A DNA stretch of 32,000 nt, from contig NZ_AFEJ02000004.1 of assembly GCF_000238775.2 (NCBI RefSeq), forward strand, positions 120,101 to 152,100, in the 5' to 3' direction. Position 1 is the stretch's first letter, and each line of letters opens with the position of its first letter. Positions 1 through 32,000 of the stretch are shown here, one piece after another. The position numbers and the translations under genes are program-made. Below the pieces are notes generated by a model, which did not search any database, was not told the origin of the DNA, and saw nothing but the letters and a program-made list of their open reading frames with translations. The DNA comes from Acaryochloris sp. CCMEE 5410. GTDB taxonomy: Bacteria > Cyanobacteriota > Cyanobacteriia > Thermosynechococcales > Thermosynechococcaceae.

Positions 1-346
1 CACAGGTGGCACATCGGTAATTTGAGCCAAACGCAACATATTTTTGACCACTGAGTATGAATTCTATGATCACTTCAAATGATCCAGGGGGTTTATTCCA
101 GATTTTTGTAAAACAATTGTGTTCAAGCGCTGTGCTGACTGTTCAACGCGTTAGTACAATGTGTAGTCACGCTTTCAACATAAAATACTCGACCCATATC
201 TTATGTTCGCAAAAACTTACACCAAAAATTGTGTATAACCCAGAAGACTTGAACGTTAGGATTCAATCCCACTAACCAAGCCTGATACAGTTTGATTATC
301 CCTCAGTGATGGGATGATGCTTGGTAGCCAACACCTGAGTTCAGTC

Positions 347-3300
347 ATGAAGATTCTCCACGGAACCTGGATTCCTGATGAAACAGCTTTTATCCAAAAA
401 GGGGCTTTCTATCTTTGGGTGGAAACCACTGAACCCAGTCACAAGCACACATCATCTCGGACTGTTCATCCCTGCCAGTTAGGAAGGGATGAATTAGAAG
501 CCTTTCTGGACAATGAGTTAGGCGTGAAACCAGGGCGTCCGCTAGAGCAGTTGATTTCTCCTCGTTATTTCTTACTTCCCAGCGCAGATCAAGCCCCATT
601 GCCTTCCCTAGAATTGGCTCGTTACCTAGAGCAATCAACACCTGAGACTTTTGAGTGGCAGTATTGGCAGGTAGATTGCTTTGAGGTCAAGACCTGGGTC
701 AAAACAGGGCAGTACGAGCATCAACCCGTAACCGATATTATTAAGCTGCTCAATGAGCTGCACTTCATTGCCCTGCATAACCTTACTCAGATGCAGTTGG
801 GGGCAGACTTACTGTTTTGGTACCACTACACCCAAACCCTCAAGCCCGTGCTGCTGAAAGACCAGTATATTCCAGCCCTGCGCTATCGCGAGGTATTGGC
901 TGGTAAACGCCCATCCCAAAGGAGTAAGGCCAAGTCTAAAAAAACTCAAACCCAGCCCAATTTTGAGATTTACCCTGCGTGGGAAATTGTCAGTGAATCC
1001 TATGAGGCTGAGCTAGACCGATTTGTGGACTATATGCCCCTAGCTTGTGTCTGTGGATTTGCAGAAAATCCTGAAGTCCCCACTGTTTATGATCGCAAAA
1101 CGCTCCTGCGACATTTTTCAGAGTATTTGCTCACTGAAATTATGACGACAGCCTACCTACCCACTAGCTATACGAAAAAAATCGCTAGCACCTTGCTAGA
1201 AGATTGTCTACGTGCACACAAGGGGCTGCATTATGCTCAAAATACCAATGAAGAGCTTTATCAGCAATGGCGCGTGTGGCGAGATCGCATTCGCCACACC
1301 CAAACCTCGATTCCCTTTTACCTCTGCTTCCAACTCCAAGATCCCCCCACCTCCGAAGACCCTTGGCAATTGCAATTCCTCGTTGCCCCCAAACCAGATC
1401 CGTCCCTGCAAATTTCTCTTGGGGAGTATTGGCGGCTCAAACCTAAACAACATCAGGAATGGCAAAAGCAGTTGGGTGAGAGCTTTGAACAGCATCTACT
1501 ACTAAACTTAGGGTATGCGGCCCGGATTTATCCTCAGCTTTGGCAAGGGTTAGAAACCGACCAACCAATAGGCATTCCGCTAGATATCGGTGCGGCCTTG
1601 GACTTTTTACAAGAATCAGCCTGGGTTTTGGAGAATGCAGGCTATAAAGTCATGGTCCCCGCCTGGTGGACACCCAAAGGGCGTCAGCGGGCAAAAATCA
1701 AGCTGCGGGCTAAGGGGAAGTCTTCATCCAGTGCCAACGACAAATCCAAGAGCTACTTCTCTCAAGAGCGGTTAGTGCAGTATAAGTACGAGCTAGCTAT
1801 TGGTGACCAGAAGATTTCGGAGGCGGAATGGCTGGAGTTGGTTCAAGCCAAATCACCCCTCGTCCAATTTCGGGGCCAGTGGATGCATTTGGATCAGGAC
1901 AAAATGCAGGAGATGTTGACGTTCTGGAAAACTCAACAGGCCGAGAATCCAGACATGACACTCTTGGATTTTATGCGCATGACAGCGGCAGGTGGGGAAG
2001 ATGTTGAAGTGGATTTCAACCGCGATAAAACCCTAGCCCAAATGCTGAAGCAGTTGCAGGATAAGAGTCAATTAGATGCAATCTCAGACCCCCAAACCCT
2101 GCAAGGGACGCTTAGGGAATATCAAAAGCGAGGGGTCTCCTGGCTGCACTACCTGGAGCAGCTAGGTCTGAATGGTTGTCTCGCCGATGATATGGGCCTA
2201 GGCAAAACGGTCCAGGTGATTGCCCGCTTAGCTCAAGAACGCGAGCAGTCTGCTAATGGTGAGCCCATTCCCCCAACACTATTGATTGCCCCCACGTCCG
2301 TCGTGGGCAATTGGCGCAAAGAAATTCAGAAGTTTGCTCCCCATTTGAGGTCCATTGTTCACCATGGTAGCGAGCGGGCTAAGACTGTTAAAGACTTTGA
2401 ATTGATGGTGGAGCAAAACGATGTGGTCATCACCTCTTTTTCCCTGGCCCGCAAAGATAGTAAGTTATTTGATGCAGTTCCTTGGCATCGGATTGTATTA
2501 GACGAAGCCCAAAATATCAAAAACCCCAAAGCAGCTCAAACCAAGGCTATTCTCAAGCTCTCCGCCACCCATCGACTGGCTTTAACCGGAACGCCTGTAG
2601 AGAACCGATTATTAGATTTATGGTCCATCTTCAACTTCCTTAATCCAGGGTATTTAGGAAAGCAAGCTCAATTTCGCAAAAGCTTTGAACTGCCGATTCA
2701 AAAAGATAATGACCGCATGCAGTCAGCCACCCTGAAGCGGTTAGTGGAGCCGTTTATTCTGCGGCGAGTCAAAACCGATAAATCCATCATCAAAGATCTA
2801 CCGGATAAGGTGGAGCAAAAGCTATACTGCAACCTCACCAAAGAGCAAGCCTCTCTCTATGAAGCCGTCGTCAAGGATATCTCAAGTGATATTGATGAGA
2901 TGGAGGGCATCCAGCGCAAGGGCATCATTCTCTCGACCCTACTCAAACTCAAACAAATTTGCAATCATCCCCGCCAGTTCCTTCAAGATGAAAGTGACTT
3001 CCTCCCTGAACGCTCCCATAAACTTAGCCGCTTAACAGAGATGATCGCGGAAGTCATGGAGGAAGGAGAAAGTCTGCTGGTATTTACTCAGTTCACAGAA
3101 CTCGGTGATGCTCTGGAAAAATATCTGCGCCAAGTCCATCATTACAACACTTTCTATATTCATGGCGGTACCAACCGCGATAAACGAGAACGGATGATTA
3201 CCGAGTTTCAAGATCCTGACACTGGCCCCTCTGTCTTTATTCTGTCTCTCAAAGCAGGTGGGGTAGGTATTACCCTCACGAAAGCCAATCATGTCTTCCA

Positions 3301-3556
3301 CTTTGATCGCTGGTGGAATCCCGCAGTGGAAGACCAAGCCACAGACCGAGCCTTTCGCATTGGACAGCAAAAAAATGTGTTTGTCCACAAATTCGTCGCG
3401 ATTGGCACCTTGGAAGAGCGCATTGACGAGATGATTGAGGACAAGAAGAAACTCGCAGGGGCAATCGTCGGTTCAGATGAGTCTTGGCTGACGGAACTGG
3501 ATAATGAATCATTCAAAAAGCTGATCACTTTAAGCAAGAATGCCATCTTGGAATAA
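347..3556 (+). CDS. SNF2-family DEAD/DEAH-box helicase (bacterial SNF2 with N-terminal SNF2-associated region)
   Basis: Long ORF 314..3556. Helicase motifs DDMGLGKT (I), LDEAQNIKN (II), LTGTPVENR (III), QATDRAFRIGQ (VI). ATG at 347 (MKILHGTWIP...) matches the usual N-terminus of this family; ATG 314 is an alternative start. Confidence 0.93.
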   Translation: MKILHGTWIPDETAFIQKGAFYLWVETTEPSHKHTSSRTVHPCQLGRDELEAFLDNELGVKPGRPLEQLISPRYFLLPSADQAPLPSLELARYLEQSTPETFEWQYWQVDCFEVKTWVKTGQYEHQPVTDIIKLLNELHFIALHNLTQMQLGADLLFWYHYTQTLKPVLLKDQYIPALRYREVLAGKRPSQRSKAKSKKTQTQPNFEIYPAWEIVSESYEAELDRFVDYMPLACVCGFAENPEVPTVYDRKTLLRHFSEYLLTEIMTTAYLPTSYTKKIASTLLEDCLRAHKGLHYAQNTNEELYQQWRVWRDRIRHTQTSIPFYLCFQLQDPPTSEDPWQLQFLVAPKPDPSLQISLGEYWRLKPKQHQEWQKQLGESFEQHLLLNLGYAARIYPQLWQGLETDQPIGIPLDIGAALDFLQESAWVLENAGYKVMVPAWWTPKGRQRAKIKLRAKGKSSSSANDKSKSYFSQERLVQYKYELAIGDQKISEAEWLELVQAKSPLVQFRGQWMHLDQDKMQEMLTFWKTQQAENPDMTLLDFMRMTAAGGEDVEVDFNRDKTLAQMLKQLQDKSQLDAISDPQTLQGTLREYQKRGVSWLHYLEQLGLNGCLADDMGLGKTVQVIARLAQEREQSANGEPIPPTLLIAPTSVVGNWRKEIQKFAPHLRSIVHHGSERAKTVKDFELMVEQNDVVITSFSLARKDSKLFDAVPWHRIVLDEAQNIKNPKAAQTKAILKLSATHRLALTGTPVENRLLDLWSIFNFLNPGYLGKQAQFRKSFELPIQKDNDRMQSATLKRLVEPFILRRVKTDKSIIKDLPDKVEQKLYCNLTKEQASLYEAVVKDISSDIDEMEGIQRKGIILSTLLKLKQICNHPRQFLQDESDFLPERSHKLSRLTEMIAEVMEEGESLLVFTQFTELGDALEKYLRQVHHYNTFYIHGGTNRDKRERMITEFQDPDTGPSVFILSLKAGGVGITLTKANHVFHFDRWWNPAVEDQATDRAFRIGQQKNVFVHKFVAIGTLEERIDEMIEDKKKLAGAIVGSDESWLTELDNESFKKLITLSKNAILE

Positions 3557-3609
3557 CAAGAATATTAAAACTGAAACTGACAAGCATCTGAACAACAAAG
3601 GAGTTATCA

Positions 3610-4449
3610 ATGGCAGAATTTAGTCGAACCTGGTGGGGACAGCGCTTTCTTCAAGCCATTGAGCAAATTACTGATGCAGGTCGGTTAGGACGAGGGCGGT
3701 CCTATGCCAGAGGAAATAAGGTTAAGAGCTTTACTATCAAAGGTGGGTTGGTTCAGGCTGAAGTTAGAGGTTCGGTGAATCCTTATTTTGGGGTTTACAA
3801 AGAGCCTTTATATCAGACCACTATTGAATTTCACCCCATTAGTAAAGCAAATTGGGCGGCTGCGATCGCTTTTATCGCCTCCAAAGCCAGTCTGATTTCA
3901 CGACTGATGCTCAATGAGATGCCCGATAACATCGAAGATGCCTTCACCAAACTAGATCTAAATTTACTCCCTCACCGCAACTCAAATTTCACCGCTCACT
4001 GCACCTGTCCAGACTGGAGTAATCCCTGTAAACATATCGCTGGGGTCTATTACCTCTTAGCCGCCGAATTAGACCAAGACCCGTTTTTACTCTTTGAACT
4101 GCGAGGACTCTCTCGGGATGATTTGCAAAAGGAATTGGCAAAGTCTCCCCTTGGACAAGCGTTGTCAGCCGAACTAACGGCTCAACAAACACCATTTCAG
4201 CCAGATGAGACTTATTACACTCAGCCCATGACCACAACAGCTCCTGACTTGAATCACCTCAAAGACTTTTGGCAAGGAGAAAAGCGACTGCCCCAAACCA
4301 TTAATGCACCTCCAGCAACAGGGGTATCTGGGATTTTAGTGAAAACGCAGGGAGATTTTCCCGCTTTCTGGCCAAAAAATCAGTCTTTTATCGAGATAAT
4401 GGAAGAATTCTATGATCGCGTTCGAGACAAGAGTGCTTCAGTACTTTGA
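3610..4449 (+). CDS. SWIM zinc-finger protein, typical partner of bacterial SNF2 helicases
   Basis: SWIM signature CTCPDWSNPCKHIAGVYYLL (CxC...CxH). N-terminus MAEFSRTWWGQRF. AAGGAG Shine-Dalgarno 7 nt upstream. Lies 53 nt after the SNF2 stop. Confidence 0.9.
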   Translation: MAEFSRTWWGQRFLQAIEQITDAGRLGRGRSYARGNKVKSFTIKGGLVQAEVRGSVNPYFGVYKEPLYQTTIEFHPISKANWAAAIAFIASKASLISRLMLNEMPDNIEDAFTKLDLNLLPHRNSNFTAHCTCPDWSNPCKHIAGVYYLLAAELDQDPFLLFELRGLSRDDLQKELAKSPLGQALSAELTAQQTPFQPDETYYTQPMTTTAPDLNHLKDFWQGEKRLPQTINAPPATGVSGILVKTQGDFPAFWPKNQSFIEIMEEFYDRVRDKSASVL

Positions 4450-4587
4450 CATCAATTTTGGATTACTGCCATGTCAAAATCGTCTCGAAATCCCCAATCT
4501 AGCCCCATTAGTGATTAGATCAAGTGAATCGTATTCTGGGAAATCTCCCAAAACTGCTAATACATTCACTGATATCTGCAACAAACT

Positions 4588-5490
4588 ATGGCCGCTGACA
4601 ACAAATACTCCAAAGTACTCCTTGAGTTAAAGACTCACTACCAAGAGACAATCGCTGAGCTTGAAGCTCAAGCAAGTCAACTCAAGACCAAAATCGCGTC
4701 TCTGGATACGTTGATTGAAGACCCATTGTTAGGTTCTGATATCCTTTCAATCCTTCAAGGTGAAGCAGACTCAATAGAATCAGAAGCGCCAGACTCAATA
4801 GTTACCAACACAGTAGAACCTAAAGCCAAGTCTAAGAAAACTACTCAAAAAGCTGCTTCAAAGAAAAAGCCTACAACTTCTAAAAAGCCAGCTTCAACTG
4901 CAAAGTCAAAGGGCACAGTAAAACCGGAAGTTGAAGCTGAAGCGCCCCAAAAGAAGGCTGCTCAGAAAGTGTCACCCTCATCTGGGAAGAGAAAGTCTCC
5001 AACATCCAAAAAATCAGCCTCTGCACCAAAATCGACACAAAAGGTAGAGCCTAAAGTTGAAGCTACTTCCCCAAAAGCCGCTCAAAAAGCTTCCTCAAAA
5101 AAATCCTCAACCCCTAAGAAAACAGCTTCTCAGAACAAGGCCAAGAAAACTCAAAAACAAGCAGGCCGTTCTTCATCCAGTTCTCCGAAGATGAACAAAC
5201 CCTATGACCAGATGAGCAAAATTGATGCAATTACACAGATCATGAAAGAGCAATCTGGAAATTTGGTTCACATGGATGATTTGATTTTGAAGCTATATGG
5301 TGAACTGAGTGGCGATACACTCAAAGTGGAGCGCAAACGAATGCACAACACTATGTATCAGGGCACCCAGAAAAATCTATGGGTTAAATCTCCTAATGTA
5401 CCCATGAGTTATATCTTTGAAGGAAAATCACAGGCTCAATCCAAGGAATCCAAACCAGACCAGGCCAAGAAATCTCAAAAGAAGACCTGA
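4588..5490 (+). CDS. Lysine/Ser/Ala/Pro-rich histone-H1-like protein with N-terminal coiled coil and small C-terminal globular (possibly winged-helix) domain
   Basis: 300-aa ORF. Residues ~76-201 are K/S/A/P low complexity with three ~40-aa repeats, each starting VEPK/VKPE. The C-terminal ~70 aa (KIDAITQIMKEQSGNLVHMDDLILKLYG...) are non-repetitive. Confidence 0.7.
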   Translation: MAADNKYSKVLLELKTHYQETIAELEAQASQLKTKIASLDTLIEDPLLGSDILSILQGEADSIESEAPDSIVTNTVEPKAKSKKTTQKAASKKKPTTSKKPASTAKSKGTVKPEVEAEAPQKKAAQKVSPSSGKRKSPTSKKSASAPKSTQKVEPKVEATSPKAAQKASSKKSSTPKKTASQNKAKKTQKQAGRSSSSSPKMNKPYDQMSKIDAITQIMKEQSGNLVHMDDLILKLYGELSGDTLKVERKRMHNTMYQGTQKNLWVKSPNVPMSYIFEGKSQAQSKESKPDQAKKSQKKT

Positions 5491-5935
5491 TGAGAGAATA
5501 CTAGATAGCAGGGTTCAGCCAAGAGTCATTGCCTCAATCACGTGGATGCCATCATTCTTGTGATCGAGACTGCCTGAAAGTCACTCCTGAAAGCTGCAAG
5601 ATCAACGAGCTAAACCCCGATCAGTCAATAGATTTAGGCGCATTGACTCTAGTATTTACGGTATTATTTCTTCTGGCGGTATATTATCGATTATCGCGTG
5701 ACTAATCCTTTGATGCCTCACGGCGTGGCACATGGGAATGATTGCAGAAAAGCCACCCATTCTTGTTTAATTCGACTCGTCGCAGCAACAAGCAGTTCTC
5801 CCAGACAGGCAGGCCCACTTCACATACATTGAAAGTTAACATGTGCGATCGCATGTCCCAACCAACTGATTACTTGGGAACTATCTGGCTATCAAAAGAC
5901 TCAACCTCACCAACGCAGGCAATCGGAGGTTCCAA

Positions 5936-6175
5936 GTGGCTGATACCATTCACGAACATAACGAATTAGGGCAACATATATGGAGTCTAAAGAATCTAAC
6001 AGAACAGACCAAAGCTGCTGCTAAACGAGCTGAACAACACTCCCGTTCTATTGGGCAAGTTAGTCTGACCCAGAAATTATTGGATATCCAACGACAATTA
6101 TGCATTCTTCAACTCAGACTCAAAGATTCTGAGATTCAGGAATGGACTGGAGAGCAAATGCATATACCCTTCTGA
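5936..6175 (+). CDS. Hypothetical coiled-coil protein (GTG start)
   Basis: 79-aa ORF with GGAGG located 6 nt upstream of GTG 5936. No recognisable domain. Confidence 0.45.
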   Translation: MADTIHEHNELGQHIWSLKNLTEQTKAAAKRAEQHSRSIGQVSLTQKLLDIQRQLCILQLRLKDSEIQEWTGEQMHIPF

Positions 6176-6269
6176 ATCAACATGGGTAGTAACGGTTTAA
6201 CTTCTCCATCACAGTACCAATAGCTACAACCCCCTTAAATCTGTCATAGTTGCGAATATCACTCGAAAT

Positions 6270-6764
6270 CTATTCTTCAAGAGTTGCTGCAACTGAAAGA
6301 AAATAGCTACCCTTTTGAGGCTGTAAGTCAAAACTAGTAATAAAACGCTTGCAATCTGAGAAATAACGGTCTTTCCTCTCAATTAACTCGTGGATTAGAC
6401 TTTGCATTTCCGCTTTAATGGTTTGGTCCATTTCAGAGGTTAGTTGAGGTAACATGCTGTCCATTGTTTCTTGCCGATTCTTTTTAGGTATTAAGGCGAT
6501 ATTCCAAGCTAGTACAGCAAGACCTAGCAAGCTTTCCACTTCTGCAAAATCATGGGCTGTTTCTTTGTAAGGTTCAACAAACGCCTGCAAAATCTCTGAC
6601 ATTTTGGCAACGCCCTGCGGATTCATAACCATGTTCTCAGAAAAATCTTTGCCAACTGTTTTCTTGACCTTTTTTCGCAGCCGCTTGTAAGATTTGTCGG
6701 CTGCTTGTCCATAATCCTGCTCTTGATGGATTAATTCACTAAAACCTTTTGATTTTCTAGCCAT
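6270..6764 (-). CDS. Hypothetical protein, paralog A of a tandem pair
   Basis: ORF 6270..6776. ATG at 6764 gives MARKSKGFSEL..., the same N-terminus as the neighbour at 7104..7598. Roughly 60 percent identity by eye over the full 164 aa, including ELIERKD.YFSDC.R.I..FDLQPQ..SYFLSVA..LEE. Confidence 0.75.
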   Translation of the reverse strand: MARKSKGFSELIHQEQDYGQAADKSYKRLRKKVKKTVGKDFSENMVMNPQGVAKMSEILQAFVEPYKETAHDFAEVESLLGLAVLAWNIALIPKKNRQETMDSMLPQLTSEMDQTIKAEMQSLIHELIERKDRYFSDCKRFITSFDLQPQKGSYFLSVAATLEE

Positions 6765-7103
6765 AAGAGTTTTCACGAATAGTTTATGAGATAGGAATTA
6801 AGTCGCATTGGAACATTACTGTCGCCAGAGATGAAGGCTGGCAATCAGGAAGAAGCCACCTATCACGACTAGCAACACAAAACGATGACCGTACATGGCT
6901 TATGCTCTGCATGAACCTGTTGACTCTATTCTCACTGCTAGAGGGTGTTAAAGCATAAAAGCTCAAAATAAAGACACCATAAGGATAGGCAGATTGCTAA
7001 AGAGATGCAAACCAACGGATCGGTACGATTTCCACCTCCCCATCAAAGCACCCATAGCAATAGACCCATCCAATTCACAAGGATTGAGTAGATAATATAA
7101 AGT

Positions 7104-7598
7104 CTATTCTTCGAGAGAAGAAGCAACGGAAAGAAAATAGCTATCCCCTTGGGGTTGCAAGTCAAAATTAGCAATATAGCGCTGACAGTCTGAGAAATAA
7201 CAGTCTTTGCGCTCTATCAACTCATGGACTAAGGTTTGCAAAGCCGCTCCACTTTTTCGGTTCATCCCAGAGGCGACTTCTGACAACATGCTTTCTATAG
7301 CTTCTTGGCGGTCCTCTTTGGGTAATAAGGCGATATTCCAGGCAACAACAGCAAGACTCAGCAAGCATTCCACTTCTTCCAAACCATAAGCTGTTCCTTT
7401 GTAGGGATCAATAAATTCATTTAAAATATCGGACATTTTGGCAACGTCCTTCGGATTAATGGCTATGTCCTCAATAAGGTCTTTGCCAGTTGCTTCCTTG
7501 ACCTTTTTATGCAACCGCTTGAAGGATTGAGCGGTTGTTTGTTCAACATCTTGTTTTTGATGGAGTAATTCACTAAAACCTTTAGATTTTCTAGCCAT
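7104..7598 (-). CDS. Hypothetical protein, paralog B of a tandem pair
   Basis: 164-aa ORF colinear with 6270..6764 over its whole length. Confidence 0.75.
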   Translation of the reverse strand: MARKSKGFSELLHQKQDVEQTTAQSFKRLHKKVKEATGKDLIEDIAINPKDVAKMSDILNEFIDPYKGTAYGLEEVECLLSLAVVAWNIALLPKEDRQEAIESMLSEVASGMNRKSGAALQTLVHELIERKDCYFSDCQRYIANFDLQPQGDSYFLSVASSLEE

Positions 7599-7679
7599 AA
7601 TGGTTCTTCTGATGAGTCTTCTTGAGATTAAGCAACCAGATGCAAACTAGATTAACAAGAACAGGCCACTTGCTTCTTG

Positions 7680-8084
7680 CTATTGAGGTTGAGTCGCATG
7701 AAAGCTGATTTCTTGTATCCAGACATTGGTAAAATCTTCAAAATTTTCCCCAGGCACAAGGACATGGGTAGACTCGTGTAGGGTTGCAATAAATGCTTCG
7801 CGCCATAATTCCCAAGCCCGAATTGAGGGTAGCTCTAAATCTGCGCAGTATTCATGCCAGCTATCTTTCTGAAAAAGTGAGGGACCGTTGAGAACTTGCT
7901 TAAATTCAACTTCAATCAAGCCGAAATCAACCAGTTTTTGGATGAAAGGTGGATTTTTGAAGGGTGGCTTTCTGAGATCGGTGATCGGGGTTTCATAACA
8001 AAGCCGCACGGTCATCCCAGGATACTTCTTGGCTGTTCTCAGAAGCGCCAATTGAGTCTGAGTTAAGGACGGGATGCTGATCAT
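7680..8084 (-). CDS. Hypothetical protein
   Basis: 134-aa ORF. GAGGTGAGACT precedes ATG 8084. No recognisable domain. Confidence 0.6.
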   Translation of the reverse strand: MISIPSLTQTQLALLRTAKKYPGMTVRLCYETPITDLRKPPFKNPPFIQKLVDFGLIEVEFKQVLNGPSLFQKDSWHEYCADLELPSIRAWELWREAFIATLHESTHVLVPGENFEDFTNVWIQEISFHATQPQ

Positions 8085-8260
8085 AGTCTCACCTCACGCA
8101 GAATCATCTAACAGCCCTTACGGATACCCTTTGATACCCATAAGGACGCTACTTTCTAGTTCGATTTAGCTCAATCACCACCCAACCTTAAGCTACTGCC
8201 AGCTTATCAAAACCACCCAGCCCCCAGGTTCCCCCAGAGGCCAGGTCGCCAGTTGCTTGC

Positions 8261-8926
8261 CTAAGATTTAGCGGCTTCCCTCCTCATCATGCTAGAGAGC
8301 GATGATTCGACTTTCTTCTTAGCAGTCCGACGCTTCCCACCGCCACTAGCCACAACAGGAGCCGGGTCTTGAGGAACGGCCAACTCATCATCCAGTGGGT
8401 CAGGATCAACAGGTGGATCAAGGACTTGGACAGTGGATTCATCCTCTGTGATGATTGGCTCATCCTCAGCCACGGGTTCAATCTCCTCCAGGTCTTCAGT
8501 AATTTCAGGAGCCTGCTCCTCAGCCTCGACCTCAGAATTATCCTCGACCGGGCTGTCGGCCAGGAATGCCTGGGTCTGGACCTTGAACCAATCGATAGCC
8601 TTATCGTGAAGCTTCCAATGGGCATCAATCCGATCCGTGAGCTGGGACTTGATGAGCGCTTGGACGAATACTGTCTCTTGCTGACAGCCTTTGCGGTAGA
8701 CCGCCACAGTTCGTTCCTTGACCTCCTCAAAGATGGGGCCATGCTTCTGGCTCACTTTGGATAGGCCCCAGGAGCAGAGGGCAGTGAAGTTTTTCCATCC
8801 TTGGATTTCCTTTCGGATAACGAACAGGAAGGCTTTGTTTGCAGCTAGGCCCACTTGGGTAGCGGCAGTGTCGATGACTTCGGTGTGGTCGGCTTGTTGG
8901 ATTTTGACAGAAGTTATCAATTTCAT
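8261..8926 (-). CDS. Hypothetical protein with acidic/proline-rich C-terminal tail ending in a basic patch
   Basis: ORF 8261..8974. Internal ATG at 8926 (MKLITSVK...) has an AAGGA Shine-Dalgarno site. Tail EVEAEEQAPEITEDLEEIEPVAEDEPIITEDE, then GGGKRRTAKKK. Confidence 0.65.
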   Translation of the reverse strand: MKLITSVKIQQADHTEVIDTAATQVGLAANKAFLFVIRKEIQGWKNFTALCSWGLSKVSQKHGPIFEEVKERTVAVYRKGCQQETVFVQALIKSQLTDRIDAHWKLHDKAIDWFKVQTQAFLADSPVEDNSEVEAEEQAPEITEDLEEIEPVAEDEPIITEDESTVQVLDPPVDPDPLDDELAVPQDPAPVVASGGGKRRTAKKKVESSLSSMMRREAAKS

Positions 8927-9238
8927 GAGTGTTGTCCTTTGAATAATGAATAGTGGAACGACTGGCATGTGCAACCGAGTCGGCCATGTGGATATTGAGA
9001 AAATGCAAAGGCGGTCTTTGGGCCTCGCGTGAGAATATACCCTCGGGAGAAATCAGGCTCGATGTGGAGCCGTGGTGAGGTAATTTTGAGAAAAACTTTG
9101 GGTGGGAATGCCCCACTGCCTAGCCACTAGGGTAGCGTGGATAGCTTGGTGCTACAAGGATTGGGGGATTAGAGTTTCTGATCGGTGGAGGGAGGATACT
9201 AGGCAGAGCTAATGATTAGTGTGCAGGTGGTGAGAATT

Positions 9239-9868
9239 CTAAAACCTAGAGCTGTGGACAACTAAATGACGAGTTCTGTCGATAGATAGCCATCCTTCCT
9301 TTCGCAGTTCACCAAGAACGCGAGTGGCCGTCACACGAGTGACCCCCGCCAGATCTGCAATTTGTTGATGAGTTAATCGAACCTTAATTCGAATACCTTC
9401 TGGGGTCTGCTCCCCTATTTCTTTGCTAAGCAACAACAGCAACTCCCGACAGCGAGCGCTCACAGGATGGAGATGAACCAAGGCTAGCAAGTCTTCTGCC
9501 TGCTGTAAACGCCGATTGAGTTGAGACAGAATTCCTTGTGCCAGTACAGACGATCGCTCCAGTTCTATCTGAGTGATCCGCATCAGCACTACATCAGATA
9601 ACGCAATCACTTCATAAGGGTCAATCTGGGTGAAGGGCAAACCAAAGGGCATCTCTGGATAAGCCAATCCCAGGATCGCCTCATTCCCCTCACTATCGAA
9701 AGTCCGTAGTTGAAGGATTCCCCGGCAAACCACCCAAAGTTCTTGAGAATGCAACGGAATCGTGATACCCCGCTTAAATTCGTAGGTTTGGCGTCCCTGA
9801 TAGACCTCTTCGAGTAACTGCGACCCATTGTTGGGGGATAAAGTAGGTAAAATCTGGGTTGGTGGCAT
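9239..9868 (-). CDS. Crp/Fnr-family transcriptional regulator
   Basis: C-terminal HTH THQQIADLAGVTRVTATRVLGELRKEGWL, preceded by a cNMP-binding-like beta-barrel region. The ORF opens with TTG at 9901. ATG 9868, preceded by GAGGA, is preferred. Confidence 0.85.
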   Translation of the reverse strand: MPPTQILPTLSPNNGSQLLEEVYQGRQTYEFKRGITIPLHSQELWVVCRGILQLRTFDSEGNEAILGLAYPEMPFGLPFTQIDPYEVIALSDVVLMRITQIELERSSVLAQGILSQLNRRLQQAEDLLALVHLHPVSARCRELLLLLSKEIGEQTPEGIRIKVRLTHQQIADLAGVTRVTATRVLGELRKEGWLSIDRTRHLVVHSSRF

Positions 9869-10256
9869 GGGTGAGTCCTCTGATGTAGCCTTTACACTCA
9901 AATCTCAATGTTGGGGTTAAACCTGAGTTAAGAGTCATTCTCAATAGAGTTACAACTAATCCCTGCAGAGTCATCCTAAATATCAATTCAACGTCAAACT
10001 ATATCCGCTGAAATTCATATTTTACGTATGCTAGCAATTCTGTCGTAAAGTTGTCAGGTTTTCATTTCATATTCACAGTTGAGAAAATTATCAATATGAT
10101 CTTCAACTAAATTCATTGAGATTTACTTATTTTCAACCACCCAGTCATGCATTACAGGCCAAGACTGGGACAAAAATATCGATACTCTGATTACGTTATT
10201 GTCGAAGCGGAATTAGGCTCGATCTATGATGAAGCTAGCCTTTCCAGGTGCCCCAG

Positions 10257-11045
10257 ATGGCTTATCCCCTCTCAGCCACTAAACTCATCACCTACCAGCA
10301 GTGCCCCAAAGCCTACAACTTCAGATATGAGCGGGGACTCTCTTCACCCTCTGCCTTCGGTTCGCCTGCCTTTGGGATTGCCCTTCACAAAACTCTCGCA
10401 GATATCTACAAAGACTGGAATTACGATTACCCCCTGCCTTCCCTCGATTGGTTTACCGTTTGCTGGCAGCACCACACTGGAGAGATGAAACCTGCTCAGA
10501 TTCATGAGGGGTGGATGGCCTTGCAGCTCTATTACGAGAAATACGTTGCCCCGCTACCCCAGATTCGTAAACCACTTGGCGTCGAGGGCAAGATCAAGGC
10601 CAGCTTCCAGGTGAACAATATCGAGTTTTCCATCACAGGTCGTTATGACCGCTTAGACTATACCGATAATGGCCTGGAACTGATTGACTACAAGACGAGC
10701 AAGACGATTGGCCCGTCTGATGGAATTGATCTACAGCTAGGACTTTACTTTTTGATTCTGGAACAGATCTACCCAGAAGCACTTGAAACGCTGAGTTTGA
10801 TTTATCTACGGCAAGGTCAGAAAGTTTCATTTGATGTGACGCCTGAGCATCACCAGCAGGTACGGGAATTGATCGGGGACATCGCGGTAAAGCTCAGAGC
10901 AGATGATGAGTGGAAACCGGAAGTTGGTGAACACTGCAACCACTGTGGTTATCAGAAGTACTGTCCCGCGAAGTCCAAGAAGCCAGAGCCATTACCAGAG
11001 GGGACGAAGGAAGCGCGGCAGGTTCAATTAGTGTTGGGATTGTAA
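10257..11045 (+). CDS. PD-(D/E)XK nuclease, Cas4/AddB-like with Fe-S cysteine cluster
   Basis: N-terminal YQQCPKAYNFRY. Core GRYDRLD ... LELIDYKTSK. C-terminal CNHCGYQKYCP (C-x2-C-x5-C). The ORF opens with GTG 10248; ATG 10257 is preferred. Confidence 0.82.
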   Translation: MAYPLSATKLITYQQCPKAYNFRYERGLSSPSAFGSPAFGIALHKTLADIYKDWNYDYPLPSLDWFTVCWQHHTGEMKPAQIHEGWMALQLYYEKYVAPLPQIRKPLGVEGKIKASFQVNNIEFSITGRYDRLDYTDNGLELIDYKTSKTIGPSDGIDLQLGLYFLILEQIYPEALETLSLIYLRQGQKVSFDVTPEHHQQVRELIGDIAVKLRADDEWKPEVGEHCNHCGYQKYCPAKSKKPEPLPEGTKEARQVQLVLGL

Positions 11046-11085
11046 TCAACACTTTAGTCATCCAAAGATGAGAATCTAAAAAAAA

Positions 11086-11571
11086 ATGGCACACTACAAT
11101 TTCATTACAGTTTGGGACATTGATGCCCCTATTGAGGACGTTTGGGAGCAACTGATTCACTCTGAAGATTGGCCTCAATGGTGGCCTGCTGTCCAAAGTG
11201 TTATTGAATTGGAAAAAGGGGATGAACAGGGGATTGGCAATATCCGTGAATATCATTGGAAAACTCCTCTCTCCTATGCTTTAAGCTTTAAAACTCGTTT
11301 AGTTCGCATTGAACCACCAATACTGATTGAGGGAATTGCAAGCGGAGAAGTGGAGGGAAAAGGAATTTGGGAACTTCAATCCATACCTAAAGGGACTCGC
11401 GTCCATTATTACTGGATTGTAGTGACAACCAAACTCTGGATGAATCTACTAGCATTGCTGCTTAAACCACTCATGGAGTGGAATCACAATGCAACTATGA
11501 AACAAGGTGCCCAAGGTTTAAGCCAAAGGATGGATACAGAGGTAACTTGTCAGGAGATGGCTGATTCCTAA
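11086..11571 (+). CDS. SRPBCC (START/polyketide-cyclase-like) family protein
   Basis: 161-aa ORF. The N-terminus ITVWDIDAPIEDVWEQLIHSEDWPQWWP is typical of SRPBCC proteins. Confidence 0.75.
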   Translation: MAHYNFITVWDIDAPIEDVWEQLIHSEDWPQWWPAVQSVIELEKGDEQGIGNIREYHWKTPLSYALSFKTRLVRIEPPILIEGIASGEVEGKGIWELQSIPKGTRVHYYWIVVTTKLWMNLLALLLKPLMEWNHNATMKQGAQGLSQRMDTEVTCQEMADS

Positions 11572-11690
11572 GCTTTGGAAGTAAAGATCATGCAAGCTTT
11601 GATGATGCCCTTCAGTCGCAGTTGTAATGTTGTGATTTAGAGGGAGCTAGGAAATATGCCAGGGACTCTTGATCGAGCAACCAATAAACC

Positions 11691-12059
11691 CTATAAACAC
11701 CTACGACTAGCATCTCCCAGCAAGAAAACATGGACGAGTTGCTGTGCAAATGCTATCGGTACTACCCAATGAGCGCAGCCCACGATCAGATACGCCTCTG
11801 GTTCTCCGGTGAAATAATAATCGAGACTGACGTTGCATTTGTTCACTGAGTCATAAAACATACAGGACAACTCAAAAAACTTGGTTGGGGCCATTTCCAG
11901 ATTCACAAAGCCCTCAATGATAACTTCTGAAGTCTTAAAGAGTTGGATTTCGATCTTCAAGTGTCCTGGCCCAGATATTTCCAAAGTCTGAGATTCCATG
12001 CCGACTTGAGTCTCAGGCTTCAGACCTACTCGCCACCCTTCAATCTCCTCACTCCTCAT
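11691..12059 (-). CDS. Hypothetical protein (last gene of the minus-strand array)
   Basis: ORF 11691..12182. The internal ATG at 12059 follows GGAGG and lies 17 nt after the upstream gene's stop. The longer form would overlap that gene by 107 nt. Confidence 0.5.
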   Translation of the reverse strand: MRSEEIEGWRVGLKPETQVGMESQTLEISGPGHLKIEIQLFKTSEVIIEGFVNLEMAPTKFFELSCMFYDSVNKCNVSLDYYFTGEPEAYLIVGCAHWVVPIAFAQQLVHVFLLGDASRRCL

Positions 12060-12075
12060 CCGCAAATCACCTCCA

Positions 12076-12951
12076 TTATCCAAACTCTGGGAATTCCCGC
12101 ACTCGAAGATCCTTGGGCCATTCCTCAGCATCTCCACCCTTCGCAGAACGGAGCTTTGGAACACCCACGGGATTACTGCCAAGCTGCTTGATAAACACGG
12201 GGATATTGGCTGACTTGCATTGGTCTCGAATCAAGCGAATCCAAGCCACATCACAAGGCCGAGCGCCTGGGCCAGACTCACCCCCGGTGATGCACCAGAT
12301 CGGAGACGATGATGCCAGATTAAGGTCTACTGCTTCCAATAACGGCTCACAACTCAAAAACCGGATGGAGGCTGGTGTTTGCCCGAGCAAAGGAATTCGC
12401 TCGTCTGCGGCCTTTTGGTTCTCAACTGATACACCTAACCAAAGATTAGATAGGGGCCAATCCCACTGACATGATTCAAGGTCGGCTAATACCTTGTGGT
12501 TGACATTGGCGGATCGGCCCTTATCAACAGCGGCAATCCGAATTCTATTTTTGGCACTCCTGAGATAATCCCGCATTCGTTTTGGCCGTTTGGTTAGCAT
12601 CTGTACGGTAACCTGGGGGTTGAGCGCGATTGCAGCAAAGATCTGATCCAGCCACTCGTCTTTAACCGCTGAATGAAACGGGTCAGACATCGAGGGCATG
12701 AATACTCGGGTCGGTTTGCGGAACTTGAATAGCTTCTCCAACTGCTCAGGGACAAAGTTCACCTGACCCGTCCAGTTCCCTTTCTCATCGACAACACCGT
12801 GATACTGAGGAAATTGTTGCAGTCGTCCTGACTTAGAAGCTCTGGCCGCATAACAATGTTCACAACCGCTGCTTTTTGCTCCCTTGGCTCTAACCTTTGT
12901 ACAACCCACCAAACAGTTGATAGTATGATCGGTCCATTCGATAGTGGTCAT
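12076..12951 (-). CDS. Phage Gp37/Gp68 family (PF07505 / DUF5131) three-Cys-motif protein
   Basis: Hallmark N-terminus MTTIEWTDHTINCLVGCTKV...SSGCEHCYA. ATG at 12951 is preceded by GGAGAAACAGAC. The N-terminal extension to 13128 overlaps the upstream gene. Confidence 0.85.
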   Translation of the reverse strand: MTTIEWTDHTINCLVGCTKVRAKGAKSSGCEHCYAARASKSGRLQQFPQYHGVVDEKGNWTGQVNFVPEQLEKLFKFRKPTRVFMPSMSDPFHSAVKDEWLDQIFAAIALNPQVTVQMLTKRPKRMRDYLRSAKNRIRIAAVDKGRSANVNHKVLADLESCQWDWPLSNLWLGVSVENQKAADERIPLLGQTPASIRFLSCEPLLEAVDLNLASSSPIWCITGGESGPGARPCDVAWIRLIRDQCKSANIPVFIKQLGSNPVGVPKLRSAKGGDAEEWPKDLRVREFPEFG

Positions 12952-12991
12952 GTCTGTTTCTCCAAAAGTTTTTATCAGGCTTGCTTCAGCC

Positions 12992-13618
12992 CTATACTTC
13001 CGCTCCCCAACACTCCCAACCCGGACGAGGGCACCGAGAGAACAACTCGATACGCTGACCGCCCAAGGCATCCCCCAGTCGATCCGCCATCTGGTAGAAC
13101 TCTTCTGGCTTTTGAGAGTGCTGACCAAGGGGAGCCTGGAATGCGGTGGGAATATTAGTCAATCCCAGTGCCATAAAGGTTTTAGCCTTTCCTTTGCGGC
13201 CTATAAGAACGTGTTCAGTTGCATTTCGACCGTAATGTCCTACACCGAATCTAATCTTGGACCTGTCTAATGTCGTCTTCACCCACGTATGTATGGCTTT
13301 GTACTCAAATCCCCATGCCTCCATAACTCTGAACGCCACTGGCAGATGGTTGTTTGTCGTCCACAACAACAAATATGAATCTGGAGCGGCAATCGAACTC
13401 ACGGGCATTGCCATGATTTCTTCATCAGTCATCGCTGGGTAAGGGCACCGTCCCCGATGGGTTTTGTCGGATTCCCGGAGATGGTAGCTCCAAGGTGGAT
13501 CAGCCGCTATCAGGGAGAATGCACCCACAGGGAGGAGTGGGGTATTCGGAATAAGGTTGAGCGTGATGGCAAGCTTCTGCTGCCCACGCTTATCGGTTGG
13601 TGCGTACATGGTTTTCAT
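12992..13618 (-). CDS. MT-A70-family DNA methyltransferase (DPPW motif)
   Basis: IAADPPWSY catalytic motif and GVGHYGRNATEHVLIGRKG. The ORF opens with TTG 13630; ATG 13618 is preferred. Confidence 0.88.
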   Translation of the reverse strand: MKTMYAPTDKRGQQKLAITLNLIPNTPLLPVGAFSLIAADPPWSYHLRESDKTHRGRCPYPAMTDEEIMAMPVSSIAAPDSYLLLWTTNNHLPVAFRVMEAWGFEYKAIHTWVKTTLDRSKIRFGVGHYGRNATEHVLIGRKGKAKTFMALGLTNIPTAFQAPLGQHSQKPEEFYQMADRLGDALGGQRIELFSRCPRPGWECWGAEV

Positions 13619-13700
13619 GGGTGATTCCAATGATGAATAAGGTTGTCATGGGGAGAGTGGCAGCACTCACAGACGACCGCTCTCTGTCTGGTCAAGTCAT

Positions 13701-14828
13701 TCAAACCAGCGAGAGCTGCTTGACCTTCCCGGTTGCCTCTTGCCAGGTCTGCTCAAAGTAATTCGGTCGATGCACCTTGTTCTGGATAAAGCCAGGGGCC
13801 GCAACCCAGAACCCTTCACAGGCCAGGGACTCATCGGGGTTTCTTTGATAGTCATAAGCCCTGGTATAGGTCGGGTCTGAGGTATCGCAAGCACAGCCGT
13901 GTTGCTTGGCAATCACACTCACTTGGGTATCAGCAGCACGACGAGGCATCGGATCAGACACTCTCATGACTCGCCTACTGATCTGCTTGCCTTGATAAAT
14001 GCGCTCGACTCGGTAAACAGCCCAATCAATTGAGTCCAGGTGATTTACGGCCATGTCCCTGACGAATTGGGGGGCAACCTCCCAGGCAGAGCGACTGGCA
14101 TATAGCTTCATTCTGGGATTGAGAGCAAGCGCAGCAGCTTCCAAGGTCAGGGCATACTGGCCCGCCTCCGGTTCAGACTCCCAGCGCTGGCCCGCCTGTT
14201 CAGGCCTGCAGAATGGGCAGAACACACAAGCTGACTTGAGCCAATCCGCCCCGGTCTTCTCACGGATATAGTCAATGCAAGTCTCCCTGTCCCAGCCCCA
14301 CTCTTGGAGCGGAAATCGGTAGTCTGACCCCATGCAAGGATAGTCCACGCACTTGGCTGAGCGCTTCTCTTCTCCCTTGGCATAGCCCAGGTAAGGACCG
14401 ATAGCCTCACCAGAGAGATGATCCGTTATCCAACTATCGATGACGACACCTTTGAACTTCATGGCACAGGTATGCGCTCCACTCACGGGTTGGCTGGTGC
14501 CCGCAATTCTCAGGGAATGGCCGAGAGTGTAATCGCCTTCGATATGGCAGATTTGGGGATTTCGAGTGTCGCTGAGGACGGTGTAGCCATCTTTTTTAGA
14601 GTGGCCCGCCTTAGCGACCTGGACAAAGCGGATCTGGCGCTGTCGGAGCAAGGGCAAGAGGTGAGTCTCGACCAGACTCTTGGTGGATTGATGTTCGTTG
14701 CCTGTCTGAGCGGTTATCAATATCAGATCATCAAAACTCGCAAAAGGGCGGGTTCGGGGGTTATAAATCCAGGAAAGCAAAATTGCGGTTGAGTCAACTC
14801 CTAAACCCCAATTAAGTACATGGATCAT
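13701..14828 (-). CDS. Divergent PAPS-reductase-like PP-loop ATP pyrophosphatase family protein
   Basis: N-terminus MIHVLNWGLGVDSTAILL (a variant of SGGxDS). Late CVFCPFC motif as in phage PAPS-reductase-like proteins. AGGAG lies 7 nt before ATG 14828. Confidence 0.65.
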   Translation of the reverse strand: MIHVLNWGLGVDSTAILLSWIYNPRTRPFASFDDLILITAQTGNEHQSTKSLVETHLLPLLRQRQIRFVQVAKAGHSKKDGYTVLSDTRNPQICHIEGDYTLGHSLRIAGTSQPVSGAHTCAMKFKGVVIDSWITDHLSGEAIGPYLGYAKGEEKRSAKCVDYPCMGSDYRFPLQEWGWDRETCIDYIREKTGADWLKSACVFCPFCRPEQAGQRWESEPEAGQYALTLEAAALALNPRMKLYASRSAWEVAPQFVRDMAVNHLDSIDWAVYRVERIYQGKQISRRVMRVSDPMPRRAADTQVSVIAKQHGCACDTSDPTYTRAYDYQRNPDESLACEGFWVAAPGFIQNKVHRPNYFEQTWQEATGKVKQLSLV

Positions 14829-14926
14829 GAGTGACTCCTGAAAACATCGCCCAGAAAGAAATAAAGAAACATGCCAAAGTAGATGGATTGCCAGAGCAGC
14901 CACCAGACAAGGGTGTAGCTATTCAT
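14825..14926 (-). CDS. Candidate 33-aa hydrophobic micropeptide
   Basis: Read manually: MNSYTLVWWLLWQSIYFGMFLYFFLGDVFRSHS. GGAGGTAATC precedes ATG 14926. Its TGA overlaps the next gene's ATG (ATGA). Below the ORF-track cutoff. Confidence 0.4.
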   Translation of the reverse strand: MNSYTLVWWLLWQSIYFGMFLYFFLGDVFRSHS

Positions 14927-14978
14927 GATTACCTCCCGAGTTTTCAGAATCCAGATAGAAACTGAAATATTTGTGGTT

Positions 14979-16331
14979 TCAAAAATTGGGGGATGACAGG
15001 GATTCCAGGCAACGAGTCAGAATCATCCGCATCACTGGTGGAGTGACAGCGTTGCCAAGCTGTTTGACCCTCTCTCGCTTATTTCCCAGAACTTTGTAAT
15101 CCTGAGCAAAGGCCATTGCTGCCTGGATTTCATGGGGCTGCAACATGCGGAAATAGCAATCCTCAACAGAAATAGAATGATCCGGTTGCACCAAGGCATG
15201 ACGATCCGCAGCAGTAATAGTGGGAATGGCAGCATCCATGCCACAGACCTGATCTGAGCCGCTGTAATAGCTGGTTAGAAAGGGTTGAACCAGAGAATTA
15301 TGGTCAACTGTGGTGATTGTGGGCAGTGGATCACGGATGCTAGCAGCCTGTGCCCCGGTGTAGTTCCGCACAATAAACGGTGTTGCCAAGGCCATTGTTT
15401 GGCGGGCAGTGTGGGTGGGAAGAATCCCCTCCACACTCCGAACCCGACTGCTCGTGTCATTGCCGTAAGCCGTTTCCACCAGGACAGGATTGTTGAACTT
15501 CTGCAGCCCTTTACGGATGCGCTCTAGGGTCGCTGGCTTCAAGGGTCGTTTGCGTTCACCTACTTTGGTACTGGGATAGCTCCAGTCGATAGCTGTGTGT
15601 GCCGGGGTATAGTATGGCTCCACCACCTGGGCACAACTAGGACAGCGGTATACATATTGATTGCGCTTGCCGTAGCGCCCCCACTTCTTAAATGGGTTTT
15701 TCCAGGACTGAATAGCCTCGACTTCACCGCATTGGGAGCAGTGGGCCAGCGGGGTAAAGCTGAGGTTAGGTTTGGGGTTGTTTCTCCTCCAGAAGACGAT
15801 GTACACCCGGTCTCTGCTTTGAGGTGCTTCAGCAAACATGCTGTTGAAGAAGACTGCCTCATGGTCATACCCCAAGGTATGCATGGCATTGAGCCAGCTA
15901 TCGAACAGTATCCAGTGGCGCACCTCGACCACGTTCTCGACAACGACAAAGTTGTACTGATGAACCTCTGAAAATCTGACGATGTCCCATAAAGTAGCCC
16001 TTGACCTTTCTTCAGCCGGGTCAATGGTTTGGGGGTTGAACAAGTCCATCTGGCCCAGGTTCTTGCGCTTTCTCCCTTTGGCTAAACTATGGTTTGTGCA
16101 TTCAGGGCTAGTAATCAAAATATCGGTACTGGGATAGCGGCGAGGGTCGCAAGCGCTGATGTCTGTGCAATCATGAGCCGTATTAGGGAAATTGGTGTTG
16201 TGGGTTTCCACTGCCTTCTCCCAATGATTGATTGCCATGACGATTTCACAGCCTGCTTGGGCAGCACCACTACTCGAACCGCCACAGCCGCAAAATTGAT
16301 CGGTGACGGTGATATAGGATTTCTTCTTCAT
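14979..16331 (-). CDS. dcm: DNA (cytosine-5) methyltransferase with zinc-ribbon insertion
   Basis: Motif I DQFCGCGG. Motif IV SPECTNHS (catalytic Cys). Motif VI VVENV. Motif VIII QSRDRVYIVF. Motif X QLGNAVTPP. The variable region carries a CSQC...CPSC insertion. ATG 16331 (MKKKSY...) is preferred over ATG 16355. Confidence 0.9.
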   Translation of the reverse strand: MKKKSYITVTDQFCGCGGSSSGAAQAGCEIVMAINHWEKAVETHNTNFPNTAHDCTDISACDPRRYPSTDILITSPECTNHSLAKGRKRKNLGQMDLFNPQTIDPAEERSRATLWDIVRFSEVHQYNFVVVENVVEVRHWILFDSWLNAMHTLGYDHEAVFFNSMFAEAPQSRDRVYIVFWRRNNPKPNLSFTPLAHCSQCGEVEAIQSWKNPFKKWGRYGKRNQYVYRCPSCAQVVEPYYTPAHTAIDWSYPSTKVGERKRPLKPATLERIRKGLQKFNNPVLVETAYGNDTSSRVRSVEGILPTHTARQTMALATPFIVRNYTGAQAASIRDPLPTITTVDHNSLVQPFLTSYYSGSDQVCGMDAAIPTITAADRHALVQPDHSISVEDCYFRMLQPHEIQAAMAFAQDYKVLGNKRERVKQLGNAVTPPVMRMILTRCLESLSSPNF

Positions 16332-16333
16332 GA

Positions 16334-16495
16334 CTAAGCCCCCAAACGATTGCATTCTCGACAGAACCCTTTGCTATCGAGATGTGAGGGTCTGTACCAC
16401 TCGCCACAGGCACGGCATTGCTGCTTAGGCTTTGGGCTAAGACTTTGCTTGATAGTTTGAACAATCCGATGCAGAAAGCTGTGTTCTGATTTCAT
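16334..16495 (-). CDS. Candidate 53-aa zinc-ribbon protein
   Basis: Read manually: MKSEHSFLHRIVQTIKQSLSPKPKQQCRACGEWYRPSHLDSKGFCRECNRLGA. AAGGAGAAATAGCA precedes ATG 16495. It fills the gap between flanking genes exactly. Confidence 0.55.
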   Translation of the reverse strand: MKSEHSFLHRIVQTIKQSLSPKPKQQCRACGEWYRPSHLDSKGFCRECNRLGA

Positions 16496-16507
16496 TGCTA
16501 TTTCTCC

Positions 16508-17557
16508 TTAAGTCGGGCCTGCGTCCTCCCCAAATGCGCCCGCAGGCAGAGTCCAGGCATTCGGGTCAATGAGGATGGGTGCTGTATAGTCTTGGCTCAG
16601 GGCTAGCTGGAGCTGGTCAGGATGCTGGTGGATGGCCTCATAGACCTTGCCCTTGGTCGCCATCTCTGGGATGGAAAGCTTGTTGTCGATGGTATGCTGA
16701 AACGCTTGCTCGTACTGGTGCAGCCGCTCTGTGCGTTCTGGTGAGATGGCTAGATTGGAAGCCCATTGGTTGGGTGAGCCAAAGATACAGAACTGGCAGC
16801 TCAACCGCCCCCAGCCCAGATGGTAGGCAGGATGGGCCTGCACTCCCCAGCGCTGGATTGTTCCCCAGATTTGCTCAGTGGTATAGGCATGGACGGGACG
16901 CCAGTGGTCAATATGACGCCTGAGCTTATGGCTGTCCCGCCGATCAGTCCGGTGAGGCTCAAAACTCTGATACTTGGCCCTAGCTGCACTCTCCTGCGCC
17001 CGTTCCCCTGTGACCACCAGAGTTCGGGAATGGTTGAACCGGGATTGGTTGGCAATGGCGGTGCTAAGAACATCAATCTTCAGATACGAAGAACACCAGC
17101 GGGTTTTGAGGTCAGCGGTTTTGGCAGGAAACTTGCACCGAGTTCCAGGCTTGCCTTGCCCTCCAGAAACTTGCTCTCCATCAGGCGTTTCAAAGTGCGT
17201 GGGTGCCTTGGGTTGGTCCTTGCGACACATTTCGCGTTCTAGCCCTCCCTCCAGCCAACTCATATACAGAGGAAGGTCGAAGGCTTGGGCAAATTTGCGG
17301 CAGTAGTTCTCAGTGACAGGCCAGTCAAACAAAGTAGAGCTTTGGGGGTTGACTGGAGTATTGCTTAGACCATCGACAAGGTGGTGATGCAACTCAATCT
17401 TGCTCCTGTCCACTCCCAGCTCCATCAACCGGAGCAGACAACAGATAGAGTCCTTGCCTCCAGAGAAGGCAACGATGATGCAGTCATAGGTGGACAGATC
17501 AGGGAGCGTCGAAACACCGGGCACCTGGAGGGGCAAGACCATTTGGGTGGCGCTCAT
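16508..17557 (-). CDS. PAPS-reductase-family PP-loop ATP pyrophosphatase (phage/plasmid type)
   Basis: Canonical PP-loop IIVAFSGGKDS. Also RWCSSYLKIDV, TGERAQESAARA and GWGRLSCQFCIFGS. ATG 17557 (MSATQ...) lies 10 nt after the upstream stop. Confidence 0.85.
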   Translation of the reverse strand: MSATQMVLPLQVPGVSTLPDLSTYDCIIVAFSGGKDSICCLLRLMELGVDRSKIELHHHLVDGLSNTPVNPQSSTLFDWPVTENYCRKFAQAFDLPLYMSWLEGGLEREMCRKDQPKAPTHFETPDGEQVSGGQGKPGTRCKFPAKTADLKTRWCSSYLKIDVLSTAIANQSRFNHSRTLVVTGERAQESAARAKYQSFEPHRTDRRDSHKLRRHIDHWRPVHAYTTEQIWGTIQRWGVQAHPAYHLGWGRLSCQFCIFGSPNQWASNLAISPERTERLHQYEQAFQHTIDNKLSIPEMATKGKVYEAIHQHPDQLQLALSQDYTAPILIDPNAWTLPAGAFGEDAGPT

Positions 17558-17567
17558 GATCCTGCCC

Positions 17568-17783
17568 CTAACAACACAACTTGAGTCGAACAGCGGGGCG
17601 TAAATCTGTGATTTTGACTGTGGTGAAGTTCTTACTCCACTCCCCGGATTTGTCCTTGGCAATCATCAGAACGTGCTGTCTGGAGACTGTTGAGAACACC
17701 TTGAGACGGGTGCCATTCTGTCTCCTGAGCGTTCCGAGGAAGTACACAAGATGATGCTGAGGCGAGTACACTAAATCGCTCAT
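17568..17783 (-). CDS. Hypothetical protein
   Basis: 71-aa ORF. GGAGGAAAATCCC precedes ATG 17783. Confidence 0.6.
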   Translation of the reverse strand: MSDLVYSPQHHLVYFLGTLRRQNGTRLKVFSTVSRQHVLMIAKDKSGEWSKNFTTVKITDLRPAVRLKLCC

Positions 17784-17831
17784 GGGATTTTCCTCCAGTA
17801 TTCAATTGGTTAATTTGGGTTGTGGCTACCG

Positions 17832-18086
17832 TTAAAGTTCGAGATAGGTGACGGCAAATGCACCTTCAATATCTGCAGTGCATTTTCTAAAGCAGATGCA
17901 ATCACCGTCTGGTTCTAGGAAGTACTCCATCCAATATTCATGGCGAACCTGATGAGCTTCAGCAGGGCAATCTGGATTGACGGCCTGAGCAAAAGTGGCT
18001 GGATCAAAATGACCGAGGGCATAGCAGCCTTGCAAGCCACCAATCCAATCACAGCCCACTTCCCGTAATTCCAGAACTTCGATCAT
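17832..18086 (-). CDS. Hypothetical Cys-rich protein
   Basis: 84-aa ORF. AGGAGACAGTCCC precedes ATG 18086. Confidence 0.6.
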   Translation of the reverse strand: MIEVLELREVGCDWIGGLQGCYALGHFDPATFAQAVNPDCPAEAHQVRHEYWMEYFLEPDGDCICFRKCTADIEGAFAVTYLEL

Positions 18087-18225
18087 GGGACTGTCTCCTA
18101 TTTCTATTCATAAGCAAACAAAAGGATGAAGTTGCCACCCTTCTGTTGAGGTCGCGATTTTGCTGTGGTGGCTCACCCAAATCTGGCGGACATTGGGCAG
18201 ATAAAATATAGATGTATTCTTCTCC

Positions 18226-18260
18226 GGCAACTCCCCAAACGGTGGGTTGCCCTTTATTTC
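18226..18260 (+). terminator. Plus-oriented terminator-like hairpin
   Basis: GGCAACTCCCC-aaac-GGTGGGTTGCC (11 bp with one wobble and one mismatch), followed by CTTTATTTC. Confidence 0.45.
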
Positions 18261-18266
18261 GAGTTC

Positions 18267-18524
18267 TCAAACTTGGGCCAAGACCTTCAGGCCCACCTCC
18301 GTTTCGTCTCCTTCGTCCATCTCTCGTAGATTCTTCAGGTATTCTGGTGTTGGATAAATTCCCCGTGGTTTCCCACAGTCTTCACAGAGCCAACGACAAT
18401 AGGGGCGACCAGAGGATTTATGGATCAATACTTGGGATGAGATCGCAAACTTCAGTTGATGACAACTATGGCAACGACGAATTCTCGGCACCTCTTGGAG
18501 CCGCACAGGTTGATATTGAAACAT
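18267..18524 (-). CDS. Hypothetical zinc-ribbon protein
   Basis: 85-aa ORF with CHSC ... CEDC pairs. AGGAGAAATCTACC precedes ATG 18524. Confidence 0.65.
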   Translation of the reverse strand: MFQYQPVRLQEVPRIRRCHSCHQLKFAISSQVLIHKSSGRPYCRWLCEDCGKPRGIYPTPEYLKNLREMDEGDETEVGLKVLAQV

Positions 18525-18565
18525 GGTAGATTTCTCCTAGATAGAAAATCTCAAAGATTCAACTT

Positions 18566-18605
18566 GAGGCGATTCTTACTAGCTGGAATCGCCTCATTTT
18601 TTATT
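18566..18605 (+). terminator. Canonical intrinsic terminator oriented for the plus strand inside a minus-strand gene array
   Basis: Perfect 10-bp stem GAGGCGATTC / GAATCGCCTC with a 10-nt loop, followed by ATTTTTTATT on the plus strand. No T-run in the minus sense. Confidence 0.6.
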
Positions 18606-18624
18606 CGATTGATTCACTACAGCC

Positions 18625-19008
18625 CTAGATGCCAGCGTCCTTGTGCTTCCACTCCAGGTAGGATTTAATGACATCGCCGTGGCAGGCCAGGGGAGCACAC
18701 CAGCAGAGCAACTTCACTTCTGGCATGGCCTCCAGCTTGGCTAGCTCTGCCATCACTTGAGTACGATTGGGGCGCTTCCACATGCCAGACACAGTGACGT
18801 TGTATTTGTCAGCCAGACCTGGGACCACATCAACGGGATTGGCTCCCAGGTTGGCGACTTCATGGAGGTATTCACGGAACGCTGCGACCACTGCCATTCG
18901 CTCAGATTCATGGAACATATGAAAGGGATTACCAAGGACGCTGGCACGGTCGCAGCGGTAGCCCTTGACATTGCGATTATGGCGAAGATTAATGACGGTG
19001 ATTGTCAT
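18625..19008 (-). CDS. DUF4326 domain protein
   Basis: GNPFHM and LLCWCAPLACHGDVI match the DUF4326 signature. GGAGA Shine-Dalgarno before ATG 19008. Confidence 0.78.
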   Translation of the reverse strand: MTITVINLRHNRNVKGYRCDRASVLGNPFHMFHESERMAVVAAFREYLHEVANLGANPVDVVPGLADKYNVTVSGMWKRPNRTQVMAELAKLEAMPEVKLLCWCAPLACHGDVIKSYLEWKHKDAGI

Positions 19009-19173
19009 AATGATTCTCCCAAAATAAAGTGGGAATCAAGACTACTTAAATTGCCCTAATTCTTCATAAATACAGCAGTCATGAAAATGCAGAAATGTAT
19101 AGATAGTAAGGATTGTCTTGGTGAACGTGATAGATTTATAGGCATGAAACAGAAGCATTTTATGCTTTAGTCG

Positions 19174-19205
19174 GGGCAATTTTCCTGACTATGGATTGCC
19201 CTTTT
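19174..19205 (+). terminator. Plus-oriented terminator-like hairpin in AT-rich gap
   Basis: GGGCAAT-N14-ATTGCCC followed by TTTT. Confidence 0.45.
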
Positions 19206-19299
19206 ACTCATTCGGCTAGACTAGTTTGTCAAAACCCACAATATAGAATCTGAGACTGTGTTAAATTTCATTCAGATTGTATGAACAGCAATCATTTGA

Positions 19300-19331
19300 G
19301 GGCGATCTAATATACTCCAGGTCGCCCTTTT
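19300..19331 (+). terminator. Plus-oriented terminator-like hairpin
   Basis: GGGCGATC-N12-GGTCGCCC (one G-T wobble) followed by TTTT. Confidence 0.45.
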
Positions 19332-19436
19332 CCATACCGCTTTGTCATCCTTCACCTCAATTGGGGCATCCTCATAGTTGTGAGTACGGATAACTACTTC
19401 AAAACCATCAACGAAATAGATCTCGACAGCTTCTCG

Positions 19437-19754
19437 TTACTGAAGCTGTCTTTTTTGTCTCAAGCTCCCCTCGCACCAGGCCATCCAAGATTTCGCCAAC
19501 TGGCAATCACTGACTTCATCCGGTAGCTCTGCCCAGAACAACTCGAAGGCTTGCTGAGCCTGCCAGAAATACTCAAAATACCCCTCGCGCACCGACCAGT
19601 TGCACAACAACAAATTGCGGAGAAACAGAGCTTGGTAAGGATGAAGGCGACCGGGGTAAACCGGAAAACCCTCATCCTCACAGAAGCCCTTGATATCTTC
19701 CCGGCAATACTCCGTTAGAGTTTTCAGTGCTTGCCAGTCGATGGTCAGGTTCAT
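19437..19754 (-). CDS. Hypothetical protein
   Basis: 105-aa ORF. Its ATG overlaps the upstream stop (ATGA at 19751-19754). Confidence 0.6.
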   Translation of the reverse strand: MNLTIDWQALKTLTEYCREDIKGFCEDEGFPVYPGRLHPYQALFLRNLLLCNWSVREGYFEYFWQAQQAFELFWAELPDEVSDCQLAKSWMAWCEGSLRQKRQLQ

Positions 19755-20197
19755 ATTCCAAACTTTTTCTGAGCAGAGATGAACAAGGTGCTAGCCGCAC
19801 ATTTGAGCGTTTCTTCACTAACTCCAGACTCCCCTAGCGCTCTGGATGCCTGTTTGAAACAGAACGCATAAAGATCAGCCCGACTCGTGATGTAACTTGC
19901 GATCGCACTTTTCACTTCTCCTTCCAACTCCCCAGTATCCAGGGGTGGTGTCTCGACCACCGGGGACTGACCCGGAGCCGGGGCTTGCTCGACCAGGCTG
20001 TACTTCCCTTTGGCATCCTTAGCGACCTGAACAGGTTGGCCTTTGCGGAGAGCTTTGAGCGCTGCATCATCGGGATTACCCCAAATCTTTATATCTTCTC
20101 CATCAGGGAGTGTGATTTTTGCATTAAGTCTTGGACCATGCTGGGTATCCCATTCTTTAGCGGGAAATTTGACCTTAGCAGTTAGTATTTGTGTCAT
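19751..20197 (-). CDS. Hypothetical protein
   Basis: 148-aa ORF. GGAG Shine-Dalgarno. ATGA overlap with the upstream gene at 20194-20197. Confidence 0.65.
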   Translation of the reverse strand: MTQILTAKVKFPAKEWDTQHGPRLNAKITLPDGEDIKIWGNPDDAALKALRKGQPVQVAKDAKGKYSLVEQAPAPGQSPVVETPPLDTGELEGEVKSAIASYITSRADLYAFCFKQASRALGESGVSEETLKCAASTLFISAQKKFGI

Positions 20198-20433
20198 TGT
20201 TCTGCTCCTTCTAATACGTCCATCAGTCCTGGCAAACTCTCATTGGCAGCAGCCAGCAGATCAGGAGGAATCACCGATAACACTTGGGGAGAGAACCCCC
20301 AGATCAAGATTGCCGGGTCCAGTTGTCCAGCCCTGGCAAATGCAATTGCTTGATCAATCGATAATTGACACCAGGCATTCTCTGGATGGGGAGCTGGTAC
20401 AGGAGGCAAAGTCGGTAGGGTAGTAGTGGTCAT
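20194..20433 (-). CDS. Hypothetical protein
   Basis: 79-aa ORF. GGAGAAAATCCT precedes ATG 20433. Confidence 0.6.
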   Translation of the reverse strand: MTTTTLPTLPPVPAPHPENAWCQLSIDQAIAFARAGQLDPAILIWGFSPQVLSVIPPDLLAAANESLPGLMDVLEGAEQ

Positions 20434-20479
20434 AGGATTTTCTCCAGATAGGCGAAACCCCCAGCGAATCAGCCAGGGG

Positions 20480-20513
20480 AATTAATAGGTGTGAAATAAA
20501 TTAATAGGTGTGA
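20480..20513. repeat. Tandem 15-bp perfect direct repeat AATTAATAGGTGTGA x2 (19-bp period)
   Basis: Copies at 20480-20494 and 20499-20513, in the 120-nt gap upstream of gene 20194..20433. A 14/15 related copy ATTAATAGGTATGAA lies at 31624-31638. Confidence 0.8.
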
Positions 20514-20553
20514 TACGAGGGGATTGGGAAGCGCTTGGTGGAATAAAGGATAA

Positions 20554-20712
20554 CTATTGTGCTTTTTCTCGTAACCCTTCTAGCTCATGAATCCAATGCT
20601 CAATCATACTCAGAACGTGGTTACGGCTAGACCAATCACCGTTAAACCCTTGAATTGCATGGGTTTGCAATTCCTTCAAAAACGCTATGTCTTTTTTGAT
20701 GTCTTGTTGCAT
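20554..20712 (-). CDS. Candidate 52-aa protein
   Basis: Read manually: MQQDIKKDIAFLKELQTHAIQGFNGDWSSRNHVLSMIEHWIHELEGLREKAQ. GGGGA lies upstream. It competes with track ORF 20642..20857, which has no Shine-Dalgarno site. Confidence 0.4.
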   Translation of the reverse strand: MQQDIKKDIAFLKELQTHAIQGFNGDWSSRNHVLSMIEHWIHELEGLREKAQ

Positions 20713-20784
20713 GGTTGAGTCCCCATGAAGAATTTAGTGCTAATCGATTCAGGAGTACATGGCTGAGATCGCATAGTCTCTGCT

Positions 20785-20940
20785 TTAAACCCTGCTCCAA
20801 TACACTAGCCGCAACCCCATCGCAGCAACATACTCCCTGATGACCGACCCAAGGCATTCCTGGGTTTGGGCTTGCTGGAAATCAATCAACTGGAAGGAGC
20901 GGCCATTCCAGACTTCGATTTTGGCAGCGTGAATTTTCAT
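20785..20940 (-). CDS. Candidate 51-aa protein
   Basis: Read manually: MKIHAAKIEVWNGRSFQLIDFQQAQTQECLGSVIREYVAAMGLRLVYWSRV. GGAGG lies 7 nt before ATG 20940. Confidence 0.5.
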   Translation of the reverse strand: MKIHAAKIEVWNGRSFQLIDFQQAQTQECLGSVIREYVAAMGLRLVYWSRV

Positions 20941-21043
20941 GGGATTGCCTCCGGTGATTCAGAAGGAAGCCCCCCGGCAGTGAACCAGGGGGCTGATTAG
21001 TGTGAGGGAAAAAGCAAGGATAAGAAAAGAAAGAGAAAAGTTT

Positions 21044-21058
21044 GGGGGGGGGAGGGGG
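21044..21058. repeat. Homopolymeric G9-A-G5 tract within a ~60-nt polypurine stretch
   Basis: gtttGGGGGGGGGAGGGGGct read directly. The purine-rich run spans 21001-21058, in the region upstream of gene 20785..20940. Confidence 0.8.
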
Positions 21059-21111
21059 CTGTTAATTGGGTTGCAAGGTTTGGATGTATCCTTCCAATGA
21101 TTTAAATAGGG

Positions 21112-21141
21112 AAAACCCCGGACAGGAGATGCCGGGGTTTT
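21112..21141. terminator. Bidirectional terminator-like hairpin AAAACCCCGG-N10-CCGGGGTTTT
   Basis: GC stem 21116-21121 / 21132-21137, flanked by A4 and T4. Lies downstream of gene 21341..21556. Confidence 0.6.
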
Positions 21142-21340
21142 AGGGAGTAACCGAAGATCGAGTGACAAACCCAATCGGTGAGAGAAGAAACTCAAAAATG
21201 AAGTATTGAAGCTTAAATACTAGATAATGCTACTTATTTGTTAGGTATTAGACTACATTTCTAGACCTAATCAAGTTGTAAATCTGGGTACATATTAATC
21301 AAGTTCTCAACCAATCAGGGAAAAGGACGAGAAGCTGGCA

Positions 21341-21556
21341 TCAAGCTTTGGGAGCTGCAAACCCTACCCTGGTACGATCCAGGATGGTTTGGACTGCTCT
21401 GATGCCAAGGGGATTATCAAGCCTGAGACTGGGATTTTGAGAATTCGGGTCAAGGACCCAAGCGATACCTTCAAAGCGTTTCCCGCACTCCACAGCAGCA
21501 TCAACCCTGATTTGGTCATCGACCCAGACATAGGCATAGGTTATCTTTGGAGGCAT
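21341..21556 (-). CDS. Hypothetical protein
   Basis: 71-aa ORF in the same orientation as the array. No clear Shine-Dalgarno site. Confidence 0.45.
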   Translation of the reverse strand: MPPKITYAYVWVDDQIRVDAAVECGKRFEGIAWVLDPNSQNPSLRLDNPLGIRAVQTILDRTRVGFAAPKA

Positions 21557-21582
21557 GGGTCCAGCTCAATGAAAGGACATAG

Positions 21583-21617
21583 CAAAGCACCCTAGCAGAA
21601 AGGGCCAGGGTGCTTTG
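21583..21617. other. Perfect 11-bp intergenic hairpin without U-tract
   Basis: CAAAGCACCCT (21583-21593) and AGGGTGCTTTG (21607-21617) with a 13-nt loop. Lies between genes 21642..21872 and 21341..21556. Confidence 0.6.
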
Positions 21618-21641
21618 CAAGTATTGGGTGAAGGGATGGGG

Positions 21642-21872
21642 CTAGCTCAACACGGCGGGAACGATGATGGCAATCACAGCCGTTGCAATCAAGCCAAAGG
21701 CCAAGTTAATGAGCAGTTTAGAGGCTTCCCAATAGGTATCTGTTCGTTCGTTGGCGGATCGAACGTCTTTATCAAGAGCTTCGACCTTTGTTGTTAGCTC
21801 CTGAATCTGGCTCGACATCGTTGTTAAAGCCTGTTCGATCGGATTATTACTTTCAGGGGTAGATGCTGTCAT
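21642..21872 (-). CDS. Small coiled-coil protein with C-terminal transmembrane helix (XhlA/holin-like architecture)
   Basis: AAGGAGCTTGCA precedes ATG 21872. The sequence MTASTPESNN...IQELTTKVEALDKDVRSANERT is followed by LLINLAFGLIATAVIAIIVPAVLS. The longer track ORF overlaps the upstream small gene. Confidence 0.6.
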   Translation of the reverse strand: MTASTPESNNPIEQALTTMSSQIQELTTKVEALDKDVRSANERTDTYWEASKLLINLAFGLIATAVIAIIVPAVLS

Positions 21873-21956
21873 TGCAAGCTCCTTGGTTACTGTCATTGTA
21901 TCAATCGAAGAAGAAAAGCACCCCAGCCCGGAAGCCAGGATGCAGAGGAATGTGGG

Positions 21957-22109
21957 CCTATTGCTCGTCATATAGCTGTTGCAGTTGGTCAACCTGAGAA
22001 GGACTCAGGTCCAACTCCCAAACAACCTTGAACTCAGCTTCGGGATATTCGCAGCCTCCGTCAATGAGTTTATTGAGCATCTGTAATGCTCTCTCTATAA
22101 GACTTTCCA
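21957..22109 (-). CDS. Candidate 50-aa protein
   Basis: Read manually: MESLIERALQMLNKLIDGGCEYPEAEFKVVWELDLSPSQVDQLQQLYDEQ. Weak Shine-Dalgarno site. Confidence 0.4.
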
Positions 22110-22130
22110 TAATCACGTTCTCTGATTATT

Positions 22131-22163
22131 CCTGAAACAAAGCAGGGGCAGGATGCCCCTTGC
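22131..22163 (-). terminator. Rho-independent terminator after gene 22181..22360
   Basis: Minus strand: GCAAGGGGC-atcct-GCCCCTGC (one bulge) followed by TTTGTTTC. Confidence 0.6.
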
Positions 22164-22180
22164 TTGACCTGGAACTAACT

Positions 22181-22360
22181 CTAGGTATCTTCTGGGTGGG
22201 TATCAGGGACGAAATGACGGGAGTCTCCAGAATCAAAAGGCTGATGCTGGTAGCCATCCTGGGTCGGGACTGAGAGCCATTTCTTAGGAGTAGTCCAAGG
22301 CTGACTTAATTCAGCGTCAGTTCTGGGTTGCCAAGCTTGACTCATTAAATCGTTTAACAT
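22181..22360 (-). CDS. Candidate 59-aa protein, first gene after leader element A
   Basis: Read manually: MLNDLMSQAWQPRTDAELSQPWTTPKKWLSVPTQDGYQHQPFDSGDSRHFVPDTHPEDT. AAGAGG lies upstream. Followed by a minus-strand terminator. Confidence 0.45.
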   Translation of the reverse strand: MLNDLMSQAWQPRTDAELSQPWTTPKKWLSVPTQDGYQHQPFDSGDSRHFVPDTHPEDT

Positions 22361-22384
22361 TGGCTCATACCTCTTAGTAGGTGT

Positions 22385-22458
22385 ACAAGTGAGAGCCGCT
22401 GAAGTTCTGCCAGGAAGGACAGCGGCTCTTTCAATGAAAGTTTTTGAATTTGTCTCTA
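22385..22458 (-). repeat. Leader element copy A (hairpin 22392-22400 / 22421-22429 plus CTTTCAATGAAAG palindrome)
   Basis: ~70-nt sequence shared with 25946-26013. 9-bp stem AGAGCCGCT/AGCGGCTCT with a 20-nt loop. Ends ~30 nt upstream of ATG 22360. Confidence 0.7.
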
Positions 22459-22571
22459 GTTTTTAGCCTTAGTCGGCATCGCCTTACGGTCGCGGCACCA
22501 GCTACAGGTGTTTGCTAGCAGTTGGGGGAAGGTCGCTGTCGCCCGGTCTTTTGTTGTTTATCTATGATTGT

Positions 22572-22600
22572 ATAGTACAAAATTAGGCCAGAGAAGTCAA
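22572..22600 (-). promoter_or_regulatory. Sigma70-type promoter reading leftward: TTGACT-N17-TACTAT
   Basis: The minus strand reads tgcTTGACTtctctggcctaattttgTACTATacaatc. It lies just downstream of the terminator at 22621-22650. Confidence 0.55.
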
Positions 22601-22620
22601 GCATTTTTAGGCGTTTTTAT

Positions 22621-22650
22621 ATAAAAAATCCCGATCATTGACCGGGATTT
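22621..22650 (-). terminator. Rho-independent terminator after gene 22675..22902
   Basis: Minus strand: AAATCCCG-gtcaatgat-CGGGATTT followed by TTTTAT. Confidence 0.75.
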
Positions 22651-22674
22651 AAATAAGATTCTCTGTTGTATCGC

Positions 22675-22902
22675 TTAACTCTGTTTTTCAGCCTTTTTTC
22701 GCTGGTAATACTTTTTCATCCACTCTCGTTTATATGCCTTGCGAGCCTCTGTTTGCTCAAAACGCTCCTGAGCTTCCTTGACTTTCTGTTGGCCTTTCTC
22801 AGTAGATTGATATTTCTGCACTCCTTTACGCAAGACTTCTTTGCCCTTCTCAGTTTGAGCATATTTTTTGCTTGCCCGTTTCTCGGCTTCGCTGCTTGCC
22901 AA
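22675..22902 (-). CDS. Small basic protein with internal ~18-aa repeats (TTG start)
   Basis: 75-aa ORF. Repeats KKYAQTEKGKE / QKYQSTEKGQQ / ERFEQTEARKA. GGAG lies 8 nt before TTG 22902. A canonical terminator follows the stop. Confidence 0.6.
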   Translation of the reverse strand: MASSEAEKRASKKYAQTEKGKEVLRKGVQKYQSTEKGQQKVKEAQERFEQTEARKAYKREWMKKYYQRKKAEKQS

Positions 22903-22999
22903 GGCTCAATCTCCTCTACTCAAGACACTATTCGTACAGTGTAGTGTTTTCCTGATCCAAGCTTCCAGCCCCAGCATATAAGCCAGGGCTGGAGAACTG

Positions 23000-24406
23000 C
23001 TATCGATGTGTTTTGTACTCAACTGAGAACGGGAAACCACCCAACGCTTGTTCTAGTTGCTCTATTACCTCCACAGAAATCGGTGACTGCCAACCAAAGC
23101 TAAACACCAGTGTGTGCGAGTAAAAGATGCAGTTTTCAGTATTAACGCCGTGGTCTAGGAGCCAGGTAAACCCGTCGAATTCCGTTTGTGCTTTCGTTAT
23201 GGCCTTGTCATACTCCTTTTTGATATCAACCCGCTTTTTCTCCGCTTGCTGTTGCTGACGTGCAGCGTTGGCCTTGGTTTGGGCATCGACAATTACGGGA
23301 ACCAAGAACTGTTGCTCATCCTCGGTCAACTTTGCACGTTTGGATCTGCGCTGATCATCAGGCATCAGCCGCAAGAGGTGATAACTATCAGGGGAGAGAT
23401 AAGGTGAGCCGATGCAGTGATCGCAAAAGACTAGCTCGGTATCGTGGGGGTGTTTGTGGCCGCAATAACCACAAGATTTTGGCAAGGTGGGATCTGGCTC
23501 AGGCTTGGACACTGGAGGGGCGACCGGGACAGGCTCTAGAACTGAATCCAGTTCTCGTAAAGCTTTGAGGACTTGATCCACTGCATAGCGACCAGCACTG
23601 TTCAATCTACGCTGAAAAATTCCCTCTCTCGTCCGGTTGAAGGATTGACCTTTGACGATTCTGTAAGCAGGCTTGGTCAGACGCCGATCAAAGTCGAGCT
23701 GAATCCGGTTCACAACATTATTTTCAATGACGGTGACGCCCAGATCATCATGGCGGGTTTCTGCTGATTCTCCTTGCTCTGCTATGCGTTCGAGGTCAGC
23801 CTTTAACTGTTCAATCCGTTGTTTTGTATTGCGGATCGTGGCGTTATTGTTGGTTAAGGAATAATTGGGGTATCCAATTCGGCCACAAAAATCTGGGGTC
23901 AATAATTCTTGCGCTCTAGACTTGCTGATATTAGCCTTCTCCGCTACGGCCTTGACTCGTGCCTCTCCTTCAAGCTTTTTGGTTGAGCGGATGATTTTGT
24001 TAATCCGCTTCATCTCATCTTGGAGTTGTTGCAGCCCTTCAAGTTTGTGTTTCAATTTTGCGATCGCGTCAGGATCGTCCGAAGAAATTGCAGTATTATT
24101 CTGGATGCCCTCAAGCTTATCCTGGTAACGCTGGGCAGTATCAGCGTGTTCCGCAGCTTTGTCATAGTTTTGATTGACGCGCTTGCGGTAAGCCCGATCT
24201 CCCTTCTCAGAATGGTGACCCACGAGGATCGGCTGTCCAAGGGGGATGGCTGAGGCCATCTTTGAGGCAGTCTCATAACGCTGTTGGGACTCTTTCTGGT
24301 GCTTTTCAGCTAGTTCCTCGTAGCGTTCAATCTTCCGCTCTTTCTTGTCTTCAACGTGCTGGCGACGTTGCTCTAGAACGTCTTGAACGACTTCGGGATT
24401 ATTCAT
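23000..24406 (-). CDS. DUF3560 domain protein with C-terminal zinc-ribbon-containing extension
   Basis: N-terminal region with IPLGQPILVGHHSEKGDRAYRKR, characteristic of DUF3560. Later CGYCGHKH...CDHC. Confidence 0.75.
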   Translation of the reverse strand: MNNPEVVQDVLEQRRQHVEDKKERKIERYEELAEKHQKESQQRYETASKMASAIPLGQPILVGHHSEKGDRAYRKRVNQNYDKAAEHADTAQRYQDKLEGIQNNTAISSDDPDAIAKLKHKLEGLQQLQDEMKRINKIIRSTKKLEGEARVKAVAEKANISKSRAQELLTPDFCGRIGYPNYSLTNNNATIRNTKQRIEQLKADLERIAEQGESAETRHDDLGVTVIENNVVNRIQLDFDRRLTKPAYRIVKGQSFNRTREGIFQRRLNSAGRYAVDQVLKALRELDSVLEPVPVAPPVSKPEPDPTLPKSCGYCGHKHPHDTELVFCDHCIGSPYLSPDSYHLLRLMPDDQRRSKRAKLTEDEQQFLVPVIVDAQTKANAARQQQQAEKKRVDIKKEYDKAITKAQTEFDGFTWLLDHGVNTENCIFYSHTLVFSFGWQSPISVEVIEQLEQALGGFPFSVEYKTHR

Positions 24407-24475
24407 GATGGCAATTCCTATGATTGATGGGATGTGGCGAGTGGGCGGTTTGATGGCACCGCTTAGGCCAAAGAA

Positions 24476-25564
24476 TTAGGCAACAGAGGACGTTTGAGAC
24501 TCAAACAGCGGTAACCCTGAAAACTGGGGGATGCTGGTTATGTCCACTCTGACGCCAAGCATCAACCTCGCGGCTTGCTCAAGGATCTGGTCGTCCCAGT
24601 ACAAGAAAGTATTGCTCTCTTCCATGAACTGATAAATGCATTCCATGATCCGGGTTTTCGCAGGGCCAATAGTCTTGGTGTATTGCAGTTGAGCGTGCAG
24701 ATTGCCATCAGAGCTAAGGGATTGCATCAAATGATAAAGCGCCACAGAAGCGAACCCCTCATAAGGCTGAAAGAATTGCTGTTCATCGCTCAGGGACCAA
24801 TCACGCAGTTGCAGAAGCAGGGTAGATACCTTTGTTCCCTCAAAACGAGTGGGATTGTTCTCGACATAGCCGCACTTGCCAAGTAACCTTTGCAAATTCA
24901 TCGCACTGCTATTGTTGCAATTGCAGGCAATCGACTCGGGCACAATCGCCGCAAGGGTGCCATTGTGCTTCAATGCTGCATGAGCCTTGAGAACATGTTG
25001 AACCCAATTGAAGCCCTCAAACGGGGGATTCATCGCAATCAGGTCATAGCGTTGTGTTAAGTTGACGCTTAAAAAATCCTCGCCCACGACATCAAATCCC
25101 TGGCCCTTCAGAATCTCCTGATTGATAGGATCAATCTCGTAGCAATCAATGGTTGCGTTTGGGTATCGTTCCCGTAGCTCTCTTGCGATCGCACCTTTGC
25201 CCGCTTCAGGTTCCAGAATGGTGAATGGAAAGTCTGACGCTTCGGGGAAGTCTGCAATAAGGAGCAAATCATCAATTGCTGCCTGTGGCGTTTCAAACAG
25301 GCTGTAAGGGTTAGTCTTGGGATATCTCCCTTGCTCTAAGAGCAATTGAATCTGGTCAGATGGGTCTTTGAAGCTCTCGTGATAAGAGCCATTCCAGAAA
25401 ATACCCAGACTATGGATCAGGGGCTTGAATGCTGCATAATCCTTTGTGGACATCTGGACTGAAAGATCAACTCGATAGCTATTGCCATTACTGGAAACTT
25501 GAGCAGATTCCAGCGCCTCTCTATGTATAGACTTGAGGCGTTTTGAAGAAAAAATGATGGTCAT
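24476..25564 (-). CDS. N6-adenine-type DNA methyltransferase (NPPF class), apparently orphan
   Basis: SAM motif ILEPEAGKGAIA and catalytic motif IAMNPPF. N-terminal extra domain of ~100 aa. Confidence 0.82.
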   Translation of the reverse strand: MTIIFSSKRLKSIHREALESAQVSSNGNSYRVDLSVQMSTKDYAAFKPLIHSLGIFWNGSYHESFKDPSDQIQLLLEQGRYPKTNPYSLFETPQAAIDDLLLIADFPEASDFPFTILEPEAGKGAIARELRERYPNATIDCYEIDPINQEILKGQGFDVVGEDFLSVNLTQRYDLIAMNPPFEGFNWVQHVLKAHAALKHNGTLAAIVPESIACNCNNSSAMNLQRLLGKCGYVENNPTRFEGTKVSTLLLQLRDWSLSDEQQFFQPYEGFASVALYHLMQSLSSDGNLHAQLQYTKTIGPAKTRIMECIYQFMEESNTFLYWDDQILEQAARLMLGVRVDITSIPQFSGLPLFESQTSSVA

Positions 25565-25626
25565 GATAATTCCCTTCGTGGCGAGTGGGGATGAAAACGG
25601 GAGGGGGCAGAGGTGCCCCGGATGGT

Positions 25627-25920
25627 CTAGAACGGTTCGTCTGCTTCATCCTCAGCTCGGAGCTGGCGAGATGTCGGCACCGTTTGCCAGTCGGCAAGTC
25701 TGGAGCTAGGACCGTACTCGGACAGCACCCAGGTTCTGAGCCGATCACCTAATGAACCGACTCTGTTCTTGACAATGAAGTAGATTTCCTCAAGTTCACC
25801 ACCGTCACGGACTCCAGGCCAATGCTCGACCTGACCGCAGACTAGGGTCACTTCAGGATAGAGAGGATCGGTAATCTGTTCGTCAACCTGTTTCTCAAGT
25901 TGCGTTAATGTAGTAATCAT
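25627..25920 (-). CDS. Hypothetical protein, first gene after leader element B
   Basis: 97-aa ORF. AAGGAAATACAG precedes ATG 25920. Confidence 0.6.
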   Translation of the reverse strand: MITTLTQLEKQVDEQITDPLYPEVTLVCGQVEHWPGVRDGGELEEIYFIVKNRVGSLGDRLRTWVLSEYGPSSRLADWQTVPTSRQLRAEDEADEPF

Positions 25921-25945
25921 CTGTATTTCCTTTGGTAAATGGTTT

Positions 25946-26013
25946 ACAGAGAGAGCCGCTGAAGATCTGCCAGGAAAAGCAGCGGCTCTTTTTCAATGAA
26001 AGTTTTGTCTCTA
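25946..26013 (-). repeat. Leader element copy B (hairpin 25952-25960 / 25981-25989 plus TTTCAATGAAA palindrome)
   Basis: Same stem sequence and near-identical loop (gaagatctgccaggaaaagc vs gaagttctgccaggaaggac). Ends ~30 nt upstream of ATG 25920. Confidence 0.7.
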
Positions 26014-26143
26014 TCCTTTGATTGCTTCTTCTAGCTTCTTTACCCAGTCTGGAAGACCTTGTGCTTTGCCTAGAAGATCATGTCTCTGGACTATTTCGGT
26101 GGAAGCCTTTCGGGGCGCTTGCCTTTCCTTTTAGTATGCTATT

Positions 26144-26173
26144 ATTGTACACAAGCTATGCACAGCTTGTCAA
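26144..26173 (-). promoter_or_regulatory. Near-consensus sigma70-type promoter reading leftward: TTGACA-N18-TACAAT
   Basis: The minus strand reads aaatgtgTTGACAagctgtgcatagcttgtgTACAATaat. It would drive the operon starting at 25920 through a ~210-nt leader. Confidence 0.6.
26151..26170. promoter_or_regulatory. Candidate operator palindrome ACAAGCT-N6-AGCTTGT inside the leftward promoter
   Basis: Perfect 7-bp arms at 26151-26157 and 26164-26170, overlapping the promoter spacer and -35. Located 65 nt upstream of the RHH gene. Confidence 0.45.
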
Positions 26174-26234
26174 CACATTTACCCCAAGTTGTGTTTATGC
26201 TGTTGCTAATTTCATGCTAAAAAGGAAGACAATA

Positions 26235-26432
26235 ATGGCAAAGGTAAAACTTGTTTATAAGCCATCTATGGCAGAAACCAAGCGTCCTCGTGTTGTGGCT
26301 TATCTTGATGACGAGGAAATGAAACAAAAACTTGAGATTTTAGCGGACAGACGATGCCGATCTGTTAGCAATCTTCTGCTAGCTCTTGTCAGAAATGAAA
26401 TTGAACAGGCTGAAAAGTCTGGCGAGATATAA
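26235..26432 (+). CDS. Ribbon-helix-helix (CopG/Arc/MetJ-like) DNA-binding protein
   Basis: MAKVKLVYK...RVVAYLDDEEMKQKLEILADRRCRSVSNLLLALV fits a beta-strand plus two helices RHH pattern. AAGGAAG precedes ATG 26235. The upstream part of track ORF 26022..26432 is a probable artefact. Confidence 0.72.
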   Translation: MAKVKLVYKPSMAETKRPRVVAYLDDEEMKQKLEILADRRCRSVSNLLLALVRNEIEQAEKSGEI

Positions 26433-26462
26433 CCAGAACTCAACACTCGCCTCATTAAGAGA

Positions 26463-27125
26463 ATGGCTAAACCAGGACAATCAACTAGGAGAATGGCCCG
26501 ACAAAGAAGGCTCAAAGCTTTCTTATCTTTCGGGTTAGCTCTGTTCATGATTATTCAAGGAGATTCAATCCTTCGATCACTGCTCAAGTCTGACTCACAG
26601 GCTTGGATGATCTCAATCACCATCAGCGGGGTAAGCATATTAGGTGGTAATCGTTTCTGGAAACGAGCTGATCAAGCAGCCCAAGGAGCCAGAGCAGAGG
26701 AGATGGTTGGAGCAACCTTGAACCAGCTTCGAGCTTATGCCTGGACTATCGAGCATGATATTCCTGTACCAAGATGGGGAAATGTCGATCACCTCGCCAT
26801 CTCGCCATCAGGGAAATACTTCTGTATTGACACTAAATCAGGCAAGGGCACCATCGTTCTCAAAGGACATGAATTATCCAAGCAATACGGCAGAACAATT
26901 TACCCTTTCCCAAAAGGCAAAAGCATCCTCAAGGCTGTAAAAGGACAAGCAGGACAACTCCAAAAAAGTAGGGCAGCTACTTGGGTAAAACCAGTTTTAT
27001 GTTTTGTTGGAAGCCAGGTTGAAAAGTCAATCTTGAATACCCAGGTGCAGGGTGTATTGCTGACCGATGTTCATTCAATTGCCAGCATTCTACAAAGTAT
27101 GAGTGTCCACCAAAGTTTGAGCTAA
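26463..27125 (+). CDS. Membrane-anchored NERD (nuclease-related domain) protein
   Basis: Two N-terminal hydrophobic segments (AFLSFGLALFMIIQG, AWMISITISGVSILGG). NERD core GARAEEMVGATLNQL...GNVDHLAISPSGKYFCIDTKSGKG. Confidence 0.78.
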   Translation: MAKPGQSTRRMARQRRLKAFLSFGLALFMIIQGDSILRSLLKSDSQAWMISITISGVSILGGNRFWKRADQAAQGARAEEMVGATLNQLRAYAWTIEHDIPVPRWGNVDHLAISPSGKYFCIDTKSGKGTIVLKGHELSKQYGRTIYPFPKGKSILKAVKGQAGQLQKSRAATWVKPVLCFVGSQVEKSILNTQVQGVLLTDVHSIASILQSMSVHQSLS

Positions 27126-27353
27126 CTAAAACATTGCGATCGCAACCCGTATCACTCAACCCAACAACCCCCAGCCCGCCCCTAGGACCTGTCCTAGGAA
27201 GCTTTGGGGTTCGCCTCTGGCAGTTCAGCAGGCCCACTGTTCTTCTGGTGGTTGTTCGGGTGGTGGAGGTGTGAGGAGTGGTGGTATTGTTTGTGCGATC
27301 GCAGGGTTGCACTGAAGATAAGATCACCAGCCTGGTATTGGGAATGTTCTGGG

Positions 27354-27692
27354 CTAGTCCTCGTAGCTTAGGCTTTCTGGGTACAAAGCCGTCAAAGTGG
27401 TTAAGACTCGCTGAATACCCTCTAGGGCTTCAATGAGGCCAAATACCTCCATGTCTAGATCAGTCGCTAGATCAAACATTTCTTGAGCACGAGTTGTGTC
27501 GCCTTGGTTAACGACATCCATTGCCAACTGATGAAGGTTGAGTAAGTTGGTTCTCATCTCAGGGGGTTCCCAACCAGGACCATCTCCCAGAATGCCTCTA
27601 GCCTCATCGAGTAGATCCACGGCTGCGAGGAGATTTGTCGTCTCAAAGTTCTCATACAGATTCTGCCACTCTTCATCAGTCATTTGAGGCAT
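27354..27692 (-). CDS. Highly acidic small protein (112 aa, 23 D/E vs 4 R, no K)
   Basis: ORF 27354..27704 opens with TTG. ATG 27692 is preceded by GGAG at 6 nt. Composition counted by hand. Confidence 0.6.
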   Translation of the reverse strand: MPQMTDEEWQNLYENFETTNLLAAVDLLDEARGILGDGPGWEPPEMRTNLLNLHQLAMDVVNQGDTTRAQEMFDLATDLDMEVFGLIEALEGIQRVLTTLTALYPESLSYED

Positions 27693-27865
27693 GAGCCGCT
27701 CCAATTTCTCCAGCTTCAGTGCTTAGTGTAAGCCGAATGTTCACAACAAAATCGCAGGCATCACTGAATTACTTCCTCGCAGTTTCTTAAGAAATAACAC
27801 AGGACCCTTCCCATACCAGGCATTTCGGGGTATTCCTCTATCAACGATGTTTGCAGGATTGGTTT

Positions 27866-28690
27866 ATGACCACTCATACAGACAGCACTGGCGCTTATCT
27901 CAAAGAAATCGGACGCTACCCCCTTCTATCTCACGAAGAAGAAATCCAACTTGCCAGACAAGCCAAAGCTGGAAACCTTCGGGCCAAACAACGGATGATC
28001 GAGTGCAATCTGCGCCTGGTCGTCTCCATTGCTAAAAAGCATCAGAATCGGGGCTTGCCATTCATGGATTTGATCCAGGAGGGCAGCATCGGGCTGAGTA
28101 GAGCCGTTGAGAAGTTCGAGCCAGAGCAAGGGTATCGCTTCAGTACCTATGCCTATTGGTGGATTCGGCAGGGAATTACCCGCTCGATACAGAATAATAG
28201 TCGTGTGATTCGCCTCCCGGTATGGCACTGGCAGACGGGGAATCAAATCAAACAGACTCGACGACAGCTCTCTCAAGAATTCGGTCGTGAGCCTACGCTT
28301 GCTGAAATTGCACAAGCAATGGAGATTGACATCGAAAAGCTGAAGCAAAACATGCACCATCTTCAAGATGTTCTCTCTCTCGACATGCGGGTGGGGAAGG
28401 AAAAAGACACAACATTGGGGGAGCTGATTGAAGCAGATCATTCGACATCAACCTATCTTGAAGTGCTAAACCAGAGCGAAGAGGTATCGAGCTATTTATC
28501 ACTGCTGGACGAACGACAACGCTATGTGGTTATCCAGCGGTATGGTCTAGAAAATGGTGAACCCCGAACAATGAAAGACATTGGTCAACAGCTTGGCCTC
28601 AGCCGGGAGCGAATCAGGCAGATTCACGAAAAAGCGATGAGGAAATTGCAGAAAAGCAGTGACCAAGCGACAAAGGCCAAAACTGCCTAG
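27866..28690 (+). CDS. Sigma-70 family (RpoD-like) RNA polymerase sigma factor lacking region 1.1
   Basis: Region 1.2/2: [61 protein letters not shown]. Region 3: IRLPV. Region 4: [26 protein letters not shown]. The ORF opens at TTG 27851; ATG 27866 is preferred. Confidence 0.92.
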
Positions 28691-28737
28691 AGGCACAAAA
28701 AAGAGCTGACACTTGAGATTGATAAGTTTAGAGAAAA

Positions 28738-28923
28738 CTATCTATCTAGCATCCTTACTAACTCATTGATCCAGCCGTAATACTCATCACTCTTGTAAAC
28801 ACGAGAAAGGTAGCACTGAGCCTGGATCTTGTACACCAATTCTTGGGCATGGTTCAAATCACATTCTCTAACTTTTGACCAATCAGGATTAACAGCAAAT
28901 CTTTCAGTTCTTAGCAGCACCAT
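28738..28923 (-). CDS. Hypothetical protein
   Basis: 61-aa ORF. No Shine-Dalgarno site seen. Confidence 0.35.
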   Translation of the reverse strand: MVLLRTERFAVNPDWSKVRECDLNHAQELVYKIQAQCYLSRVYKSDEYYGWINELVRMLDR

Positions 28924-29301
28924 CCGAGTTTATGCTTCGTTCTTTGGATAAACCTCAAAGCCCTCTTACACAAATGCCACCACGTCAACTGTATCAATAC
29001 AGCATCATTTCTCCGTGATCAAAATCACGGAAATTGCTTTCTTTCGGAGGAATAAGCCATTTTTTTGCGATTAATGGTATTCATGCTAGTCATGATGCCT
29101 AGAAGAGGTGACTACATAAAGCATTGAGATTGCAAACAACGAAACCCAAACTATGGGCTTATTGAAAGATTTCCAAAAACTCTTCTTAAGTTCCATCATT
29201 GTCAACTCTCGTAGATAGACACAGATTAGGGATCTGAGGATGAATCGCTAGGCTTGTTCATGGGGTTTTAATCCTTCAGTAACCAGAATTCTGGTAGCAC
29301 C

Positions 29302-29931
29302 TCAGAACTTCGCAAGGCTGATTTGCGCCCCATCCAAGTTCACCCCTCTCCAGCTCCTAACTCTAAATATCGTGCGATTGAGTGTTGCCCCCCTGAGATC
29401 ACTGCCCCTAACAGAGGCAGACCTGAAATCCGCATCCGTTAGATCTGCTCCTGCAAAGCTGGTGGATTCCAAATTGCAGCCCACAAAGATGGCATTCTTG
29501 AGATTTACTCCCTTGAAGCTGGACCCCTTCAGATTCGACTCCCAAAAGTCGATACCCGTCAGATCCAGCCCTGAGAAGTTGCCACCCTCAATTTCTAGCA
29601 AAGGGAAATATCGCTCCCCGGCCTGATACCGCTCAATGATTTTCTTAGCCTTACTTTCAACAGTGTCATCCAGCCAATAAGGACCGTAATGTTCATCTAG
29701 CCACGGCATCCCCGTCCCGTGATTTTTCTGCTGTAATAGGTACTTACTTAGCCCTCGCTGGCTGAATCGCCAGTGACCATCGATGCAGGCACCAGGGCAA
29801 TTACCTTGCAGGGTTGCATTCATCAGGCTGTCTTCGGTCAGCCCCAGGAACGCTGCGGCCTCGTGGGGGAGCAGTACCTTGTCTATCTGTGGGAGCTGGT
29901 GGGTGCTGGTGCTGGTGTGATTAGTTTGCAT
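29302..29931 (-). CDS. Excisionase/MerR-type HTH fused to a pentapeptide-repeat domain
   Basis: N-terminal LLPHEAAAFLGLTEDSLMNATLQGNCPGACIDGHWRFSQRGLSKYL (HTH_17-like). The C-terminal ~90 aa carry A(D/N)LxX pentapeptides (NFSGLDLTGIDFWESNLKGSSFKGVNLKNAIFVGCNLESTSFAGADLTDADFRSASVRGSDLRGATL). GGAGG lies 8 nt before the ATG. Confidence 0.85.
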   Translation of the reverse strand: MQTNHTSTSTHQLPQIDKVLLPHEAAAFLGLTEDSLMNATLQGNCPGACIDGHWRFSQRGLSKYLLQQKNHGTGMPWLDEHYGPYWLDDTVESKAKKIIERYQAGERYFPLLEIEGGNFSGLDLTGIDFWESNLKGSSFKGVNLKNAIFVGCNLESTSFAGADLTDADFRSASVRGSDLRGATLNRTIFRVRSWRGVNLDGAQISLAKF

Positions 29932-31606
29932 GGTGCGGACCTCCTTTGAATTCCCGACCCTGGCAGTAAAGGGGACCGCTGATCTGTAAACGCGAAACGT
30001 CTTCTTGAATTCTCAAGTCTGCGTCATCCCAAGAGAGTCGCTCATTGGACGGGAAGACCACGATCACATCACTTTTGCGAATGCAAGCCTGCTCTCCGTC
30101 TCCATAGAAGAGCTGAAACAGGCTAGGGTGTTCTTCATCAGTTTGAAGCGCATAACAGGACTCCCCAAACTCCTCTGCCTCTGTCTCGCTATTGAATGAG
30201 CAAAACGGCACTTCGATGATGTACTCACCACAGTCCCATCCCGTAATTGATCTGTGCTGAGAATTCCAAGGGTACTGGGGTAGTCTATCGACATTGAGGC
30301 GACCTTCCATGATTGCCAGCAATTCAGAATAGACTCCCCAACGGAAACGCGATAAGTTGAGCCACTTGAACCAATTTTTATCAGATGGCCTGATATTAGG
30401 ATCTTGAGGGCCTTGCCATATACACAGTAGGTCAATTTCTATTGCTGAATCGTCATACTCGCAAATCTCATAGCCAAAGAACTTGATCAGTAGGTGACAG
30501 ACGGATTCTGGCATTGGTTCACAATCCGAGATTTCATCATATCGGCCTTGCTGGTGGTAGTCATAAGTCGTGCTATATCCCTCAGAAATGAGGTAGTAGG
30601 CATCCAGCTTTGCTTGGGTATGGGTTCTGGTTGGATGTCGAACGCAAGTCATCTTGCTTTTCAGATAACTGGCCTCATGCGTTATCCAGAAAATACTTGG
30701 ATTGGGAGGCACCTTAATCACTTTTTCTGTAGCCACTTCCTCAATCAAAGGTATGTCAGCACCCGTGGCTAGATTTACCTTTCCGCCAAGGATATTGAGG
30801 ACTCTATTCAAGCTATTCAGATTGAAGTTTATTACTGGGTCGAAAACCCAGCCTCTATCGGAATGGCGATGGGATGCATAGACCCGTTTCCAGTCATTAC
30901 CACCGATGAGTTGATTAATCGTGATACGATTTCCCAGCTGCTCTATGTCTATCGTCGGGATGCCCTCAAATGGTCGGCCAAATACTCGCTGGGTAATGCA
31001 GAAGCTCTCAGGCTCATCAGTGCCAGCCTCAAAAAACTCGATAGCTTGCTCATAAATATTGTGAATATCAGCACCTCCACTACTTGGATTTGCAGCCAAG
31101 GATGCTTTTGGGTTGTCGATGTATCTTTCGTAATCCTCAAATCCTTGAAGCGTCATGGCATGAACCTCAAGGGCCAAACCTGGCTTATACCGTCGGTGGT
31201 TAATACCTGCCATTAATTCAGGGTTTAACAGGCAATCTGCAAGGTCGGTGTGGGTCTCTTCATCTGAGAAAAACAGATGCTTCCAATTCCAAACATCGTA
31301 CAGATCTATCTCGTCTAGTTCTGCTTCTGGGTCCACATTTGGCTGATGTGTTGCACCATAATACTTCTGCAATAGGTAGCAAACATGCTCTGAAAATATG
31401 GCTTCTTCTAGGTTTGGGAAGTCTTGAATTGCATTACGTCCGTATTCCCATGCGTCCCAGTGGATTGAAAGGATATGCAAAATGGATTCAACTAAATCAA
31501 GCTTAGTGCCGGGGAATGTAATGTTTGTTTCTGTTGGCTTATTAATGCGAGGGCCAAAGGTAATCCAGTAAACGGGGTTACCCACGGGAGTAACTGCGGT
31601 TTGCAT
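29921..31606 (-). CDS. Large hypothetical protein with internal domain duplication
   Basis: ORF 29921..31621. ATG 31606 is preceded by GGAGGAAATAGCG. Residues ~15-112 and ~307-402 share NP..WIT, E.VC.LL.K..G and EIDL...W at matching spacing. The 3' end overlaps the next gene by 11 nt. Confidence 0.75.
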   Translation of the reverse strand: MQTAVTPVGNPVYWITFGPRINKPTETNITFPGTKLDLVESILHILSIHWDAWEYGRNAIQDFPNLEEAIFSEHVCYLLQKYYGATHQPNVDPEAELDEIDLYDVWNWKHLFFSDEETHTDLADCLLNPELMAGINHRRYKPGLALEVHAMTLQGFEDYERYIDNPKASLAANPSSGGADIHNIYEQAIEFFEAGTDEPESFCITQRVFGRPFEGIPTIDIEQLGNRITINQLIGGNDWKRVYASHRHSDRGWVFDPVINFNLNSLNRVLNILGGKVNLATGADIPLIEEVATEKVIKVPPNPSIFWITHEASYLKSKMTCVRHPTRTHTQAKLDAYYLISEGYSTTYDYHQQGRYDEISDCEPMPESVCHLLIKFFGYEICEYDDSAIEIDLLCIWQGPQDPNIRPSDKNWFKWLNLSRFRWGVYSELLAIMEGRLNVDRLPQYPWNSQHRSITGWDCGEYIIEVPFCSFNSETEAEEFGESCYALQTDEEHPSLFQLFYGDGEQACIRKSDVIVVFPSNERLSWDDADLRIQEDVSRLQISGPLYCQGREFKGGPHHAN

Positions 31607-31648
31607 CGCTATTTCCTCCATTGATTAATAGGTATGAAGTGGATAATT

Positions 31649-31694
31649 TGCCTAGGCATTACAAGTTCTGTGCAGAATTTGAAGTGCCTAGGCA
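31649..31694. promoter_or_regulatory. Two copies of a 20-bp site built on the palindrome TGCCTAGGCA (candidate operators)
   Basis: TGCCTAGGCATTACAAGTTC at 31649-31668 and TGCCTAGGCAATACAAATTC at 31685-31704 (18/20 identical), 36 bp apart. They lie upstream of the 31606 operon. Confidence 0.5.
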
Positions 31695-31722
31695 ATACAA
31701 ATTCCAGAGGGAAAACAAAAAA

Positions 31723-32000
31723 CTAAACAGCAGGATTCAACTCAGGCTCAGCATCTTTCTGTGCCCTGTCTGCGATGGATTCAGCTAAGCGAGTGAAATA
31801 AGCCCGATCCTCAGCGGTGGTGTGGTCGAAGAAATAATTGTGTCCAACACCCCGGATGTCCTGATGACTGAAAAATCTTGCATTGCGATAGATGTGATTC
31901 AGGAGATCATGATCGGCGCATCGAGCAACATTGATCTCGTACTCTCCCTTCATAAAAAGGTATGTGCCATCGTCGTACAGAGTGCCGCCCTCGGCATCTT
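31723..32000 (-). CDS. Hypothetical protein, probably truncated by the window edge
   Basis: Track ORF 31723..31953. The frame stays open upstream of ATG 31953 to position 32000 (...DAEGGTLYDDGTYLFMKGEYEI...). Confidence 0.5.
   Translation of the reverse strand, partial: DAEGGTLYDDGTYLFMKGEYEINVARCADHDLLNHIYRNARFFSHQDIRGVGHNYFFDHTTAEDRAYFTRLAESIADRAQKDAEPELNPAV

Follow-up and report, generated by a model that had tools for sequence, protein, structure and literature searches.

Seven co-directional genes lie on the minus strand at positions 12,076 to 17,557 of the window, the 32,000-nucleotide stretch of Acaryochloris sp. CCMEE 5410 DNA that was analysed. With start codons refined against the A. 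marina S15 plasmid they are, from the upstream end:

16508..17557, minus strand: PP1, a PAPS-reductase-family PP-loop protein of 349 aa (PF01507, SGGKDS)
16334..16495, minus strand: zinc-ribbon ORF of 53 aa (CxxC...CxxC), preceded by an AAGGAG ribosome-binding site of its own
14979..16331, minus strand: Dcm, an orphan C5 cytosine DNA methyltransferase of 450 aa (PF00145)
14825..14926, minus strand: hydrophobic peptide of 33 aa, with an ATGA overlap onto PP2
13701..14828, minus strand: PP2, a divergent PAPS-reductase-like protein of 375 aa (GLGVDS, CVFCPFC)
12992..13609, minus strand: orphan MT-A70 family N6-adenine methyltransferase of 205 aa (PF05063, DPPW)
12076..12951, minus strand: DUF5131 (Gp37/Gp68) protein of 291 aa (PF07505, GC...GCEHCYA)

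The ORF listing and profile searches found all seven genes with the motifs claimed for them in the first-pass annotation, and scans with Pfam, PHROG, NCBIfam and PADLOC profiles bear out the gene identities it assigned. Its spacing of 2–150 nt likewise fits the gaps of 12, 2, 52, −4, 91 and 40 nt, the negative value being the ATGA overlap. Compared with the S15 orthologues, six of the seven genes, including that of the 33-aa peptide (0.21), have dN/dS values of 0.06–0.21, and this purifying selection marks them as real genes.

The array holds two orphan DNA methyltransferases, of the C5-cytosine and MT-A70 N6-adenine types, and a third methyltransferase lies upstream of it; the scans of window ORFs turned up no cognate nuclease. 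Dcm matches PF00145 (115 bits, E = 4.8e-33) and TIGR00675 (107.5 bits, cutoff 100.65), its motifs FxGxG, (S)PEC, ENV, QxRxR and GN align with M.HhaI, and the CxxC...CxxC insertion is located in the variable region. Its true start is MKKKSY rather than the ATG at 16355, and it lacks a 33-aa repeat unit carried by the S15 orthologue. The MT-A70 protein, in which DPPW is present, matches PF05063 (122 bits, E = 4e-35), phrog_359 (E = 5e-65) and PADLOC MTase_II (E = 1.6e-53), and in both enzymes all canonical methyltransferase motifs are present. At the downstream end, the DUF5131 protein matches PF07505 (234 bits, E = 2e-69), phrog_2045, PADLOC PDC-M30B/M41B and, weakly, TIGR04471. The three-Cys motif is present as described, but its affiliation is not wholly unknown as had been thought, since DUF5131 is included among the radical-SAM superfamily groups of the RadicalSAM.org paper (PMC9477430); the protein is probably a divergent member of that superfamily. 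The zinc-ribbon ORF, which had no match in Pfam, PHROG, NCBIfam or PADLOC, is a small insert separating PP1 from Dcm, missing at this junction in the two closest arrays (L001 and L002), while a homologue annotated as a hypothetical protein is carried by pREB3 (E = 4e-25). The 33-aa peptide is conserved in amino-acid sequence in both closest arrays, along with its ribosome-binding site and overlap, and in pREC3 it sits ahead of MT-A70 instead of PP2.

PP1 shares 100% identity with a protein from Acaryochloris sp. CCMEE 5410 and matches PF01507 (30.7 bits, cutoff 22.5, E = 4e-7) and phrog_424 (E = 1.7e-26). It has the canonical SGGKDS, and C155, C254 and C257 are invariant in an alignment of 30 sequences. 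Foldseek searches with its predicted structure (AF2 pLDDT 89.8) matched TilS, the APS reductase 2goy, PAPS reductase, CysD and NcsA. Homologues are carried by 1602 plasmids, 1157 of them conjugative, the IncC backbone included; on a Komagataeibacter plasmid PP1 is flanked by ParB on one side and, on the other, by a zincin-like metallopeptidase, which we read as ArdC-like, plus ssb. PP1 is a member of a large mobile-element family without a conserved neighbour: each Pfam family is seen at most twice among the 133 ORFs flanking its orthologues, only three of which are methylases, and MT-A70 was found near PP1 at none of 52 loci.

PP2 belongs to a much rarer family (∼143 homologues among 5.8 billion proteins) and gave no Pfam or NCBIfam match in profile scans, with matches to phrog_424 (E = 3e-13) and the SspD model (E = 1.4e-3). 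The PP-loop of the family is degenerate (G-[LM]-G-V-D-S), while a cysteine triad (C121, C201 and C204) is invariant in the homologue alignment. An extra C-terminal alpha/beta domain is present in the predicted structure (AF2 pLDDT 93.8), which Foldseek matched with probability 1.0 to a PAPS reductase from a Vibrio phage. Homologues adjoin ParB/RadC/DUF3560/LPD29 and TrwC with SSB, and have the relaxases MobA/VirD2 (12 loci) and NikA (9 loci) as neighbours. The family is not tied to methylases: among 80 loci, Dcm was near PP2 in six, and MT-A70 and DUF5131 in none. PP1 and PP2 are both PAPS-reductase-fold proteins specific to mobile elements, and the Cys...CxxC triad invariant in the two is of a kind also found in DndC and APS reductase.

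At 28 of the 80 PP2 loci a canonical PAPS-reductase-like (PP1-like) gene is found no more than 10 kb away; 27 of these genes are co-directional with PP2 and 14 are its direct neighbours, with some pairs overlapping by 4 nt; conversely, six of 52 viral contigs, and also phage KB12-38, have a PP2-like gene near PP1. The two PP-loop families co-occur far more often than we would expect by chance. With the partner missing within range at 52/80 PP2 loci and at 46/52 PP1 loci, the two need not occur together, and in Actinomycetota and Acidobacteriota the PP2 partners are distant PP1 paralogues (43–105 bits, against 400–575 for orthologues). Around the pairs lie, among others, Mom, DUF6094, C5 methylases, RadC, ParB and DUF3560. 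As to the PP-loop/Dcm/PP-loop trio, whose conservation the first-pass annotation had raised, PP1, a PP2-like gene and a C5 methylase do recur together in a few unrelated elements (L103, L118 and phage KB12-38; Fisher p = 0.03 in IMG/VR, p = 0.11 in GTDB), which would allow for a functional link to Dcm, but the low count of Dcm near PP2 speaks against general linkage.

Beyond PP1 the co-directional block continues, and a nuclease faces the array from its other side (ORF lists, Pfam and PADLOC):

17568..25920, minus strand: upstream continuation of the block, with small ORFs, DUF4326, DUF3560 and the third methyltransferase
18625-19008, minus strand: DUF4326 (profile match)
23000-24406, minus strand: DUF3560 protein (profile match)
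24476-25564, minus strand: third methyltransferase (profile match)
10248-11045, opposite strand, convergent to the array: Cas4-like PD-(D/E)XK nuclease

Other Acaryochloris plasmids (A. marina, Moss Beach) also carry the array, at a DNA identity of ∼83%, several related plasmids being typed as conjugative (MOBF/MPF_T) and the two best-matching ones as non-mobilizable. These sister plasmids vary gene by gene, and the zinc ribbon, PP2, ASCH and MT-A70 have all come or gone individually: pREC3 is without PP2; in pREB1 only DUF5131, an ASCH-like gene and a fragment of Dcm are left, ssb and DUF4326 lying upstream of them; and pREB3 retains DUF5131 and remnants. DUF5131 is the part kept most widely. 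Syntenic blocks also carry ssb, DUF3768 and DUF932, and by analogy a context of DUF3560, DUF4326, DUF3768, DUF932 and ssb would be typical of transfer or establishment regions. No origin of transfer or relaxase was found in the window, so ‘leading region’ is a label by analogy of gene content.

The first-pass annotation had proposed a multi-step DNA base or backbone modification. What stands of this is the PP-loop pairing and the occasional trio; what does not is a single pathway in which the products of all seven genes act one after another on one base or backbone position, which we regard as improbable. Tight co-directional packing, the ATGA overlap, purifying selection and the failure to find a consensus promoter or terminator on the minus strand within the array would suit such a pathway, and packing and the missing internal terminator are equally compatible with a one-pathway operon. 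The same five enzyme families, minus PP2, also cluster in a different order on an unrelated, likely cyanobacterial contig (L013). Against it, PP2, MT-A70 or PP1 is individually missing from sister plasmids, PP1 has no conserved neighbour, MT-A70 and DUF5131 are not near PP2 nor MT-A70 near PP1, and both methyltransferases keep every canonical motif. A host-protective defence, in which methylation or another mark is a self label paired with an unrecognised effector, and DUF5131, the Cas4-like nuclease or an SNF2/SWIM pair would be the restriction arm, seems similarly improbable. DUF5131 does match candidate defence components in PADLOC, the nuclease still adjoins it on two sister plasmids, and the window also encodes an SNF2 helicase and a NERD nuclease; however, no PDC-M30A/M41A partner was found among the window ORFs, the nuclease is encoded on the opposite strand, DUF5131 persists without methylases and methylases without nuclease, and array genes occur mainly in transfer or establishment contexts and phages.

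As the first-pass annotation had noted, the array does not match a Dnd, Ssp or complete restriction-modification system: DndC, SspD and BrxP models are weakly matched over the PAPS domain alone, and the scanned ORFs of the window included no recognisable DndD/SspC-type ATPase or restriction enzyme. Curated thresholds reject PP1 and PP2 as CysH, DndC, SspD or BrxP. That they are ordinary cargo, whether tRNA-modifying enzymes or auxiliary metabolic genes for CysH-type sulfur assimilation, as the Pfam family name and a fold like APS/PAPS reductases and TilS might suggest, is very improbable, with CysH/APS-reductase models scoring 18–20 bits against cutoffs of 154–235. ECG[LI]H, the C-terminal motif of CysH, is not present in the translation, and PP1 has the canonical ATP-type SGGKDS, which to our knowledge CysH lacks. 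Phage PAPS reductases are often taken as sulfur auxiliary metabolic genes (e.g. PMC13369170), but the genes here are found on plasmids, phages and integrative elements amid DNA-modification genes. The first-pass annotation had allowed that such ordinary enzymes, lacking conserved linkage to methyltransferases, would count against it; half of this holds, in that the PP-loop genes show no such linkage.

Rather unlikely, in our view, is that PP1 and PP2 alone form a two-subunit Fe-S PP-loop enzyme, catalytic and degenerate, making a previously undescribed DNA mark that contains sulfur or is otherwise adenylate-activated without DndD/E or SspB/C, with the methylases and DUF5131 as unrelated neighbours. 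The close gene pairs, the pairing of SGGKDS with G-[LM]-G-V-D-S, Cys triads in both partners and pairs among Mom proteins, methylases, RadC and ParB favour this, and the extra PP2 domain could, from its model, bind nucleic acid. Weighing against it are the many loci without a partner, the distant paralogues and a shared island niche that could alone account for co-occurrence; moreover, phosphorothioate synthesis is described as requiring a P-loop NTPase (PMC12914056), and none was recognised among the window ORFs.

We lean towards reading the array as an island for establishment and anti-restriction, in which modules that move separately are stacked, rather than as a single pathway. It would close, on the downstream side, a ∼14-kb block of establishment and counter-restriction genes, all in one direction, on an Acaryochloris plasmid of the pREB/pREC kind, and the methyltransferases would methylate the plasmid’s own DNA so that restriction systems of new hosts do not cut it. 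From their spacing, and by analogy with APS reductase and DndC, each Cys triad may ligate an Fe-S cluster. PP1 would adenylate a nucleic-acid substrate and transfer sulfur (or another nucleophile), like DndC/SspD/BrxP and the [4Fe-4S] tRNA thiolases, with PP2, where present, as a putative partner subunit. Such a pair would resemble Ncs6/Ncs2 (Ctu1/Ctu2), in which a catalytic PP-loop protein is joined by a degenerate paralogue. DUF5131 may be a further independent radical-SAM-like module. The PP1 chemistry might either mark the element’s DNA or blunt phosphorothioate-dependent or other restriction; PMC13551039 reports that the PAPS reductases of phages are clustered in variable regions, often anti-defence hotspots, and, citing Piel 2022, that one such enzyme aids evasion of a host Dnd system. 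One trait of the array is unusual, namely that both PP-loop proteins are together again on unrelated mobile elements, and the two may constitute a genuine functional module.

All seven genes described between 12076 and 17557 by the first-pass annotation are present, co-directional on the minus strand and carrying every motif quoted for them, and five are identified by Pfam, PHROG, NCBIfam and PADLOC scans. Several gene starts were corrected by comparison with the closest relatives.

Genes of the array, from upstream to downstream
16508-17557, minus strand: PP1, PAPS-reductase family (Pfam, PHROG, NCBIfam and PADLOC scans)
16334-16495, minus strand: 53-aa zinc ribbon
14979-16331, minus strand: Dcm, C5 cytosine methyltransferase (profile scans)
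14825-14926, minus strand: 33-aa peptide
13701-14828, minus strand: PP2, phrog_424 ('PAPS reductase' of phages), no match in Pfam or NCBIfam
12992-13609, minus strand: MT-A70 methyltransferase (profile scans)
12076-12951, minus strand: DUF5131, PF07505 (profile scans)

The intergenic gaps are 12, 2, 52, -4 (an ATGA overlap), 91 and 40 nt, and the minus strand within the array showed neither a consensus promoter nor a consensus terminator. For six of the genes, the 33-aa peptide among them, dN/dS against the A. marina S15 orthologues is 0.06–0.21. At its downstream end the array closes a one-directional block (about 25920 to 12076) whose upstream part also holds DUF4326, a DUF3560 protein and a third methyltransferase. 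The last two lie at 23000-25564 (minus strand), the DUF3560 protein being 468 aa long and the putative DNA methyltransferase matching PADLOC MTase_II at 6.6e-13.

PP1, the canonical PP-loop protein of the array, scores 30.7 bits on PF01507 (cutoff 22.5) and belongs to a large, well-conserved family of more than 1800 matches, many at 50–57% identity across phyla. Its SGGKDS motif is conserved over 30 aligned homologues, in which only the middle glycine, G33, is nearly invariant, and C155, C254 and C257 are invariant in the 30-sequence alignment. An AlphaFold model (pLDDT 89.8) matches TilS, APS/PAPS reductase and CysD in Foldseek at a probability of 1.0 (TM 0.61 to APS reductase, normalised to the target), with FMN adenylyltransferase and the [4Fe-4S] thiolase NcsA also among the structural matches. 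The PP1 sequence agrees at 100% identity with a protein of Acaryochloris sp. CCMEE 5410. PP1 is 43% identical to an IncC plasmid protein and 47% to a protein of Pseudoalteromonas phage KB12-38, and matches phrog_424 at E 1.7e-26; no characterised protein close to it was found in the literature. PAPS-reductase-like genes are very common on mobile elements and are often read as sulfur-metabolism 'auxiliary' genes, and assimilatory sulfonucleotide reductases carry their catalytic cysteine in a C-terminal ECG[LI]H motif. We reject the CysH or sulfur auxiliary-gene reading for PP1 on model thresholds (PRK02090, 17.9 bits against 154; TIGR02055, 20.2 against 235.3) and on motifs, as the C-terminal ECGxH is absent and the protein ends ...LPAGAFGEDAGPT.

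PP2, the divergent PP-loop protein, belongs to a rare family, with about 143 matches in 5.8 billion proteins and a Pfam domain in none. Across 33 homologues its PP-loop is degenerate (G-[LM]-G-V-[DE]-S) and departs from SGGxDS by loss of the first Ser and the Lys, so ATP use by PP2 is uncertain. C121, C201 and C204 are invariant in the family, and the protein has an extra C-terminal alpha/beta domain. PP2 matches phrog_424 at E 3e-13 without any match in Pfam, and its model (pLDDT 93.8) matches a Vibrio phage PAPS reductase at a probability of 1.0 and also the PP-loop domain of GMP synthase. The two proteins are too diverged for a convincing direct alignment: BLASTP aligned the CxxC region alone and hhalign returned a probability of 1.9%, and their kinship rests on common PHROG matches, fold and motifs. 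The Fe-S sites of APS reductase and DndC have a C...CxxC cysteine spacing, and by that spacing the triads of both PP1 and PP2 are putative Fe-S sites. Sequence searches of the PDB yielded no usable match for PP1, PP2 or DUF5131, and profile searches from PP1 and PP2 gave only marginal matches, both to the recently deposited 21fy chain C ('PptA', 270 aa): PP1 at E 0.03 over the region Y-x-LG-[WY]...CxxC...W, and PP2 at E 0.09 over a central Glu/Arg-rich region. Two related short PAPS-reductase-like proteins searched against the PDB did not match this chain either. 'PAPS reductases' of plasmids and phages, like islands of orphan methylases, are already known; in the literature we searched, no description was found of the PP2 family or of its repeated pairing with PP-loop paralogues of the canonical type.

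Comparison with DndC, SspD and BrxP shows a common PAPS-reductase/PP-loop fold, SGGKDS (in PP1), a conserved Cys...CxxC triad and ties to DNA modification and conflict loci. The PP1 profile matches are weak but specific (BrxP 2.4e-11, DndC 1e-10, SspD 3e-5); PP1 nevertheless scores far under the curated thresholds and only the core PAPS domain is covered. As a DndC it reaches 32.9 bits on TIGR03183 against 290.4, over model positions 112-198 only; the BrxP match spans only positions 215-346 of 779; and neither PP1 (E 3e-5) nor PP2 (E 1.4e-3) matches SspD at full length. Two further differences are the degenerate PP-loop and extra C-terminal domain of PP2, and the carriers of both proteins, which are plasmids and phages rather than host defence islands. 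Dnd, Ssp and BREX-4 are described as requiring a P-loop NTPase to make phosphorothioates (PMC12914056). Neither such an NTPase nor DndD or DndE was found among the larger ORFs of the window that were scanned, and no SspB/SspC or BrxC/BrxZ/BrxL partners were detected in the window. A complete Dnd, Ssp or BREX-4 system is rejected because these partners are missing among the ORFs scanned, in agreement with the earlier view that the locus matches neither Dnd nor Ssp.

PP1 is instead a bona fide member of the phage and plasmid 'PAPS reductase' group that comprises phrog_424, the IncC backbone gene and the phage 186 orf84/P2-type genes. Like these, it occupies a variable accessory region of a mobile element; unlike them, it is accompanied here by the rarer paralogue PP2 and a C5 methylase. 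Another gene of the group, a phage PAPS reductase, has been reported to promote evasion of a host Dnd system (Piel 2022, as cited in PMC13551039). A catalytic PP-loop subunit combined with a degenerate paralogue, as proposed for PP1 and PP2, is also found in Ncs6/Ncs2 (Ctu1/Ctu2) and TtuA/NcsA, and the three-Cys Fe-S site beside the adenylation site of the Ncs6/TtuA-type [4Fe-4S] thiolases has its predicted counterpart in the PP1 and PP2 triads. Those enzymes are, in contrast, housekeeping proteins acting on tRNA U34/U54, and the resemblance is at fold level only.

The idea that all seven genes constitute a single multi-step pathway for DNA base or backbone modification is not supported by neighbourhood conservation, since the methylases and DUF5131 are rarely or never near PP1 or PP2. 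By tblastn, PP1 relatives occur on 1602 plasmids, 1157 of them conjugative. A methylase is absent near the relative on an IncC plasmid, and on a Komagataeibacter plasmid the flanking genes encode a ParB-family protein and a zincin-like metallopeptidase, which we take to be ArdC-like, together with ssb. Among 52 IMG/VR contigs with PP1 orthologues, family HMMs detected Dcm in 3, MT-A70 in 0, DUF5131 in 1 and PP2-like genes in 6, and none of the Pfam families scanned for in 133 flanking ORFs occurred more than twice. PP2 was surveyed at 80 loci, one genome per species, over Cyanobacteria, Acidobacteriota and Actinomycetota. MT-A70 and DUF5131 each lie within 10 kb of PP2 at 0/80 loci and Dcm at 6/80, the C5-methylase counts being lower bounds as the Dcm HMM finds only relatives of this Dcm, a narrow reach partly offset by the neighbour Pfam scans. 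The HMMs iterated locally for DUF3560 and for the third methylase contaminated one another and were left out of the counts. A MobA/VirD2 relaxase lies near cyanobacterial PP2 genes at 12 loci and NikA at 9; neighbours at individual loci are ParB, RadC, DUF3560 and LPD29, or TrwC and SSB, and DUF3560 adjoins PP2 homologues in a Spirulina sp. assembly. With PP1 lacking fixed neighbours and PP2 lacking MT-A70 and DUF5131 nearby, the seven genes of the pathway are not conserved as a unit.

What does recur is the company of the two PP-loop genes. Of the 80 PP2 loci, 28 have a PAPS-reductase-like gene of the canonical type (SGGKDS plus CxxC) no more than 10 kb away; it shares the direction of PP2 in 27 of them and is at most 300 nt distant in 14, in some with 4-nt overlaps. 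The partners in Actinomycetota and Acidobacteriota are distant PP1 paralogues (43–105 bits on the PP1 profile), and true PP1 orthologues accompany PP2 or PP2-like genes on Acaryochloris plasmids, on one Thermosynechococcaceae and one Acaryochloridaceae contig, on six IMG/VR contigs and in phage KB12-38. Conservation of the PP-loop/Dcm/PP-loop trio, a point raised by the first-pass annotation, holds in part. A C5 methylase joins the pair in KB12-38 and in two unrelated elements (L103 and L118, in the latter placed between both genes), and a Fisher test of Dcm against the pair gives weak significance in IMG/VR (p = 0.03) and none in the genome set (p = 0.11). Neighbours of the pairs include Mom-family proteins, DUF6094 and C5 methylases, RadC, ParB, DUF3560, DNA ligase and integrases, the content of mobile-element DNA-modification and counter-restriction islands without one fixed partner.

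The genes at 2735-11580 of KB12-38 all point the same way and encode a methyltransferase, a 279-aa PP2-like protein, a protein with a ligase domain, the PP1 orthologue, a C5 methylase, a DndB-like protein and a small 'sulfate reductase'. This phage of an unrelated host thereby shows the theme of the window in richer form. In Acidobacteriota and Actinomycetota, Mom-family proteins and DUF6094 methyltransferases, each at 3 loci, are encoded at most 4 kb from PP1-like/PP2 pairs, which hints that several DNA-hypermodification modules share these islands.

The two methyltransferases of the array pass their profile cutoffs and have complete catalytic motifs. Dcm scores 115.4 bits on PF00145 and 107.5 against 100.65 on TIGR00675, and its alignment to M.HhaI recovers FxGxG, SPEC (its Cys over the PC Cys), ENV, QSRDR and GNAV; MT-A70 scores 121.7 bits against 23.9 on PF05063 and contains AADPPWSY. 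The co-directional block holds no nuclease, so the locus does not qualify as Type II restriction-modification and bears out the earlier remark that no cognate restriction component is recognisable; the nearest nucleases are a convergent Cas4-like PD-(D/E)XK protein and a distant NERD protein. The former is encoded with an SRPBCC/polyketide-cyclase-like protein at 10248-11571 (plus strand), converging on the array end; it adjoins DUF5131 on the S15 plasmid too, and both genes hold this position on the A. marina MBIC11017 plasmid pREB3. The NERD nuclease-related protein lies at 26463-31621 with a group-1/2-type sigma-70 factor, an HTH-pentapeptide-repeat protein and a 566-aa ORF that has no match in Pfam, NCBIfam or PADLOC. 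At the other end of the window, 314-4449 (plus strand) encodes an SNF2 helicase with DUF3670 (1080 aa), strongly matching PADLOC DpdE/ZorD-type SNF2 profiles, and then a SWIM zinc-finger protein; the array on plasmid pREC3 is likewise beside an SNF2 protein. Within the variable region of Dcm, 15300-15420 lacks a 33-aa segment found between two 'LVQPF' repeats in the S15 orthologue (15250-16701 of that plasmid locus). The sequence suggests that the repeats mediated an in-frame deletion within the target-recognition region, which might change specificity.

DUF5131 matches PF07505 over its full length (234.1 bits against 28.9) and has the GC...GCEHCYA three-Cys motif. Its assignment to the radical-SAM superfamily rests on RadicalSAM.org, where DUF5131/Gp37-Gp68 is among the groups (PMC9477430); the spacing here is C-x13-C-x2-C as opposed to the canonical CxxxCxxC, and the TIGR04471 match is weak (54 bits against a cutoff of 355). 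Neither a TcmP-type nor an rSAM 'mobile pair' partner could be identified, and a role as a PADLOC PDC-M30/M41 component was rejected as the 'A' partner was not found.

Modularity is seen among the sister plasmids. The whole array is ~83% identical on plasmids of A. marina S15, A. marina MBIC10699 and Acaryochloris 'Moss Beach', which depart from the window module by module. On the S15 and Moss Beach plasmids an ASCH gene lies between MT-A70 and DUF5131, overlapping the DUF5131 start, and the zinc-ribbon ORF is absent (ASCH at 12865-13308 of L001, the S15 plasmid, at 12792-13241 of L002, like L001 one of the closest arrays, and at 3756-4205 of L154, another sister plasmid). In the window, by contrast, ASCH is cleanly missing at 12951-12992, where a 40-nt gap remains. 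Plasmid pREC3 lacks PP2 and has the 33-aa peptide ahead of MT-A70 instead, while pREB1 carries a short Dcm, an ASCH-sized ORF and DUF5131 only, with ssb and DUF4326 upstream. On pREB3, DUF5131, the zinc-ribbon ORF and a peptide remnant are retained and PP1, Dcm, PP2 and MT-A70 are all absent; the 53-aa zinc-ribbon ORF, annotated as a hypothetical protein at 4536-4816, overlaps a longer ORF akin to the 33-aa peptide. The pREB3 arrangement looks like a deletion derivative of the array, and DUF5131 is the most persistently retained module. Plasmids pREC3, pREB1 and pREB3 are typed as conjugative (MOBF/MPF_T), and the two best-matching plasmids, S15 unnamed8 and Moss Beach pMB03, as non-mobilizable.

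The best-supported reading of the locus is a modular establishment and counter-restriction block, in which the orphan methyltransferases, with their catalytic motifs complete, presumably guard the plasmid from restriction. Orphan methyltransferases and anti-restriction genes of plasmid leading regions, the subject of Samuel and Burstein 2024 (PMC11541004), are among the closest known systems. The resemblance lies in the one-directional layout of small genes, in the orphan methylases, ssb, ParB-like, RadC and DUF3560-type genes of homologous loci, and in carriage by conjugative plasmids. The window contains no origin of transfer or relaxase, and a leading-region position is putative, drawn by analogy from ssb, DUF3560, DUF4326, DUF932, the orphan methylases and the relaxase, NikA and TrwC neighbours of homologues. 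Within such a block PP1 is a stand-alone mobile-element enzyme of DndC-like design, and PP2 is the less common paralogue, which tends to accompany PP1-type genes and may, by analogy with Ncs6/Ncs2, be the partner subunit of PP1. A far more speculative proposal, which we consider improbable, is that PP1 and PP2 form a heteromeric Fe-S PP-loop enzyme of plasmids, phages and integrative elements that would mark the DNA of the element itself with a so far undescribed adenylate-activated group, probably one containing sulfur. It would do so without the scanning ATPases of Dnd, Ssp and BREX-4, in some elements perhaps on or beside sites set by the adjacent C5 methyltransferase, and would serve as a portable, minimal counter-restriction modification module.

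The locus and comparative data argue for a role in nucleic-acid modification or counter-defence over sulfur metabolism, and they define PP2 as a second, unannotated paralogue family that repeatedly travels with PP1-type genes. About 1600 sequenced plasmids carry a relative of PP1 alone, and the gene is part of the IncC backbone in clinical Enterobacteriaceae. If the pair is not DNA-marking, what remains is an ordinary stack of accessory genes and orphan methylases. That the pair is a minimal DNA-marking enzyme of two subunits is a minority scenario, of high interest if true: it would extend known DNA-modification chemistry and explain a widespread backbone gene relevant to the establishment of resistance plasmids in new hosts.

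Follow-up and report, generated by a model that had tools for sequence, protein, structure and literature searches.

The window (32,000 nt, the whole stretch of DNA that was analysed) is an Acaryochloris plasmid contig segment carrying two minus-strand operons, A and B, each with a hairpin in the leader of its first gene (Table 1). Downstream of its first gene, operon B carries genes for a methyltransferase of 362 aa (24476-25564) and a DUF3560 protein (23000-24406), as well as an ORF of 75 aa. Read on the mRNA strand, both leaders contain a cassette made of an A-rich run, the hairpin, a spacer of ~30 nt with the ribosome-binding site, and the ATG.

Table 1. Coordinates of leader features, promoters, first genes and predicted antisense elements in the window
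Feature	Position	Strand	Details
Sense promoter, operon A	22572..22600	-	TTGACT-N17-TACTAT, promoter scan
Sense promoter, operon B	26144..26173	-	TTGACA-N18-TACAAT, promoter scan
Hairpin copy A	22392..22429	.	10-bp stem, 18-nt loop
Hairpin copy B	25952..25989	.	Stem as in copy A; loop differs at 4/18 positions
Spacer of operon A	22361..22391	-	31 nt; Shine-Dalgarno AAGAGG; small second stem-loop on either strand
Spacer of operon B	25921..25951	-	31 nt; CTGTA...TACAG stem around AAAGGAAA
First gene of operon A	22181..22360	-	59 aa; element also precedes homologues on contigs C3 and C21 and plasmid pREB6
First gene of operon B	25627..25920	-	97 aa; heads operon B
T-rich tail of copy A	22430..22446	+	TTCAATGAAAGTTTTTG; TransTerm-style tail score -3.08
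T-rich tail of copy B	25990..26006	+	TTTTCAATGAAAGTTTT; tail score -4.19
Canonical intrinsic terminator	22626..22650	-	End of operon B, just before promoter A; tail score -4.03
Second terminator-like hairpin	22527..22552	+	Strand-specific; 4/9 pairs G·T, then TTTTGTTGTT; adjoins sense start site of operon A
Further terminator-like hairpin	18565..18596	+	Within minus-strand array
Further terminator-like hairpin	19425..19450	+	Within minus-strand array
Further terminator-like hairpin	26112..26125	+	Also adjoins a sense start site
Candidate antisense -10 box	25906..25911	+	TAATGT; codons 4-5 of 97-aa gene, 40 nt before hairpin
Weaker candidate antisense -10 box	22355..22360	+	TAACAT; overlaps start codon of 59-aa gene
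Predicted antisense RNA A	22365..22446	+	~80 nt; -29.3 kcal/mol, z-score -3.5; ends inferred
Predicted antisense RNA B	25917..25996	+	~80 nt; -29.4 kcal/mol, z-score -3.6; ends inferred

A sequence-only reading of the window had described two near-identical segments that share a 9-bp stem and a 20-nt loop. Both copies were found at these places, but the arms (AGAGCCGCTG/CAGCGGCTCT, 100% complementary in both copies) form 10 bp around a loop of 18 nt, and the similarity covers a core of ~56 nt (89% identity), outside of which the two leaders are unrelated, so that the term near-identical is true of the core only. The 38-nt hairpin pattern occurred exactly twice in the window and was absent from 100 shuffles. 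The neighbouring motifs CTGCCAGGAA, TTTCAATGAAA and GTCTCTA do accompany both copies, the palindrome TTTCAATGAAA not being the conserved feature, as other copies of the element keep only its half AACTTTCATT. The spacing to the first ATG, given as about 30 nt, was measured as 31 nt in both operons (ATGs at 22360 and 25920), and the proposed sigma70-like promoters, both near consensus, were recovered by the scan at 143 nt (A) and 155 nt (B) upstream of the hairpins. It was also correctly noted that no U-tract follows the stem on the mRNA side; on the + side the stem is followed directly by TTTTT in copy B and by TTTCAATG in copy A.

Distribution of the cassette and its sister class

The genome holds five copies of the element, restricted to plasmid-sized contigs (none on contigs C22 or C23) and all situated at operon starts, 29-34 nt before an ATG, which is not the pattern of a generic dispersed cyanobacterial repeat that had been named as a possible alternative. 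The suggested search for further copies was productive, as ~20 distinct copies of this class (class I) were read across the genus, together with more covariance-model matches, and every one of the ~20 lies 29-34 nt before the ATG of the first gene of an array. These first genes belong to at least four different families, and the arrays downstream are rich in methylase, ssb, DUF4326, DUF3768 and DUF5131 genes and resemble the leading-region or 'establishment' genes found on conjugative plasmids of MOBF/MPF_T type. The element is a plasmid-only cassette of Acaryochloris that heads such 'establishment' arrays. The sole match beyond the genus in the first round of covariance-model searching was an ordinary gene terminator read backwards, and Rfam gave no match in the window at the gathering score, with the two leaders reaching chance level only (E-value 0.14 or worse).

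Within class I, the symmetric 10-bp arms, including an inner TTC...GAA pair, were unchanged in every copy read, while the loop, and with it the arm spacing, varied (18, 19, 20 or 21 nt). The cassette of this class is positioned 130-190 nt into a longer leader. Promoters and divergent regulators (RHH, HTH, antitoxin-like) change from copy to copy and the cassette stays constant, which points to control after transcription initiation. In addition, a sister class of 11 copies was recognised 28-31 nt from the ATG of a homologous first gene (49% identical), with the hairpin beginning ~10-20 nt past the predicted start site.

Strand asymmetry, tails and candidate antisense RNAs

The proposed test for stem covariation gave a divided result, as the sister-class stems (n = 11) vary and covary and the class I stem is invariant, so that the asymmetry test of class I rests on the sister class and the shared architecture. 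On the antisense strand, the sister-class pairs comprised 134 Watson-Crick, 30 G·U and 1 mismatch, the G·U count being inflated at the stem base because structure prediction used the antisense orientation, while the same positions on the mRNA strand gave 134 Watson-Crick, 0 G·U and 31 mismatches. After allowing for the stem-base bias, 8 internal cells were left and 0 of the reverse kind, and one stem position runs through a series of C-G, U·G and U-A on the antisense strand. Folding followed the same direction (-16.8 kcal/mol antisense vs. -11.8 sense), with the hairpin steadier on the antisense strand in 10 of the 11 copies.

The tails were asymmetric as well, with antisense scores of -4.44 (sister class) and -3.08 (class I), compared to sense scores at the random level (~-2.0). 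The + strand tail of copy B is as good as that of the true terminator at the end of operon B. Altogether, 13 of 18 class I antisense tails passed the cut-off of -2.5, and the poor ones (5/18, e.g., CGTCAATG) have a weak proximal U-tract. The strand-specific hairpin beside the start site of operon A may serve as a back-stop terminator, or a longer form of the antisense RNA may end there.

A -10-like TAnnnT sequence was present on the antisense strand within codons 1-6 of all 27 distinct N-termini, 29-43 nt before the hairpin, and its first T was the third base of an NTA Leu/Val codon in 25 of them, NTA making up only 15% of the Leu/Val codons in the array. Part of this signal could come from a T-L motif that the N-termini share, and codons rich in A/T, which are frequent near gene starts, are another possible source of such boxes. 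The sister class has a -35 box (TTAACG or GTGACG) at N17; no convincing antisense -35 box was seen in class I, and the TAATGT candidate of operon B has no good one. A literature search returned no start-site study for Acaryochloris.

Both predicted antisense RNAs fold well, each having two stem-loops plus a U-run. The candidate -10 box and the hairpin flank the Shine-Dalgarno sequence and the ATG in B-type and sister-class copies; in copy A the predicted RNA would cover the Shine-Dalgarno site only. The 30-nt spacer by itself has an antisense-over-sense folding advantage of -2.0 (native) vs. -1.4 (shuffled), which is due mostly to base composition.

Interpretation and known systems

Three roles had been offered for the hairpin, namely a regulator site similar to nut/put, a processing or stability element, and the terminator of a cis-antisense RNA; the last is the one favoured by the wobble-pair asymmetry, the antisense U-tract and the conserved antisense -10-like box. 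We propose, at about even confidence, that the cassette encodes a FinP-like cis-antisense RNA of ~75-85 nt lying over the ribosome site. The functional strand would be the + strand, opposite the mRNA; transcription would start from the -10-like box within the opening codons of the first gene, run back across the start codon and Shine-Dalgarno sequence, where a small first stem-loop would form, and end at the hairpin and its T-run, which would make this hairpin the 3' stem-loop or terminator. Pairing with the complementary leader may then prevent translation of the first gene or lead to its decay, damping the operon, and the mirror hairpin in the mRNA would offer a complementary loop for a first 'kissing' contact. 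Under this reading, the variable loops could give each copy its own specificity with stems kept constant, and a newly transferred plasmid would express its array in a burst until the antisense RNA accumulates. The repeat, where it sits and how it is distributed are observations, as are the strand asymmetry and terminator quality of the sister class; production of this RNA, its start and end points and its action are what we infer from these features. The poor antisense tails and weak antisense promoters within class I count against this reading, and a plain terminator gives no explanation for a stem that is invariant in every copy read.

An extension that we regard as speculative, and rather doubtful in its entirety, is a portable, multi-copy 'antisense switch' on cyanobacterial conjugative plasmids, in which an invariant stem, a fast-changing and even flippable loop, an anti-Shine-Dalgarno stem-loop and a -10 box in the first codons would fit any first gene. 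Arrays would fire once on entry and then be silenced, the loop would serve as an address against cross-talk among the 5-12 copies per cell, and the stem would be read by a putative protein.

It is unlikely that the hairpin acts instead in the sense leader, either as a site for a plasmid RNA-binding regulator (a translational operator or nut/put-like loading site) or as a 5' stabiliser once the A/U-rich run directly before it has been cleaved. The invariant stem and variable loop do suggest sequence-specific recognition, the distance to the ATG is fixed, internal terminator-like hairpins occur in the arrays that an antiterminator could override, and the sister-class hairpin starts close to the predicted start site, like 5' stabilisers. 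However, the mRNA-strand stems of the sister class, with 31 mismatches, C·A among them, and no G·U pairs, are ~5 kcal/mol weaker, an asymmetry for which a processing or stability element does not account, and the first genes are not the same between copies. No partner protein was found either: the plasmids have no NusG paralogue (the sole NusG-domain gene is on the chromosomal contig C22), ProQ/FinO is absent from the genome (PF04352, 0 matches), and N/Q-like antitermination factors were covered by a search that was not exhaustive. The T-run and the antisense TAnnnT box would both be left unexplained. The same terminator evidence that speaks for the antisense RNA applies identically to a pure insulator, i.e., a + strand terminator that halts stray antisense transcription before it reaches the promoter and the gene of the divergent regulator, with no dedicated antisense RNA, and this is consistent with the other + strand-facing terminator-like hairpins in the array and by sense start sites as well as with the missing good antisense -35 box in class I. 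We nevertheless judge it quite improbable, as neither the fixed 29-34 nt spacing to the ATG, nor the conservation of a synonymous-site TAnnnT box, nor a second stem-loop with an anti-Shine-Dalgarno sequence is needed for insulation.

Two explanations at the DNA level appear weaker. Single-strand promoters and priming signals occur in the leading regions of F-like plasmids, and a hairpin in single-stranded DNA of the template strand might serve for priming or belong to such a promoter at plasmid entry; the resemblance of the arrays to leading-region/establishment genes of MOBF/MPF_T plasmids agrees with this, a hairpin (but not a rigid duplex site) tolerates loops of 18-21 nt, and since DNA hairpins accept G·T pairs, the strand asymmetry fits as well. 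It is very unlikely all the same, given that the leaders form no long promoter-mimicking hairpin (z-scores ~-1; as ssDNA -1.2), the -35 and -10 boxes have no complementary or inverted-repeat partner, the relaxase gene is ~15 kb off and divergent, and the transferred strand would be the coding and not the template strand if oriT lies upstream of the relaxase gene; the U-tract and antisense -10-like box would again be unexplained. IncP and IncW plasmids repeat their KorA/KorB or ArdK operators at several promoters, and the invariant, symmetric 10-bp arms with their inner TTC...GAA pair, present in several copies per plasmid at operon heads, recall an inverted repeat bound by a plasmid-wide repressor. 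Such a double-stranded operator is the least probable reading, because the arm spacing of 18-21 nt is not fixed and the half-sites would therefore be rotated against each other, the window copies lie 143-155 nt downstream of the promoter and not at it, the sister-class arms covary instead of keeping their sequence, and the divergent regulators differ between copies.

The closest counterpart of the proposed antisense RNA is FinP in the traJ leader of F-like plasmids, a cis-antisense RNA of ~80 nt with two stem-loops that base-pairs with the first regulatory gene at its 5' leader and ribosome site; it is an RNA whose 3' stem-loop doubles as terminator and whose alleles obtain specificity through loop differences with stems kept. 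The predicted RNAs have in common with it their size, the two stem-loops, the leader and ribosome-site target, the terminator function of the 3' stem-loop and the variable loops, but there is no sequence relation, the proposed target is the first small gene of methylase/ssb/DUF-rich arrays and not a transfer activator, the Acaryochloris cassette is multi-copy per plasmid and, in class I, sits 130-190 nt within a longer leader, and the antisense RNA is here a prediction. No genome match was obtained for a FinO/ProQ partner (PF04352); a chaperone of this type is required by the F-like system only and not by antisense control generally. CopA/CopT of R1, Sok/hok and RNA-OUT/RNA-IN of IS10, which control replication, killing or transposition through a single gene, likewise place a short structured antisense RNA over a translation-initiation region, and loop contact would come first here too, but the cassette is portable and stands before first genes that differ. 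Compared with intrinsic terminators, it shares the GC-rich stem followed by a T-run on the + strand, and the sister class scores like a true terminator, while the loop (18-21 nt) is longer than usual, the stem is invariant, the distance from the opposite-strand start codon is constant and the U-tract is weak in 5 of 18 copies. Frpo/ssi single-strand promoters (PMC11541004) stand at the head of anti-restriction/ssb-type arrays of conjugative plasmids, and the cassette likewise heads such arrays. A promoter of the Frpo/ssi kind is not supported, as no long hairpin rebuilds the -35/-10 boxes and the promoters found upstream are of the ordinary double-strand kind.

Cis-antisense control on plasmids is a well-known mechanism, so that the gain would be a new family and a new target class and not a new principle. 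Should the antisense RNA exist, no earlier case of post-transcriptional control would have been described for establishment/anti-restriction arrays on cyanobacterial conjugative plasmids, and it would be a FinP/traJ counterpart acting on entry genes and not on transfer genes. Genetic work in cyanobacteria would also gain a small, portable control element (~110 nt), available as a natural set of hairpins with one stem and differing loops whose orthogonality could be tested.

Hairpin cassettes at the head of plasmid operons

The hairpins heading the two minus-strand operons of the window (copy A before operon A, copy B before operon B) each consist of a perfect 10-bp inverted repeat (AGAGCCGCTG/CAGCGGCTCT) enclosing a loop of 18 nt; the sequence-only reading had recognized stem and loop in both copies, but had put them at 9 bp and 20 nt. 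The window contains this 38-nt pattern twice, and none of 100 shuffles contains it. The near-identity claimed for the two segments holds for a common core of ~56 nt (89% identity), whereas the other 130–190 nt of the leaders are unrelated. Both hairpins end 31 nt before the first ATG, in agreement with the earlier estimate of ~30 nt, and the sigma70-like promoters proposed upstream were recovered as near-consensus sites with the hairpins 143 and 155 nt downstream. The reading as two leftward operons also stands, because the upstream operon is closed by a canonical minus-strand terminator immediately ahead of promoter A. The run AAAAACTTTCATT is conserved, while the TTTCAATGAAA palindrome was ruled out as an operator, as just one half of it is conserved among copies. 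Rfam scans (gathering-score and sensitive) gave no match, and no tRNA or tmRNA was found. At least three types of conserved module make up the upstream leaders, and the ~110-nt module of leader A shows 88–95% identity on contigs C3 and C21 and in other strains, a conservation exceeding that of the genes behind it.

Coordinates of the features discussed (window positions unless a contig is named)
Feature	Position	Strand	Remarks
Hairpin, copy A	22392-22429		heads operon A
Hairpin, copy B	25952-25989		heads operon B
Promoter A	22600-22572	minus	
Promoter B	26173-26144	minus	
First ATG, operon A	22360	minus	
First ATG, operon B	25920	minus	
Operon A		minus	59-aa protein first, many small genes, then DUF4326, PAPS-reductase-like, C5 methylase, DUF5131
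Operon B		minus	97-aa protein, 362-aa methyltransferase, DUF3560 protein, 75-aa ORF
Terminator of upstream operon	22626-22650	minus	
Upstream leaders, A and B	22460-22570; 26010-26140		
Shared N-terminal motif	22343-22360; 25903-25920		
GC-rich hairpin after 59-aa gene	22144-22160	minus	AGGGGCATCCTGCCCCT, then GCTTTGTTTC
Second + strand-specific hairpins	22527-22552; 26112-26125	+	followed by TTTTGTTGTT or TCCTTTTAGT
Terminator-like hairpins in the minus-strand array	18565-18596; 19425-19450; ~19300-19331; ~19174-19205	+	T-run on + strand only
Relaxase gene	160962 (start; contig C4)	+	
Sister-class cassette	G000:C21:192160-192245		stem GGCACCGCG...CGCGATGCC and relatives, varying
Cassette in another genus (L081)	G066:C66:1749-1832		

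Contig C4, which carries the window at 120101-152100, measures 175.7 kb in a genome of 8.09 Mb, and the plasmid-database matches of the window were all Acaryochloris plasmids, mostly typed as conjugative (MOBF/MPF_T). In A. marina MBIC11017, 12 cassettes are distributed over pREB1-6 and one more plasmid contig. Arrays behind the same element in that strain encode DUF3768, ssb, DUF4326, a cytosine methylase and DUF5131, and the arrays look like establishment or leading-region genes (cf. PMC11541004). The relaxase gene of C4 lies ~15 kb from copy B and is divergent from it, a geometry also found on C3. The idea of an oriT, with the hairpin and the conserved CTGTAAACC as nick site, was rejected: C2 has a relaxase gene without the element and C21 the element without a relaxase gene. 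Within this one cell, the small-gene array is present in four syntenic but mosaic copies on three plasmids (C3, 49–63 kb and 186.5–201.5 kb; C4; C21, 198–233.5 kb), each headed by the cassette. An N-terminal x-T-(T/D)-x-L-T-(Q/E) motif recurs in first genes that show no other relationship, and the conserved nucleic-acid module therefore reaches ~20 nt into the coding region. Directly after the 59-aa gene stands a conserved GC-rich hairpin that may act as a sense-strand attenuator separating this first gene from the remainder of operon A.

Distribution and conservation

The genome holds five copies with the exact stem (two on C4, two on C3 and one on C21), and none on the chromosomal contigs C22 and C23. 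With covariance model R1, one to seven copies were detected in five of the nine genomes of the genus, this one counted, the four genomes without a match being 82–87% complete. The search for further copies in related genomes, which the sequence-only reading had advised, gave with the same model a sole match among 150 other cyanobacterial genomes, an ordinary acetyltransferase-gene terminator in reverse orientation; a protein search with the first gene in a collection of species-representative genomes gave matches in Acaryochloris only.

The distance from hairpin to ATG is 29–34 nt in every copy read, and the first genes behind the copies belong to at least four families. From copy to copy, the promoters, the long leader modules upstream and the divergent regulator genes (RHH, HTH, antitoxin-like) change, which points to the cassette as a portable module acting after transcription initiation. 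All 20 stem positions are unchanged in every copy read. The loop is variable, both in sequence and in its length of 18–21 nt, and keeps only an inner TTC...GA(A/G) pair; with the arms at variable spacing, a hairpin is likely and a rigid duplex operator unlikely. A terminator needs structure, not sequence, and the stem may be invariant because both strands are constrained at once, or because a protein reads it. Covariation, suggested earlier as a check of the stem, could give no answer about the strand, since the stem never varies, and the stems of a sister class were used instead. Two copies (L015 and L018) have a loop that resembles the reverse complement of the other copies' loops; judging from these sequences, the segment between the inverted repeats appears to have been flipped, with sense–antisense complementarity intact.

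Strand asymmetry in the sister class and the flagged class

A C21 homologue of the 97-aa gene (49% identity) has a different hairpin upstream at the same distance. Cassettes of this sister class, in which a varying stem precedes a homologous first gene, were collected as 11 copies on Acaryochloris plasmids, including pREB2 and pREB5 (loci L063, L064, L065, L066 and L069–L079). They share one layout, i.e., a promoter directly upstream, ACAAACAAA, the hairpin, TAGTTAAAACCC, a Shine-Dalgarno site, TTAACT and the ATG, and their stems vary (e.g., CGCG/CGCG vs. CCGG/CCGG). On the antisense strand, the consensus structure comprises 134 Watson-Crick cells, 30 G·U and 1 mismatch, and the same pairs on the mRNA strand give 134 Watson-Crick, 0 G·U and 31 mismatches. 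These counts carry two caveats: the copies are related, and prediction of the structure used the antisense orientation, giving an advantage to G·U at the stem base. The asymmetry is present in eight internal stem cells, and its reverse in none. It speaks against a role of this cassette as punctuation on the coding strand. A change through a wobble pair is the usual route between base pairs, and one internal position passes on the antisense strand through C-G, U·G and U-A, where the mRNA-strand route would cross C·A. The hairpin energy is −16.8 kcal/mol antisense vs. −11.8 sense, and the antisense tail UUUGUUUG scores −4.44, equal in quality to the true terminator of the window (−4.03), with the sense-side tail at random level.

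For the flagged class, antisense tail scores average −3.08 (copy A −3.08, copy B −4.19), and 13 of 18 copies pass the usual cut-off of −2.5, the other five being poor. Folding predicts that the 80-nt + strand RNAs of both window copies form two stem-loops followed by a U-run, at −29.4 and −29.3 kcal/mol (z-scores −3.6 and −3.5), with −24.5 and −23.8 for the sense versions; the first stem-loop of the predicted antisense RNA holds the anti-Shine-Dalgarno sequence. The antisense folding advantage of the spacer, i.e., this first stem-loop, was dropped as strand evidence, being mostly base composition. Second + strand-specific hairpins adjoin each sense start site at the position of the sister-class hairpin; in that of copy A, four of the nine pairs are G·T.

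Sister-class model R2 also retrieved a cassette of the same layout in another cyanobacterial genus, so that the type also exists outside Acaryochloris. Its hairpin has a HIP1 stem (GCGATCGC) with UUUUGUUG behind it on the antisense side. The cassette further comprises a promoter, a Shine-Dalgarno stem-loop and a first gene of 90 aa; it adjoins a divergent RHH gene and precedes a gene that codes for a P-loop motif (GAGTTGSGKS).

A putative antisense RNA and its alternatives

On the antisense strand, every one of the 27 distinct N-terminal sequences from the two classes has a TAnnnT hexamer within codons 1–6, 29–43 nt before the hairpin. Positions 1, 2 and 6 are constant and 3–5 vary (TAATGT, TAAAGT, TAGAGT, TACAGT, TAGAAT, TAAATT and others); in 25 of 27 the first T corresponds to the third base of a Leu/Val codon TTA, CTA or GTA, and NTA codons make up just 15% of Leu/Val codons in the window array. 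The sister class has TTAACG, TTAACA or GTGACG at 17-nt spacing; no clear −35 box was found in the flagged class, and the only antisense box of copy A is TAACAT, over the start codon. As an antisense promoter element, the box is suggestive only: the first genes have their N-terminal T-L motif in common, and codons near a gene start are often A/T-rich. A candidate antisense promoter farther away, TTGACC-N16-TATCTT at 22164-22191, was dropped, its −10 box being unconserved in homologues (TGTCTT, TGTCCT). Nothing usable on Acaryochloris start-site or antisense maps was found in the literature.

We infer the existence, starts, ends and effect of a FinP-like cis-antisense RNA. It would start near the start codon, cover the ribosome site and end at the flagged hairpin, with read-through molecules ending at the second + strand hairpins. 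The mirror hairpin of the mRNA would present a complementary loop for first contact, and pairing would block translation of the first gene or lead to its decay; variable loops would keep several copies in one cell specific. Under such control, the genes could be expressed in a burst when the plasmid enters a new cell and be silenced thereafter, which would fit establishment genes. A FinO/ProQ partner was looked for and none was found. Among the alternatives, a Frpo-like single-strand promoter was ruled out by fold statistics and by promoter boxes without a partner, and RfaH/ops-type control was rejected, with no NusG paralogue on the plasmids.

The terminator-like hairpins in the minus-strand array would fit termination signals being pervasive on the + strand; among them, the one at 18565-18596 stands 40 nt before an ATG at 18524, in the layout of the leader cassette. 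No clear minus-strand ORF occupies the 430-nt stretch 19010-19440, which may encode small RNAs on the + strand.
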